A stretch of DNA of 64,000 nt from Heteronotia binoei (Eukaryota), in NCBI RefSeq assembly GCF_032191835.1, contig NC_083232.1:868001-932000 (forward strand). The letters are read 5' to 3'. How positions within the stretch are numbered: the stretch's first letter is position 1; every line of letters starts with the position of its first letter. This document shows positions 1 through 64,000 of the stretch, one piece after another. The position numbers were made by a program, and so were the translations under genes. The notes under the pieces were generated by a model, which did not search any database, was not told where the DNA came from, and saw only the letters and a list, made by a program, of their open reading frames with translations.

Positions 1-737
1 AACCAGTTCCTCTGGAGGGCCAATAACAGGACAGAGAGGCCAAGGCCTTCCCCTGAGAAGAACCTCAGAAGAAGAAGAAGAAGAAGAAGAAGAAGATATT
101 GGATTTATATCCCGCCCTCCACTCCGAAGAGTCTCAGAGCGGCTCACAATCTCCTTTTCCTTCCTTCCCCCACAACAGACACCCTGTGAGGTGGGTGGGG
201 CTGGAGAGGGCTCTCACAGCAGCTGCCCTTTCAAGGACAACCACTGCCAGAGCTATGGCTGACCCAAGGCCATGCTAGCAGGTGCAAATGGAGGAGTGGG
301 GAATCAAACCCGGTTCTCCCAGATTAGAGTCCGCACACTTAACCACTACACCAAACTGGCTCTCCCTGTTGGGCAGACCAGGGAAGGTCCAGCCTTCTGT
401 CTCACACAGTGGCCAGCCAGTTCCTCTGGAGGGCCAACAACAGGACAGAGAGGCCGAGACCTTCCCCTGAGAAGAACCTCAGAAGAGCCCTGTTGGGTCA
501 GACCAGGGATGGTCCATCTAGTCCAGCCTCCTGTCTCACACAAGGGCCAGCTAGTTCCTCTGGAGGGCCAACAACAGGGCAGAGAGGCCGAGGCCTTCCC
601 CTGAGAAGAACATCAGAAGAGCCCTGCTGGATGAGACCAGTGAGGGTCCATCTAGTCCAGCCTCCTGTCTCACATAGTGGCCAGCCACTTCCTCTGGAGT
701 ACCAACAACAGGGCAGAGAGGCCGAGGCCTTCCCCTG
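1..737 (-). repeat. Tandem ~133-bp repeat derived from a CR1 3' end, interrupted by a SINE
   Basis: Units such as ccagttcctctggagggccaacaacaggacagagaggccgagaccttcccctgagaagaacctcagaagagccctg are the reverse complement of the array units at 52977-54570. About three units lie at 363-737, and a partial unit lies at 1-68. Confidence 0.8.
68..362 (-). mobile_element. tRNA-derived SINE with L2-like tail (Squam3-like)
   Basis: The minus strand begins agagccagtttggtgtagtggttaag (A box) and ggtttgattcc (B box). It ends gagactcttcggagtggagggcgggatataaatccaatatc(ttc)n. More than 10 copies occur in the window. Confidence 0.85.
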
Positions 738-1277
738 ATGAGATCCACAGAGTCATTGCCTCTGAATGTGCTTATGAAGGGTCAACCCCACCCCCACCCC
801 CAATGACAGAGCACTAGTGGCAAAAATCATGAGAATGCAAAACTGCCACTTGTGCCCTTAGAATGTTGAATCTTGCAGGGTGGGAGGGGGAGGGCCAGGG
901 AAGGACAGCTAGGAATGGGTGCCCTGAAGGGAAGAAGGCCTGATGTTCCGCCCATGCGTTGGTCAGGAGGTTGCGTTGAGCCAGCTTAGCCTTTGGGGTC
1001 TCAGGAAGCATCTTCTTGCACTTCCTGATTTGGGGGCTGATTCTGCACAGAAGAATGAAAGTCCTCATGCAAAAAAACATTCAGGTTCATGAACGGGCAA
1101 CAAACGTCCTTTCCCTTTGCAACCTTTCCTCTGCAGCCAGTCAGAGCAAACAGCGGAATGCTTCCTCTTCTGTCCCACATTGGAGGATGTGCCCAGGAAG
1201 GGAGCTATGGGGAAGTGGAACATCTTTGGGCGTCCAATTATGCTTATGAAACAAGGAAGTGCATCTAGAGGAGAGAA

Positions 1278-1540
1278 GAACAAAGCAGGAGTCAAGTTTC
1301 ACCTTTAAGACCAACCCATTTTTATTTAGAACGTAAGTTTTCTTGTGCTCTTAAGCCCACTTCATCAGACGAGGAAACCGGCACAGGGAGCAAAGCCCTA
1401 CATAGCTGAGCAGAGCCGTACAGAGCTGGTAGGCAGTGGCCCAGAATGCAATATGGTACAGATTTAAGAACCAATGACAGTGAAGTAAAATTATCTGGTA
1501 GGCAGGGGTTGAGAAGGTAAGATGGTACAATGGCAGAATA
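1278..1540 (-). mobile_element. Penelope-like element 3' terminal segment with degenerate hammerhead motif
   Basis: The minus strand reads cgt-CTGATGA-agtgggcttaagagcacaa-GAAA-acttacg, then the ttggtcttaaaggtg...gactcctgctttgttc end shared by all PLE tails here. Confidence 0.75.
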
Positions 1541-1763
1541 CTATATCTCATTACATATACTTTACCCATTTTCACTATATTTTATTGTATTCCTTTTTCT
1601 TATGGCAAACTAGAATGATGCTTACATGTTAAAAAGTAGATTGGACAAGAACATCACTATCCAATGTATTTCTCTTTTAGCTGCATTGACGCACTCAAAA
1701 AGGGACTTTGGTTGCTTATCCCATTACATATATTGAACCCATCTCCCATTGTCATTGACAGAC

Positions 1764-2206
1764 TGTTGTGTCCTAGGTTCAAATGGAGAACTGTTACTTT
1801 TGGAGGGAACTGTTACTTTTGGAGGGAAGCTGAACAAGCCAAGCTTGTACTCCACACCAGGGTTCCAGAGAAGGCCTAAGCGTGCCCAGTCAGGGGAAGG
1901 ATTGAAACATAAGTAGCCAATCAACATCTAGGCTCATACTGTACCCTGATAGGCCCTTAGGCCTCTGTAAATAGCCAATCCATGTACATAGTTAAGGTCC
2001 AATCAGAAGGGGGCAAGAATTGTATAAAGGAGCGGGAGGTTTGAATAGAGCTCAGTCTGTGTTGGTGTTCCTGAAGTAAAGCTTGCTGAAATCACTCTCC
2101 GCCTCTGGTCTCTTACTGCGTCGACCCCAGTACTTTACACTGGCGACGAGGAAGGGATGCCAGTAAGAACCAGTAACAGTTCTCCATTTGAACCTAGGAC
2201 ACAACA
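1764..2206 (+). mobile_element. LTR-retrotransposon (Gypsy-like) LTR + PBS fragment bounded by perfect 35-bp inverted termini
   Basis: TGT...ACA termini. TSD cagac at 1759-1763 and 2207-2211. 1764-1798 is the exact reverse complement of 2172-2206. Inside are three CCAAT boxes, tataaa near 2023, ...tttaca at 2139, and PBS-like tggcgacgagg at 2141-2151. Confidence 0.75.
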
Positions 2207-2298
2207 CAGACAATCTCACATTTTGACATACTACTGTTTTGTTGCTTCTCATGCTCCTGCTACTCAGATCAAAGGTTTGCTCAATTTGTTAATCTTAC

Positions 2299-2561
2299 TA
2301 TTCTGCCATTGTACCATCTTACCTTCTCAACCCCTGCCTACCAGATCATTTCACTTCACTGTCGTTGGTTCTGAAATCTGTACCATGTTGCATTCTGGGC
2401 CACTGCCTACCAGCTCTGTACAGCTCTGCTCAGCTCTGTAGGGCTTTGCTCCCTGTGCCGGATTCCTCGTCTGAGGAAGTGTGCTTAACAGCACATGAAA
2501 GCTGACGTTCTCAATAAAAATGGGTTGGTCTTAAAGGTGCCACTGGACTCCTGCTTTGTTC
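2299..2561 (+). mobile_element. Penelope-like element 3' terminal segment (inverted partner of 1278-1540)
   Basis: Closely similar reverse complement of 1278-1540. Hammerhead-like cgt-CTGAGGA-a-gtgtgct-taac-agcacat-GAAA-gctg-acg at 2468-2507. Confidence 0.75.
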
Positions 2562-2829
2562 AACAGCTTCAGACCAACATGGCTGCCTGCTTGGATCTAT
2601 CTAGAAGAGAAAAGGTCAGGGAGGCTGCACTCTCTGGAGTTCCAGCGTTAGAGGCCTGGGTAGTTGGAGAACAATCAGGGTCTGGTTACCTGCCAGGCGA
2701 GGTGACAGATCCAGCCCGCAGATCTGGAAATTCTCTGCAAGCTGCCGTTAAATTAATTGCTGCTGGATGTGCAGTGAGAAGGTAGTTTGTATAAATGTGC
2801 ACACAAACCATGTGATGGGGAAGAAGAGG

Positions 2830-3125
2830 AGGTTTTATTTTTATTTTTTTATCCTTGAATTCCTACTCTCTCTTTTTAAAACAGATCTTATTTTATTGAA
2901 TCTAATCCAATACAAAGAGAGCCTAGGGAAAGTAAATAATAAAAATATAAATCTAACATACAAGAATCCAATTTAGATTACTGGATTCATATAACAAACA
3001 ATTTACAAAAACAATACATAATATGCTAGGTATTAAGAATTAAGAAATACCCTACAATTCATTCTATTAGGCAAAAAGGAAATATTCCCAAAGAATTCCA
3101 AAATTGGAGCCCAAAGCAAATCATA
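2830..3125 (-). mobile_element. Possible L1/Tx1 3' end
   Basis: The minus strand gives YDLLWAPILEFF, reminiscent of L1-clade ORF2 C-termini, followed by an AT-rich tail. Weak evidence. Confidence 0.3.
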
Positions 3126-3349
3126 ATATACAGTCAAATTATTTTATTATTATTTATTTAATTTATATCCCACCATCCTCGCCAAAGGCAGGCTCAGGGC
3201 CACGCAATCAGATTAGTGTGACCAAATCAGTATCATTTTTGAAGAAAGGGTTATCCATTGTCTTTCCCATTCCATACTGGTCCCATAGCTTATCATACCA
3301 CGTTTCAATCGTGGGGGTATGTGATGGGGAAGAAGAGTAGGCTTTGTAC

Positions 3350-3620
3350 CCTGCAGTACTGCAGTCCTAAACTCTGCTCACGACCTGAGTTCAATCCCCA
3401 GCAGAAGCTGGGTTTTCAGGTAGCTGGCTCAGGTTGACTCAGCTTTCCATCCTTCAGAAGTCAGTAAAATGAGTCCCCAGCTTGCTGGGGGGAAAGTGTA
3501 GATGACTGGGGAAGGCAATGGCAAACCACCCCGTAAAAAGTCTGCCATGAAAACATTGTGATGCAACGTCACCCCAGAGTCGGAAACGACTGGTGCTTGC
3601 ACAGGGGACCTTTCTTTCCT
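3350..3620 (+). mobile_element. Sauria SINE (Squam1)
   Basis: Diagnostic ggttgactcagc...ggggaaggcaatggcaaaccac...gcttgcacaggggaccttt (BovB-related tail). Confidence 0.85.
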
Positions 3621-5734
3621 CTACCTTAAGGAGCCTCAACATAGCTTGCCCTTCCCCACAACAGGCCCCTTGTGAGGTTGGTGGGGTTGAAAGAGTTCAG
3701 AGAGAACTGTGACTGCCCCACGGTGGAGGAGGAGTGGGGGCTCAAACCCACTTCTCCAGATTAGAGTCTCCCACTCTGAACCATGACCCCACACGGGCTC
3801 TCAAGGGGGTGAGGAGAGCCTTGGGATCCTTGCACGATTTGTGAGCAGACGTTCAGCCTGTTTCCATAAGAACAGCCTGGCCTTTCCCCATAGGGCGAAC
3901 TTTCTGATCCTGTTGGGGAGGGGCCGAGGCTCAGGGACAGAAGGCTTGTGATGCAGAAAGCTCCACGTTGACCTCCGGGTTTCTCCAGGACCAAGAGTCC
4001 GAGCGCAGGGGCTCAGAGCCGATGTGCTGGTGGGCCAATCTGGGGTTTGGAAGCCAAGCTTGGTCACCTGATTGGAAGGAGGGGCTGCAGCTGAGGGGTC
4101 TGAACTCATTCTGGGCATGCAAAAGGAAGGAGAGAACGGCTGCAAGATGGACAAATGGCCATCTTGGACAACAGGAGAGCTTCGAGGCAAACCTTGCCAG
4201 CAGGCCCCCAGCCACACAGCCGCCACACAGAGTCCCAAAGCCTGGATTTCTTGATATTATCTCAAGAAATATCAATCAAAAATTTAGTTATGTGTGGCCC
4301 AATTCAGAAATCTGATAAGTAGTTTAAAACAAAAACTAGGGATGGTTCTTAAGAACTCTTTCTCTGCCTAGTTTGGGGTTTCTGGGTTACATTTAACCAT
4401 TCATGTCATGCTTTGCATGGGCTTTTTGCTCTGGATTTGGGCGGCCTCCTAATAGCCCGAAATGAGGGCATATAGATTTGGCTTTCCCAGGTATAGCCAG
4501 ATCTGGCACAAAGAGTCATACCTGCTAGAATGGGTCTATCAATAAAAACCTTTTTCTGAATCTCAGCAAGAGGCCTGATTATTGAGGACAACTCAGGAGC
4601 TGATGAAACAGAGATGCCAGCACCAGGGGTTCTGCTAGAGTTGAACTTCTAGCCAGCATCAACTGGTAACAAGAAGTAAAAGAAACTGCTTCAAAACTAA
4701 CCCTGTGTGTGGTGGAAAGTATAGAGGTTCATTTCTTAAACATTCCCTGTGCTTATTCTACTTTTGCATGTTGTTAAACTAACAGAGAGAAAATTCTTCC
4801 AATTACTTCTTTGCTGGTTTCTATCCCAGCCCAGCTTTGCAAGGAATCTGCTTTGGCAAGGTTGATTTAATTTGGTTTCAATGCTTTGTCTAAGCATCAC
4901 TTTGGCAACATAATTGTCTATTGTTATTCATGTGTTTGGCACCCAAAGGGTTAGTTTCGTAGGGGTTTCTCTTTTGCTGTTGCAGAAGAGTTCAGTGGTG
5001 TTCTTGTGAGACAGAAAAACAGACAGAAAAGAAACTCATCCAGGTTAATTCCTTCTGTGTTTTTAATGTATGAGTGTGTGTATTATATATACAATATATA
5101 TTTCCTATCTGCTGCTGCCTGTCAGCACAGACTTCATATGTTTATTAAGAGCTTTTTCCTGATCCTTTGTGTTCTATTGGGGGGAAACATTTGAGGGGGT
5201 TTCCCAGAGATATTTATAAAGTGAGAATAAATACATATATTTTCCATGCATAAAATCCATGATCAGCTCCTAGAAATGGTCTTTTCTGGCTGGGGGTCAA
5301 GTGCATGCACCAGATCTGAAGCATTCTGACCACCACCACCCCCACCCCACCCCCCCACCCCACACACATATGACTCCCTACAGGTGGAAGGAACTCCGGT
5401 ATTTTGCTTCCTTTGTTCGCTGTGCTGCTGCGTTCCCTTGCTTGGTGGCCGGCAGGCTGTGGGCCTTTGGAAGGACTTCCATTTTTATTATGGCCCACAA
5501 GCCAATCAAAAGGAACAAAACAAATATAAAATTAACTACTACATAAAACCTCCCTCTGTATCACTTGTGTTAAAATCCTGACAAGATTAGAGTTAAAAGA
5601 TTAGAATCTGAGTAAATTATGCCCTGGACATTATCTCAACTTAACAGCAGAACATATAAACAGTAGTTCTTTGGTCAACCCTGCCAATAAGATTGTTAGA
5701 GCTTCCTTCTTGGAGAACATTTTCTTATGTAAAG

Positions 5735-6010
5735 ATGAAGATATTGGATTTATACCCCACCCTCCACCCCGAATTTCAGAGTCGCAGAGTGGCTCACAAT
5801 CTCCTTTACCTCCCCCCCCACACAACAGACACCCTGTGAGGTGGGTGGGGCTGAGAGAGCTCTCAGGACAGCTGCCCTTTCAAGGACAACCTCTGCCAGA
5901 GCTATGGCTGACCCAAGACCATTCCAGCAGGTGCAAGTGGAGGAGTGGAGAATCAAACCTAGTTCTCCCAGATGAGTCCATACACTTAACCACTACACCA
6001 AAGTGGCCTT
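5735..6010 (-). mobile_element. Squam3-like SINE
   Basis: Same sequence family as 68-362. Confidence 0.85.
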
Positions 6011-6289
6011 ACTCTTATTGGACAAGAGTAAATCCAAGCGGGTCTCTACACACAATCTGCAGCGCCCCAATGCTCCCATCGGGTTAGAAAAGAGCCAGAG
6101 AGTGCAGGAGCGCCTGAAAGACTACCGCAATTTATGGTAGGCCAGGAGCTGCCAAGAACCCCTGCTCCTTCTGCAGATGCCCTGCGCTTGCTGCTCCCAC
6201 TTGCGTTAGTCTTGGAGGCGCCCTTGGATCCCGACTCTTCCCCACTGCTGCAGCCCGCCGAACGCAGCGACTAAGGCTCTCTCCATCAC

Positions 6290-7150
6290 ACCTAGGCTTG
6301 GAAGGGGCGTTTTGGTCCCTTCCTGCGGTCAGGAGCGCAGGAGGCGAATCTCTGGGGTCTTCCCGAAGGGCGAGCTACCTGCCTGGCACAAAGGTGTCGC
6401 GCCGTCGGTCGTAGAGCATCCCCAGGTGCAGCGGGCGGCCCAGGGCCGGCAGCTCGTTGTCCTGCGTGGCCTGGAAGGGCATGGCGGCCGCGCCGTCCAA
6501 CGAACCCGGGAGCAGAGCCGGCGGCGGGGAGGGGGGTCCGGCGAGGGGATCGAGGCCACCAGCCGTCTGCCGTCTGCGCTGAGCGGGGGGCTCTCCCCGG
6601 GCGACCGAAAGGCCAGCAAGTCCCGTCGGCTCGGCTCTGCTCTCGTCTGGCGCGGCCCGCCGGGAGGCAAGCAGGGAGGCGGCCCGGGGGAGGGGGTGGG
6701 CGGGCAGCCGCCCCTTCCTTCCTTTCTTCCTTCCTTGCTCCTACCGCGCCCGTCGGAAGCGAGCCCCGGTTTCGGGAAAGGCCGCCCTTCCCAGACGGGG
6801 CGGGACTGGGCGCTGAGCTGGCAGCGGCGCCTCCCCTCCTCTCCCCTCCTCTCCTCCGAGGAGGACAGCGGCTCCTAACCGCCCCCCCCCCCGCAAGGAA
6901 GGCTGCAGTGGCCTTGCCCCCAGGGACCCGCCCGCGGAAGAGGAGCACCCAGCTCCCCCCCTGCTGTTCAGAGGAACTTGCGCCCCCCCCCAAGCCCTCT
7001 TCTTTTAGAGGGGAGGAGGTCGTTGCCCCCCCCCCCCCCAATACCGTCACGTCCAGCGACAACGGCCTGCAGGCCGCGGACAGTCCGAAGGAAGGAGGGA
7101 GGGAGGGTCTTTCGCCTTCTTGCAGGGACTCAGGGCGGGGGTGGGGGGTG
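6290..7150. promoter_or_regulatory. CpG island / promoter of the stonustoxin-like gene
   Basis: Very high GC and CpG density relative to the flanks. It contains a minus-strand ATG in a GCCGCCATG Kozak context at 6482. Confidence 0.75.
6383..6482 (-). CDS. First coding exon of a stonustoxin/verrucotoxin-like (MACPF/perforin-like) gene
   Basis: Manual translation from the ATG at 6482 gives MPFQATQDNELPALGRPLHLGMLYDRRRDTFVP(G). This matches the family N-terminal motif ALGRPFxLGMLYDxRxxxLIPG. It is followed by donor candidates AG|GCAGGT (exon end 6383) or AG|GTAGCT (exon end 6379). Confidence 0.75.
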
Positions 7151-7458
7151 GGGGAGGCTGCTGACTTCCACTTCCAGAAAGCTTCTGAGAAAGCTCCTCC
7201 TCCAAGTCAACTCAGCAGTCCTAGAAAGACCCCCCTTGTCAAGGATGCTCTCCCCTGAGCCTGCTTGGAGCACGGGGCTGGACTAGATGGCCTCTGGGGA
7301 CCCTGCTGCTGACTCCGTGTGATCCTGGGGTTCTATAAGAGGACCAGTCCTGGGGGGGGGGGGGGTTAAAAACGGCTTAATTAACAGGAAACAGAGAGCC
7401 AGTCTACATGGGCTCAGCACCAGGTGTACTAGCACTGCATGAAAGGTGGTAACCAGTG

Positions 7459-7903
7459 TGCCAAGCACCGATATTTCTCAATAACCAAGTCCTTTGTTTT
7501 AAATCAAAAGAAGGTTTATTGTTAGAAACTCAGGAGCTTTGCGAAGGACACAAGCCGTGGGAGTAATGGCCTGCAAACAGATACAGTTACTATATAGGAT
7601 GTCAGCAAGGTTACATTACAGATGCAGGGGTTCAAAGGTTACTAAGCAACTATCTGTTTTATTACTAAGTTTTATTACTAAGCTTTTGGAAAGATCAATT
7701 CTTCTCACACTTCTCTGTGAAGAGATAAAGCTTGCCTGGGTGAAATGGGGGAGAGGCAACTTGAAAGTACTAACGGCCTCTCTGCTATAAACATCCCAGG
7801 GCCAGATGTTTTCTCTCTGTGCCCTCCAGTGGAGGAGTTGGACAGGGCCGATGACTTGCTCTTTACATATTACATGATGGTACAGAAATGAGAATGCTTG
7901 ACA
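7459..7903 (-). mobile_element. Solo LTR (ERV/Gypsy-like)
   Basis: TG...CA ends with short inverted termini tgccaagca/tgcttgaca. 5-bp TSD cagtg/cagcg. TATA-like and AATAAA signals on the minus strand. It splits a CR1 RT SGVPQG motif. Confidence 0.75.
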
Positions 7904-8440
7904 CAGCGGGGTGTTGCAGGGCTCAGTGTACTAAGCCCAGTGCATTTTGACTTGTTCATTCATGATTTGGAGTTGGGAGTAAGCATCAAAGTGGCCAAGT
8001 TTGCAGATGACACTAAATTGTTCAGGGTGGTGAGAACCAGAGAGGATTGTGAGGCACTCCAAAGGGATCTGTTGAGGCTGGGTGAGTGGGCGTCAACGTG
8101 GCAGATGCGGTTCAACATGGCCAAGTGCAAAGTATAGCTAGGATTGGGGCCAAAAATCCTAGCTATAAATACAAGTTGATGGGGTGTGAACTGGCTGAGA
8201 CTGACCAAGACAAAGATCTTGGGGTCGTGGTAGAGAACTCACTGAAAATGTCAAGACAGTGTGCGATTGCAATAAAAAAGGCCAACGCCATGCTGGGAAT
8301 TATTAGGAAGGGAATTGAAAACAAATCAGCCAGTGTCATGATGCCCCTGTATAAACCGATGGTGCGGCCGCATTTGGAATACTGTGTACAATTCTGGTCA
8401 CCGCACCTCAAAAAAGATAGCGTTGGGAAAGGTGCAGAAA
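7904..8440 (+). mobile_element. CR1 LINE ORF2 RT fragment (degenerate)
   Basis: ORFs contain KFADDTKL, WQMRFN..KCKV, KKANAMLG and [14 protein letters not shown]. Confidence 0.9.
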
Positions 8441-9309
8441 GTCTTGCTCCTGTGTATAGATGGAGGAGGGGGAATCAGGCAGCTTGCCCACCTCACACAC
8501 ACGCACGCACCAGATAAAACAAGAGTAAGGGAGCGAGTCATGTGTGGTGAAGTGGTTAGAATGTCAGGCTAGGATGCGGGTGATCCAGGTTCGAATCCCC
8601 TCTCTGCCCAGGGACTTGACGGGGCCAGGCCCTTTCTTGGGCTGACCTGCCTCGTGGGACTGTGGTTGTTGTGAGGCTAAAAGGGAGGACTGGAGCTCAG
8701 CCTTGGAAGCCACTTTGGGCCCTGCAGGGGGAGAAAAGAAGGAAGTCAACCCGGCAGGAAGCCACACTGGCCAGGAGTAGCAGCCAGCCAAGCACTGTGG
8801 AAACAGCAAAAGTGAAAGGGAGCAGCTGCTCGGCTGTTCTGGGAATGCGCACCGTCTATGGGGGACGAGGCACACACCCCAGCAGCACTGCTGACAAAGA
8901 GGAAGAGAGTTTTGAAATCGGACATTTTGCATCACCACAAAGAAATCTCCTGCTTCTTATAATGTGACTGGCTTCCCTGCACTTCGTTACCTAAGAGGTC
9001 TGGAGAATGTGTGGACATTTCTTTTCCCCTAAATAGTATCAAATCTCATAAAGGGAGGCTGGATGGCTTAGAGTTGCCTGCTTCTGCCCTGGGCACGGGG
9101 TTGGCCTAGATGACCTCCAAGATCTCTTCCAGTTGATATGACACCTCCCAGATGGGAAAATCTGGCAGACAGAAAGCCTAAGCAGGCCAAGAAGTACAGT
9201 GCCAGTCCTCAGGTGGGGGCAGGGGATCCCCCGGTTTGGAGGCCCTCCCCCTGCTTCGGGGTCATCAGAAACCGGGATGGAGGAGGGAAATGTCTCCTGG
9301 GCACTCCAT

Positions 9310-9830
9310 TTGCTACCTTTCAGTCCTCAGGAACGGAGGCAGATTTCAATGAAAGAATATGTATTTTTGTCAGGAGATCCACAAGTTCAACTCTGAGTTC
9401 TTTCAGAACTCTTGGATGTATGCCATCCGGACCCAGTACCGAGCCCTGCGGCACCCCACTGCTTACCGTCCTCCACTGCAAAGACTGCCCATTTATACTC
9501 ACTCTCTGCTTCCTGTTTGTCACCATCTTAGTGGACAACTCTGATCCATTACCTGGTAGAAAAGTAACAGCTAACCCTTCATCTCTTTGAGATGAGACCT
9601 CCCAAACCAGAGACATTTCATTTCCTGTCGGCTTTCCCTCAAGATTTAGTTTAAAAATTGCTCTGCCACCTTTTTGATTTTAAGTACCAGCAGCTTAGTT
9701 CCATCTGGGGACAAGTGGAGACCGTCTCTTTTGTACAGCTCCCACTTGTTCCAGAAAGCATCCTAGTGCCTAACAAACTTAAACCCTTCTTCCCTACACC
9801 ATTGGGAGCACAAGGAATCTGGGTTCCTGG
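9310..9830 (-). mobile_element. Rearranged CR1 fragment (ORF1 esterase end + permuted RT pieces)
   Basis: The minus strand gives LYKRDGLHLSPDG (SGNH esterase-type ORF1 end), then QRVSING..SGVPQGSVLGP fused to DGIHPRVLKEL..VPED. Confidence 0.8.
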
Positions 9831-10848
9831 TCCTTACAGAGCCCCCAGGCTAAGAGCCACAGGCGAGGAGCCCTTTGACTCTCGCCCTTCGGCTCGCACC
9901 AAATGCTCGCGCCTCTGAACAATGTGGCTGAGTCAGCAATTCCCAGAAAGGCAGCAGGAAATTGCTTTCATGGTAACTCTGAACCAGGGATGGGAACAAA
10001 CAAAAAACATGGTTCGGTTCAGTTTGTAGTTCATGGCATGGCCGGTTCATGAACCGTGAGCCATCAGGAAGTTTTAGGGGCCAGCTGAATTGCCGAAGAA
10101 CACCCTCCCCACCTCCTGAGCATGCTAGAAACACCAAACTCGCAGCAGATCTCTGGCTGACTCTCTACCTGTTCCCAGGTTTGTTGAAGATTGGATTTAC
10201 GGGGTCCAAATTAGTGCACCCCCAAGAAGGAGCCCCAACCTCCATTATTTCCAAAGGGCTAAGGTCAAACCTGAGAATCTCTCATTAGAACCTGAAGGTA
10301 GGGGGCAGATCCTGTGCAATGTGCCCAGCAGAACCAGTGCCACTGTGGCAGTGCAAAAGCAGAGACTGAAGGGGGGCATTTTTGAAAGCCCAGCAGAACC
10401 AGTGCGATCCACTAGTGCCCAGCAAAGGGAATGTGCTAAGAGGAACAGGATTGCCCATTGGAGACTGTGGGAGAGTCTTGAAGGCCCATTAGACGTAAGA
10501 GGAGCCAGGAATGCCAGATGGACTTCCATGGGCTCCACTGAAATACATTAAAGTGCAAAATACTTGCAATGCAAATGCAGAGTGAATTTTCAATTCATGT
10601 TGCTGGACCCAGATAAACGGCTCCAGGACTGGAATAACAGGCCCCAGAATGGAAATATGGCCCCCAGAAACAGAATCAGTGTTCTGGGACTGGAATGACA
10701 GCCTCACAACTGGAATGACAGGATGGCATGGAGGAGCAGGAAGGACAGGTTCCAGGGTAGAATGCCAGCTCTGTTAAGGATATGTTGATTAGAGCCAAAT
10801 TAAATCAGGCTGCATGTCCAGTTCCCAAGGTGGTCGGGCACTTCAAAT

Positions 10849-11253
10849 GTGGGGATTGCTCCACCTGCCTACAGGCTTTGCAAACTAAGTCATTCAGGAG
10901 TCCGCATGGTCCCTTTAAGGACATTCAGTAATTGCTCTTCACTGCTTGATATGTGGGTGCCCATGAGTGTATGTGGGAAGTGCTACCCATTCCTTAAAAC
11001 CAGGATTTGTGAACATAATTCCAGGGTCCACCCCTCAGTCCCAGATGCCCCTTTAGCTAACCATTTTGTGGAAATGGGCTGTGGGGCTGAGGATTTCAAG
11101 TTTCTCGTGTTATCCCAATATGAGGGAGAACGTGGCCAGGAGGGAAATATTTGTCTGACTTTGCTAAGGGAAGAAGCATACTGGACCTTTAAATTGGACT
11201 CTCTAGCTCCAAAGGGTCTCAATGTAAACATAGATTACTCAGGTTTTCTGTAA
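10849..11253 (+). mobile_element. Penelope-like element GIY-YIG endonuclease C-terminal remnant
   Basis: LKTRICEH...PLANHF...LLREEAYWTFKLDSLAPKGLN..DYSGFL* is typical of the PLE endonuclease C-terminus. Confidence 0.8.
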
Positions 11254-11764
11254 GAATGTATATCCCTTTAAATGAAGTGCTGTGTGGTATAGCCTCCTTG
11301 TAAGATTTTTTGTTAAATGCAGTGTTGTTTTTATAGCTTTTTTTGGCAAGAATTCATTGTTTATCATTCTTGTTGCAAGAATTAAATTGGATTTTGTAGC
11401 CCTAAAGGGTCTTAATAGAAATTTAGATTATTCTGTTTTTCTGTAAGAATGTATATCTCTTTAAATGAAGTCTTGTCTGTTATAACCTCCTTGTAAGATT
11501 TTTGGTTAAATTTAGATTACTCAGTTTCCCTGTGAGAATGTACGGCTCCTTAAATGGTGTAGTCTGCTATAACTTCGTAAGATTTTTGTCGATTGCAGAG
11601 CTGTTTTTATAGCTTGTTTGCAAGAATTTATTGGATAGAACCTGGTTGTAAGAATTTTGGCTAAATGCAGCATTGCCTTTGAGCTTTTGCAAGCTTTTTG
11701 CAAGAACTGTTGATATATAGCCCTTTAAATAAAGTGGAGGAGGAGGAGGAAGAGAAAGAGGAGG

Positions 11765-11990
11765 AGGAAGAGGAGGATATTGGATTTATACCCTACCCTA
11801 CACTCCAAATCTCAGAGCCGTCACAATCTCCTTTACCTTCCCCCCCACCACCACAACAGACACACTGTGTGGGTAGGTGGGGCTGAGAGAGCTCTCCCAG
11901 AAGCTTCCCTTTCAAGGACAACTCCGTGAGATCCATGGCTGACCCAAGGCCATTCCAGCAAGTGCAAGTGGAGGAGGGGGGAATCAAACC
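11765..11990 (-). mobile_element. Squam3-like SINE, 5' truncated
   Basis: Same family as 68-362. It ends mid-head. Confidence 0.8.
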
Positions 11991-12329
11991 CCCCAATCAA
12001 AGTGATAATTGTTTAGTGCAGTGTTGATATGAGGGAGTCCCTTTTCTGGAGCCTGAAGAAGCAATGAATTCACAAAATGGCTGTTCCAGCTAGCGGCCCC
12101 ATTCTGAGAGTGGTGTGGCCCTTTTTTGTTATAAGGGCTGAATCTGGCATAAATGTCACTTTGTGAGGCCAGGCCATGCATGCCATAAAAGGAACATGAA
12201 GTATCAGAGATATAAACTTTATAAAGGCGATTTCAGGTGCTAAATGGCAATAGCATGTGAATGACAACAGCAGACTTGATTGGATTTGAGATGAAATGCA
12301 GAGGGGGAGCAGGGCATGAAGATACTAGC

Positions 12330-12620
12330 ATTGATAATGAGACAGGAAACCAAGGTCTCAATTCCATCCAGGAGGATTTAGACCAGGAGGATGCAAAGAA
12401 TAAATGGATGTAAATCTGACATTAGCCACCACAACATTCATCTGTGGCCTAAGAACAGCTGTGCTCTTACAAAGGCATTTCAAGGGGCGATTAGAGAGAG
12501 AGACTGCTGAGTTGCAACTGATAATGGAGCTCAAGACAATGCATCCTCCTGGACTGAATCAAGACCTAGGTTTCCTGTTTTCTTATCAATGCATGCTATT
12601 TTCATTTGGCATCTGAGAGA
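12330..12620 (+). mobile_element. Penelope-like GIY-YIG C-terminal remnant with short inverted copy
   Basis: HFKGRLERETAELQLIMELKTMHPPGLNQDLGFL. Positions ~12330-12385 are the reverse complement of ~12540-12595. Confidence 0.75.
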
Positions 12621-13366
12621 TATAAGGACCAATCCAACTGTTCTAATTCCCGATCAAGGTCTTTTTGAAAGAAAATAAATCTAGATAGGAACAGAGAAAT
12701 CCTATCATTTAAAAAAAAATCAGAAAAAAGCCAAAATAATTTCCTCAATGTATATTGTGCTTGTCAGAAGAATCCGTTCATTCACCCACCCACCCTCCCT
12801 TCCCCTGTAAAATAAGTGTGCTTGCACACAAAAACTTATACCGGGAATAAAATGTTGTTGGTCCTAAACCTACCATGGGGCTCCAACTTTTTTTGGTCTC
12901 TCTCTCTTTCCTCCCGTCTTTCTCTCCAAAAGAGGTGCAGCCCTGAAGAAGGAAGCAGATGCTCTGTGTGTGTGTGTCTGTGTGAGTGTCTGTGAGTAAG
13001 ACTGAGACAGAGGGGAGGGGGAGGGAGGCAGGAAACAGGAAGCAAAAGCTACTGAAGGAGCTGAGGGAAAAGAAAGTGACGGTGCAGCTGTAGCAGCAGC
13101 CCTGGAAAGGAACCTGGAGAAGGAAGTTGCTTAGGAGACAGATTTGAACCCTCTGCGAGCTGGATGCAGCCTGCAGGCCACATGATTGACACCCCTGCCT
13201 TAATCTATGCAAGAGCAACCTGCAGTCTTGCTCTGGTCTGGACTTTCCGTCCTAAAGTCAGATCCGGGTGGGTCTGAAGCTACAGAACAAAGTTAAGAGT
13301 CCAACACACTTTTATTTAGGGTGTGAGCCTTCATAAACCGTTGTTGGTCTTAAAGATGCCACTGGA

Positions 13367-13584
13367 NNNNNNNNNNNNNNNNNNNNNNNNNNNNNNNNNN
13401 NNNNNNNNNNNNNNNNNNNNNNNNNNNNNNNNNNNNNNNNNNNNNNNNNNNNNNNNNNNNNNNNNNNNNNNNNNNNNNNNNNNNNNNNNNNNNNNNNNNN
13501 NNNNNNNNNNNNNNNNNNNNNNNNNNNNNNNNNNNNNNNNNNNNNNNNNNNNNNNNNNNNNNNNNNNNNNNNNNNNNNNNNNNN
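13367..13584. other. Assembly gap (218 N)
   Basis: Run of N. Confidence 1.
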
Positions 13585-14118
13585 CGTCGTTTCCAACTTT
13601 GGGGTGATGTTGCTTTCACGGCAGACTTTTTACGAGGTGGTTTCCCCCCAGTAAAGCGGCCCCGTGGCGCAGAGTGATAAAGCAGCAGCACTGTGGTCTG
13701 AACTCTCTGCTCGCAACCTGAGTTCGATTCCGGCAGAAGCTGGATTCAGGCAGCTGGCCCGAGGTTGACTCAGCCTTCCATCCTTCTGAGGTCGGTCAAA
13801 TGAGTCCCCAGATTGCTGGGGGGGAAGCGTAGAGGACTGGAGAGGGCAATGGCAAACCACCCCGTAAAAAGTCTGCCGTGAAAACCTTGTGAAAGCAACG
13901 TCACCCCAGAGTCGGAAACGACTGGTGCTTGCACAGGGGACCTTTCCTTCCCCCCAGCAAGCTGGGTACTCATTTTACTGACCTCGGAAGGATGGAAGGC
14001 TGAGTCAACCTTGGGCCAGCTACCTGAATCCAGCTTCTACCAGACTCAGGTTGTGAGCAGAGAGCTCAGACTACAGTACTGCAGTACTGCTGCTTTACCA
14101 TTCTGCACCATGAGGCCA
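13585..14118. mobile_element. Sauria SINE (+, ~13660-13950) nested inside an oppositely oriented Sauria SINE
   Basis: The minus-strand SINE is split at its ttccccccag segment, with a complete plus-strand copy in between. Confidence 0.75.
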
Positions 14119-14741
14119 CACTGGTCCTAAAGGCAGTCTGTAAATAGGGTACATCAATAAAAATAAATTAGTATCACAGTGACATCTAGCAACCATGGAA
14201 GGAATTGCAAGCAATGTGGTCAAAGTTAGCAAAAAAGCCCAAAATTTCAGCCACTGAAAAGATCTGCTGAATTCATCAGTCATGGGTGGGAGGGGAGGAC
14301 AAGTGTGGGAGAGGGAGAGACAGGCCTTGTCCCACTTAAAGAAATAAATATTCCTCCCATCACTCAAGCTCTGCTGTTACCTTTCTACCTCCACCTTGAG
14401 AAAGAGGTAAAGCTCCATTTGTGGAGGGCAGAGGGTGGAGTGCTGCTTCTTGCTCCCGCCCCTCTTCTTTCTCTTGCCTGTTGTCCAATCCAGAGTTTCT
14501 AGCTTCTGTATGGAAGCCCGGCCAGGTGAGAACTTTGAGGACAGTCTGAATTCTTTAACAGGAAAGGATCTCAATTTACTAAACATAGAAACATGCTTTG
14601 CTAGAGAGCCCAAGCGTCTCCCAGCAGATTCCCAGGAGCCAGCAGCCAGGGTCAGAAGCCTCTCACCTGTTGCTCCTTGCTGGGGCCTGCGTTGAGAGCA
14701 ATGCTGCCCCCGGGAATGGAGGTTCCATTGAGCTACCACGG

Positions 14742-16430
14742 CTAACACCTGTTCAGGGACCCTGTCTCCAGGAATTGGTCAGATTCTCTAAAGAATGCCT
14801 GAGGAGACCGCTGTTTCCACCCAGGGCATAATTTTATAAACCTCTGTTGTGTTCCCCTTTTTGTTGTGTTTTCTAGACTGCAAAGTCCCCGACTCTTCCA
14901 TCTCTCCTTATAGGGAAGGTGCTCTAACCCCCTAATCAACTTGGTTGCCCTCCTCTGTACTTTTTCCAGCTCTGAAATGTCCTTTTGCAGAGACAGCGAC
15001 CAGAACTGTACACAGGATTCCAAAATTAGGCTGCAGCATAGATCTATAGAGAAGCATTACATGCAGGGGTGTCAAACTCATGAGGGCCGGATCTGACATA
15101 AGTGAGACCTTGATGGACTGGGCCATGTCGGGTTAGGCTGAACCATTTCAGGCCAGGCCATGCGTGTCCCTATTTAAGATTAGGTAGCAGAGATACAGAT
15201 TTTATAAAGAACACAAACACAAATATATATATATTAAACTTAAAACATGCTTAGTTAAAACATTAGCACTTACTGGTCTTAAAGATGCTTTCTTTGTATT
15301 TCTCCCATGGGATCTGGGGAACTGGGCAAAGGAAGCTCTGGCTCTTTCCTTCCTTCCCCAGGGGACTGGAAGGGGGGAGTCTCAGCCAATAGAAGGAAGA
15401 GAGGCTTTGCTCAGTAGCTCCACTGTGCAATTGAGAGAGCCTGGCAAAGCAAGTTATTCCTCCCCCCTTTCCCCCCCAAGGGAGGAAAATAGAGGTTTTC
15501 CTCTGTAGCTCCTGTGCAAGGAAGTAAGATATAGGAAGAAGGAAGCCGATGACAGTCGGTTGCTCAGGGGCCTGATAGGAGCCCCCTGGGGGCCTGATTC
15601 AGCCCCCAAACTGCATAGAATCAGAGTTGGAAGGGACCTCCAGGGTCGTCTAGTCCAACCCTTTGCACAATGCAGGAAACTCACAAACACCTCCCCCTAA
15701 AGTCACAGGATCTTCATTGCTGTCAGATGGCCATCTAGCCTCTGTTTGAAAACCTTAAAGGAAGGAGAGCCCACCACCTCCCGAGGAAGCCTGTTCTGAG
15801 GTACCGCTCTAATGGTCAGGAAATTCATAGAATCCTAGAGTTGGAAGGGACCTCCAAGGTCATCTAGTTCAACCCCCTGCACCATGCAGGAAACTCACAG
15901 ATACCTCCCCCTAAACTCACTGGATCCTCATTGCTGTCAGATGGTCATCTAGCCTCTGTTTAAAAACCTCCAAGGAAGGAGAGCCCACCACCTCCCAAGG
16001 AATCATATTTGACACCCCTGCATTACAGTATCAGTCACATTATTCTCAATCCCTGTCCTATTAATTCCTAACACAGATTTTGCCTTTTTCACCGCCACAG
16101 CACACCAGCATGACACTTTCATGGAGCTCTCCACTGCAGCCTCAAGCCCTTTTCCCCTCTCAGTTTCAGCAAGTTCAGACCTCAGGAGCCATACTTGAAA
16201 CTGGGTTCTTTTACATCACCTTCCACTTACCGACACTGAACTTCCTTTGCCGCATTGTCGCCAGCTCACTCAACTTTGGGAGATTCACCTGGAGCTCTTC
16301 ACAGCAGGCCTTCATTTTCACCATCCTAAATATTTTGGTGCGACCTGCAAACCTGGCCTTTTTACACTTAGCCCAAATTTCGGGACATGTATGTGTCAAG
16401 ATGCCTTGCCATTTTTTTCTGTAGTCTGAA
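14742..16430 (-). mobile_element. CR1 RT fragment interrupted by a hAT-type MITE
   Basis: Minus-strand [26 protein letters not shown] (14742-15050) continues upstream at 16021-16430. Confidence 0.8.
15064..16020 (+). mobile_element. Non-autonomous hAT-like DNA transposon containing two CR1 3'-end inserts
   Basis: TIRs caggggtgtcaaac / tttgacacccctg. Near-perfect 8-bp TSD cattaca(t)g / cattacag. CR1 tails lie at ~15613-15830 and ~15830-16000. Confidence 0.7.
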
Positions 16431-16649
16431 GTATTTCACTTTCCTGTCTCTCTGCTTTGCTTGCACCTATCTCTGTGCAACAGTTATCAAATGCTTTCAG
16501 CCTAGTCTCAAGGGTTACCAAGGCCACTCTTGAAGAGTATGTGCACCTGCAATTGCGATGGGAAATATTGGGGGGGAGGGATTGCCGCTTCCCGCTTTCC
16601 TTTGAAAATATAACGGTTCTAAGCAAATAGATCTAAGTTATATTTGTAC

Positions 16650-16872
16650 CATTTACATTCTAAACCACTGCCTACCAGATAATTTTACTATTCTGTCATT
16701 GGATCTTAAATCTGTACAATTTTACATTCTGAGCCATTGCCTACCAGCTATGTGTGGCTCTGCTCACTGCCAGATTCCTCATCTGATGAAGTGTGCTTAG
16801 AGCAAACGAAAGCTTACGTTCTGAATAAAAGTAAGTTGGTCTTAAAAGTCCTATTGACTCCTGTTTGGTTCT
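16650..16872 (+). mobile_element. Penelope-like element 3' end
   Basis: Homologous to 2340-2561. Contains AATAAA and the ttggtcttaaa...gactcctg end. Confidence 0.75.
16780..16818 (+). ncRNA. Minimal hammerhead ribozyme motif (PLE-associated, type I)
   Basis: cat-CUGAUGA-a-GUGUGCU-uag-AGCAAAC-GAAA-GC-UU-acg: intact core, stem II with one mismatch, palindromic AAGCUU in place of stem III. Confidence 0.6.
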
Positions 16873-17209
16873 GAGCAAAGTGATGAGAGGGGCAAAAGCC
16901 CACCAAGTCATTTTTCACAAAGTCCATCTTGACTATAGCTGTCATGAGTCAATAAATATCCATCAATGAAATGGACTGTTTGTGATCATTGATCTGCTGG
17001 GGTCTTGACAGTATGAATGAATAGCACTGGCCCCAATCCTGATTCTTGTGGGACCCCCACTGCCCTCTTGCCTCTCCATGTTGTGATTCAGTTTTCAAGA
17101 GTTCTCAGCAGTTGAAATGTCTGTGTATATGTTTCACTTACCCATGTTCTGCTCTAATGCCCATGTTTTAATGTCAAAATGTCTTAATGTTTGGATGCTT
17201 CCCACCTCA

Positions 17210-17970
17210 AGAACGAGAAGATGATATTAGATTTATATCCCACCCTCCATTCTGAAGAGTCTCAGAGCAGCTCACAATCTCCTTTACCTTCCTCCCCCAC
17301 AACAGACACCCTGTGAGGTGGGTGGGGCTGGAGAGGGCTCTCACAGCAGCTGCCCTTTCAAGGACAACCTCTGCCAGAGCTATGGCTGACCCAGTGCCAT
17401 TGCAGCAGGTACAAGTGGAGGAGTGGGGAATCAAACCTGGTTCTCCCAGATAAGAGTCCACACACTTCAGCACTACACCAAACTGGCTCTCTATTAGAGC
17501 TATGGCTGACCCAAGGCCATTCCAGCAGCTGCAAGTGGAGGAGTGGGGAATCAAACCCGGTTCTCCCAGATAAGAGTCCACGCACTTCACCACTACACCC
17601 AACTGGCTCTCTATTAGAGCTATGGCTGACCCAAGGCCATTCCAGCAGGTGCAAGTGGAGGAGTGGGGAATCAAACCTGGTTCTCCCAGATAAGAGTCCA
17701 CACACTTAACCACTACACCAAACTGGCTCTCTATTAGAGCTATGGCTGACCCAAGGCCATGCTAGCAGGTGCAAGTGGAGGAGTGGGGAATCAAACCCGG
17801 TTCTCCCAGACAAGAGTCCACACACTTAACCACTACACCAAACTGGCTCTCTATTAGAGCTCTGGCTGACCCAAGGCCATGCTAGCAGGTGCAAGTGGAG
17901 GAGTGGGGAATCAAACCCGTTTCTCCCAGATAAGAGTCCGCACACTTAACCACTACACCAAGCTGGCTCT
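17210..17970 (-). repeat. Squam3-like SINE (17210-17490) extended by four tandem 120-bp head units
   Basis: Unit ctattagagctatggctgacccaagg...cactacaccaaactggctct starts at 17491, 17611, 17731 and 17851. Confidence 0.9.
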
Positions 17971-17974
17971 CCAG

Positions 17975-20900
17975 TTTGAGAAAGAAGAATACTTCAAATA
18001 AATGACTGGCTACATCGATGGTTTTGTCAGGAAAGATTCAGATTTTTGGACCATGGCTTACACTTTCGAGATGGTGGTCTTCTATCAGGAGATGGTTTGC
18101 ACCATACGGTGGTAGGAAAAGGGGTGTTTGGTAACAGCCTTGTTAACCTAATAAGGAGGGCTTTAAACTTAATTGTATGGGGGAGCGAGACAATAATTCA
18201 AAGCCTCGTATGATGCCAGAAACTGGGGATAAGAACATTAAAGATTTGCAAAGAGTGGCACATATGCTAGGTGATGTTAACTTGCAGGCTTGTACAGAAA
18301 CTAAACCCTCGGGATGCATAAAACATAGATTCCGATGTCTCTACACGAATGCATAGAGAATGGGAAACAAACAGGAGGAACTGGAAGTCCTAATAAAGGA
18401 AGGAGACTATGACATAATAGGCCTTACTGAAACTTGGTGGGATGACACCCACAACTGGAATATTAGGATTCAGAGGTACAACTTATTTAAAAGGGACAGG
18501 CAAATGAGAAAGGGCGGAGGTGTAGCAGTATACGTGAAGGAGGTACATACTTGTGAGGAAATATGTGAATCTGAGCATGGCAGCTCAGTTGAGAGTCTCT
18601 GGGTAAAAATAAAAGGAGTAAGAAATAACAGTGATATTATTGTGGGGGTCTGCTATAGACCACCAAGTCAGGCAGAGGACTTGGATGAGGTACTTCTACA
18701 GCAGATTGCAAAGTTCTCCAAGAGAAGGGGTACAGTGATCATGGGAGATTTCAATTACCTGGACATCTGTTGAAAGTCCAACTCTGCTAAAAATGAAAAG
18801 TCAAATAGATTCCTGACTTCTTGCTGACAACTTCCTTTTCCAGAAAGTGAAGAAGGAAACAAGGGGATCTGCTAACTTGGATTTGATTCTCACCAACAAG
18901 GAAGAATTAATTGAAGAAGTGGAAATAGTGGGCACCCTGGGCAGTAGTGACCATGTGATTTTGGAATTTACAGTCGTAGGGAAGGGAAAAGCTATACGTA
19001 GTCAGACTTGTAGGTTGGACTTCAGAAAGGCAAACTTTGATAAACTTAGAACTATGCTGGGTAAAATCCCATGGTCAGAAATACTTAGGAGGAAGGGGAT
19101 TCACGAGGGGTGGGAGTTTCTTAAAAGCGAAATACTGAAAGCGCAATCACAGATGATTCCTATGAGAAAAAAAAATGGAAAAAGCCTAAAGAAGCCAAAG
19201 TGGCTCCATAAACAGCTCTCTAAAGACTTGGAGAAATAAAAAAGACTCCTTTAGGAATTGGAAGGAGAGCCTTATAACCAAGGATGAATATAAACAAATT
19301 ACCAGTGCTTGTAGAGAAAAAGTTAGGAAAGCTAAAGCTCAACAAAAAACAACAAAAAAGGGTTCTTATGTTCAGAGTAAGAAAAAGAGCAAGGACATGG
19401 TAGGTCCATTGCGAGGGCAAGAAAGTGAAATTGTAGCGGGTAATGAAGAGGGAGGAACTGCTCAATTCCTACTTTTCCTCAGTCTTCTCTTCTGAGGGAA
19501 ACGGTGCTCAACATGGCAAAAACAGAACATATAAGGAGAGTATGAAGTTCCAACCTAGGATCAATGTAGGGGTAGTACATAAAACCTAGTTTCTTTAAAT
19601 GAAACTAAGTCCTCAGGGCCAGATGAATTGCATCCAAGGTTTCTAAAGGAGCTTGCGGATGTAATTTCTGAGCCTCTGGCTATTATTTTTGAGAATTCTT
19701 GGAGAACAGGAGAGGTGCCGGAAGATTGGAGGCGGGCGAATGTTGTCCCCATCTTCAAGAAGGGGAAAAAAGAGGATCGGGACCTGTCAGCTTGACGTCT
19801 ATACCTGGAAAAGTTTTAGAACAAATCATCAAACAGTTGGTTCTGGAACATTTAGAAAGAATGGATGTGATTACTAAGAGCCAGCATGGTTTTCTCAAGA
19901 ACAAGTCATGTCAGACTAACCTGATCTCTTTTTTAAAGAAAGTGACTATCTTGCTGGATCAGGGGAATGCTGTAGACGTCGTTTATCTTGATTTAAGTAA
20001 GGCTTTTGATAAAGTTCCACATACTAACCTTGTTGACAAGTTGGTAAAATGTGGTCTGAATCCTGTTACCGTTAGGTGGATCTGTAACTGGTTGACAGAT
20101 CGCACACAAAGAGTGCTTCTGAATTGTTCCTCATCCTCTTGGAGAGGAGTGACAAGTGGAGTGCCTCACGGATCTGTCCTGGGACCTGTTTTGTTCAACA
20201 TCTTTATCAATGATTTGGATGAAGGAATAGAGGGAATGCTTATTAAATTTGCAGATTATACTAAATTGGGAGGGGTTGCAAACACAGAAGAAGAAAGAAA
20301 CAGGATACAGGATGACCTTGACAGGCTGGAAAACTGGGCTAAAATCAGTAAAATGAATTTTAATAGGGATAAATGTAAAGTTCTGCATTTAGATAGGAAA
20401 AATCCAATGCATGGTTATAGGATGGGGGAGACTTGTCTTAGCAGTATTATATGCGAAAAGGATCTAGGGGTCTTAGTGGATCATACGCTGAACTTGAGTC
20501 AACAGTGTGATGCAGTGGCTAAAAAGGCAAATGCAATTTTGGGCTGTATCAACAGAAGTAAAGTGTCCAGATCACATGATGTGATGGTATCGCTTTACTC
20601 TGCTCTGGTAAGACCTCACCTGGAGTATTGTGTTCAGTTTTGGGCACCGCATTTTAAGAAGGATATAGACAAGCTGGAAGGGGTCCAGAGGAGGGCGACG
20701 AAGATGGTGAGGGGTCTGGAGACCAAGGAGCTGGGGATGTTTAGCCTGGAGAAGAGGCGGCTGAGAGGTGATATGATCACCATCAAGTACTTGAAGGGCT
20801 GTCATCTAGAGGATGGTGTAGAATTGTTTTCTGTGGCCCCAGAAAGTAGGACCAGAACCAATGGGTTGAAATTAAATCAAGAGTTTCCGGCTCAACATTA

Positions 20901-21125
20901 GGAAGAACTTCCTGACCATTAGAGCAATTCCTCAATGGAACAGGATTCCTCCTCGGGAGGTGGCGGGCTCTCCTTCCTTGGAGGTTTTTCAACAGAGGCT
21001 AGATGGCTATCTGACAGCAATGAAGATCCTGTGAATTTAGGGGGGAGGTGTTTATGAGTTTCCTGCATTGTGCAGGGGTTTGGACTAGATGACCCTAGAG
21101 ATCCCTTCCAACTCTATGATTCTAT
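17975..21125 (+). mobile_element. ~3.1-kb CR1 LINE, 5' truncated and inactivated
   Basis: ORF1 end (LLSGDGLH...LIRRALN). APE endonuclease (GLTETWW, YRPP, MGDFN). RT ([21 protein letters not shown]). 3' UTR ending ctatgattctat. Several stops and frameshifts split ORF2. Confidence 0.95.
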
Positions 21126-21217
21126 TTGAGAGGAAAGGCAGCAGAGAAACGTTTTGAATAATAAATAAATATGTTTAAGTTCAACTCTTGAACTTTGACA
21201 ATCCTTGCATATGTGAA

Positions 21218-21500
21218 GGAAAGGTCCCCTGTGCGAGTACCAGTCGTTTTTGACTGTGGTGACATTGCTTTCACAACGTTTTCACGGCAGACTTTTTACG
21301 GGGTGGTTTGCCATTGCCTTCCCCAGTCATCTACACTTTCCCCCCAGCAAGCTGGGGACTCATTCTACCAACCTCGGAAGGATGGAAGGCTGAGTCAACC
21401 CAGAGACGGCTACCCGAAAACCCAGCTTCCGCCTGGGATCGAACTCAGGTCGTGAGCAGAGCTTAGGACTGCAGTACTGCAGCTTTAACACTCTGCGCCA
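21218..21500 (-). mobile_element. Sauria SINE
   Basis: Family sequence. 10-bp TSD catatgtgaa at 21208-21217 and 21501-21510. Confidence 0.9.
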
Positions 21501-21599
21501 CATATGTGAACCAAAGACCTAAACTAGCCCTTGGCTCATTTTGAAATTAGGACTTTAAAACTCCTCTGAGCCAGGAGATTCTGGGGCATGACAGTAGCA

Positions 21600-21870
21600 G
21601 ACATAAGAACATAAGAGAAGCCATGTTAGATCAGGCCAATGGCCCATCCAGTCCAACACTCTGTGTCACACAGTGGCAAAAAATTTTTATATATATACAC
21701 ACTGTGGCTAATAGCCACTGATGGACCTCTGCTCCATATTTTTATCTAACCCCCTCTTGAAGGTGGCCATGCTTGTGGCCGCCACCACCTCCTGTGGCAG
21801 TGAATTCCACATGTTAATCACCTTTTGGGTGAAGAAGGACTTCCTTTTATCCATTTTAACCTGTCTGCTC
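21600..21870 (-). mobile_element. CR1 3' end (cttatgttcttatg-tailed type)
   Basis: The plus strand starts acataagaacataagagaagccatgttagatcagg. Confidence 0.8.
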
Positions 21871-22975
21871 AGACACACCTAGAGCCAGATCTTCTGCTGA
21901 ACCCAGTGCTTCACATTCAACCTGCAGTATAGGTGAGATCACCCTGTGACTTGACAGCCCTACCACCACCGAGGGTGAGACTGCAACTACCTGGGCCTTT
22001 TTGTCATGGTCATCACTGATCATGAGGACCAGCACCTTTGGTGGGACTCCCCAAATTCCTGAAAATAAATGCAGCCTTGTATCCAAGTATCAGCTCTTTG
22101 TACACACAGAGAGACACACACACAAAAAAAAGTGCTGGAAACCACCATCTCCTTGCTGAGAATCTGACACTGGAAGTAAAACCTACTGAGAGAAAACGGC
22201 TTTCCTACAAAGTTGTTCTTATAAGAGGCTGCACAGGCTACCCTTGAACCAGCTTCTCCCCCCACCCCGCCTCCCCCATCAGGCCTTGACCTGCATTCAG
22301 CTCTTCCACAGACACCAAGAAGCCATGCTGGTTGTAACAAGGGCATGGGAGGGGGGAGCCAGAAGCAGCTATGGAAAATGCACCCCTGCAGTTCTAGAGC
22401 TCCCCTCTCTCCATACAAGTCCTGGATGAGGCTGAAGGGGGGACATTAACCAAGCAGCAGACACAAAGGAGCACAAAACAGGGACCACATAAGTCCCTCC
22501 CATCTCTCAGACAGAAAATGTGGGGCTTGCCCCCATCACACCCTTCTGTGGACAGAGTCCCTTTTCTCTTTGGGGAGGAGCTGGTGCTCTACTTAAGAGA
22601 TGGGTCACCCCCGCCAACTCCTTGAGATCTCTGGGCACCCAAAGTCCAGTGGCCGCACAGCTGGACCTCTCAAGCCAAGCCATCAACTGCGCAACAGCTG
22701 GATCAGGTCCCCCTCGAAGAGCAGGCCTCACCACTGGTCTCAGGCCAGCACTTTTGAGCAGCTGTCTGGGGGGACATTATTGAGGTCAGGGGTCACTGGG
22801 GTGAAGCTGTTCTGAACCCTTCAGAGAAAACTCCAGCCATAAGACCAGGAAGGGCCAGGATTCCAGGTGGGGGACAGCTTCGCAAGGGAGGAAAGAACCA
22901 ATCACATCCCAGATAGGACTCGCTTTAGCATCTGAGGGAATCACAAAATGGCTGCCTTGAAGGCAGAACCCATCA

Positions 22976-23231
22976 CAGGGGCGGCCAAACGACAGCTCGG
23001 AAGCCACATGTGGCTCTTTCACACATACTGTGTGGCTCTCAAAGCCCCCACTGCCCCATCAGCTGGCTTGGAGAGTGCATTTAAAGTTGCTTTCTTTCCA
23101 CCTCTCCCTTCTTCCATTTGCCTTCCTTCCCATCTTGCGGCTCTCAAGCATCTGACATTCATGTCTTGTGGCTCTCAAACATCTGACTTTTTCTATGTGA
23201 CTCTTACGTTAAGCAAGTTTGGCCCCCCCTG
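22976..23231 (+). mobile_element. hAT-like MITE
   Basis: Inverted termini caggggcggccaaac / gtttggccccccctg. A homologous 3' half occurs at ~42300-42445. No clear TSD. Confidence 0.6.
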
Positions 23232-23837
23232 CTCTGAGTCAAGCATCTGCCTGCAATGGGGAGGCACCTGCTTTGGATGGGCCCTCCCTCCCTCCTTGCC
23301 AGGGAATGCAAGGAGCACTCCAAGGCGCTGCGGAGAAAAGCCAGGCTCGGCTCAATGGTTTGGTCTCCATTTCCGAAGAAAGGAACCCCTGGAGTGGCTA
23401 CTGGGACAGAGGCCCAGGGCTGCAGGTGCAGCTAGTCTGTGAGTCCACAGCCCTGCCTCCCTGAGATAAGTGCAGGAAGCAGCCCAAAGCGCCCAGTTCC
23501 ACTCAAAAACCCTTTGGGTCTTGTCCCCAGGCCTCAAAAAGCACCAGGAATTCTACCAGGGATTGCCTCTCTGGCCCCTGTGTTGCCACGCTCCAGATAG
23601 GGCCTGGAGATCTACTGGAACGGTCAGCTCCCTTGGAGGGAAGGGCTGCTCTGGAGGGTGGTCTCTGTGGCAGTCTATCCTGCAGAATTCCCTCCCCTCC
23701 CCAACCCCCCCCCTCCCCAGCTCTACTTCCAAAGCTCCAGGAATTCCCCAGCCTGGAGTTGGCAGCCCTCACTGGCCCTCAGGACCAAACGCAAGAAAAG
23801 CATCATGACCAAGAAGAGGGGTCTAAGCAAATGGAAT

Positions 23838-23843
23838 TTTATT
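23838..23843 (-). terminator. Candidate polyadenylation signal of the unidentified ZNF gene
   Basis: AATAAA on the minus strand ~2.3 kb downstream of the stop at 26105. Confidence 0.4.
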
Positions 23844-26104
23844 CAAGGGAGAAAGAGGTTCAAGTGGGGAGGGGCAGGGCCATCAGGTGGGTCAGACAAA
23901 AGTCACCCCCCCCCCGCCCTAGAGCATGCCTTCAGGGGCTGCTGCACCAGAACCAGGTGGCAGAATCACCACAAAAGGATTTCTCTCTGGCCTCTGGTCC
24001 CGGGCATGGCCCTAAGAAGCACCCTGGGGGGGGGGGGGGCTTTTGCTTCTTCCTTCCTTCAGGAGCCCACCTTCCCCAAGGCCGTGTCGCCTTCTCACAG
24101 GCTGGGGCTGCTGGCCTCTACATAAGGGTCAACACTGGGGCTCCCTTTCAACAGCCTACTCTGCAAGCAGAGACCTCCATGCAGAAGAGCCAAACTCCAC
24201 CTGCCCTTCCTCCGAGTGGCGAATGTCCCCCGCCAGGAAGGGCGACTTCTGTTCTTTTGAGAGCAAAGATACCCCAAGCTGAACGCAGCCTCTTCACAAA
24301 GGCTGGCGGCTTGCTGGGTGCTCGACTCCCTCTCAGCTGCCTTGCTTCGGTTCCTCTCCCCCCAACCGCCTCTCCTCCATCCCCCAGGAAATCCCTGCAG
24401 ACTCCAGCAAGGGCTGCAAAGCAACACACGCTGGATTCTGCTCCAGCCACACAGGCCTCTTTGCACCAGGACAAAGCGGTTTCCCACCCCCACCCCGGCT
24501 CAACAATGAACTCACCCAAACTCTGACAAGCTGGATTTATGAACTGTTCCAGAACAAGGACACAGGAAAGAGAACAAGTTCCTTTTTTTTTTCCACACAG
24601 CAATCTGGCAACACGAATTTGGGTTTCAGAAAAATCTCAGTTGGCTGTGTACAGTTTGAACTGGAGTGTTTTAAATGCTTTAAACGCAGGTAACGGGTTA
24701 ACTGGCAAGCTTAATCAACGGAAGATTTGGAACACACAACCAGAGGTTGCTGAGGCCTGAAGGAAACAAGCAGGCTTCAGTGGAACAGCAATGGCCGTCG
24801 GAGGGAAGCCCCCCCAGAGCCTCAGACCAGCCCCTCCCTGGCACGCATAGAGAACTCCTTGATGCAGCTCCACCCAAATGCAAAGCAAGTAACAAGAGTT
24901 TTCCCTGTAAGGATTCTCTGGCAACATCATGCGCGATCCCTCTCTGCCCAGAACATTCCCCAAGATTCAGAGCACAGAAACGGCTTTGGCATAACAGCAG
25001 CATCTAGACACAAATTTCTGTATTTTGCCTGTCCAAAAAGGCCCACCCCCACCCATCACGGAGCTTTCCCTCTCTCCTGGGACAAGGCCACACCCCAGCC
25101 CTCTGGGCACTTCTCTCTCTTCTGCAGACCCTCTCCACAACCCGGGGCCCAGACATTGGCACTCCTCTGCGGGTTTTTGGATGTCCAATGCGACTTCTGC
25201 TGCAGCCAGAGGCTGGGCTGTTTTGCCTTCCCTGGGGTGCGCTACGGATGGTGTCCTCTGGTATGCAGAGGGTCGGAACCACTGGCAGGTGGAAATGGCA
25301 AGGAAGTGGGGAGGGAAGAGCTTCCACAAGGCCTCTCTCTCTCTCTCTCTCGGGCTACACCTGCTGCAAGGGCCTGACGCCCCTCCCCAGTGCATGCCAT
25401 CAAGCATCTGTGTCAAGGGAGATACTGCCTGCCTTTGGCACCTACCTGGGGGGATCCACAGGACCAAAAGAACACAGCAGCCTGTTGCTGAAACACTCCA
25501 CGCACTTGTCTTGGAGTGGGTGGGTGGGTGGGTAGGATTTAGTTGCTTGGCAACACTCATGCACCTGAGGATAGGAAACAACTGTGGGGAGCGGCATGCA
25601 ACTTTGGCCCGAGAACAAGGTCTGTACAAGAACAAAAACATGGATGGACGCAACTTTGGCTGGTTGACAGGATAACAGTGAAAAACTGCTCCAGGCAAAG
25701 ACAGCCGGTTCTGCCACCCCACCCCCACCCCCCTGAGATGAGCCAGGGAAGGAGACCCCATCAGTGGGAATCAGGCTTGACTTTGGAACAGACAGAAAGG
25801 GTCTCTTTTAGCATGTCCCCCCCACCCCCTGCCCCGGAAGCAACACTCTGGCTTGATGTCAGACAGGCTCCTGACCTTTGCAGGGCATCCCAAGCAATGC
25901 GTTCAGGGTTCCCCTCCCCCTGGGGCAGCCCCAGCCACCCAGGACCTCCCCCTTTTTCAAGTATACACCCAGGATTCCCCAGTCCCATGAAAACTGCCAG
26001 CACCCACCCACCCACCCCACTCCCACTGGGATGTTGCTTGCAGAAAGCTCCTTCCCCCGCAGCCCTGCGTCCCCAGCGCTCACGCCCCATCCCGCCAGGC
26101 CATC

Positions 26105-26979
26105 TCAGCTGAGCGTCTCCTCGCCCCGGTGGCTCCGCCGGTGGGCAGCCAGGTTCCCCTTCTGGGCAAAAGCCTTCCCACACGTCAGGCACCGGAAAGG
26201 GGCATCCCCCGCCTCCTTCTGGCCCAGGGGCCTCCTGCCCTCCTCGCATGGCAGCAGCAGCCGCCCTCCCTGGTGGGTTCTCTGGTGGCTGCTCTTGCCG
26301 CTGAAATCTTCCGCGCCCTCCTGGCACGCAAAGGCGGCCCCGTTCCGGTGGGGCTTCTCCCCCTGGCGCTTGGCCCGGAGCGGCCTCTGCCCGAAGCTCT
26401 CTGCGCAGCCGTCGCTTTCCGAGTGGGGCCTCTCCCGGCCGTGTGTCCGTGGGCGGGCGGAGGCCTCCCGCTTCCCCTCGGGGGCCACCCCGCAGTCCCC
26501 CTTCTGGTGGGCCAGGAGAAGCCGCTGCTCCCGGAAGCTCTTCCCGCACACCGCGCAGGGCCAGGCCTTCTCCCCGCCGGCATGCACCCGCTGATGGGTG
26601 AGCAAGTTCTGCTTGAGGCTGAAGTGTTTCCCGCAGACGCCGCAGCCGAAGGGCTTCTCACCGGTGTGGATCCGCTGGTGGATGATGAGGTTGTGCTTGA
26701 GGCTGAAGCCCCGGCCGCACTCGGGGCAGAGGAAGGCCCGCTCCCCGGCGTGCTGCTGCTTCTGGTGCCGCAGGAGGCTCAGGGGCTGGCGGAAGCTCTC
26801 CCCACACACCAGGCACTTGTGCTCCTCCTCCTCCACCTGGCTGTGGATGACCAAGGCGTTCTCGTCCCCCGAGCCCTCCTCCCAAGCGGGGAACAGGAAG
26901 GGCCCTTCCGCCGGCGGGGAGCCCTGGGGGGCTGGGGGGCTTGACTCCTTGTCCCCCTCCGCAGGGCTGTCGCCACCTC
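26105..26979 (-). CDS. Terminal zinc-finger exon of an unidentified C2H2 ZNF gene
   Basis: Acceptor ttcctctccAG| at 26980, phase 1. Fingers CLVC..HQKQQH, CPEC..SLKHNLIIHQRIH, CGVC..SLKQNLLTHQRVH, CAVC..HQKGDC and CLTC..QKGNLAAHRRSH. TGEKP linkers. TGA at 26105-26107. Confidence 0.9.
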
Positions 26980-27209
26980 CTGGAGAGGAACACAGCAGGG
27001 GCATCTGTGAGCAACCTGGCCTGGCCGCTTAGAACCCAGACAACAACCTCCCCCCTCGCCCCACCCACAACCCCTAAGCAAAACAAAGAGGCCAGGCCTG
27101 CCCGGCCTGCGGGGTGCCCACGATGGTCCTCAGGAAGCCACCTGAGTGGCCCTCGGGCATCGCTCAGACCTCCCTGCGCTCCATGGGAAAGACCCCACTT
27201 GGGAGTCAG

Positions 27210-28427
27210 GAAGAAGATATTGGATTTCGATCCCGCCCTATACTCTGAATCTCAGAGTGATCTCCTTTATCTCCCCCCACCCCGCCCACAACAGACATCC
27301 TGAGGTGGGTGGGGCTGAGAGAGCTTTTTACAGCAGCTGCCCTTTCAAGGACAACTCCTGCGAGAGCTCTGGCTGCCCCAAGGCCATTCCAGCAGCTGCA
27401 AGTAGAGGAGTGGGGATTCAAACCCGGTTCTCCCAGATAAGAGTCCGCGCAGTTAACCACTACACCCAACTGGCTCTCTATTAGAGCTATGGCTGACGCA
27501 AGGGCATTCCAGCAGCTGCAAGTGGAGGAGTGGGGACTCAAACCCAGTTCTCCCAGATAAGAGTCCATGCACTTAGCCACTACACCCAACTGGCTCTCTA
27601 TTAGAGCTCTGGCTGACCCAAGGCAATGCTAGCAGGTGCAAGTGGAGGAATGGGGAATCAAACCCGGTTCTCCCAGATAAGAGTCTGCGCACTTAACCAC
27701 TACGCCCAACTGGCTCTCTATAGAGCTCTGGCTGACCCAAGGCCATTCCAGCTGCTGCAAGTGGAGGAGTGAGGAATCAAACCTGGTTCTCCCAGATAAG
27801 AGTCCACACACTTAACCACTACACCAAACTGGCTCTCTATTAGAGCTATGGCTGACGCAAGGCCATTCCGGGAGGTGCAAGTGGAGGAGTGGGGAATCAA
27901 ACCTGGTTCTCCCAGATAAGAGTCCATGCACTTAACCTCTACACCAAACTGGCTCTCTATTAGAGCTATGGCTGACCCAAGGCCATTCCAGCAGCTGCAA
28001 GTGGAGGAGTGGGGAATCAGACCCGGTTCTCCCAGATAAGAGTCCGCACACTTAACCACTACACCAAACTGGCTCTCTGTAGAGCTCTGGCTGACCCAAG
28101 GCCATTCCAGCAGCTGCAAGTGGAGGAGTGAGGAATCAAACCTGGTTCTCCCAGATAAGAGTCCACACACTTAACCACTACACCAAACTGGCTCTCTATT
28201 AGAGCTATGGCTGACGCAAGGCCATTCCGGGAGGTGCAAGTGGAGGAGTGGGGAATCAAACCCGGTTCTCCCAGATAAGAGTCGACACACTTAACCACTA
28301 CACCAAACTGGCTCTCTATTAGAGCTATGGCTGACCTAAGGCCATTCCAGGAGGTGCTAGTGGGGAATTAAACCTGGTTCTCCCAGATAAGACTCTGCGC
28401 ACTTTACCACCACACCCAAGTGGCTCT
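27210..28427 (-). repeat. Squam3-like SINE (27210-27477) extended by eight tandem 119-120-bp head units
   Basis: Units end at 27597, 27717, 27836, 27956, 28076, 28195, 28315 and 28427 (the last is shortened). Confidence 0.9.
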
Positions 28428-28779
28428 TCCCTGCAATCCCCCCTGGGCCAGTTTGGCCACAGATCCTGGAGAGGGGCTTTTGGCCGCCTTCTGGGCAGGG
28501 GTCACTGGGGGTGTGGGTGGGGGAGGTATTTCTGTGGCAGAGGGTTGGATTAGATGACCCTGGAGGTCCCTTCCCACTCTGTGCTTCTAGGAGGTGCTGC
28601 AAGACCCAGCGTTTGGCAGGGCTTGGGAGGGGGCACTTTTAGCAGGGGGAAGAGGAAGAGATCAGAGGGCTGCCGTTTTATTTTTGGGTTTAGCAGAGGC
28701 TGTTTCACTGAATTATCAGACAAGAGCCAGAGCCCAGGCAGGGGAGGGGAGGGGCTGGCCTGACTCCTGAAGAAGAAAC

Positions 28780-30320
28780 CTCCTCCCTCCCCCCTCCGTG
28801 GGTCTTTCGGGCGCTGCTGCTGTCTTTGCTGCCCCTGCAGCCCCTGCATGCCTTCCTGCCAGCCGCCCGGCCTGAGCCACGACACAAGGGGGGGGGGGGG
28901 GGCGGAATATGTTCCCAGGCCAGGCTTCTGGCGGGCCAAGGAAGAGGGGCTCCGGCCCCACTATTTTGCAGGCCACGGGCTCGGCCAGGGGCAGGACCGG
29001 GTCCGGAGGGAGGGGCGGGGGGGCTGCTGGGCTGGAGGAGGCGCGCGAGATTCTCACCCAGGCCCAGCGGGGCTTTGCAGTGCATTGGCGAGCGGCACCC
29101 GCAGGCATGCCCCGTCGGAAGGAGGAGACCCTCCCTCGCCTTCTCTGCGGGGGACCCTGCGGGAGTAGCCTGCCGGGACACGCCGCTTCCTGCCCGGCCG
29201 AGGTCCCGGAGCCGGTTTGTCTGCAGCAGCCCCGGGAAGGCGATGACACCAACGCCGCCTCGGCCGGGGAGAAGACTACGCGCCCCAGCATGCAGCGGGA
29301 CAAGAGCCCGGCGGGCCCCACGGGCGGGCGAAGCGGGGCCTGCCGGGGCTTGTAGTCCTCGGCGGTGGGGGGGAGGGGGCGCCCGGGGCCACGGCTCCAG
29401 CCTCTCCTGCAGCGCGACCTCAGGCTGCCCGGGGCGGAGGGGGGGGGGAGGGGGGGGAGGGGCGCCGCCCCAAAGCCCCCCTCCCCCGGGGACCCCCGCC
29501 CGCCCTCTCCCCTCCGCTCCCCTCCTGGAAGGGCAAGGCGACCCGCCCAAGGTCAGGCGGCGCGGCAGTGGCAGAGGGCGGCAGCAGCCCCCAGCCCCAC
29601 CCACTCCCCCCCGCCCGGCCACGTGCGCCGCCCAGGCCCGGCCTGCCGCAGGGTGTTGCACCGCCCCGACAGCGCGCCCCGGCCGGCTGCTGGTGCCATG
29701 GGGGGCGGGAGGAGGCAGCAGCCCCTCTCTCATCCCCGCTCCCCTCCCCTCCCCGGCCGGCCGGCCACCCACCTGCCTCCAGCGCCTCCTCCTCCTCCCG
29801 CTCTTGCCGCAGCTCCTCTGCCCGGGCCGCCGTCGAGGCTGGGGCCCGGGCCGCGCGGGGCTTGCTGCGCTGCATGATCGCTTCGCTCGGCCGCCGCCGC
29901 CCTGCCTGCCGAAGAGCCCGATGCGGCCCCGCAGGCTGGCGCGCCTGGCCTGCGCGGGTGGAGCCAGCGGCAGGAGGAGGAGGAGCCGGGCGGCGCCGAT
30001 GCGCCTCTGCTGCTCCCGCAGGTCTGCCTTACTGCCCGCCTGCCTGCCTCCCTCGGCTCGCTGCTCGCCCGGCCCGCCCCGTTTAAAGGCAGGCCCAGCG
30101 CCGCCGCCTCTTGGGGCAGGGAGTTCCGGGGGCGAAGCGCCCGCAGCATGCAGAAAGCGCCGCCCGCCTCCGCGGCACACACGACGCCTCGCCGCTCAGG
30201 TTGCCAACAGGCCTGGAGAGAAGCGCCTTGGCCCCGCCCGCGCCAACCGGATCTCGCCCGAGCTCAGCAGCGGGGGGGGGGGGGGGCTCAAGGAAGGCAG
30301 GCCGGGGCAAGCAAACCGTC
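28780..30320. promoter_or_regulatory. CpG island / promoter of the unidentified ZNF gene
   Basis: Extreme GC and CpG density with GC boxes. Confidence 0.8.
29773..29875 (-). CDS. Candidate first coding exon of the unidentified ZNF gene
   Basis: ATG at 29875 gives MQRSKPRAARAPASTAARAEELRQEREEEEALEA, then G|GTGGGT. 103 nt, phase 1, compatible with the 26979 acceptor. No homology support. Confidence 0.4.
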
Positions 30321-30499
30321 TCTGGCTGCAGGTCTTCCTCTTTGTTTTCAGATTTCTGTCCTCCAGGCCCTCTGGTGTTATTCATTGGATGTCTCATCTT
30401 GCTGACTATATTGAGTGTCAGAGAGACAGGCGGCCTATAAGTGTCACAGAGTGTCAGAGAGACAGGCGGCCTATAAGTAACCCACTCAAATAAACATGT

Positions 30500-31830
30500 T
30501 GTGTCTTCCGGCTTCATAGAATCTGGATCGAGGCGGCATGGCGGTGCTGACGCTACTAGATCTGTTGGCCGCATTCCATACGGTCGACCATCAGCTACTG
30601 ACCCGCTGCCTCGCCGACATAGGGGTTAGGGGGCTAGCCCTATAATGGCTTTCCTCCTTCCTCAAGGGATGGGGACAAAGGGTGGCAATCGGGGGTGAGC
30701 TGTCCCAGAGGCGCACACTAGATTGTGGGGTGCTGCAGGGAGCAGTTCTCTCCCCGATGCTATTTAACATCTATATGTGCCCCCTTGCCCAGATGCCCGG
30801 AGGTACGGGCCTGGGTGTCACCAATATGCAGATGATATGCAGCTCTATCTGCTAATGGATGGCCGGCCTGACTGCGTCCCAGGGAATCTGGACCTGGCTT
30901 TGCAGGCCGTGGCAACCTGGCTTAGGCTGAGCGGGCTGAAGCTGAACCCGACAAAGACAGAGGTCCTTTGCGTGGGCTGCAGCGCCCTAGGGAGAGAAAT
31001 ACCTCTCCCGGTTTTTGACTGTCAAGAGCTTGGGAGTTCTACTGGAGTCTTCGTTATCAATGGAGGCCCAGATAGCAGCCACCGCCAAGTCGGCATTCTT
31101 TCACCTGAGGCGGGCAAGGCAGTTGGCTCCCTTCCTGGAGCGCTGGGACCTAGCAACAGTGATCCATGCAACGGTCACCTCAAGCCCTCTACATGGGGCT
31201 GCCTCTGTGCCGAACCCGGAGGTTGCAGCTGGTGCAGAACGTGGCGGCTAGGCTGACGTTGGGGCTCCCAAAGTGGGAGCACATACAGCTGGGGCTACGC
31301 GGACTGCACTGGTTGCCAATTACTTACCGGGTTCGTTACAAAGTGCTGGTTATTACCCTATATGGCCGAGGACCTGCCTACCTGAGGGACCGTCTCTCCC
31401 CATACGAACCCCAGAGAGCACTGAGGTCAGCAGGGAAGAACCAGCTGACTATCCCCGGACCAAAGGAGGCCAAACTACAAAATACTCGCACACGGGCCTT
31501 CTCTATCGCAGCTCCACACCTATGGAACCAGCTCCCGGAAGAAGTGTGCGCCTTGCGGAGCCTTGACCAGTTCCGCAGGGCCTGCAAGACCACCCTTTTC
31601 AGGATGGCCTTTGCCGGCTGAGCGACTGATGTTGGGTGACTTCTGTCACTATTATCTTATGAATAGAATTAGCACCTGAAATTTTTTGTATTGTATTTGG
31701 TTAAATTGGAATGTTTTAAAACTAATGTGATTTTAAACCTTTGTATAACTATATGAATATGTTGTTAGCTGCCCTGAGCCCGCTCCGGCGGGGAGGGCGG
31801 GATATAAATAAAATTTTATTATTATTATTA
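30500..31830 (+). mobile_element. L2 LINE RT 3' portion, degenerate
   Basis: LLDL.AAF.TVDH, HQYADD.QLY, LKLNPTKTEV, RLQLVQN.AARL and LHWLPI motifs. L2-type tail ending gggcgggatataaat...(tta)n. Confidence 0.9.
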
Positions 31831-31833
31831 TTA

Positions 31834-32780
31834 GAGCTGGAAGGGGGCTCCAGGGTCATCCAACTCCCTGCACGAGGCAGGAAATTCACAAATACCCCCC
31901 CCCATGACCCCTGCAGGCTCCATGCCCAGAAGGTGACACAAATGGCAAAACTTGCTTGGAGAAAAAATGATGTCTGACCCCAAAGTGGCCACCAGCATTT
32001 TCCTGGGCGTGTCAGAAAGGGCCAGGAGAACTAAGCCCTGATGCAGCCCTTCCTGCCCTCCTTCTCATCATCTGCCTAATTCACAGGATCCTCATTGCTG
32101 TCAGATGGCCATCTAGCCCCTGTTGAAAAACCTCCAAGGAAGGAGAGCCCACCACCTCCCGAGGAGGAAGCCTGTTCCACTGAGGAACCGCTCTCACTGT
32201 TGGGAAGTTCTTCCTAACGTTGAGATGGAAACTCTTTTGATTTAATTTCAACCCATTTGGTTCTGGTCCGACCTTCTGAGGCCACAGAAAACAATTCCAC
32301 CCCATCCTCTATAGGACAGCCCTTCAAGTCCTTGAAGATGGGGATCCTATCACCTCTCAGCCACCTCCTCTGCAGGCTAAACAGGCCCAGCCCCTTCAAC
32401 CTTTCCTCATAGGACTTGGTCTCCAGACCCCTCACCATCTTCGTCGCCCTCCTCTGGACCCCTCCCAGCTTGTCTATATCCTCCTTAAAATGTGGTGCCG
32501 AAAACTGAACACAGTGCTCCAGGTGAGCACTGTGTTTCCAGAGCAGAGTAAAACGATACCATCTCTTCACGTGATCTATACTTCTGTTGATACAGCCCAA
32601 AATTGCATTTGCCTTTTTAGCCACCGCACCACACTGTTGACTCATGTTCAGCGTATGATCCACTAAGACCTGTAGATCCTTTTTGCACATACTACTGCTA
32701 AGACAAATCTCCCCCATCTTATAATTATGCACTGGATTATTCCTGCCTAAATGCAGAACTTTTTATTTATCCCTGTTAAA
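31834..32780 (-). mobile_element. CR1 RT C-terminus and 3' UTR
   Basis: [34 protein letters not shown], followed by the CR1 3' UTR. Confidence 0.9.
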
Positions 32781-33509
32781 ATTTGTTTTATTTGCTTCAG
32801 AGGCAAATACCTGACTCCTTCCCAGGGAGGGGACGTTGGGAAGGCTGAGAAGACTGCAAGCCACGTGAGGTTCAAGGAGACAGGCCCAGCGGAGACAGGT
32901 GGCCAGTGCTTCATTTCCTACGCCAGGTCTGCAGAAGGCATTGCCAGACATCAGGCTCTGAAGCCTCTTTACTGAGTCTCTCTTCTGTCCAAACTGGCTC
33001 CACCCCTGTCTCATGAAGCCCCTCCTCTTTGCTCCCAGACTCCGCCCCTGGCAGGTGACAGTCTAAGTACCGAGAGGACAGGGCAGCCTGCCTTCTGAAC
33101 AGCATATTTGGGGCGGGGGCTTGGGCCCACAACCGGTTCCCCCCCACCCCTTCAAAATCACAGCTGATGTGGAGGGGGGGGCTGCACTCCATTCGCCTTG
33201 CTGCCTCAACACAGCAACCTTGCAAGGCAGGCCAGGGGAGTGCAGGTGCTGCTGAGGAGAAGGGCGACAAGTACTCCTAGCAATGCCCCCCACCCTCAGA
33301 CAGGGAAGGGGAGCCAGGAAGCAATATAACCCTAAGGGGGGGGGGCACCAAGGCATCCAGAGCAGCCTGGTTGTAGGCAACCAGCCCCACCTGCCCAAAC
33401 AATCCAGCCCAGCCTTTCCTGCCTGCAGACACAGCTGGGGGGAGGAGAGCAGGACCCTTCTCTGGTAGGACCCCCAGCAAGGGTGGGGGAAGACCCCAAG
33501 CCCCCTGGA

Positions 33510-33912
33510 GAGCCAGTTTGGTGAAGTGGTTAAGTGTGTGTACTCTTATCTGGGAGAACCAAGTTTGATTCCTCCCTCCTCCACTTGCACCTGCTGGAAT
33601 GGTCTTGTCAGCCATAGCTCTATTAGGTAGCCAGTTTGGTGTAGTGGTTAAGTGCGTGGACTCTTATCTGGGAGAACTGGGTTTGATCCCCCACTCCTCC
33701 ACTTGCACCTGCTAGAATGGCTTTGGGTCAGCCATAGCTCTGGCAGAGGTTGTCCTTGAAAGGGCAGCTGCTGTGAGAGCCCTCTCCAGCCCCACCCACC
33801 TCACAGGGTGTCTGTTGTGGGGGAGGAAGGTAAAGGAGTTTGTGAGCCGCTCTGAGACTCTTTGGAGTGGAGGGCGGGATATAAACCCAATATCTTCTTC
33901 TTCTTCTTCTTC
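33510..33912 (+). mobile_element. Squam3-like SINE preceded by one extra head unit
   Basis: Head 33510-33627 joined via atagctctattag to a full copy ending in (ttc)n. Confidence 0.85.
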
Positions 33913-34449
33913 TCTCCCCATGCAGGCTGGCAAAGAGATGGACAGTCCCTTGGGCAGTTCTGTCACTTCAAGACAAGCAAAGGGAAAGGTGGTGGTGGGG
34001 AAGCCTCTTGGAAGGAAGGCACCTGGGGCCAAAGACATACTGATGGGGGGGCTCTGCACAGCTGCTGCTGCTGACCCCCCCCCCCCCGAGATCCCCAGCC
34101 CTGGGGCTCCTGTCAGAAGTCTCTGGCACTCTGGGAGGATCAATTTCAAGCAAGGTGATTTCCAGTAGTTGCCACGGAGGGGAAAAGATCATTGATCGAA
34201 ATCAGAGCACATTAGAACTAAAGGAAGCTCTGGCGCTACCTCTGAGCACACCCCATGAGTTAAGTTTCTTAATTATTTAACAATAGTTTACAACTTAGAA
34301 TACAGTCCTTATTTTGCATAACTTCTTTTAAATTTTATGGCTATCCAGACTAAATGGCGAAACCACACTGTTTTATCATGTGACCACAGCCAGTTTGCCC
34401 TCTTAACCAACAAACTGCATGTATTTCAGCCCACTATACCTGACCCCCT

Positions 34450-34545
34450 CGTCTGATGAAGTGTGCTTAGAGAGCACACGAAAGCTGACGTTCTCAATAA
34501 AACTTGGTTGGTCTTAAAGGTGGAAATTGACTCCTGCTTTGTTCA
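34450..34545 (+). mobile_element. Penelope-like 3' end with hammerhead motif
   Basis: cgt-CTGATGA-a-gtgtgct-tagag-agcacac-GAAA-gctg-acg (34450-34490), then AATAAA and ttggtcttaaaggtg. Confidence 0.75.
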
Positions 34546-34977
34546 AATTCTTTTAAATTGTTTCCTTAAAGAATACATTGCTTGGTTTTAGGATGCTTCC
34601 TGCGCATTAACCTTTGGAGTGGAGGGCGGGATATAAATCCAATATCTTCTTCTTCTTCTTCTCTTGCTAGCTGAAGCGAAGGGTGCAGAGGGCGGGGCAG
34701 GACGGGCAGAATCATCGCCCCCTGGACCTCCCCAGGGTTCCTTCCCACCTTAGACTGCCCCTTCCTTTCTGCCTGGCCATGCCCACACCACAGAGTCACT
34801 CTGGGCTACAACCAGGAGGAAAGGCCAGGTCCGGAGTGAAAGGGCCCCCAGCTGGACCAGGGCAGCCTTGTCAGAAGGGCTCAGCATCTTGCCCCATTTG
34901 TAAAGAAAACCCATGAGAATGTTTTCTTTGCAAAGAAAAGAAGTGCTTCATAGAATAATAAGACAGTCATAAAGTCA

Positions 34978-35286
34978 GGGAAGCGGTCTCGTGGTGCAGA
35001 GTGGTGGAGCAGCAGTACTGCAGTACTGTGGTCTGAACTCTCTGCTCACGACCTGAGTTCGATTCCAGCGGAAGTTGGTTCAAGTAGCTGGCTTGAGGTT
35101 GACTCAGCCTTCCAGCCTTCCAAGGTCGGTGAAATGAGTCCCCAGCTTGCTGGGGGGAAAGCGTAGATGACTGGGGAAGGCAATGGCAAACCACCCCGTA
35201 AAAAGTCTGCCATGAAAACGTTGTGAAAGCAACGTCACCCCAGAGTGGGAAACGACTGGTGCTTGCACAGGGGACCTTTCCTTTCC
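34978..35286 (+). mobile_element. Sauria SINE
   Basis: Family sequence. 10-bp TSD cataaagtca at 34968-34977 and 35287-35296. Confidence 0.9.
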
Positions 35287-37351
35287 CATAAAGTCAATGT
35301 CTTTGTGCTAAGTTTGCATGTCATCGTAAACCAGACTGTTTTACAGAGAAATTTGCAGCTGAACCATTTTGAATTCCTTACTTACGTTTTGTGGGACCCA
35401 TCTGTAGTGATGCCTTTTCCTGTTCACCCTGGACATTTGACTGTCGATTCTTCGCCTGGCCAACCACCTTTTATTTATTCAATGTTATTTATAGTGCATC
35501 TCTCTTACATGGACTCAAGGTGCATTACAGATAGTGAATCAGTGCAAGCCACAAAACAGGGCATTCAATAACTAATGTACTAGGATATGAAAAGACAGGA
35601 AACCACTAGAAAGGACTGAAGTGTAGCATCAGCTTTCACATGACCCCTTAAGGGGTACAGCCATTTCATCCGCAGGAGCCTCCAGACAAGAAGGGAAACA
35701 CTGCAGTGGAGCCTGCAGCCGGAATCCTTCACTTCCTTCAGGGTGACCCTCTTGCCTGCCAGAAAAGCGGGAGCCACCCTGACCTCGGCAAACCATTTCG
35801 CAAGGCGGGGGCCTAGAAGTCCTGCTTTGTGTTGCCGCTACAGACTCTTAACAGCTGTCCATCTGGAGCGATAAACAAAAGGTTTTCCTCAGCTTGTTGA
35901 ACCCTAAAGTGATCACAGCTGGGGGGGCTCTGCTGGCCAGGAAGGGACCCCTGCCGCTGGAGTCATTACACTGCAGGTGGGGCACAGCTGACCCCCAGAC
36001 TAAAGAGGCCAGTTCCCCAGAGGCCAGGGCAGCCTCTGCTCTGGCATTGTGCCCCGGCTAGGCAGCCTCTCCTCAAACTCCATCCCAGTCTCCAGGAATT
36101 CCCCAGGCCAGAGTTGGTAACCCAGGCAGGTAAAAGCAGACTGACGTTTCCAGTCCATTCCCAAAGTGAAGCCTGCTCAAAGCACTTTTTTGTGCTGGCT
36201 GGCCCTAGAAGACGGGATGGGGCATGACCCCCAAGTCAGACAGAGACGTGGCTCACGTTCCCCACCTGAGCAGACAACCATGGGACCTGGTTTGCAAAGA
36301 CATCCAAGGACCCAAACCCAGCTCGAGGGGACAGACCCTGCAAGGCCTCAGCAGGTTCTCAGTGCCCAAGTCACTCTCGCCTCAGGGTAAAATCTCCTGT
36401 TTGAGCTAAGCCAAAATGAGCGTCTCTGTATGCTCTGATATGGCTGAACCAACCCCCTTCGATGCCCAGAAATGCAGGGCAAAGGAGGAGGTGCTGGTTT
36501 TGGCTTGCAGACTGGGGGGGGGGGGGTGCTGTTTTTGAATGCCCCTCTAAGTTCATTGGGGTCTTTTTAAAATACTTCCTGTAGACAAAAACCTGCCCCA
36601 TAGGAGAGAAAGGTTCTGACACTGGCTTATACATGGTTGTGAAGACAGGCCTTCTCGTGCCTGCTGGCTGATATGTTGTGCTGCCCCCAGATTTTTATGC
36701 TGTATGCTTTTATGGTTTTATATTTTAATTTGTAAGTCTGTTAACACTTTTGTTGCAAGCCGCTCTGAGCACACTTGCGGGAAAGGGTGGGATATAAAGC
36801 TAAAAATGAAATCTGTCACACTGCAGCTTTCTGCACAGGAGAACTCTCCTAAATGTACTTCCCTCCCAGTGCCATCTGCCCTCCGGCAGGCCCTGCCTCC
36901 GCTCTGGCCCTCCCCTGCCATCCGTCCTGCGGAGCCACTCTAGCCGAAGATGGAGCCCCCACATGCTGCTGCTGACTTCGGCCTGCTCTCCCACCCTGCA
37001 GGCTCTGCCTGGGTGCCAGGACGGCCGCTGGCGAAAAGTGGGGCATTTCAGCCAGAGCTGCGCCCAGCCCCACCTGCCCCCTCTCCGATTCCCAGCTGCG
37101 CTTCGCTTCCCGCAGATCCAGGGCTCCAAGCTAAAGGGCCAGCAGGAAGCCTTTAGGGCCAGAACAGCAAGGGAGGCCGGAACGGAAGCTGCCAATGCCT
37201 CCACCAGGTCTCTCTAGGCAATCACAAGTGGCATGCATCGCTCTCTGGGCAAAGCAAACACACCATTCACTGAGCTTCCCCTATTTCTGGGAACGCTTTG
37301 CCTTCAAAAGGGGGCAGGAAAGGGAAGGGCATTGCTTCTCAGAACAAAAGG

Positions 37352-37650
37352 AAAGGAAAGGAGAGGTCCCCCGTGCAAGCACCAGTCGTTTCCGACTCTG
37401 GGGTAACGCTGCTTTCACAACGTTTTCGCAGCAGGCTTTTTACGGGGTGGTTTGCCATTGCCTTCCCCGGTCATCTATGCTTTCCCCCCAGCAAGCTGGG
37501 GACTCATTTGACCGACCTCGGAAGGATGGAAGGCTGAGTCAACCTTGGGCTGGCTACCTGAACCCAGCTTCCGCTGGGCTTGAACTCAAGTCATGAGCAG
37601 AGAGTTCAGACCACAGTACTGCTGCTTTACCACTCTGCACCACGGGGCCG
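37352..37650 (-). mobile_element. Sauria SINE
   Basis: Family sequence. Flanked by agaacaaaagg at 37341-37351 and 37655-37665. Confidence 0.85.
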
Positions 37651-37737
37651 CTCTAGAACAAAAGGGGGGGGCTTAATCCACTCTAGAACAAAAGGGGGGG
37701 CTTAATCCACTCTAGAACAAAAGGGGGGCTTAATCCA
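37651..37737. repeat. Three-copy minisatellite (30/29/28 bp)
   Basis: ctctagaacaaaa(g)ncttaatcca with n = 8, 7, 6. Confidence 0.9.
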
Positions 37738-37883
37738 AACTGAATTGCTTCTCAGCATGGGATTTGGTGACCCCCTCCCCCCCCCCATACATGACTGTCA
37801 ATCACTCAGCTGACTCACCCAGTGGGGAGGGACCAGCAACTAGTTTGGGCTCCTCCAGCCCACATTTTGTGGGAGCCCAGAGA

Positions 37884-38366
37884 GAAGAAGAAGAAGTTGA
37901 TATTGGATTTATATCCCGCCCTCCACTCCGAAGAGTCTCAGAGCGGCTCACAATCTCCTTTACCTTCCTCCCCCACAACAGACACCCTGTGAGGTAGATG
38001 AAGATATTGGATTTATATTCCGCCCTCCACTCCGAAGAGTCTCAGAGCGGCTCACAATCTCCTTTCCCTTCCTCCCCCTCAACAGACACCCTGTGAGGTA
38101 GATGAAGATACTGGATTTATATCCCGCCCTCCACTCCGAAGAGTCTCAGAGCGGCTCACAATCTCCTTTACCTTCCTCCCCCACAACAGACACCCTGTGA
38201 GGTGGGTGGGGCTGGAGAGGGCTCTCACAGCAGCTGCCCTTTCAAGGACAATCTCTGCCAGAGCTATGGCTGACCCAAGGCCATGCTAGCAGGTGCAAGT
38301 GGAGGAGTGGGGAATCAAACCCGGTTCTCCCAGATAAGAGTCCACACGCTTAACCACTACACCAAA
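37884..38366 (-). repeat. Squam3-like SINE with its 104-bp tail segment present three times
   Basis: gata(t/c)tggatttatat starts at 37899, 38003 and 38107. Confidence 0.9.
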
Positions 38367-38629
38367 CTTGATCTCCAAACTTGCTCACCGAAGGATTCAA
38401 AAGCCACAGCGGAAGCAGCCCCTGGCAACACCCTGCCCCACACCCTCATGCCACCCATAGGGGGAGGAGATCTCAGGCCCCATAGAGCTGGGGGAAGTGC
38501 AGAGGAGGGCGGGCAACCAAGAGGATGAGGGGGTTGCAGCCCCTCCCCTCGGGGAAGAGGCTGATGGGACTTTTCACTTTTAAACAAAGACGACTAAGTA
38601 GGGGACACGAGAGAGATTTATAAAATTAT

Positions 38630-40980
38630 GCCCGGGGTCAGAGGTTGTTTTATAGAAAAATAGCAGATATTGTCAACCTATTCCCGGCTTCCGGGGCATT
38701 TCCAGCCAAGCTTAAAGGGGTGGTTCGCCCACTTTTTAAAAAACCATCCTTGGATCCACTGATCCTACCCAATTACCGCTCAGTTTCAAACCTTCCATTT
38801 CTGGGCAAGCCATGGCAGAGCAGTTCCAGGCCTTCCTGGAGGAGACATCCGTCCTCAATCCCTTCCAGTCCAGCTTCCCCCCTGGTCATGGGACAGAGAC
38901 GGTCTTGGTCACCCTCACAGATGATCTCAGAAGGCGTTTGGATCAAGGCGGGTCAGCAATGCTTTTAGATCTATCAGCAGCATTTGACATGGTCATGACC
39001 TAACGTCTCACTGCCTTGCCAACACTGGAGTTCAGGGGATTGCCTTAAAGTGGTTCTCCTCCTTTCTCCGTGGCCGGGGACAAAGGGTGGCACTTGGCGA
39101 GCAGACCTCCCTGCGGCGCCTGCTAGAATGCAGTGTACCTCAGGGAGCTATTCTCTCCCCAATGATGTTTAACATCTACATGCGCCCCCTTGCCCAGATT
39201 GCCCGAGGTTTTGGGCTGGGTTGTCATCAATATGCGGATAACACCCAGCTCTATCTGCTGATGGACAGCCACCCAGACTCCGCCCCGATCATCTGACTTT
39301 AGCCTTAGAAGCTGTGGCGGGTTGGTTGGGGCAAAGTTGGTTGACCACAGCACTGGTATTTGAACTCATCCCAGTAACCACACCATTGGGATTCTAGGGA
39401 ATGCAACTGAACACAATGTTTTGAAATGTACAACATCGTATGAATTGTTTTAATGGTTTTATTGTGGTTTTATTTTGTGCTTTGTTGTTTTAATCGTTGT
39501 TAGTCGCCCTGAGCCGTCAGGGAAGGGCGGGATACAAATGTAATAAATAAATAAGCTTAATCCAGCTAAGACAGAGGTCCTGTATCTGGGCCGGGAGGGC
39601 GGGGCGGGGTTAGGATTGGGAATCCAGCTGCAACCCTGGACAGGGCATCTTTAGTGCCAGCTCAGAAGGTGGAGAGCTTGGGAGTGATGCTGGATGCCTG
39701 ACTTCCAGTGGAATAAGCAGAAACAAGGGCGACACAGCAGCAGCGAAATATCCTTAAACTGTGCCAAAAGTACCAAATGCTTAATACAAAATGCAAAAAT
39801 TGCATCTGTTATGTGCATAAGCATCCAGAACATACATGAGTATTAAAAATATATTAGTCCAATAAGCAAAGTCCCATGCAGAAAGATTCCATTTCATAGG
39901 GTGACTCCAAAGCAACTCATAGTCACCCTATGAGATGGAATGTTTCTGCACCGGACTTTGCTTATTGGACTAATATATTTTGAATACTCATGTATGTTTT
40001 GGATGTTTATGAACTCTCATAATAGATACAATTTTTGCATTTTGTATTAAGTGTTTGGTATTTTTGGTGGTTGTTTTTGGATATCTCCACTTCCAATGGA
40101 GGCCCAGGTCACAGCGGTTGCTCCATCTGCCTTTTATCATCTTTGGCAGGCCAGGCAGCTGGGGCCCTATCTATCCCCCCAGGACCTAGCTACAGTGATC
40201 CATGCAATGGTCACTTCCAGGTTGGATTACTGTAACTCGCTCTACGCAGGCTTGCCCTTGAGACTGATCTGGAAACTCCAGCTGCTGCAGCCGCTTGTGA
40301 GCGCTCTGAGACTCTGATTCAGAGAGAAGGGCGGGGTATAAATCTACAGTCCACAGAATGCAGCAGCTCAGCTGCTGATAACAGTGCCTAGCTGGGCACA
40401 TATCCAGCCGGAATTGTTCAAACTGCACTGGCTACCAATTGAGTACTGGATCCGTTTCAAGGTCTTAACTTTTAAAGCCTTAACACAGCCTGGGACCGAC
40501 ATATCTACAGGCCTGCCTTTCCCCATATGTGCCCCAGAGAACACTACGATCTGGCTGACCGTCCTTGGCCCAAAGAGCGCCTGACTAGCCTCAACCAGGG
40601 GCAGGGCGTTTTCAGCCTTGGCCCCCGCCTGGTGGATTCAGCTCCCTTTAGAGATCCAGGCCCTTAGTGAATTGTTACCTTTTAGTAGGGCATGCAAGTT
40701 GGAGCTATTCCGCCAAGCTTTTGGTTGGGGGAGTGGGCGTCCCGTTCTATCAGCTGGCCCTGTGCTGCGACACCACCTCTCCTCAAATACGGGTTTTATA
40801 CTATATGCTGCTTGAGACTCTCCGTATATTATGATGTGCCCAAGTGAGCCGCCAAACTGTATGGTTCACTTTTACTGGTTTTAATTGTTGTTTTATGCTG
40901 TTTCTAAAACGTTGTTTTCCACCTTGAGCCCATTGGGGAAAGGGCAGAATATAAATTATATAAATAAAATAAATAAAAAT
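38630..40980 (+). mobile_element. Fragmented L2 LINE RT pieces with insertions
   Basis: KKPSLDP...NYRSVSNLPFLGK, HGTETVLV, LDLSAAFD, VPQGAILSP, HQYADNTQLY and SRLDYCNSLYAGLP motifs. L2 tails lie near 39500 and 40930. Confidence 0.85.
39764..40067. repeat. Foldback inverted repeat (~145-bp arms, 14-nt loop)
   Basis: Arm 39764-39906 pairs with arm 39921-40067. Loop ccaaagcaactcat. Confidence 0.85.
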
Positions 40981-40999
40981 AGGTGGTGGAGCTCATTAG

Positions 41000-41280
41000 A
41001 AGAAGAAGAAGAAGATGATATTGGATTTATATCCCGCCCTCCACTCCGAAGAGTCTCAGAGTGGCTCACAATCTCCTTTACCTTCCTCCCCTACAACAAA
41101 CACCCTGTGAGGTGGGTGGGGCTGGAGAGGGCTCTCACAGCAGCTGCCCTTTCAAGGACAACCTCTGCCAGAGCTATGGCTGACCCAAGGCCATTCCAGC
41201 AGCTGCAAGTGGAGGAGTAGGGAATCAAACGCGGTTCTCCCAGATAAGAGTCCGCACACTTTAACCACTACACCAAACTT
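41000..41280 (-). mobile_element. Squam3-like SINE inserted in a probable non-autonomous DNA transposon
   Basis: Family sequence. The flanks ggtggtggagctcattag | cataactcattagcatatg read as one interrupted repeat. Confidence 0.8.
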
Positions 41281-43591
41281 AGCATAACTCATTAGCATAT
41301 GCTGTCCCCCCCCCCATAGCCAAAAGCAACCCAATGCAAGAAAGGAGAGCCCCAGGTGAGCGAGGCCTGCTTAGGCTGGCTAGAGATCCAGTCAACCCAA
41401 GCAGGCCTCACTCGCCTGGGGCTCTCGGGCTGCCTCCCCCAGTCAAAAGGCCAGCTGCAGCAAGCCACCCGCCACTCAAAATCGCATAAGAAGTGGAGAA
41501 AGTGTGGTGCCGGCTTCTCCAGGGGTTCATGAGGGCCGCTGGGTGGCAAAGCTCCTGATGGCTGGCTGGCTGGCTGCCCACTCTCCTAATCCAGGGATTG
41601 TTATGCAGCTGCACCTCCTATTCAATGGACAAGGTGGGTGGGAAGGAGGAGAGGGAACCCTCAGAAAGGTTCAGGAGCTGTGCTCCTGTTGAATCTAAAG
41701 CCAGCCTGGTGTGGAGGGTGTGGCTAGAGGCATTTTCCTCCTCCTCTCAGAAGACGGGCCCTAGAGGGCATCCCATGAAGCTGGGGGGCAGCAGGTTCAA
41801 GATGGACGAGAGGAAAGACTTCTTGACACCGAGAGAGATTCGAAGGTGGGACTGGCTGCCGGAGGACGTCGAGGGAGCAAAGGGCACAGACAGATTCCTG
41901 AAGTGAATCCGTGGCTCTCCATGGCACCTGGCCAGGCTAGCTAACGAGAACCTCCAACACTGAGGCAGCCGGCCTCTGAAGCCCAGACCCAGAAGGCAGA
42001 TCTTCCCCATGCGCAAACGGAGGTCATCTCTTGCACCACCTCGATATGCGTGCAAGACCTGCAGACGGCTCGTTCTTTTTGCTCTTTTGTGAAGACTGTT
42101 TGGCTTCACTTATTACAACCTGCCTCCTCTGAGTCTCTTCCCTGCAAGCTGTACAGCAAGGGCAGCAGCACACAGTCGGCTGTAAGGTCCTTTCTAGGGT
42201 TCCCATCCTGCCAGCTTGCTATTGCTCTAATGCTGTACTAGAATGAGACCTTCAGCCTTGGAGAAGGCATTTGTCTCCTTAGGTCACTTCTCCAAGCCAG
42301 GCCAGCTGGCAGCTTGGAGAAGGCATTTAAAGATAGCGTTGCTTTCTTTCCACCCCTCCCATCTCTTTCCCTTCTTTGTGGCTCTCAAGCATCTGATGTT
42401 TATTCTGTGTGGCTCTTACGTGAAGCCAGTCTGGCCACGCCTGGTCTGGACGTTCTTGGAAGGTCCCTCCGTGGTGGTAGCCGCTGGTTAGCAGGGTGCT
42501 TTCCAGGGAATGACGGTTCTAAGGGAGTTCCTCAAGCAATGAAAGATGCCCTTTCCTTCCTTCCTGGACAGTCATTCTGCGTTATCCACTCTGAAGTCCC
42601 CATGGGAAAGGCAGACTTTCAACATAAGACAAATCCCCTCTCTGGGATCTGGTTGCCAGGCACAGAAGACAAAGGCACATCACACAGATGTTTTAATTCA
42701 TCTCATTTCCTCAAATGATCGTCTGCTTCACTCTGCAGTCCAGTTCCCAAGGTACAGACACGCCCCCCCCCCCCCCCCGGTGTTTAAACGCACTTAGGTC
42801 ACACGTCACACATGACAGGCGGCAGCCTTATTTGGAAGGAAGACCTGATTTAAGCATGATGCTGACAAGTCAAAAAACTTTCCCACAGGGCTCTTCATTT
42901 AGATTAATCGTTTAACACATTTACAAACTTGCCTTTTCCCCAGATAATTCACCTCCCAAGGTGGGCGAGAATGACAAAAACTGGACAAAACACTGGTCTT
43001 AAAAACCCACACCTAGCGCAGTTTCCCGTGTAAAGCAGGTGGGTACCTGTGCAGGCGGCTGTGTGCACAGCAGCGGCCTCGTGTCCACAAGACGCCACGC
43101 AGGGGCCATGCCTCATGGGGAAGGGGCTCTGCTCTGCCTCACTAGACTCATGTTCAAATCAGGCCTAACTCGGTTTTAGGCGCGCTTCAGACCACACTCC
43201 AAGGCATAAGAGGCAAAACAAAAACGAAATCCATTTCTATGGCCCTCTTACAACTGGGTGGAGCATCTCCCAAATTTGCACTGGGGAGAAGCCAAGAGAA
43301 ACCCCTGGAAAAGAGGTACTTTGCACCCAGCTCGGGATGGAAAACTGTTTCAGAGAACCACAGCTGGTCATCCCACTGCTGGCTTCCATGGGGAGACAGC
43401 CCAATCCACTCCATGCAGTGGGTCTCACACCTTCAGAGCCAGAAGGAGACACTGTGGGCCCTACAGGACTCCTCACATAAATCTTAGGGGGAGGGGAAGG
43501 CAGACCCCCTCCCTCTTCCTCCTCCTCGCTCCCGTAACAGGCTATCCAAAGGCAAAAACTGGCAATTGTTGTCCCAATTTCCAACCAGCGT

Positions 43592-45291
43592 CTACAACCC
43601 TTCCGCTTCCGCAGTCAGGGTGGGGCCCTGGCGAGCCTCTTTCTTGTGCACCCGCTGGTGCTTGGTGAGGTGATGTTTCTGGACAAAGCACTTCCCGCAC
43701 TCGGCGCACGGGTAGGGCTTCTCCCCCGTGTGGTGGCGCTGGTGCCGCACCAGGTTGGGCTTCTGGCTGAAGCTCTTCCCGCACTCCCCGCACTGATAGG
43801 GCCTCTCGCCGGTGTGGATGCGCTGGTGGATGGTGAGAGCCGACCAGGAGACAAAGGCCTTCCCGCACTCATTGCAGATGTACTGCTTCTGCTCAAGGGG
43901 GGGCAGCTTGGGGACCTCCGGCTTCCAGAAGACGCCCTTCTTGGTTTGGGACAGAGCCTGTGGCCGAGTGCCAGGCTCCACAATCAGGACCGGCTGCCCA
44001 TCCACCTCGCTTGAGGGGCTCAGGAGGTCTGGGGGCTGGAGGGTCCTCGGGCCACTGGCAATCAGGGGGCCCCTCCTCTCTCCCGGCAGGCCGAGCGGAA
44101 GACACCCCTTCTCCCCCAGCAGCCCTGCGGCCAAGAGGTCAGTCCCCCCGTGGCCGGCCCGCTGGTGCACCGTGAGCACCCCCTTGGTGGGGAAGCTCTG
44201 CCCACAGGCGTGGCACTGGAAGCCTTTCTCTGCCAGGTGGGTGCGCTGGTGCTTCACCAGGTGCTGCTTCTGGGTGAAGCCTTTCCCACACTGGGCACAC
44301 GAGTGTGGCCGCTCGCCGCTGTGGTAGCGGAGGTGCCGCAAGAGGTTGGGCTTCTGGGTGAAGCTCTTCCCACACTCCGTGCAGGGGAAGGGCTTCTCTC
44401 CAGTGTGGATGCGCTGGTGGATGCTGAGGGAAGACCACCAGGTGAAGCCCTTGCCGCACTCGCTACAGATGAACTTCTTCACTCCCCGTCGCCGGCCCTT
44501 GGGCCGCACCCCCCAGCTGAGGCCCCCCCGGGCCTCCTCCCGCTGCCGCGCCACCGTCTCCTTATAGGCCTTCTTCAGCTCCTGGAAGACCAGCTGGCGG
44601 TGGTGGGCGTGGAGACGCCGGTGCAGCTGCAGGACGGCCTTGTTGCTGAAGCTGCGCTGGCATTCCGGGCAGGTGTGGGGGCTGGGCCGGGCCCGGACGT
44701 GGGTCCGCTGGTGCTTCACCAGGTGCTGCTTCTGCCGGAAGCTTCTCTCACACCGGGCACACTTGAAGGGCCGCTCCCCGGTGTGGTTGCGCTGGTGGCA
44801 CAGCAAGTTGGGCTTCTGGCTGAAGCCGCGCCCGCAGGTCTTGCACGCGAAGGGCTTCTCACCTGTGTGAGTCCGCTTGTGAATGTTCAAGGAGGAGCGC
44901 CAGGCAAAACGCTTCCCGCACTCCTTGCAGGCGAAGTCGCCCTCCGCCACACACTCCCTTCGGCTCGCCTTGCCCTCCCCCACCCGGAAGACCACCTCCT
45001 TGTCAGGCTGCCCATCACCCACCACGTTCTGCCCCGACTTCTTGGCATCGCAGAGATGGTCTCCTTGGCCAAAGTCGTCTTCTTCACCTAATGAGAGCCC
45101 TGCTGGGGACGGCTGGGGCTCCAGCGCTCTGCGGAGCCGCAACAGACTCCTCTCCCTCCTCCTCCTCCTCCTCCTCCCAGCTTGTGGGCAGAGGCCGTCT
45201 CGCCCAGCAGGCCTTCTGGGGGCTCCACTTAGTTGCCCTCTGTCTCCTTCCAGACAATGCTCCCTCTGGATTTTAGCCATGGAGGGGGCCC
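43592..45291 (-). CDS. ZNF775: Zinc finger protein 775, terminal exon (11 C2H2 fingers, 4+4+3)
   Basis: Strong acceptor tctgctttgctcttacAG|. Three clusters repeat the W.SSL/WSAL, QKPNL and QKQHL/QKHHL helices that I recall as the ZNF775 signature. TAG at 43592-43594. Confidence 0.88.
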
Positions 45292-45479
45292 CTGTAAGAG
45301 CAAAGCAGACACATTTTCAGAGGGAGCAAAAGCATCCATTAAGTGAGAGATTTCGACCAGTGAATGAAGCTGCGGCCACTGCGCAAGTAGGACTGGACTG
45401 GGCACCTGATTGGTCAGCTCAGCCACAGGGAGCTGCAAGAAGAAGGGCAGCAATCTTGTCTAGCGGTTAGAAGGCTAGA

Positions 45480-46660
45480 TTAGAAATAAACCTTTGCTCT
45501 GGAGTCTGGTGTGCAGTTCTGGAGAAGGATGCGGACAGAGTGGAGCAGGTGCAGAGGAGAGCAATAAGGATGACCAGGGGCCTGGAGACCAAGAAGCCCT
45601 GTGAGGAAAGGCTGAGGAGGACTTGGGAATGTTCAGTCTGGAGGTGGAGGGGGGACAGGATTATTCTCTATAATTATTTGAAGGGCTTCACTTAGAGGAG
45701 GGCAGGGAGCTGTTCCTCTTGACGGCAGAGGAGAGGAGGAGGAGGAGGACTGCAGATTTATACCCCGCCCTTCTCTCTGAATCAGAGTCTCAGAGCGGCT
45801 CACAATCTCCTATATCTCCTTCCCCCACAACAGACACCCTGTGAGGTGGGTGGGGCTGAGAGAGCTCTCCCAGAAGCTGTCCTTTCAAGGACAGCTCTGC
45901 AAGAGCTCTGGCTGACCCAAGGCCATTCCAGCAGGTGCAAGTGGAGGACTGGGGAATCAAACCTCGTTCTCCCAGATAAGAGTCCACACACTTAACCACT
46001 ACACCAAACTGGCTCTCAAGCTGGAAGGTGTTCAGAGCAGGGCAACAAAGATGGTGAGGGGTTTGGAGACCAAGTCCTATGAGGAAGGAGCTGGGCATGT
46101 TTAGCCTGGAGAGGAGGTGGCTGAGAGGTGATATGATCACCATCTTCAAGTACTTGAAGGGCTGTCATTGAGAGGATGGTGTGGAATTGTTTTCTGTGGC
46201 CCTGGAAGGCAGGACCAGAACCAGTGGGTCGAAATTAAATCAAAAGAGTTTTCAGCTCAACATTAGGAAGAACTTCCTGACAGTGGTTTCTCAGTGGAAC
46301 AGGCTTCCTTGGGAGGGGGTGGCTCTCCTTCTTTGGAGGTTTTTAAACAGAGGCTAGATGGCCATCTGAAAGCAATGCTAATTCTGTGAATTAGGAGATC
46401 ATGAGAAGGAGAGCAGGAAGAGATGTATCAGTGTTTAGTTCTCATGGCCCTTTTTTAACAGCCCAGATAAATGTTAATAACCACTTTGGGGTCAATCAGC
46501 AATTTTGCCAGGGACCCTGGAGGGGTTTTTGCCATCTTCTGGGCTTGGAGCAGGGGGCACTGGTTGTGTGGGGGGGAAGTACTTGTGAGTTTCCTGCATT
46601 GTGCAGAGGGTTGGACTAGATGGCCCTGGAGGTCCCTTCCAACTCTATGATTCTATGATC
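45480..46660 (+). mobile_element. CR1 RT end and 3' UTR pieces with an inserted Squam3-like SINE (~45740-46017, minus)
   Basis: agggcaacaaagatggtgaggggtttggag, ggactagatggccctggaggtcccttccaactctatgattctatg. Confidence 0.85.
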
Positions 46661-46835
46661 CCAGGTACCTACAGCAGGGGAGGGTGCGAGGAATGACCCC
46701 AAAGCCCAAATGCCTGGCCCTGTCTGGTGCACACAAAGGAGTCTAAAGCCATTTGGAAAGGCTGGCCTTGTAGGAGCTAGACAGCCACTTGCTCCTTATT
46801 GCCCATCCAGCTGCATCTCAGGGATGCCCACGCAC

Positions 46836-46934
46836 CTGAGCCCATGTCCAGGGGGGTCTCCTTTGCTCCCACCACTCTCGGGGTCCAGAGGCTGACCTCC
46901 TCCATCAGCTCCATCGCTTGTGACACTGGATCGC
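46836..46934 (-). CDS. ZNF775: Penultimate exon of ZNF775
   Basis: ttgccAG|...ctcag|GTgcgt. 99 nt, phase 1-1, open as DPVSQAMELMEEVSLWTPRVVGAKETPLDMGS. In-frame ATG with good Kozak at 46914 gives 592 aa with the last exon. Confidence 0.6.
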
Positions 46935-48874
46935 CTGGCAAATGCAGACACAGGTGTTACTGTTGGTTGGGAATCCTCCAGCTTCTCCCCCATCTCTTCC
47001 GGGCAAGAATGAGGGGGAGGGGGAGGGAGAGAGCCAGCCCAAAAGGAGCACCAGTGGGGAGGGGGGTTGGAAACAGAGCTGCAGCATCTGCCTTCTCCCC
47101 GGCCAGCAGGAGACCAAAACCAGGAAAGCCTGAGTGCTCTGGAGCTCTGGAATGCAAACGTATCCAGCCAGCTCGAATTTACACTACAAGGCGTTCTATT
47201 TATAACCCACCTTTCCTCTCGGTTCAAGCTGGCTTACGATAATACTTAAAACATTTCCAGTTAATTCGAGGATGAAATACCAAAGCCCACCCCCTTTCCA
47301 AGCTGCCGGCCATTCAAAGCCCCCCAAGCACTTTCTGGCCGCACTTCCAGGGCATCTCCACGGAGGGGGCCCCCTCCCCTCTTCAGGAAGCCCCTCCCAC
47401 AGAGCTGATGCCACAGTGAGAAGACCCACGCTGCTGCTGCTGCTCCCGTCAGTGCCAAACGGGGACCCCTAAGTGGGGGGAGAGCCAGCAGGCAGCAGAC
47501 CTGAAGGGGCGTGAAGCAGGACAGTGGAGCAGAGACCGCAAGACCCACATTTCAGCAGGGGCAGACAACAGCTGCCACCTGTGGGGGGGGGTATCAGTCG
47601 CTCTGCAGGAGCAAGGAGGCATCCAGGAGAAGCAGAGACACAACGGGGGAGGAGTTTGGGGGAAAAGAGGAAAGGGCCAAGAGCCAGCAATAGAGCTGCC
47701 ATCTCTTGGGGACCCTATGCCTTGAGCCAGGGAGAGACAAACACGCCCCCCCCCCAGTGCTGCATTCCCTGCCCCCAAGCCACACCTCTGATGCGTCTCC
47801 CCCTCACTTCTGCCTCCTCTTGCCCCACTTACCCTTCCTAACCCTCCTGCAGAAAAGGCACTCCAGAACAAACTTGGCCAGTGCTAGGGAAACTCTCGTG
47901 CCCACCCCACCCCACCCCACCTGCCAGCCCTGCTTTGCAAACAAAGACACCGGCTCAGATGACAGGATCTGGCAGCATTCACTCCTCTCAGGACGGTCTG
48001 CAGACACCAGCTGCTACTCCCTCCCCCTCCCCACCCCAGCCAAGCCCTTTGACAGCTGTGCAACCGGCAGAAATTCAGCAAGTGCAGCACAGAGAGGAGA
48101 GGGCCTGTGGGGTGGGGGGAGCTTCACCTAGTGGACTGCGTCTGCCATGCAGTTGTCAGAGACACAAGGCCTCCCGGGACATGCACATATCCTCATTTCG
48201 GCCACTGCTTGCTTCTACGGCTTGAATAGCCACAAAACCTGGGGAGGAAAGCCCTGACAGGTATGCCTCTTCACCTGCTCCAGCCTGCCTGCTGGAAGGC
48301 CAGCCAGGCACAGGACACTCAAGGTCACGCCCCTCCCCTCCCTCCCACCTCCTTCAGCCTCTGCTCTAAGGATGAAGAAAGGGGGCAGGGCTGGCTTCAG
48401 GTTGAATCTTCCTGACTCAACCCCCCCTTGCAAAAACACTGAAGAAAGAGAAATCCCGGCTGCTTCAGGCTGATCCAACCCCCCCCCCCCCCCCAAAAAA
48501 CCCAGCTGAGTAGAGATCAGGCTTTTTGGAGAACTGAATGGGTTAAAAATAAATCCTGCCAACATCAACAACCACAAACAGATTTGCTTGATCCCCTCCC
48601 AGGCCCCAGAAATCTCTCGCCCTCCCCTGGGAAAAGCTGCCCAGACTTCACCCTTCTGGGTCAGAAACTGGCAACCCGCCAGTGAGGAGAACTGCAGGCA
48701 GCACCTGGAGCTTTGTGGAGGAAGGGCAGACCCAAAGCCCCCACCTCCATTTTAGCTTTTCCTAGAAAAGGCCAACTTTTCCTTCCTTGCCCAGACAGCA
48801 ACAGGCCTCCTTCCCTCACACCTCTTCTGCTGGCTGCCTCAGGACAAGCCCACGAATGCCCCACTCTCCAGCAG

Positions 48875-49702
48875 GCCTTGGATCTTTTACACAATTATGC
48901 ATGGGGTAGAGAAGGTAGAGAAAGAAGTCCTTTTCTCCCTTTCTCACAATACAAGAACTTGTGGGCATTCGATGAAATTGCTGAGCAGTCAGGTTAGAAC
49001 GGATAGAAGGAAGTCCTTCTTCACCCAAAGGATGATTAACGTGGAATTCACTGCCACAGGAGGTGGTGGCGGCTACGAGCATAGACAGCTTCACGAGGGG
49101 ATTGGATAAATATGGAGCAGAGGTCCATCAGTGGCTATTAGTCACAGGGTATTATTGGAACTCTGTCTAGGGCAGTGATGCTCTGTATTTCTTGGTGCTT
49201 GGGGGGGGGGGAGAGTGGGAGGTCTTCTAGACCCACTTGTGAACCTCCTGATGGAGCCTGGGTTTTTGGCCACTGTGTGACACAGTGTTGGACTGGATGG
49301 ACCATTGGCCTGATCCAACAGGGCTTCTCTTATGTTTTTATGTCTGGGGCAGTGATGCTCTGTATTCTTGGTGCTTGGGAGGGGGGGCACAGTGGGAGGG
49401 CTTCTAGTGTCCTGGCCCCACTGATGGACCTCCTGATGGCACCTGGTTTTTTGGCCACTGTGTGACTCAGAGCATTGGCCTGGATGGGCCATTGGCCTGA
49501 TCCAACATGGCTTCTCTTATGTTCTCATGTCTGAGGCAAGTGATGCTCTGTATCATTGGTGTGTGTGGGGGGGGGGGGCGGCTTCTAGTGTCCTGGCCCC
49601 ACTGATGGACCTCCTGATGGCACCTGGTTTTTTTGGCCATTGTGCAATACAGAGTGTTGAACTGGATGGGCCACTGGCCTGATCCAACCTGGCCTCTCTT
49701 AT
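48875..49702 (+). mobile_element. CR1 3' portion with its terminal ~175-185 bp present three times
   Basis: g(g)cagtgatgctctgta...ggcttctcttatgtt occurs at ~49170, 49344 and 49531. Confidence 0.85.
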
Positions 49703-50600
49703 GTTGCAGCCGGCCGGGAATCCCCTGGAAGGCGGCCCTGCCTGCTCCGGTGCCGCCTCTTCCGTCTCGGCTGGCTTGGGCTGCGGAGGAGGAGGGGGAG
49801 CGCCACACCCCCGTCTGCAAAGAAAGGCACCGGCTGGACGGTGGGGTTCTCCCTGTTCTCGCAGCGCTGTCTCGGGGAGAACCTCCGAAAGGCCTGTTGC
49901 TGTCTGGGGCAAGGGGCGAGAAGCTGGCCTTTTCTAGGCAACGCTGAAATGCAGGTGGGGCTTTGGGTCTGCCCTTCCTCCCGTGCAGAGGCACCAAACC
50001 CCGCCGTCCTCGGCCTCTGCACCGGCTGCTCCGCCCTCCACACCGAGGACCCGCTTGCTCGGGCTGCTGGCCTCGATGCAGCCGCCCTGGCTGCGGCGCA
50101 AGAGGGGCGGGCGGGCGGGACTCGAGCTGGCGGCTGCCTCCCCACCGGCCCTGCCTGCCTGCCTGCGGGGTCTTCCCGACGCCTGCCCCCCTCCGTCCTT
50201 CTCGCCCCGCAGAGCGGCTGCACCCCCCGGGCACCTGCCCCCTCCCCCTCCTGGGCAGCCCCGCCAGAGCCCCTCCCCGCGCCCACCTGCCGGCCTCCTT
50301 ACCTGCCGGCTCCACCTTCGCGGCCCCGCCCTGGCCCGCCGGCTGCGGGAGGAGGCGGGCTCACCTTGCCAGGGCGGCCTCCGCCATTGGCCGCGCCCGC
50401 TGCCACTCGGGAGGCGAGGGGCGGGGTCGCAGGGCGCACACGGGGCCGCTCTCCGTTGGCCGCCGGGCTGGAGGAGGAGAAGCGGGCCAATCAGGAGGCC
50501 GCCGCCAAGGCGCCCCGCCCCTGGCCCCGCCCTCTCCTGCGCTGCCGCCGCCGCCGCGTCCTTAACCCTTAGCCTGCTGGTCCTCAGTGAGGGTGTGTGG
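49700..50600. promoter_or_regulatory. CpG island / promoter and first-exon region of ZNF775
   Basis: High CpG density. GC boxes. CCAAT near 50487. Minus-strand donors aag|GTGAGC (50365) and cag|GTAAGG (50303). Confidence 0.75.
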
Positions 50601-50716
50601 GGGGGGTGGTTTCTCCTGCCTGGGGGGCCTTTGACAGCAATGTCCCTGCTGTGATCCGAAGCAGATGGCGAGGAGGAGGGCAGGAAGGGCTGCATGAGGA
50701 AGAACGTCCTGCCCGC

Positions 50717-51800
50717 TAGAGCGGTTCCTCAGTGGAACTGGCTTCCTTTTGGGGGGTGATAGGCGCTCCTTCCTTGGAGGTTTTTCAACAGAGGCTAGAT
50801 GGCCATCGGACAGCGATGCTGATCCTGTGAATTTAGGGGGAGGGGTTTGTGAGTTTCCTGCATTGTTTGTGCAGGGGGTTGGACTAGATGACCCTGGAGA
50901 TCCCTTCCAACTCCATGATTCCTGACCATTAGAGCGGTTCTTCAGTGGAACAGGCTTCCTCAGGAGGTGGTGGGCTCTCCTTCCTTGGAGGTTTTTCAAC
51001 AGAGGCTAGATGGCCATCTGACAGTGATGGAGATCCTGTGAATTTAGGGGGAGGTGCTTGTGAGTTTAGAGGGGTTCCTCAGTGGAACAGGCTTCCTCCT
51101 GGGGGGGGGGGGGGCTCTCTTTCCTTGGAGGTTTTTCAACAGAGGCTAGATGGCCACCTGACAGCAATGAGGATCCTGTGAATTGAGGGGGAGGTGTTTG
51201 TGAGTTTCCTGCATTGTGCAGGGGGTTGGGCTAGATGACCCTGGAGGTCCCTTCCAACTCTAGGATTCCTGACCATTAGAGCGGTTCTTCAGTGGAACAG
51301 GCTTCCTCAGGAGGTGATGGGCTCTCCTTCCTTGGAGGTTTTTACATAGAGGCTAGATGGCCATCTGACAGCGATGAAGATCCTGTGAATTTAGGGGGAG
51401 GGGTTTGTGAGTTTCCTGCATTGTGCAGGGAGTTGGACTAGATGGCCCTAGAGGTCCCTTCTAACTCTTCTATGATTCTAACAGGCTTCCTCCTCGGGAG
51501 GTGGTGGGCTCTCCTTCCTTGGAGGTTTTTCAGCAGAGGCTAGATGGCCATCTGACAGCAATGAAGATCCTGTGAATTTAGGGGGAGGTGTTTGTGAGTT
51601 TAGAGTGGTTCCTCAATGGAACAGGCTTCCTCAGGAGGTGGTGGGCTCTCCTTCCTTGGAGGTTTGTAAGCAGAGGCAAGATGGCCATCTGACAGCAATG
51701 AAGATCCTGTGAATTTAGGGGGAAGTGTTTGTGGGTTTCCTGCATTGTGCAGGGGGTTGGACTAGATGGCCCTGGAGGTCCCTTCCAACTGTATGATTCT
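50717..51800 (+). repeat. Stack of about six tandem full or partial CR1 3' UTRs
   Basis: agagcggttcctcagtggaac...ggaggtttttcaacagaggctagatggccatc recurs at ~50717, 50930, 51066, 51277, 51481 and 51601. Confidence 0.85.
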
Positions 51801-52639
51801 ATGATCCACGCTTCGTTCTTCTGGCCCTTTCTCATATGTCCAGGGAAATGCTGGTCACCACTTTGGGGTCAGGCAGCAGGTTTTCCCCAGACCAGCTTGG
51901 TCAAAGGTCCTGGAGGGGTTTGGTTTTTTTTTTTTACCATCTTGAGTCACTGAGTGTGTGTGTGGGGGGGAGGTACTTGTGAAATTCCTGCATTGGGCAA
52001 GGTCACTAGATGACCCTGGAGGCCCCTTCCAACTCTAGGATTTTTGTATCTAGATTTTAACTGTATTTTAAACTGTTTACTGTACATTGAAATCTGCTCT
52101 GAGCCTCATGATCATGGGGGGAGTGGAACAGAAACTGAGGGAAGGAAGCCCCCCCTGAATGTGTTTGGGCTTGAGCTGGAAGGACCAGGCTAGTCCAGTC
52201 TCATCAGAGCTCAGCTCAGCAGGGCTTCCATGGGAGACCATCCAGGGAGTGTAGGGCTGCTGCACAGACTCCAAGGCAGGCAACCGCAATCCACCTCTAA
52301 ACGTCTCTCACCTCAAAAACTCTGCTGGCTGCTGTGTGTCTGCTGGGACTTTACACACCCAGAGTTCAACAAGACTCCTGTTCAGCCCAGGGAGACCATC
52401 TTTCTGAAGTGGCGCATGAGCTCAGGCCCAGCACTCTCGTGTTCTGTGATGCTGAGGAAGAGCAGGGCTGGTTTCCCCAGAAGAGACTTAGTGCAGGGTG
52501 CAGCTGCTGGCTGGAGCAGGCCCAGACTGGAGCTGATCTGCGGTCAAGACTCGCCTCACCCCTTCACACACCCAGCCGCCACTGCGGGATGGGTGTCAGG
52601 TCAGAACAGCGGCCTGCTTTGCACAGAGAGATCTTGTAG

Positions 52640-54570
52640 AAGAACTCTTCCTCTGTGACACATCCCCATCAGAAATAACCAGAGTGAAATGTGGAATTCG
52701 CTGCCTCTGGATGTAGTGATGGCCACAGATATAGACACGTTTAAAAGGGGCTTAGATTCATGGAGGAGAGGTCTCTCAGGGGCTGCTAGCCACAGTGACT
52801 CAAAGGAACCTCCACGATCAGAGACAGTCAACCTCTGAATCCCAGTGTCAGGGGAAGACCTCTCTGCCGTTGTTGGCCCTCCAGAGGAACAGGCTGGCCA
52901 CTGTGTGAGACAGAAGGCTGGACTAGATGGGCCCTCATTGGTCTGATCCAGCAGGGCTCTTCTGATGTTCTTCTCAGGGGAAGGCCTCAGCCTCTCTGCC
53001 CTGTTGTTGGCTCTCCAGAGGAACAGGCTGGCCACTGTGTGAGACAGGATGTTGGACTGGATGAACCCTCCCTGGTCTGATCCAGCAGGGCTCTTCTGAG
53101 GTTCTTCTCAGGGGAAGGCCTCGGCCTCTCTGCCCTGTTGCTGGCCCTCCAGAGGAACTGGCTGGCTACTGTGTGAGACAGGAGGCTGGACTAGATGGAC
53201 CCTCCCTGGTCTGACCCAACAGGGCTCTTCTGAGGTTCTTCTCGAGAAGGCCTCGGCCTCTCTGCCCTGTTGTTGGCCCTCCAGAGGAACTGGTTGGCCC
53301 CTGTGTGAGACAGGAGGCTGGACTAGAGGGACCCTCACTGGTCTGATCCAGCAGGGCTCTTCTGATGTTCTTCTCAGGGGAAGGCCTCAGCCTCTCTGCC
53401 CTGTTGTGGGCCCTCCAGAGGAACTGGCTGGCTACTGTGTGAGACAGGAGGCTGGACTAGATGGACCCTCCCTGGTCTGACCCAACAGGGCTCTTCTGAG
53501 GTTCTTCTCGAGAAGGCCTCGGCCTCTCTGCCCTGTTGTTGGCCCTCCAGAGGAACTGGTTGGCCCCTGTGTGAGACAGGAGGCTGGACTAGAGGGACCC
53601 TCACTGGTCTGATCCAGCAGGGCTCTTCTGATGTTCTTCTCAGGGGAAGGCCTCAGCCTCTCTGCCCTATTGTGGGCCCTCCAGAGGAACTGGCTGGCCT
53701 CTGTGTGAGACAGGAGGCTGGACTAGATGGACCCTCCCTGGTCTGACCCAGCAGGGCTCTTCTGAGGTTCTTCTCGAGAAGGCCTCGGCCTCTCTGCCCT
53801 GTTGTTGGCCCTCCAGAGGAACTGGCTGGCCACTGTGTGAGACAGGAGGCTGGACTAGATGGACCCTCCCTGGTCTGATCCAGCAGGGCTCTTCTGAGGT
53901 TCTTCTCAGGGGAAGGTCTCAGCCTCTCCGCTTTGTTGTTGGCCCTCCAGAGGAACTGGCTGGCCACTGTGTGAGACAGGAGGCTGGCCTAGATGGACCC
54001 TCCCTGGTCTGACCCAGCAGGGCTCTTCTGATGTTCTTCTCAGGGGAAGGCCTCGGCCTCTCTGCCCTGTTGTTGGCCCTCCAGAGGAACTGGTTGGCCA
54101 TTGTGTGAGACAGGAGGCTGGACTAGATGGACCCTCCCTGGTCTGATCCAGCAGGGCTCTTCTGAGGTTCTTCTCAGGGGAAGGTCTCAGCCTCTCCGCT
54201 TTGTTGTTGGCCCTCCAGAGGAACTGGCTGGCCACTGTGTGAGACATGAGGCTGGACTAGATGGACCCTCCCTGGTCTGACCCAGCAGGGCTCTTCTGAG
54301 GTTCTTCTCGAGAAGGCCTCGGCCTCTCTGCCCTGTTGTTGGCCCTCCAGAGGAACTGGCTGGCCACTGTGTGAGACAGGAGGCTGGACTAGATCGACCT
54401 TCCCTGGTCTGGCCCAACAGGGCTCTTCTGAGGTTCTTCTCAAAGGAAGGCCTCGGCCTCTCTGCCCTGTTGTTGGCCCTCCAGAGGAACTGGCTGGCCA
54501 CTGGGTGAGACAGGAGGCTGGACTAGATGGACCCTCCCTGGTCTGACCCAGCAGAGCTTTTCTGATGTTT
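52640..54570 (+). repeat. CR1 3' end followed by 12 tandem 133-134-bp copies of its terminal segment
   Basis: Unit starts at 52977, 53111, 53244, 53377, 53510, 53643, 53776, 53909, 54043, 54177, 54310 and ~54443. Confidence 0.9.
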
Positions 54571-54999
54571 TGGTAATGTATCAGGAAGCCCCTGGTGAGC
54601 TACGGAAAGAGAGCCTTCACACATGCTGGGAAGAAGGCACCCTGCTGCAGTGCTCGACTCTTGTGGCCCTTTCTTATACATCCAGGGGGTAATGTTGACT
54701 GCCACTCTGGGGTCAAGAGGGAAATTTCCCCCAGGGATTGGCCCAGGGATCCTGGAGGGTTTTTGCCTTTTTCTGAGCACAGAGCAGAGGTCACTGAGGG
54801 GGCCGAGGGAGTTGTGAATTTCCTGCCTTGTGCAGGGGCTGGACTAGATGACTCTCCACATCCCTTCCAGCTCTTTGCTTCTGTGTTACCCACCGAAGAG
54901 AGTTCTGGTTCCTGGGCCAACTCTCTCGCAGCCCTCCACCACCCGCCCCATCCACTAATGTTCTAAGCCCCCAACTTCTGGTGTAATGCACAAGCATTG

Positions 55000-55110
55000 C
55001 CAGGGCTTTTGGGGCAGAAAAAGCCCAACAGGAACTCATTTGCATATTAGGCCACACCCCCTGATGCCAAGCCAGCCGGAACTGCGTTCCTGCTAAAAAA
55101 AAAAGCCGAG
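55000..55110. mobile_element. Short hAT-like MITE
   Basis: cagggcttttt ... aaaaaaaaagcc inverted ends. Confidence 0.5.
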
Positions 55111-55202
55111 CATCACCGTCATTCAAAAACCGCTGCACCCTGAAGGAGCCAAAATTCATGATGCCACAAACAGCTCAGCTTTTCCAAACTGCCATTTACT
55201 AC

Positions 55203-55208
55203 TTTATT
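55203..55208 (-). terminator. Candidate polyadenylation signal of the REPIN1-like gene
   Basis: AATAAA on the minus strand ~1.1 kb after the stop at 56320. Confidence 0.5.
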
Positions 55209-56319
55209 TCTTGGAAGTCTATACAACAGGAATCAGAGCAAATTTAAGTGAAAAAACAGGAGCCTGCTCATCTTCAAGCCAGTGGGGTCTTTCCTTGCAA
55301 TATTTCTCTGCATGAGGAGTTTCCCACATCCAAGTCCTGCCCTTGTTGGAACTGTGCCAGCCAGCCAGCCTTATGCATGCATTGGTGCAGCTGCAGAAGA
55401 ATGTCAAAGGGGGGGGGGAGTGGGATCATGGGGCCCGAAGGAATGAAAGAGAGATCGGTCACCATGCAAAACTCCTTGTGCCAAGGCTATGTCCTCACAA
55501 TTGTCTCCCCGTTGATAAGGACTAGAGGCGTAAAGGCTACGATTTGCAAAAGCGTGCTTGTGCGTGGAATTGCTCCCCTAGAAAAAAAAGTCAGAAAGCA
55601 ATGGCTTGTTTGTTACCAAACCTACCAAACTGAGTCTGAAACTGAGTCTTTAATGTCTCTCCACCCCCAGCCCTTGCCTGACCTGCACCCTCCTTCAGCG
55701 GTTGCCTCCCAAAGTGGCTGGTTTTTTCAGTGCCAGAGTCCCAGTTGCCTCTTTCCTCTTTTTCCCACTGGCTCCTTGGCATTCTGCTCTTTCTAGCCTC
55801 TGCCCCTCTTTCCTGAAGGTGCCTTCAGCCCTGGGGCCAAGATTAAACCTCAGAACTGATACCTAATGCCATGCCTGGAAGAAGTCCAGTATTTGTGAGT
55901 TTCCTGCACTGTGCAGGAGGTTGGACTAGATGACCCTGGAGGTCCCTTCCAACTCTAGGATTCTAAGTGAAGTAATAACAATGGCGAAACAGATATCTGA
56001 ACTTGCGCAGAGTGCTTCTTTGCCCGCACGCGTGCCAAAGCTGCTCCACACATATCAGAAACGAGGATTAGCTCTATCTGGCTTCAGCACAAGACCTATC
56101 GGTTGTCCTTCACCTGCAAGCTTGGGGGAGGGGGGTCTTTTGCTCGGGCCGACTAGAATTGGAAAAGAGAATGTTACTAGAATTTTGCAGAATTTCTCCG
56201 AGGAAGAGTTTGGTGCCTCCCTAGCTGGGCACATCCAGCCTTCCAGGGACACGGGGGCCAGAAGGGGGAGGCAAAGAGGCTGTGCTTTGTGGACCAGAAG
56301 ACAGGCCGCTATTGAGCCT

Positions 56320-57797
56320 CTAGGCAGGCTGCTGCGTCTGGCGGGGGGGATAGCTCTGGAGAAGGCCGCCATCTGCTTCTCTAGCGCTGATATTCCTGTG
56401 GCTGCGTTGGTGGGCACGCATGTTCGAGCCCTGGCTGAAGACCCGGGGGCACAGCGGGCAGGCGTACGGCTTCTCGCCTGTGTGGAGGCGCTCGTGGGAA
56501 ACCAGGTTGGACTTCTGGGAAAAGCGCTTGGGGCAGCGGCTGCAGGCGTACGGCTTCTCCCCCGTGTGGATTCGGAGGTGGGCCACCAAGTAGGGCTTGC
56601 AACGGAACTGCTTGGCACAGACCGGGCAGATGAACGGACGGTCGGCTGCCAGCAGAGGCTGAGGGAGAGGCAAAGAGAGCTGCGGCTGAGGCACGGGGGT
56701 GTCGCTTGGGAAGCAGGGGACGGGGGTGTCCTGCGGGGGTCGGTGGGGCTGGAACACCTCCATCCTGGGGGAGCCCGCCACTGGAAGCTGGATCTGGAAG
56801 TTCTCCCTGCTGAAGGTGTCCAGGGGGTGGCTCTGTTGCGGAAGAGGGTCCCGGGTGTGGATCTTCTGGTGCGAAAGGAGGTTGGGCTTGTGGCGGAAGC
56901 TCTTGCCGCACTGCCCGCAGACATACGGCTTCTCCCCGGTGTGGATGTGCTGATGGGAGGCCAGGTAGGCCTTGCTGCCGAAGGACTTGCCGCACTCCTG
57001 GCACTGGTAGCGCCGCTCGCCCGTGTGGACTTGCCGGTGGGCCAGGAGGTTGGGCTTGTGCCGGAAGGTCTTCCCGCACTGGGTGCAGGCGTAAGGCCGG
57101 TCGCCCCCCATCTGGGACAGGGCCCCAGCTTTGGGCACGGAGCCTGCGATCCCTTCGGCCGCCATGTGCACCAGCTGGTGCGTGACCAGCTCCTCCCAGC
57201 CGAGGAAACTCCAGCCACACTGGTCGCAGATGAACTCCCCGTTGCTGTGCAGCCCTGGAGCCTGGGGGCCAGGCAGGGGTGGGGGGCCATAGCCAAGGGG
57301 CCAGGGGTTGAAGCTGTGTGCTGCAGGGGCCTGCTGGTGCAGCGCCATCTCTGGCCAGAAAGGCAGGCTGCCCTCTCCCTGGCTGCAAGGAACGTGGCTG
57401 GCGCCAGTGCCCAAGGGGCCCTCCGGAGGCACGGCTGGGTCTAAGGCGGCAGGCGAATGGCCCCCACTCTGCGGGCAGCGCCGGCCCCACTTCCGGACGT
57501 GGAGGCGCCGGTGGGCGGTCAAGGCGAGGCGGCTCAGGAAGCGTCGCTGGCACCGGGGGCACTTATAGGACTTCTCCTTCTTCCAGCTCCGTTGCGCTTT
57601 TTCAGCATCCCTGGCAGTTGGTCCTGGCCTGGCTCGCTTTTGCCTGCCCTGCAACCGGGCCGTCTTGGGCCTCTTCCCTGCAGGCCTGGAGTGGCGAGGA
57701 TGGGGCCCCTTCAGCGCCTCCTCAGAGCCAAGCCCAGGGGGTGGAAGCTCAGGGGACTCGCCGCCTTCCTGCTTCAGGCTCAGGGCTGCTCTGCCGG
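56320..57797 (-). CDS. REPIN1: REPIN1-like gene exon 4 (8 C2H2 fingers)
   Basis: Acceptor tttcccttgtctccttgcAG|, phase 1. The frame is open through LKQE to the fingers. Helices W.ELV.H, RHKPNL (twice), K.YL, KPYL.AH and SQKSNLVSH match REPIN1 as recalled. TAG at 56320-56322. Confidence 0.8.
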
Positions 57798-58170
57798 CTG
57801 CAAGGAGACAAGGGAAACTTCAGGGGCAGCTCCCCGCAAGCCTGCCTTGGGCTCAGGACAAGACTGCGGTGGATGGCGGCAAGCCATGCAGGCCCCCCCA
57901 CCCGAGCTCTTCCCGCCACATGACACAGCAAGCCCCCCCCCGCCCCCAGTCCCTCTCTGTGGCTTCCTGCCCTCTGCTCTGAGACCCAGCCCAAAGCAGC
58001 TGCTGAGGAAGGGGGGGCACAGCTCCAGCAAGCCCCCCTCCTGTGCCAGCCTGCCCGAAATGGGAGGCGAGCCCTTCCAGCCACCCTCTTCAAGGAAGGC
58101 AAAAGCACGAGGGGGGAGAAAGTGCCCAATGGCCCACAGCCCTGGACCCTGAGCTATTCCACGCCCTTAC

Positions 58171-58272
58171 CTGGGGAGTTGCTGTTCCCTGCAGGAAGAA
58201 GGGGCTCTGAAGCACACGGGGCCCCTCCCTGGGCTAGCCGAGACAGAAGTTCAGGAATAGAGAGCAGGCATT
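58171..58272 (-). CDS. REPIN1: REPIN1-like exon 3 (KRAB-B-like)
   Basis: ctccttgcAG|...ccccag|GTAAGG. 102 nt, phase 1-1. ECLLSIPELLSRLAQGGAPC resembles a KRAB-B box. Confidence 0.8.
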
Positions 58273-58773
58273 CTGCAAGGAGATGGGCAGGGGCCCGAGA
58301 AGCATTTGGGTCAGCATCTGAGGACAGGAAGTGCTGCCCCAGCCCTTTTGGTTTCTCTTGGAATGACTGCAGGGCATTCCCCCCCCACCCCCACTGGTGC
58401 TGTGCTGGGTCACATGTCCAACTGGCATGCCACTGAGCACAGAACCAGCCCCCATCCCAATCCCCCCCACCCTGAGATCCCCTTCAAGACCTATGATGGG
58501 GTACTGGGTGCTGGGAATCGACTCTTGGATCCCCTGCAGTTTCCTTGGCACACTGGAAAAGGGGTGCCTGGGAAGAAGCTCGGAGGCTGGCTGACTTCCT
58601 CCCTCCCTCCCTCCCTCCCTCCCTCCCATTTCTAACTGTCCCTCCTGCAGGGTGGGTGTCCTCTAAAACAAGGCATTAGGTTTGTAGTTGTGGTAAAAAA
58701 ATGCCCTTTGATTCCCAGAGGGGATGGCTGCCAGTTGAGCACCAGATGCCCCAGAACCCATGCTCAACTTTAC

Positions 58774-58900
58774 CCAGAGAGGAAACAAGCTCATAATTCT
58801 CCACCATGACGTCTTGGTAAAGCTCCTTCTGCCATTCTGCTAGCTCTGCCCACTCCTCTGGTGAAAAGTAGACGGCCACGTCTTCAAAGGCCACGGGCAC
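58774..58900 (-). CDS. REPIN1: REPIN1-like exon 2 (KRAB-A box)
   Basis: ctcgttgcAG|[43 protein letters not shown]|GTAAAG. Canonical 127-nt KRAB-A exon. Confidence 0.92.
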
Positions 58901-59763
58901 CTGCAACGAGTACAGCCCTGCTGAAGGCCTCCCCTTGCCAAGGAGAGATCTGCACCAGCTCAGCTGCATCACCCGCCGTGCTACATCGAGATGCTGAGAG
59001 TGCCAGAGGGGGGCTGTGTTGCTCTGCAGGAGAGCGGCCAGATTCAAGCCCCAGGAGCACCTCAGAGACCAAGGAAGTTTTTCGGGGTTTAATGTCAATG
59101 TAGCTGGGGAAGGGAGCCACACTTCGAAATCCCACGCCCCTACAATCTTGCTCCCCTCTAAGGTGGTGCTGGAGTCGCACAGGCTGACCCACAAGTAAGA
59201 GTTTAGTCCTTCCTAGCCTCTTTGGGAGGGGGGGGGAGTATTTTGGAGGTCCCTCAGGATGGCCATGCCCTTTCTCACCTGGCTGTCTCGGAAGAAACTA
59301 GCGGGGTTGGCCCGAAGACCACCTGCAAGTGGGTCAAGCAAGGCAAGCCCTGTGCCGCTCAGAGTCCTTGCACCCCTGGGCCTCCTGCCCCCTTCCCCCG
59401 GGTGCAGGGCCAGCCAGAGCTCGGGGCGGGGGGGGGGGGGCTGCAGGCAGGGCCAGCCTGACTCCCTCCCTCCCTCCCTCCTCTCCAGCAGGGGCAATCT
59501 GGCCTCGCCCCCTTCCCAGTCTCCAGGGGCCGCCGGGGCCAGGGTGGGGGGAGCCCCGTCTGGAAGAGGGGGCGGGGTAAGGGCCGGGGCTGCAATGCCC
59601 GCGGGGGGGGGGAGCGCCAGGCCGCCCCCCCCCCGAGCCTTCCCCCCCTTCCGCCCACCTCGGCAGCCCCCCCGAGCAGGAGGAGAGGGGAGGGGAGCCT
59701 TTCAGCTCTGCTAACTCTGCAGACTCCCGCTCGCCCCCCCCCCGCCTTCCCAGCAGGGCCTAC

Positions 59764-59787
59764 CTGCGGCAGCCCCTCTCCGGCCAT
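59764..59787 (-). CDS. REPIN1: REPIN1-like exon 1 coding part (MAGEGLPQ)
   Basis: gagATGgcc...CAG|GTAGGC, phase 0 into the KRAB-A exon. The four exons sum to 1731 nt = 576 aa + stop. Confidence 0.7.
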
Positions 59788-60081
59788 CTCGCCCGCCCGC
59801 CCGGCAGCCGGGGGGGGGATGGGGGGGAAGGTGCGGTCCTCCGCCGGAGCCTGCAGAGAGGGGGCGGGTTGGGGGTCCTGGAGCCCCCCTCCCCTCCCCG
59901 CAGCTGGACGGCGGAGTCGGGGAGGGTTGCCGCAGTGTCTCTGCACGGGAGGCAGCAAGCAGGCGGCCGGCGGCGGCAGAGAGGGCTCCCCTCCCGGGCT
60001 GCGGCTGCTCCGCCGACCCGCCTGTCAGCTCGGCTGCCTGCTCTTTTGTTAGCCTTTGAAGATTTACACTCCCGCACGGCC

Positions 60082-60099
60082 TGCTGGGAACTGTAGTCC
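60082..60099 (-). promoter_or_regulatory. ZNF143/THAP11 (SBS) motif
   Basis: The minus strand reads GGACTACAGTTCCCAGCA, matching ACTACAnnTCCCAG. Confidence 0.75.
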
Positions 60100-62002
60100 G
60101 CCGCCCCGAGGAGGAGGAGCAAGCGAGAGCCCCGCCCCCCCGCCCCCCCGTTGCTCAGCCTTCAGCGCTGCCCTCCAAAGGCGCAGGGGCCGCAACAGAA
60201 CAAAGAGACGCTCAAGAGAGGGTTGCAAAAAACTTCACCGTGCAGAAGGTCACGAGGCCATCAGAACTGGAAGGAAGCCCGCTGAGCTTCGATTGTCGCA
60301 CCAGAAGCCGGGATGAGAGCAAACGAAGGCAAAAAAGACTCCTTCCCCGCTCCGGCTAGCTTTCAGTGGGCAGACAAGGACCAGATGTGCTCGGGTCTCG
60401 CTTCTTCCCGCAGGGCACCAGCAAATTCTTTTGGAACAGGGAACCCTTGAAGCGTGTCCAGGCTGGGCCGGCTCTAGACCGTCTGGCGCCCTCCCCCCTG
60501 CATGGAAACATCACGGAGTCACATGGAGGGGGCCCAACTTGGCACCCCCAGAAGGCCAGCACCCTAGGCAATTGCCTAGTTTGCAAAGCGGCAAAGCCAG
60601 CCCTGTGTCCAGTCGACACCATGGATGGTAAAGCATCCATTCCAGCCTTGGGGACCTTCAACGTGTACAAATGTCTTGGTATTTAATGCTGAAAAGGTAG
60701 TCCCAGGGCCTCAGGAGAACAAACATGTTGGGCACCAACATGCCCAGTTCTTTAAATACAGCCCTGGGTTATTTTATAAAGCTCATTAGCAGGTGAACCT
60801 GCAGTCACGTCCACTGGTAAATTCAAAGTACACGACTTAGAAGCCATGAGATTTTCACATTTGAATTGCTCAAAGATGTGGCAGAGGGATATGACAGAGA
60901 GAGGTGATCTTTCACAAGAAACCCACCGGCCTTCCATAGGGCCACAGGACTGCAGTGGGGCTCTGGCCAGCCTGCAGAGGCACTCAAGGGCCTTTGGAGA
61001 CACAGCTTCAGTTAACGCATCAGTTGCCATAACAGCAACTATAATGCAGTGGTCTGAATATCACAGGAGACTCAAGTGATGGCCCCAGGGCTCTTCCTTG
61101 CACTGGCCTGACGGGGGGGGGGGGGGCAGCGGAAACTGCGTCATCTTTATATATGCACCTTTTTAGTTTTCCTCGTTCTAAATTTTATGCCTATACAAAG
61201 GGCGATCCAACTGTGAAGGGCCACCAATATCCCTACCCTGGGGTGGGCGAAAGGAGACACCACTTTGTTCTCTGGGAGTGAGTTGAGTTTGGGGGCACAT
61301 CTGAATCCTCCCCCCACCCCCAAAAGCCTTCAGCGCACCCATCACAGACAGGCCTTTTTCCAGCGGCAAAGAATGCAAATCTCTCTGCTCCCTTCCCTCC
61401 TTCCACTTCCCCTCCTCTCTTCCCCCTGACAAGCAAAGCCACATCTGTGAGTTCACCTTCCTCCAGGCTCTTGGCTGATCAGCTTTGTGGAGGAACAGCT
61501 GGATTCAAGGCCAGCAGCATCTCAGGGACCAACAATACTTCCAGGGTAGAAGCTTTTGAGAGCCCAAAGCACCCTGCGTCTGGTAGGAATCAAACATCCT
61601 TTGAGGAACAGCCAAATATCCCAGTCAGTTATCCCCCCACCCAATCTTGTTCCTATGTCACAGCCAGCAGCAAGTCAAAAAGAGCGAGTCCAGAGCCTTA
61701 AAGACCAACAAAACTGGTGGGAGGGGAGGAGCTTTCGTGAGTCCCTGCTCACTACCTCAGATCCTGAACTGAGAGTGACTCAGAAGCTCAGGTCTGCCCA
61801 CCCATGTTGTTAGCCATTAAGGCACGACTGGACTTTTGCTTGCTGTTTTCTGCGGCTACAGACTAAGACAGCTACCCACAGTGATCTTGTAGCAAGTAAA
61901 GTTAAATAGCCCAGATTATTGAACTACACCAGAGTGCTCCATTTTGTAGGGTTTGAGGGGGAACATTTGCAACCACAAAGAGTTCCATACATCAGGCTGC
62001 TA

Positions 62003-62202
62003 GGTAAAGGTAGTCCCCTGTGGAAGCACCGGGTCATTACCAACCCATAGGGTGACGTCACGTCATGACATCTTCTTGGCAGCCTTTTTGTTATGGGGTG
62101 GTTTGCCATTGCCTTCCCCTGTCATCTACGCTTTCCTCCCAGCAAGCTGGGGACTCATTTTACTGACCTCGGAAGGATGGAAGGCTGAGTCACCCTTGAG
62201 CC
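62003..62202 (-). mobile_element. Sauria SINE, 5' truncated
   Basis: ggtaaaggtagtcccctg...ggaaggatggaaggctgagtc. Confidence 0.85.
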
Positions 62203-62214
62203 GACCATTTGAAC

Positions 62215-62670
62215 CCTTTTTTTAAAATATCTTTATAAATGATTTGGATGAAGGAATAGAGGGAATGCTTATTAAATTTGTGGGTAATACTAAATTGGGA
62301 GGGGTTGCAAATACAGTAGAAGACAGAGTCACGATCCAGGATGATCTTGACAGGCTGGAAAACTGTACTGAAACGAACAAACTGAATTTTAACAGGGATA
62401 AATGTAAAGTTCTGCATTTAGCTAGGAAAAATCCAATGCATCATTATTGGATGGGGAGACTTGTTGGGGTCTTAGACTAGTGGACCATATGCTGAACATG
62501 AGTCAGCATTGTGGCGTGGTAGCTGAAAAGGCAAGTGTGATTTTGGGCTGTACCAACAGATGCATGGGTGTCCAGATCATGCAAAGTGATAGCATCACTT
62601 GACTTTAGATGAGGTTAGACCTCATCTAAGTATTGTGGTCAGTTCTGGGCACCACAATTTAAGAGGGATA
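62215..62670 (+). mobile_element. CR1 RT fragment
   Basis: [19 protein letters not shown]...[10 protein letters not shown], the same subfamily as 17975-21125. Confidence 0.9.
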
Positions 62671-63689
62671 TAGACCAGAGGTGTCAAGGATGCGGCATGT
62701 GGGCTACAACTGTCCCCTGCAGGTCTGGTGTCTGGCCCAAGCAACTGGCTGCCTCTTGCTTCCCTTCCTTCTCCCAGTCACTACTGCTGCCATGCCTCTC
62801 TTCTTCCTTTAGGGAGGGGGGGGGGGGAAGGGGAAGGAAAAAGAAAGCGCACGCACGTGCAGCAGAGAAAAGCTCCCTCCACTGGGACTGCTCTCTTCCA
62901 AGCCTCTTCCCTCCTTTGGAGAAGAAATTAGGGGGGGACAGAAAAGAGTACGCACGTGCACCAGAGAAAAGCTCCCCTGCCCTCTTCTCCTTTCTCCAGT
63001 TGGGGCTATTGCTGCATTGCCAAGTCTTTCTTCCCTCATTGGGAGGGAGAGAGGTGGAAAGAAAGGCAGGGGGCACGCAAGGAAAGGGAGTCCTGTCCCA
63101 TGGGCCCTTAAAACCCACACGTTTTATTCCAGGTATTTCCTGGGCTGTGGAGGAGATTCTTCTGACAAGCCCTGCTCTGCTGTTTGCTTTGAGTCACCTC
63201 ACCTGGTCACACCTACAAGCAGATTGAAAAAGGAAGGAGGGCATGAAAGAGACGGGACAAGGGGAAATAAAGGGGAATCATTTTGACTTATTCGGAAAAG
63301 TTTTTTAAAAAAAATATTAGACTTCTACCTATCTAGGATTTCATTCTCTTTCAAAAAGACCCTGAATAAGAATTACAATGCTTGGATTGGATCCCATGGT
63401 TGAATGACTGGAGGGAGATGGTGAAGTATTTAGAAATACCTTTCGCATCAGTAGCAGAGTGTGGATTGTCCTGTCTGAAAGCAACACACTATTTAACTTG
63501 GAGAGCTCACCCTTTCCTCTTCTAACAGATGGAAAAAAAGATACCAAACAGCACAGCTTGCAATCTTTATTAGAGGGCAAGAGTCCAGGGGCACCTTAAT
63601 GACTAACAAAATTTGTGGCGGGACATAAACCTACATGAGGTACTGCTCACTTCTTCAGATACTGCTTGAATGTGATAGATCCAAGCAGG

Positions 63690-63795
63690 ATCCAGCCTTG
63701 TCTGATCTGAAGTGTGCTTAAGAGCACACGAAAGCTTACGTTCTAAATAAAAATTGGTTGGTCTTAACGGTGCAACTTGACTCCTGCTTTGCTTG
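63690..63795 (+). mobile_element. Penelope-like 3' end with disrupted hammerhead core
   Basis: tgt-ctgatctga-a-gtgtgct-taag-agcacac-GAAA-gctt-acg. A tctga duplication breaks CUGANGA. Confidence 0.7.
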
Positions 63796-63844
63796 AATGT
63801 GAGTCCAGCTGTCTTTATAGTGGTTTCAGATGCCAAATAATGAT

Positions 63845-64000
63845 AGTAGCCATTGGTAATGAGAGAAGAAACCTGGGTCTCAATTCCCCCCAGGAGGATG
63901 CATGGAGCTTCATTATCAGTTGCAATTCAGCATTCTAATCCCCCTCTGAAATCTTTAGCAAGAGAATTGCTACTCTTAGATCACCGACTGAATGCCCTGG
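63845..64000 (-). mobile_element. Penelope-like GIY-YIG C-terminal remnant
   Basis: The reverse complement is homologous to 12480-12600 (gctgaattgcaactgataatg...catcctcctgg). Confidence 0.7.

Follow-up and report, generated by a model that had tools for sequence, protein, structure and literature searches.

Close described relatives of the gene studied here encode the alpha and beta subunits of stonustoxin from Synanceia horrida (PDB 4WVM), to which neoverrucotoxin and verrucotoxin are related. The stonefish sntx genes consist of three exons with a tiny first coding exon (PMC10566576), the same layout as in the gecko gene described below. Among reptiles, hundreds of homologues have been publicly annotated; they include the stonustoxin-like (SNTX-like) proteins of the geckos Paroedura picta (XP_077160443.1), Sphaerodactylus townsendi, Eublepharis macularius, and Gekko kuhli, as well as turtle, crocodilian, and snake paralogues. 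Reptile sequences of the SNTX-like type that carry FN3 and a GTP-binding domain instead of SPRY have been described in work on the venom-gland transcriptome of Bothrops jararaca, whose authors cautioned that the differing domains preclude inferring the same function (PMC7579844). The literature searched assigned no function to a tetrapod SNTX-like protein, the FN3/GTPase fusions included.

We analysed a stretch of 64,000 nucleotides (hereafter, the 64-kb window) from Heteronotia binoei, or Bynoe's gecko, a gekkonid lizard. Sequence comparison indicated that positions 6482-6383 on the minus strand are almost certainly the genuine first coding exon of a stonustoxin-like gene. This gene is already in RefSeq, and its kind is already known. 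Beyond the annotation, the analysis makes modest additions: the GC splice donor, the constraint on the Heteronotia branch, a likely junction error, and the C-terminal anchors. The coordinates of the features are collected in Table 1.

Table 1. Features of the SNTX-like gene of Heteronotia binoei in the window, on the extended locus L001, and along the protein XP_060104203.1.
Feature	Window	Strand	L001	Residues	Remarks
Intron 1, first 6,382 nt	1-6382	-			SINE and LTR fragments; tblastn: without SNTX-like coding sequence
CpG island over exon 1 and presumed promoter/5'UTR	6201-6800	.			GC content and CpG o/e
Competing canonical donor GTAGCT	6373-6378	-			4 nt further; exon would end at 6379
GC-type donor GCAGGT, after CCAG	6377-6382	-			Sole in-frame donor; used by the RefSeq model
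Exon 1, coding part	6383-6482	-			ATG-led 100 nt; codons 1-33 and first base of Gly34
Presumed 5'UTR and proximal promoter	6483-6743	-			Without ATG; in-frame stop at 6743
Run of 218 N	13367-13584				Masked or gap
tblastn block 1			10001-10102	1-34	
tblastn block 2			19784-21805	34-707	
tblastn block 3			24768-25451	712-939	
MACPF_SNTX				10-177	Pfam, E 2.7e-6
Stonustoxin_helical				280-373	Pfam, E 1.8e-24
Thioredoxin_11				384-511	Pfam, E 1e-36
Two FN3				543-695	Pfam fn3, E 9.8e-18
AIG1				714-912	Pfam, E 9e-52

The first coding exon and its setting

A GCCGCCATG start at position 6482 of the minus strand opens 100 coding bases. The peptide read from it is MPFQATQDNELPALGRPLHLGMLYDRRRDTFVPG, and the frame then enters GCAGGTAGCT (minus-strand reading). 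No other ATG occurs within 450 nt upstream of 6482, and the nearest in-frame stop upstream of the exon 1 ATG is at 6743. The first-pass annotation had placed the exon at 6383-6482, and these limits coincide exactly with the coding portion of exon 1 when the gene is modelled in frame. It had also remarked that the exon escapes the list of open reading frames; this is correct, since the unspliced frame closes after only 35 codons and the list has a floor of 50 amino acids. The exon was hidden, as had been claimed, only from this list, the gene being annotated in RefSeq.

A search of the PDB with the 34-residue peptide returned stonustoxin alpha (E 4.8e-5, residues 4-30) and beta (E 2.4e-3) as the sole matches. 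Among 1.84 billion representative proteins, the top matches were lepidosaur SNTX-like proteins, whose residues 1-34 aligned with residues 1-34 of the query: those of Hemicordylus capensis (E 6e-15), Paroedura picta (“stonustoxin subunit alpha-like,” E 1e-8), and the tuatara, all of which bear the SNTX MACPF, helical, and thioredoxin-like domains. The only Pfam match of the 34-mer alone, MACPF_SNTX at positions 3-25, was below threshold (E 0.11) because the peptide is short, and it is no evidence against membership in the family. The peptide was identical at 34/34 positions to the N-terminus of XP_060104203.1, a RefSeq protein of Heteronotia binoei that is 939 aa long and named “stonustoxin subunit alpha-like.” The initial assignment of the exon to a lizard MACPF gene of the stonustoxin family was borne out.

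The exon 1 peptide contains the N-terminal SNTX block ALGRPxxLGMLYDxRxDxxxPG, and the block encoded by the exon (ALGRPLHLGMLYD...PG) is the one that the family conserves most strongly. In 30 tetrapod homologues, residues L14, G15, R16, P17, L20, G21, L23, Y24, D25, P33, and G34 were invariant, and the densest block of invariant residues was the exon 1 product. When the Paroedura protein was used as the query, at least 1,870 relatives with E <= 1e-10 were recovered among 8,000 scored candidates; they spanned turtles, crocodilians, squamates, the tuatara, marsupials, caecilians, and fish.

The GC content at 6201-6800 was 0.62-0.77 and the CpG o/e ratio 0.72-0.87, against an o/e of 0.33 for the whole window. 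If a CpG island is taken to require GC > 0.5 and CpG o/e > 0.6 across 200 bp or more at the gene start, the exon 1 region is such an island, as the first-pass annotation had described. This setting is common to just two of the four orthologous loci compared: the island was also found at exon 1 in Sphaerodactylus and Eublepharis, and by the same criterion there was none at exon 1 of Paroedura and Hemicordylus. As a sequence feature, the island is compatible with broad expression of the SNTX-like gene.

The gene borders a KRAB-ZNF cluster. Pfam searches identified three long C2H2 zinc-finger ORFs and a KRAB-box exon upstream of the third (26108-27004, 43595-45280, 56323-57654, and 58679-59194, all on the minus strand). 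GC-rich stretches with long spurious ORFs at approximately 28.7-30.5 kb and 49.5-50.7 kb may be promoters of the KRAB-ZNF genes. The window also contains fragments of LINE endonuclease/reverse transcriptase at 18360-20901 (plus strand), 8086-8517 (plus strand), and 32214-32732 (minus strand); a 400-aa ORF at 19699-20901 matched RVT_1 in Pfam. Copies of a squamate SINE were present at 17207-17713 (minus strand), 27718-28170 (minus strand), and 5671-6087, and tandem arrays of one SINE core occurred at two places with the repeated translated units …KCVDSYLGEPGLIPHSSTC….

Gene structure beyond the window

The surrounding sequence was examined on the locus L001 (GCA_032191835.1, CM063334.1), on which a position equals 16483 minus the window position. 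L001 was the reverse complement of window positions 1-16482 over all 16,482 shared bases, with the exception of 218 N-masked positions. A tblastn search of L001 with XP_060104203.1 yielded three colinear blocks spanning the whole protein. The gene comprises three coding exons, the second and third of which lie past the left edge of the window. Exon 1 has 100 nt; exon 2, of about 2 kb, encodes the remainder of the MACPF/CDC domain, the helical and thioredoxin-like domains, and the two FN3 domains; and exon 3 encodes the GIMAP/AIG1 GTPase with CCLS at the end. The exon-2 acceptor reads tttgcag/GAGTG (the slash marks the boundary between intron and exon), and exon 2 begins at L001 19785; it opens with GAGTG, and therefore codon 34 is split as G/GA.

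Intron 1 occupies L001 10101-19784. As it extends for 9,684 nt from window position 6382, exon 2 lies about 3.3 kb past the left edge. In three relatives this intron has 1.8-2.6 kb, as against 9.7 kb in Heteronotia. Within it, repeat-like pile-ups of contigs were observed at window positions 2400-2600, 3600-3800, and 5600-6200, and the SINE at 5.7-6.1 kb, just inside the intron, attracted very deep pile-ups of contigs from a related species.

A tblastn search of the 64-kb window with ten SNTX-like proteins detected nothing beyond exon 1, in agreement with the first-pass annotation, which had found no second exon to the left of the first and supposed that exon 2 either lay beyond the edge or had decayed. 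The former proved right and the latter wrong: downstream of the ATG, the same contig carries an intact exon 2 at 9.7 kb and an intact exon 3 at 14.7 kb. The other tblastn matches in the window were C2H2 zinc fingers, drawn by a chimeric carp model. The lack of more homologous exons in 1-6380 or in the rest of the 64 kb would suit an orphan or pseudo-exon without a downstream gene; this reading is refuted by the intact exons 2 and 3, and its probability is practically nil.

Searches of about 83 kb, made up of the 64-kb window and a further 19 kb of L001, revealed neither a second SNTX-like copy nor a tandem alpha/beta partner. An enkurin-domain gene is located directly downstream of the SNTX-like gene both in Heteronotia (L001 30987-35454) and in Paroedura (L004), and this common neighbour supports orthology. 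The Eublepharis gene model runs an AIG1 gene lying upstream together with the SNTX-like exon 1.

The junction between exons 2 and 3 in the RefSeq model was unusual. The model runs from the exon 2 end at L001 21805 through an 18-nt piece (23074-23091), which encodes residues 708-713 of XP_060104203.1 (QTRGSP) and lacks AG/GT flanks, to an acceptor at 24774. A canonical micro-exon with AG/GT flanks that would explain these residues was sought and not found. A consensus donor, CAG/gtaagtct, is present at L001 21866 in phase 1, 61 nt past the annotated end of exon 2. Joined to the ancestral acceptor cacag/GA at 24754, it gives an uninterrupted frame of 960 codons, and the linker …EKVRERSSSVCIPSPRPRTTSSGKGSESELRIILAGKS… of the 960-aa product aligns with those of Sphaerodactylus, Eublepharis, and Paroedura. 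On these sequence features, the RefSeq junction is probably wrong, and the true join is probably 21866-24754.

Splice donor of exon 1 and constraint on the coding sequence

The donor of exon 1 was compared at the orthologous loci of Sphaerodactylus townsendi, Hemicordylus capensis, Paroedura picta, and Eublepharis macularius. In all four, exon 1 measures 100 nt from the ATG and ends in CCAG, the exon-2 acceptor is homologous, and CCAG is followed by a canonical GT donor (gtaagc, gtacgt, gtagga, or gtacgc). Heteronotia, alone of the five species, reads CCAG/gcaggtagct, with no GT at the ancestral donor position; the assembly letters at 6382-6375 are GCAGGTAG. The change could have arisen either by a T to C substitution at +2 or by a 4-base insertion through duplication of CAGG, as the flanks fit both.

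GC-AG introns are a known minority class and make up roughly 1% of introns in vertebrates. Since Heteronotia has no GT at the ancestral position, a productive mRNA would need the GC donor CAG/GCAGGT at 6383/6382. Elsewhere this donor fits the consensus (-3C, -2A, -1G, +3A, +5G, and +6T). The competing GT donor has no G at +5. Splicing at the GT after 6379 was computed to add 4 nt, shift the frame, and lead to a stop at codon 42, and inspection of exon 2 by hand found no acceptor with AG at a usable offset that would rescue this donor. A GT to GC change at a conserved donor site with a frameshifting GT adjacent constitutes a natural test of donor choice.

One explanation of the unusual donor is that the four extra bases stem from an error in assembly or consensus calling, the true sequence being CCAG/GT. 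The donor-region stretch CAGGCAGG does resemble a short tandem CAGG duplication, and the region is very GC-rich; however, the window agrees with the public copy at every unmasked base, the two being the same assembly, and there is no sign of low quality. We consider such an error very unlikely.

A more serious alternative is a leaky or recently disabled gene, in which the spliceosome mainly uses the GT after 6379 and runs into the stop at codon 42, so that the locus would be a young unitary pseudogene or weakly productive. This would be in keeping with the replacement of the CCAG/GT shared by 4/4 orthologues by CCAG/GCAG/GTAGCT in Heteronotia, with the computed frameshift and stop, and with the two overlapping donors, which by inspection are similar in U1 complementarity. 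However, the GC donor is otherwise typical of working GC-AG introns, the GT donor is the one without the G at +5, and the RefSeq model carries no low-quality flag. The coding sequence speaks against the same alternative: the 2.9-kb ORF is intact, with no internal stop, and on Nei-Gojobori distances calculated from codon alignments, with a three-taxon split of branches, exon 2 gave a dN/dS of 0.23-0.32 on the Heteronotia branch and exon 3 one of 0.25-0.30, neither of which exceeded the values on the Paroedura branch. These low values argue for purifying selection over most of the Heteronotia branch and hence for a working gene, although a very recent loss would be compatible with them. Taken together, we regard the leaky or disabled state as unlikely and suggest that the gene is probably functional through the GC donor.

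Contigs of a related species from four runs (three presumed to be RNA, the fourth of unspecified kind) matched window positions 6382-6466 or 6382-6485 with 90-94% identity. The match breaks off at the end of exon 1, and the contigs continue for 70-927 nt that did not match the window intron. Such contigs lend weak support to splicing at this boundary: they fit spliced transcripts in a relative, and would also fit genomic DNA with a diverged intron.

Protein architecture and comparison with known systems

The first-pass annotation had proposed scanning the full product for FN3, GTPase, and PRY-SPRY domains. FN3 and a GTPase were found, and PRY-SPRY was not: XP_060104203.1 had no Pfam match to PRY or SPRY and carries two FN3 and an AIG1 domain in that place. 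Residues 8-516 aligned colinearly and nearly without gaps with residues 4-512 of stonustoxin alpha (4WVM_A; E 1.3e-92), and residues 712-909 aligned with GIMAP2 (E about 1e-42). The P-loop GKSGSGKS (GxxxxGKS) is intact and aligned to GKTGTGKS of GIMAP2. The G4 region reads TQEEE and not THKED as in GIMAP2, and the guanine specificity is therefore uncertain.

An AlphaFold2 model of residues 1-520, built with 30 homologues, was good over the helical and thioredoxin-like domains and poor over the MACPF domain (mean pLDDT 61); pLDDT was below 50 at residues 1-44, 117-156, and 188-269, the first of these ranges including the exon 1 product. In a Foldseek search with this model, only chains A and B of 4WVM were retrieved at E < 0.001 (8e-24 and 7e-21), with weak MACPF and thioredoxin matches at lower ranks.

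On direct reading, residues 1-30 are polar or charged (D8, E10, R16, D25, and R26-28) without a hydrophobic core; like stonustoxin, the protein apparently has no N-terminal signal peptide. At the other end, a basic stretch precedes a terminal, CaaX-like CCLS (L001 25440-25454). Among the orthologues, the Gekko kuhli protein ends in CCLS and that of Eublepharis in CFLN, and Paroedura isoform X2 and Sphaerodactylus have hydrophobic tails; each therefore carries some putative membrane-anchoring end. The two anchor types appear to be interchangeable among orthologues, and these ends point to an intracellular role at membranes.

These features suggest a possible mechanism. The protein would be made in the cytosol, because it has no signal peptide, and in Heteronotia the prenylation-like C-terminus would tether it to a membrane. 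The MACPF domain would oligomerise and insert a beta-barrel pore, like stonustoxin, and the GTPase would serve as a switch or targeting module replacing the PRY-SPRY of the fish toxins. By analogy with GIMAPs, guanylate-binding proteins (GBPs), and perforin-2, an intracellular innate-immune role would be the likeliest; that the protein is an immune pore-former is nevertheless put forward tentatively. As a whole, we consider the following account likely: the exon is the first of a single-copy three-exon SNTX-GIMAP gene that would be spliced through a GC donor and whose product would be a cytosolic, membrane-tethered pore-former. A broader proposal is more speculative and, in our judgement, rather doubtful: the uncharacterised tetrapod SNTX-MACPF/FN3/GIMAP class may consist of cytosolic, membrane-tethered, GTP-switched immune pore-formers, with the output in Heteronotia set by competition between the GC and GT donors 4 nt apart.

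Secretion as a cytolysin of the venom or defensive type, in the manner of fish stonustoxin, was also considered. To our knowledge, geckos have no venom apparatus, which counts against such a function. The homology to stonustoxin extends over 509 residues; however, PRY-SPRY is replaced by FN3 and a GIMAP GTPase with a CaaX-like end, and a tandem alpha/beta partner is lacking in about 83 kb. SNTX-like transcripts have been reported from a snake venom gland, yet the authors of that study themselves caution against inferring the same function (PMC7579844). A secreted cytolysin is therefore scarcely credible, and the cytosolic, membrane-tethered pore-former is the preferred reading.

Sequence, fold match, gene structure, and domain order place this protein in the SNTX branch of MACPF/CDC, although it lacks two traits of the venom toxins, PRY-SPRY and the tandem alpha/beta gene pair. 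The gecko protein and stonustoxin alpha/beta have the N-terminal motif and the order of MACPF/CDC, helical, and thioredoxin-like domains in common, and both lack a signal peptide. They differ at the other end, where stonustoxin carries PRY-SPRY (B30.2) and the gecko protein two FN3 domains followed by the AIG1/GIMAP GTPase. The stonustoxin genes form a tandem alpha/beta pair, whereas the Heteronotia locus has one gene; the host of stonustoxin is a venomous fish, whereas here it is a non-venomous gecko, whose protein is a putative pore-former. The gecko orthologues have a 100-nt exon 1, the acceptor, and the order of domains in common with Heteronotia; their full-length identity to the Paroedura query is 66-70%, a range that also takes in the Heteronotia protein.

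GIMAP2 (PDB 2XTM) is homologous to the C-terminal 200 residues, with a canonical P-loop in both proteins. In the gecko protein, in contrast, the GIMAP GTPase follows, as part of one fusion, a module of 700 residues that comprises the pore-former and FN3, and its G4 deviates. GIMAPs are tail-anchored, whereas some SNTX-GIMAP orthologues have a CaaX-like end instead and others a hydrophobic tail. Perforin-2/MPEG1 and the GBPs are comparable by mechanism only, and their homology to the gecko protein ends with the fold of the MACPF superfamily or the P-loop. GBPs also pair a GTPase with a CaaX box, and the idea shared with perforin-2 and the GBPs is that of a membrane-tethered immune effector attacking membranes from the host side.
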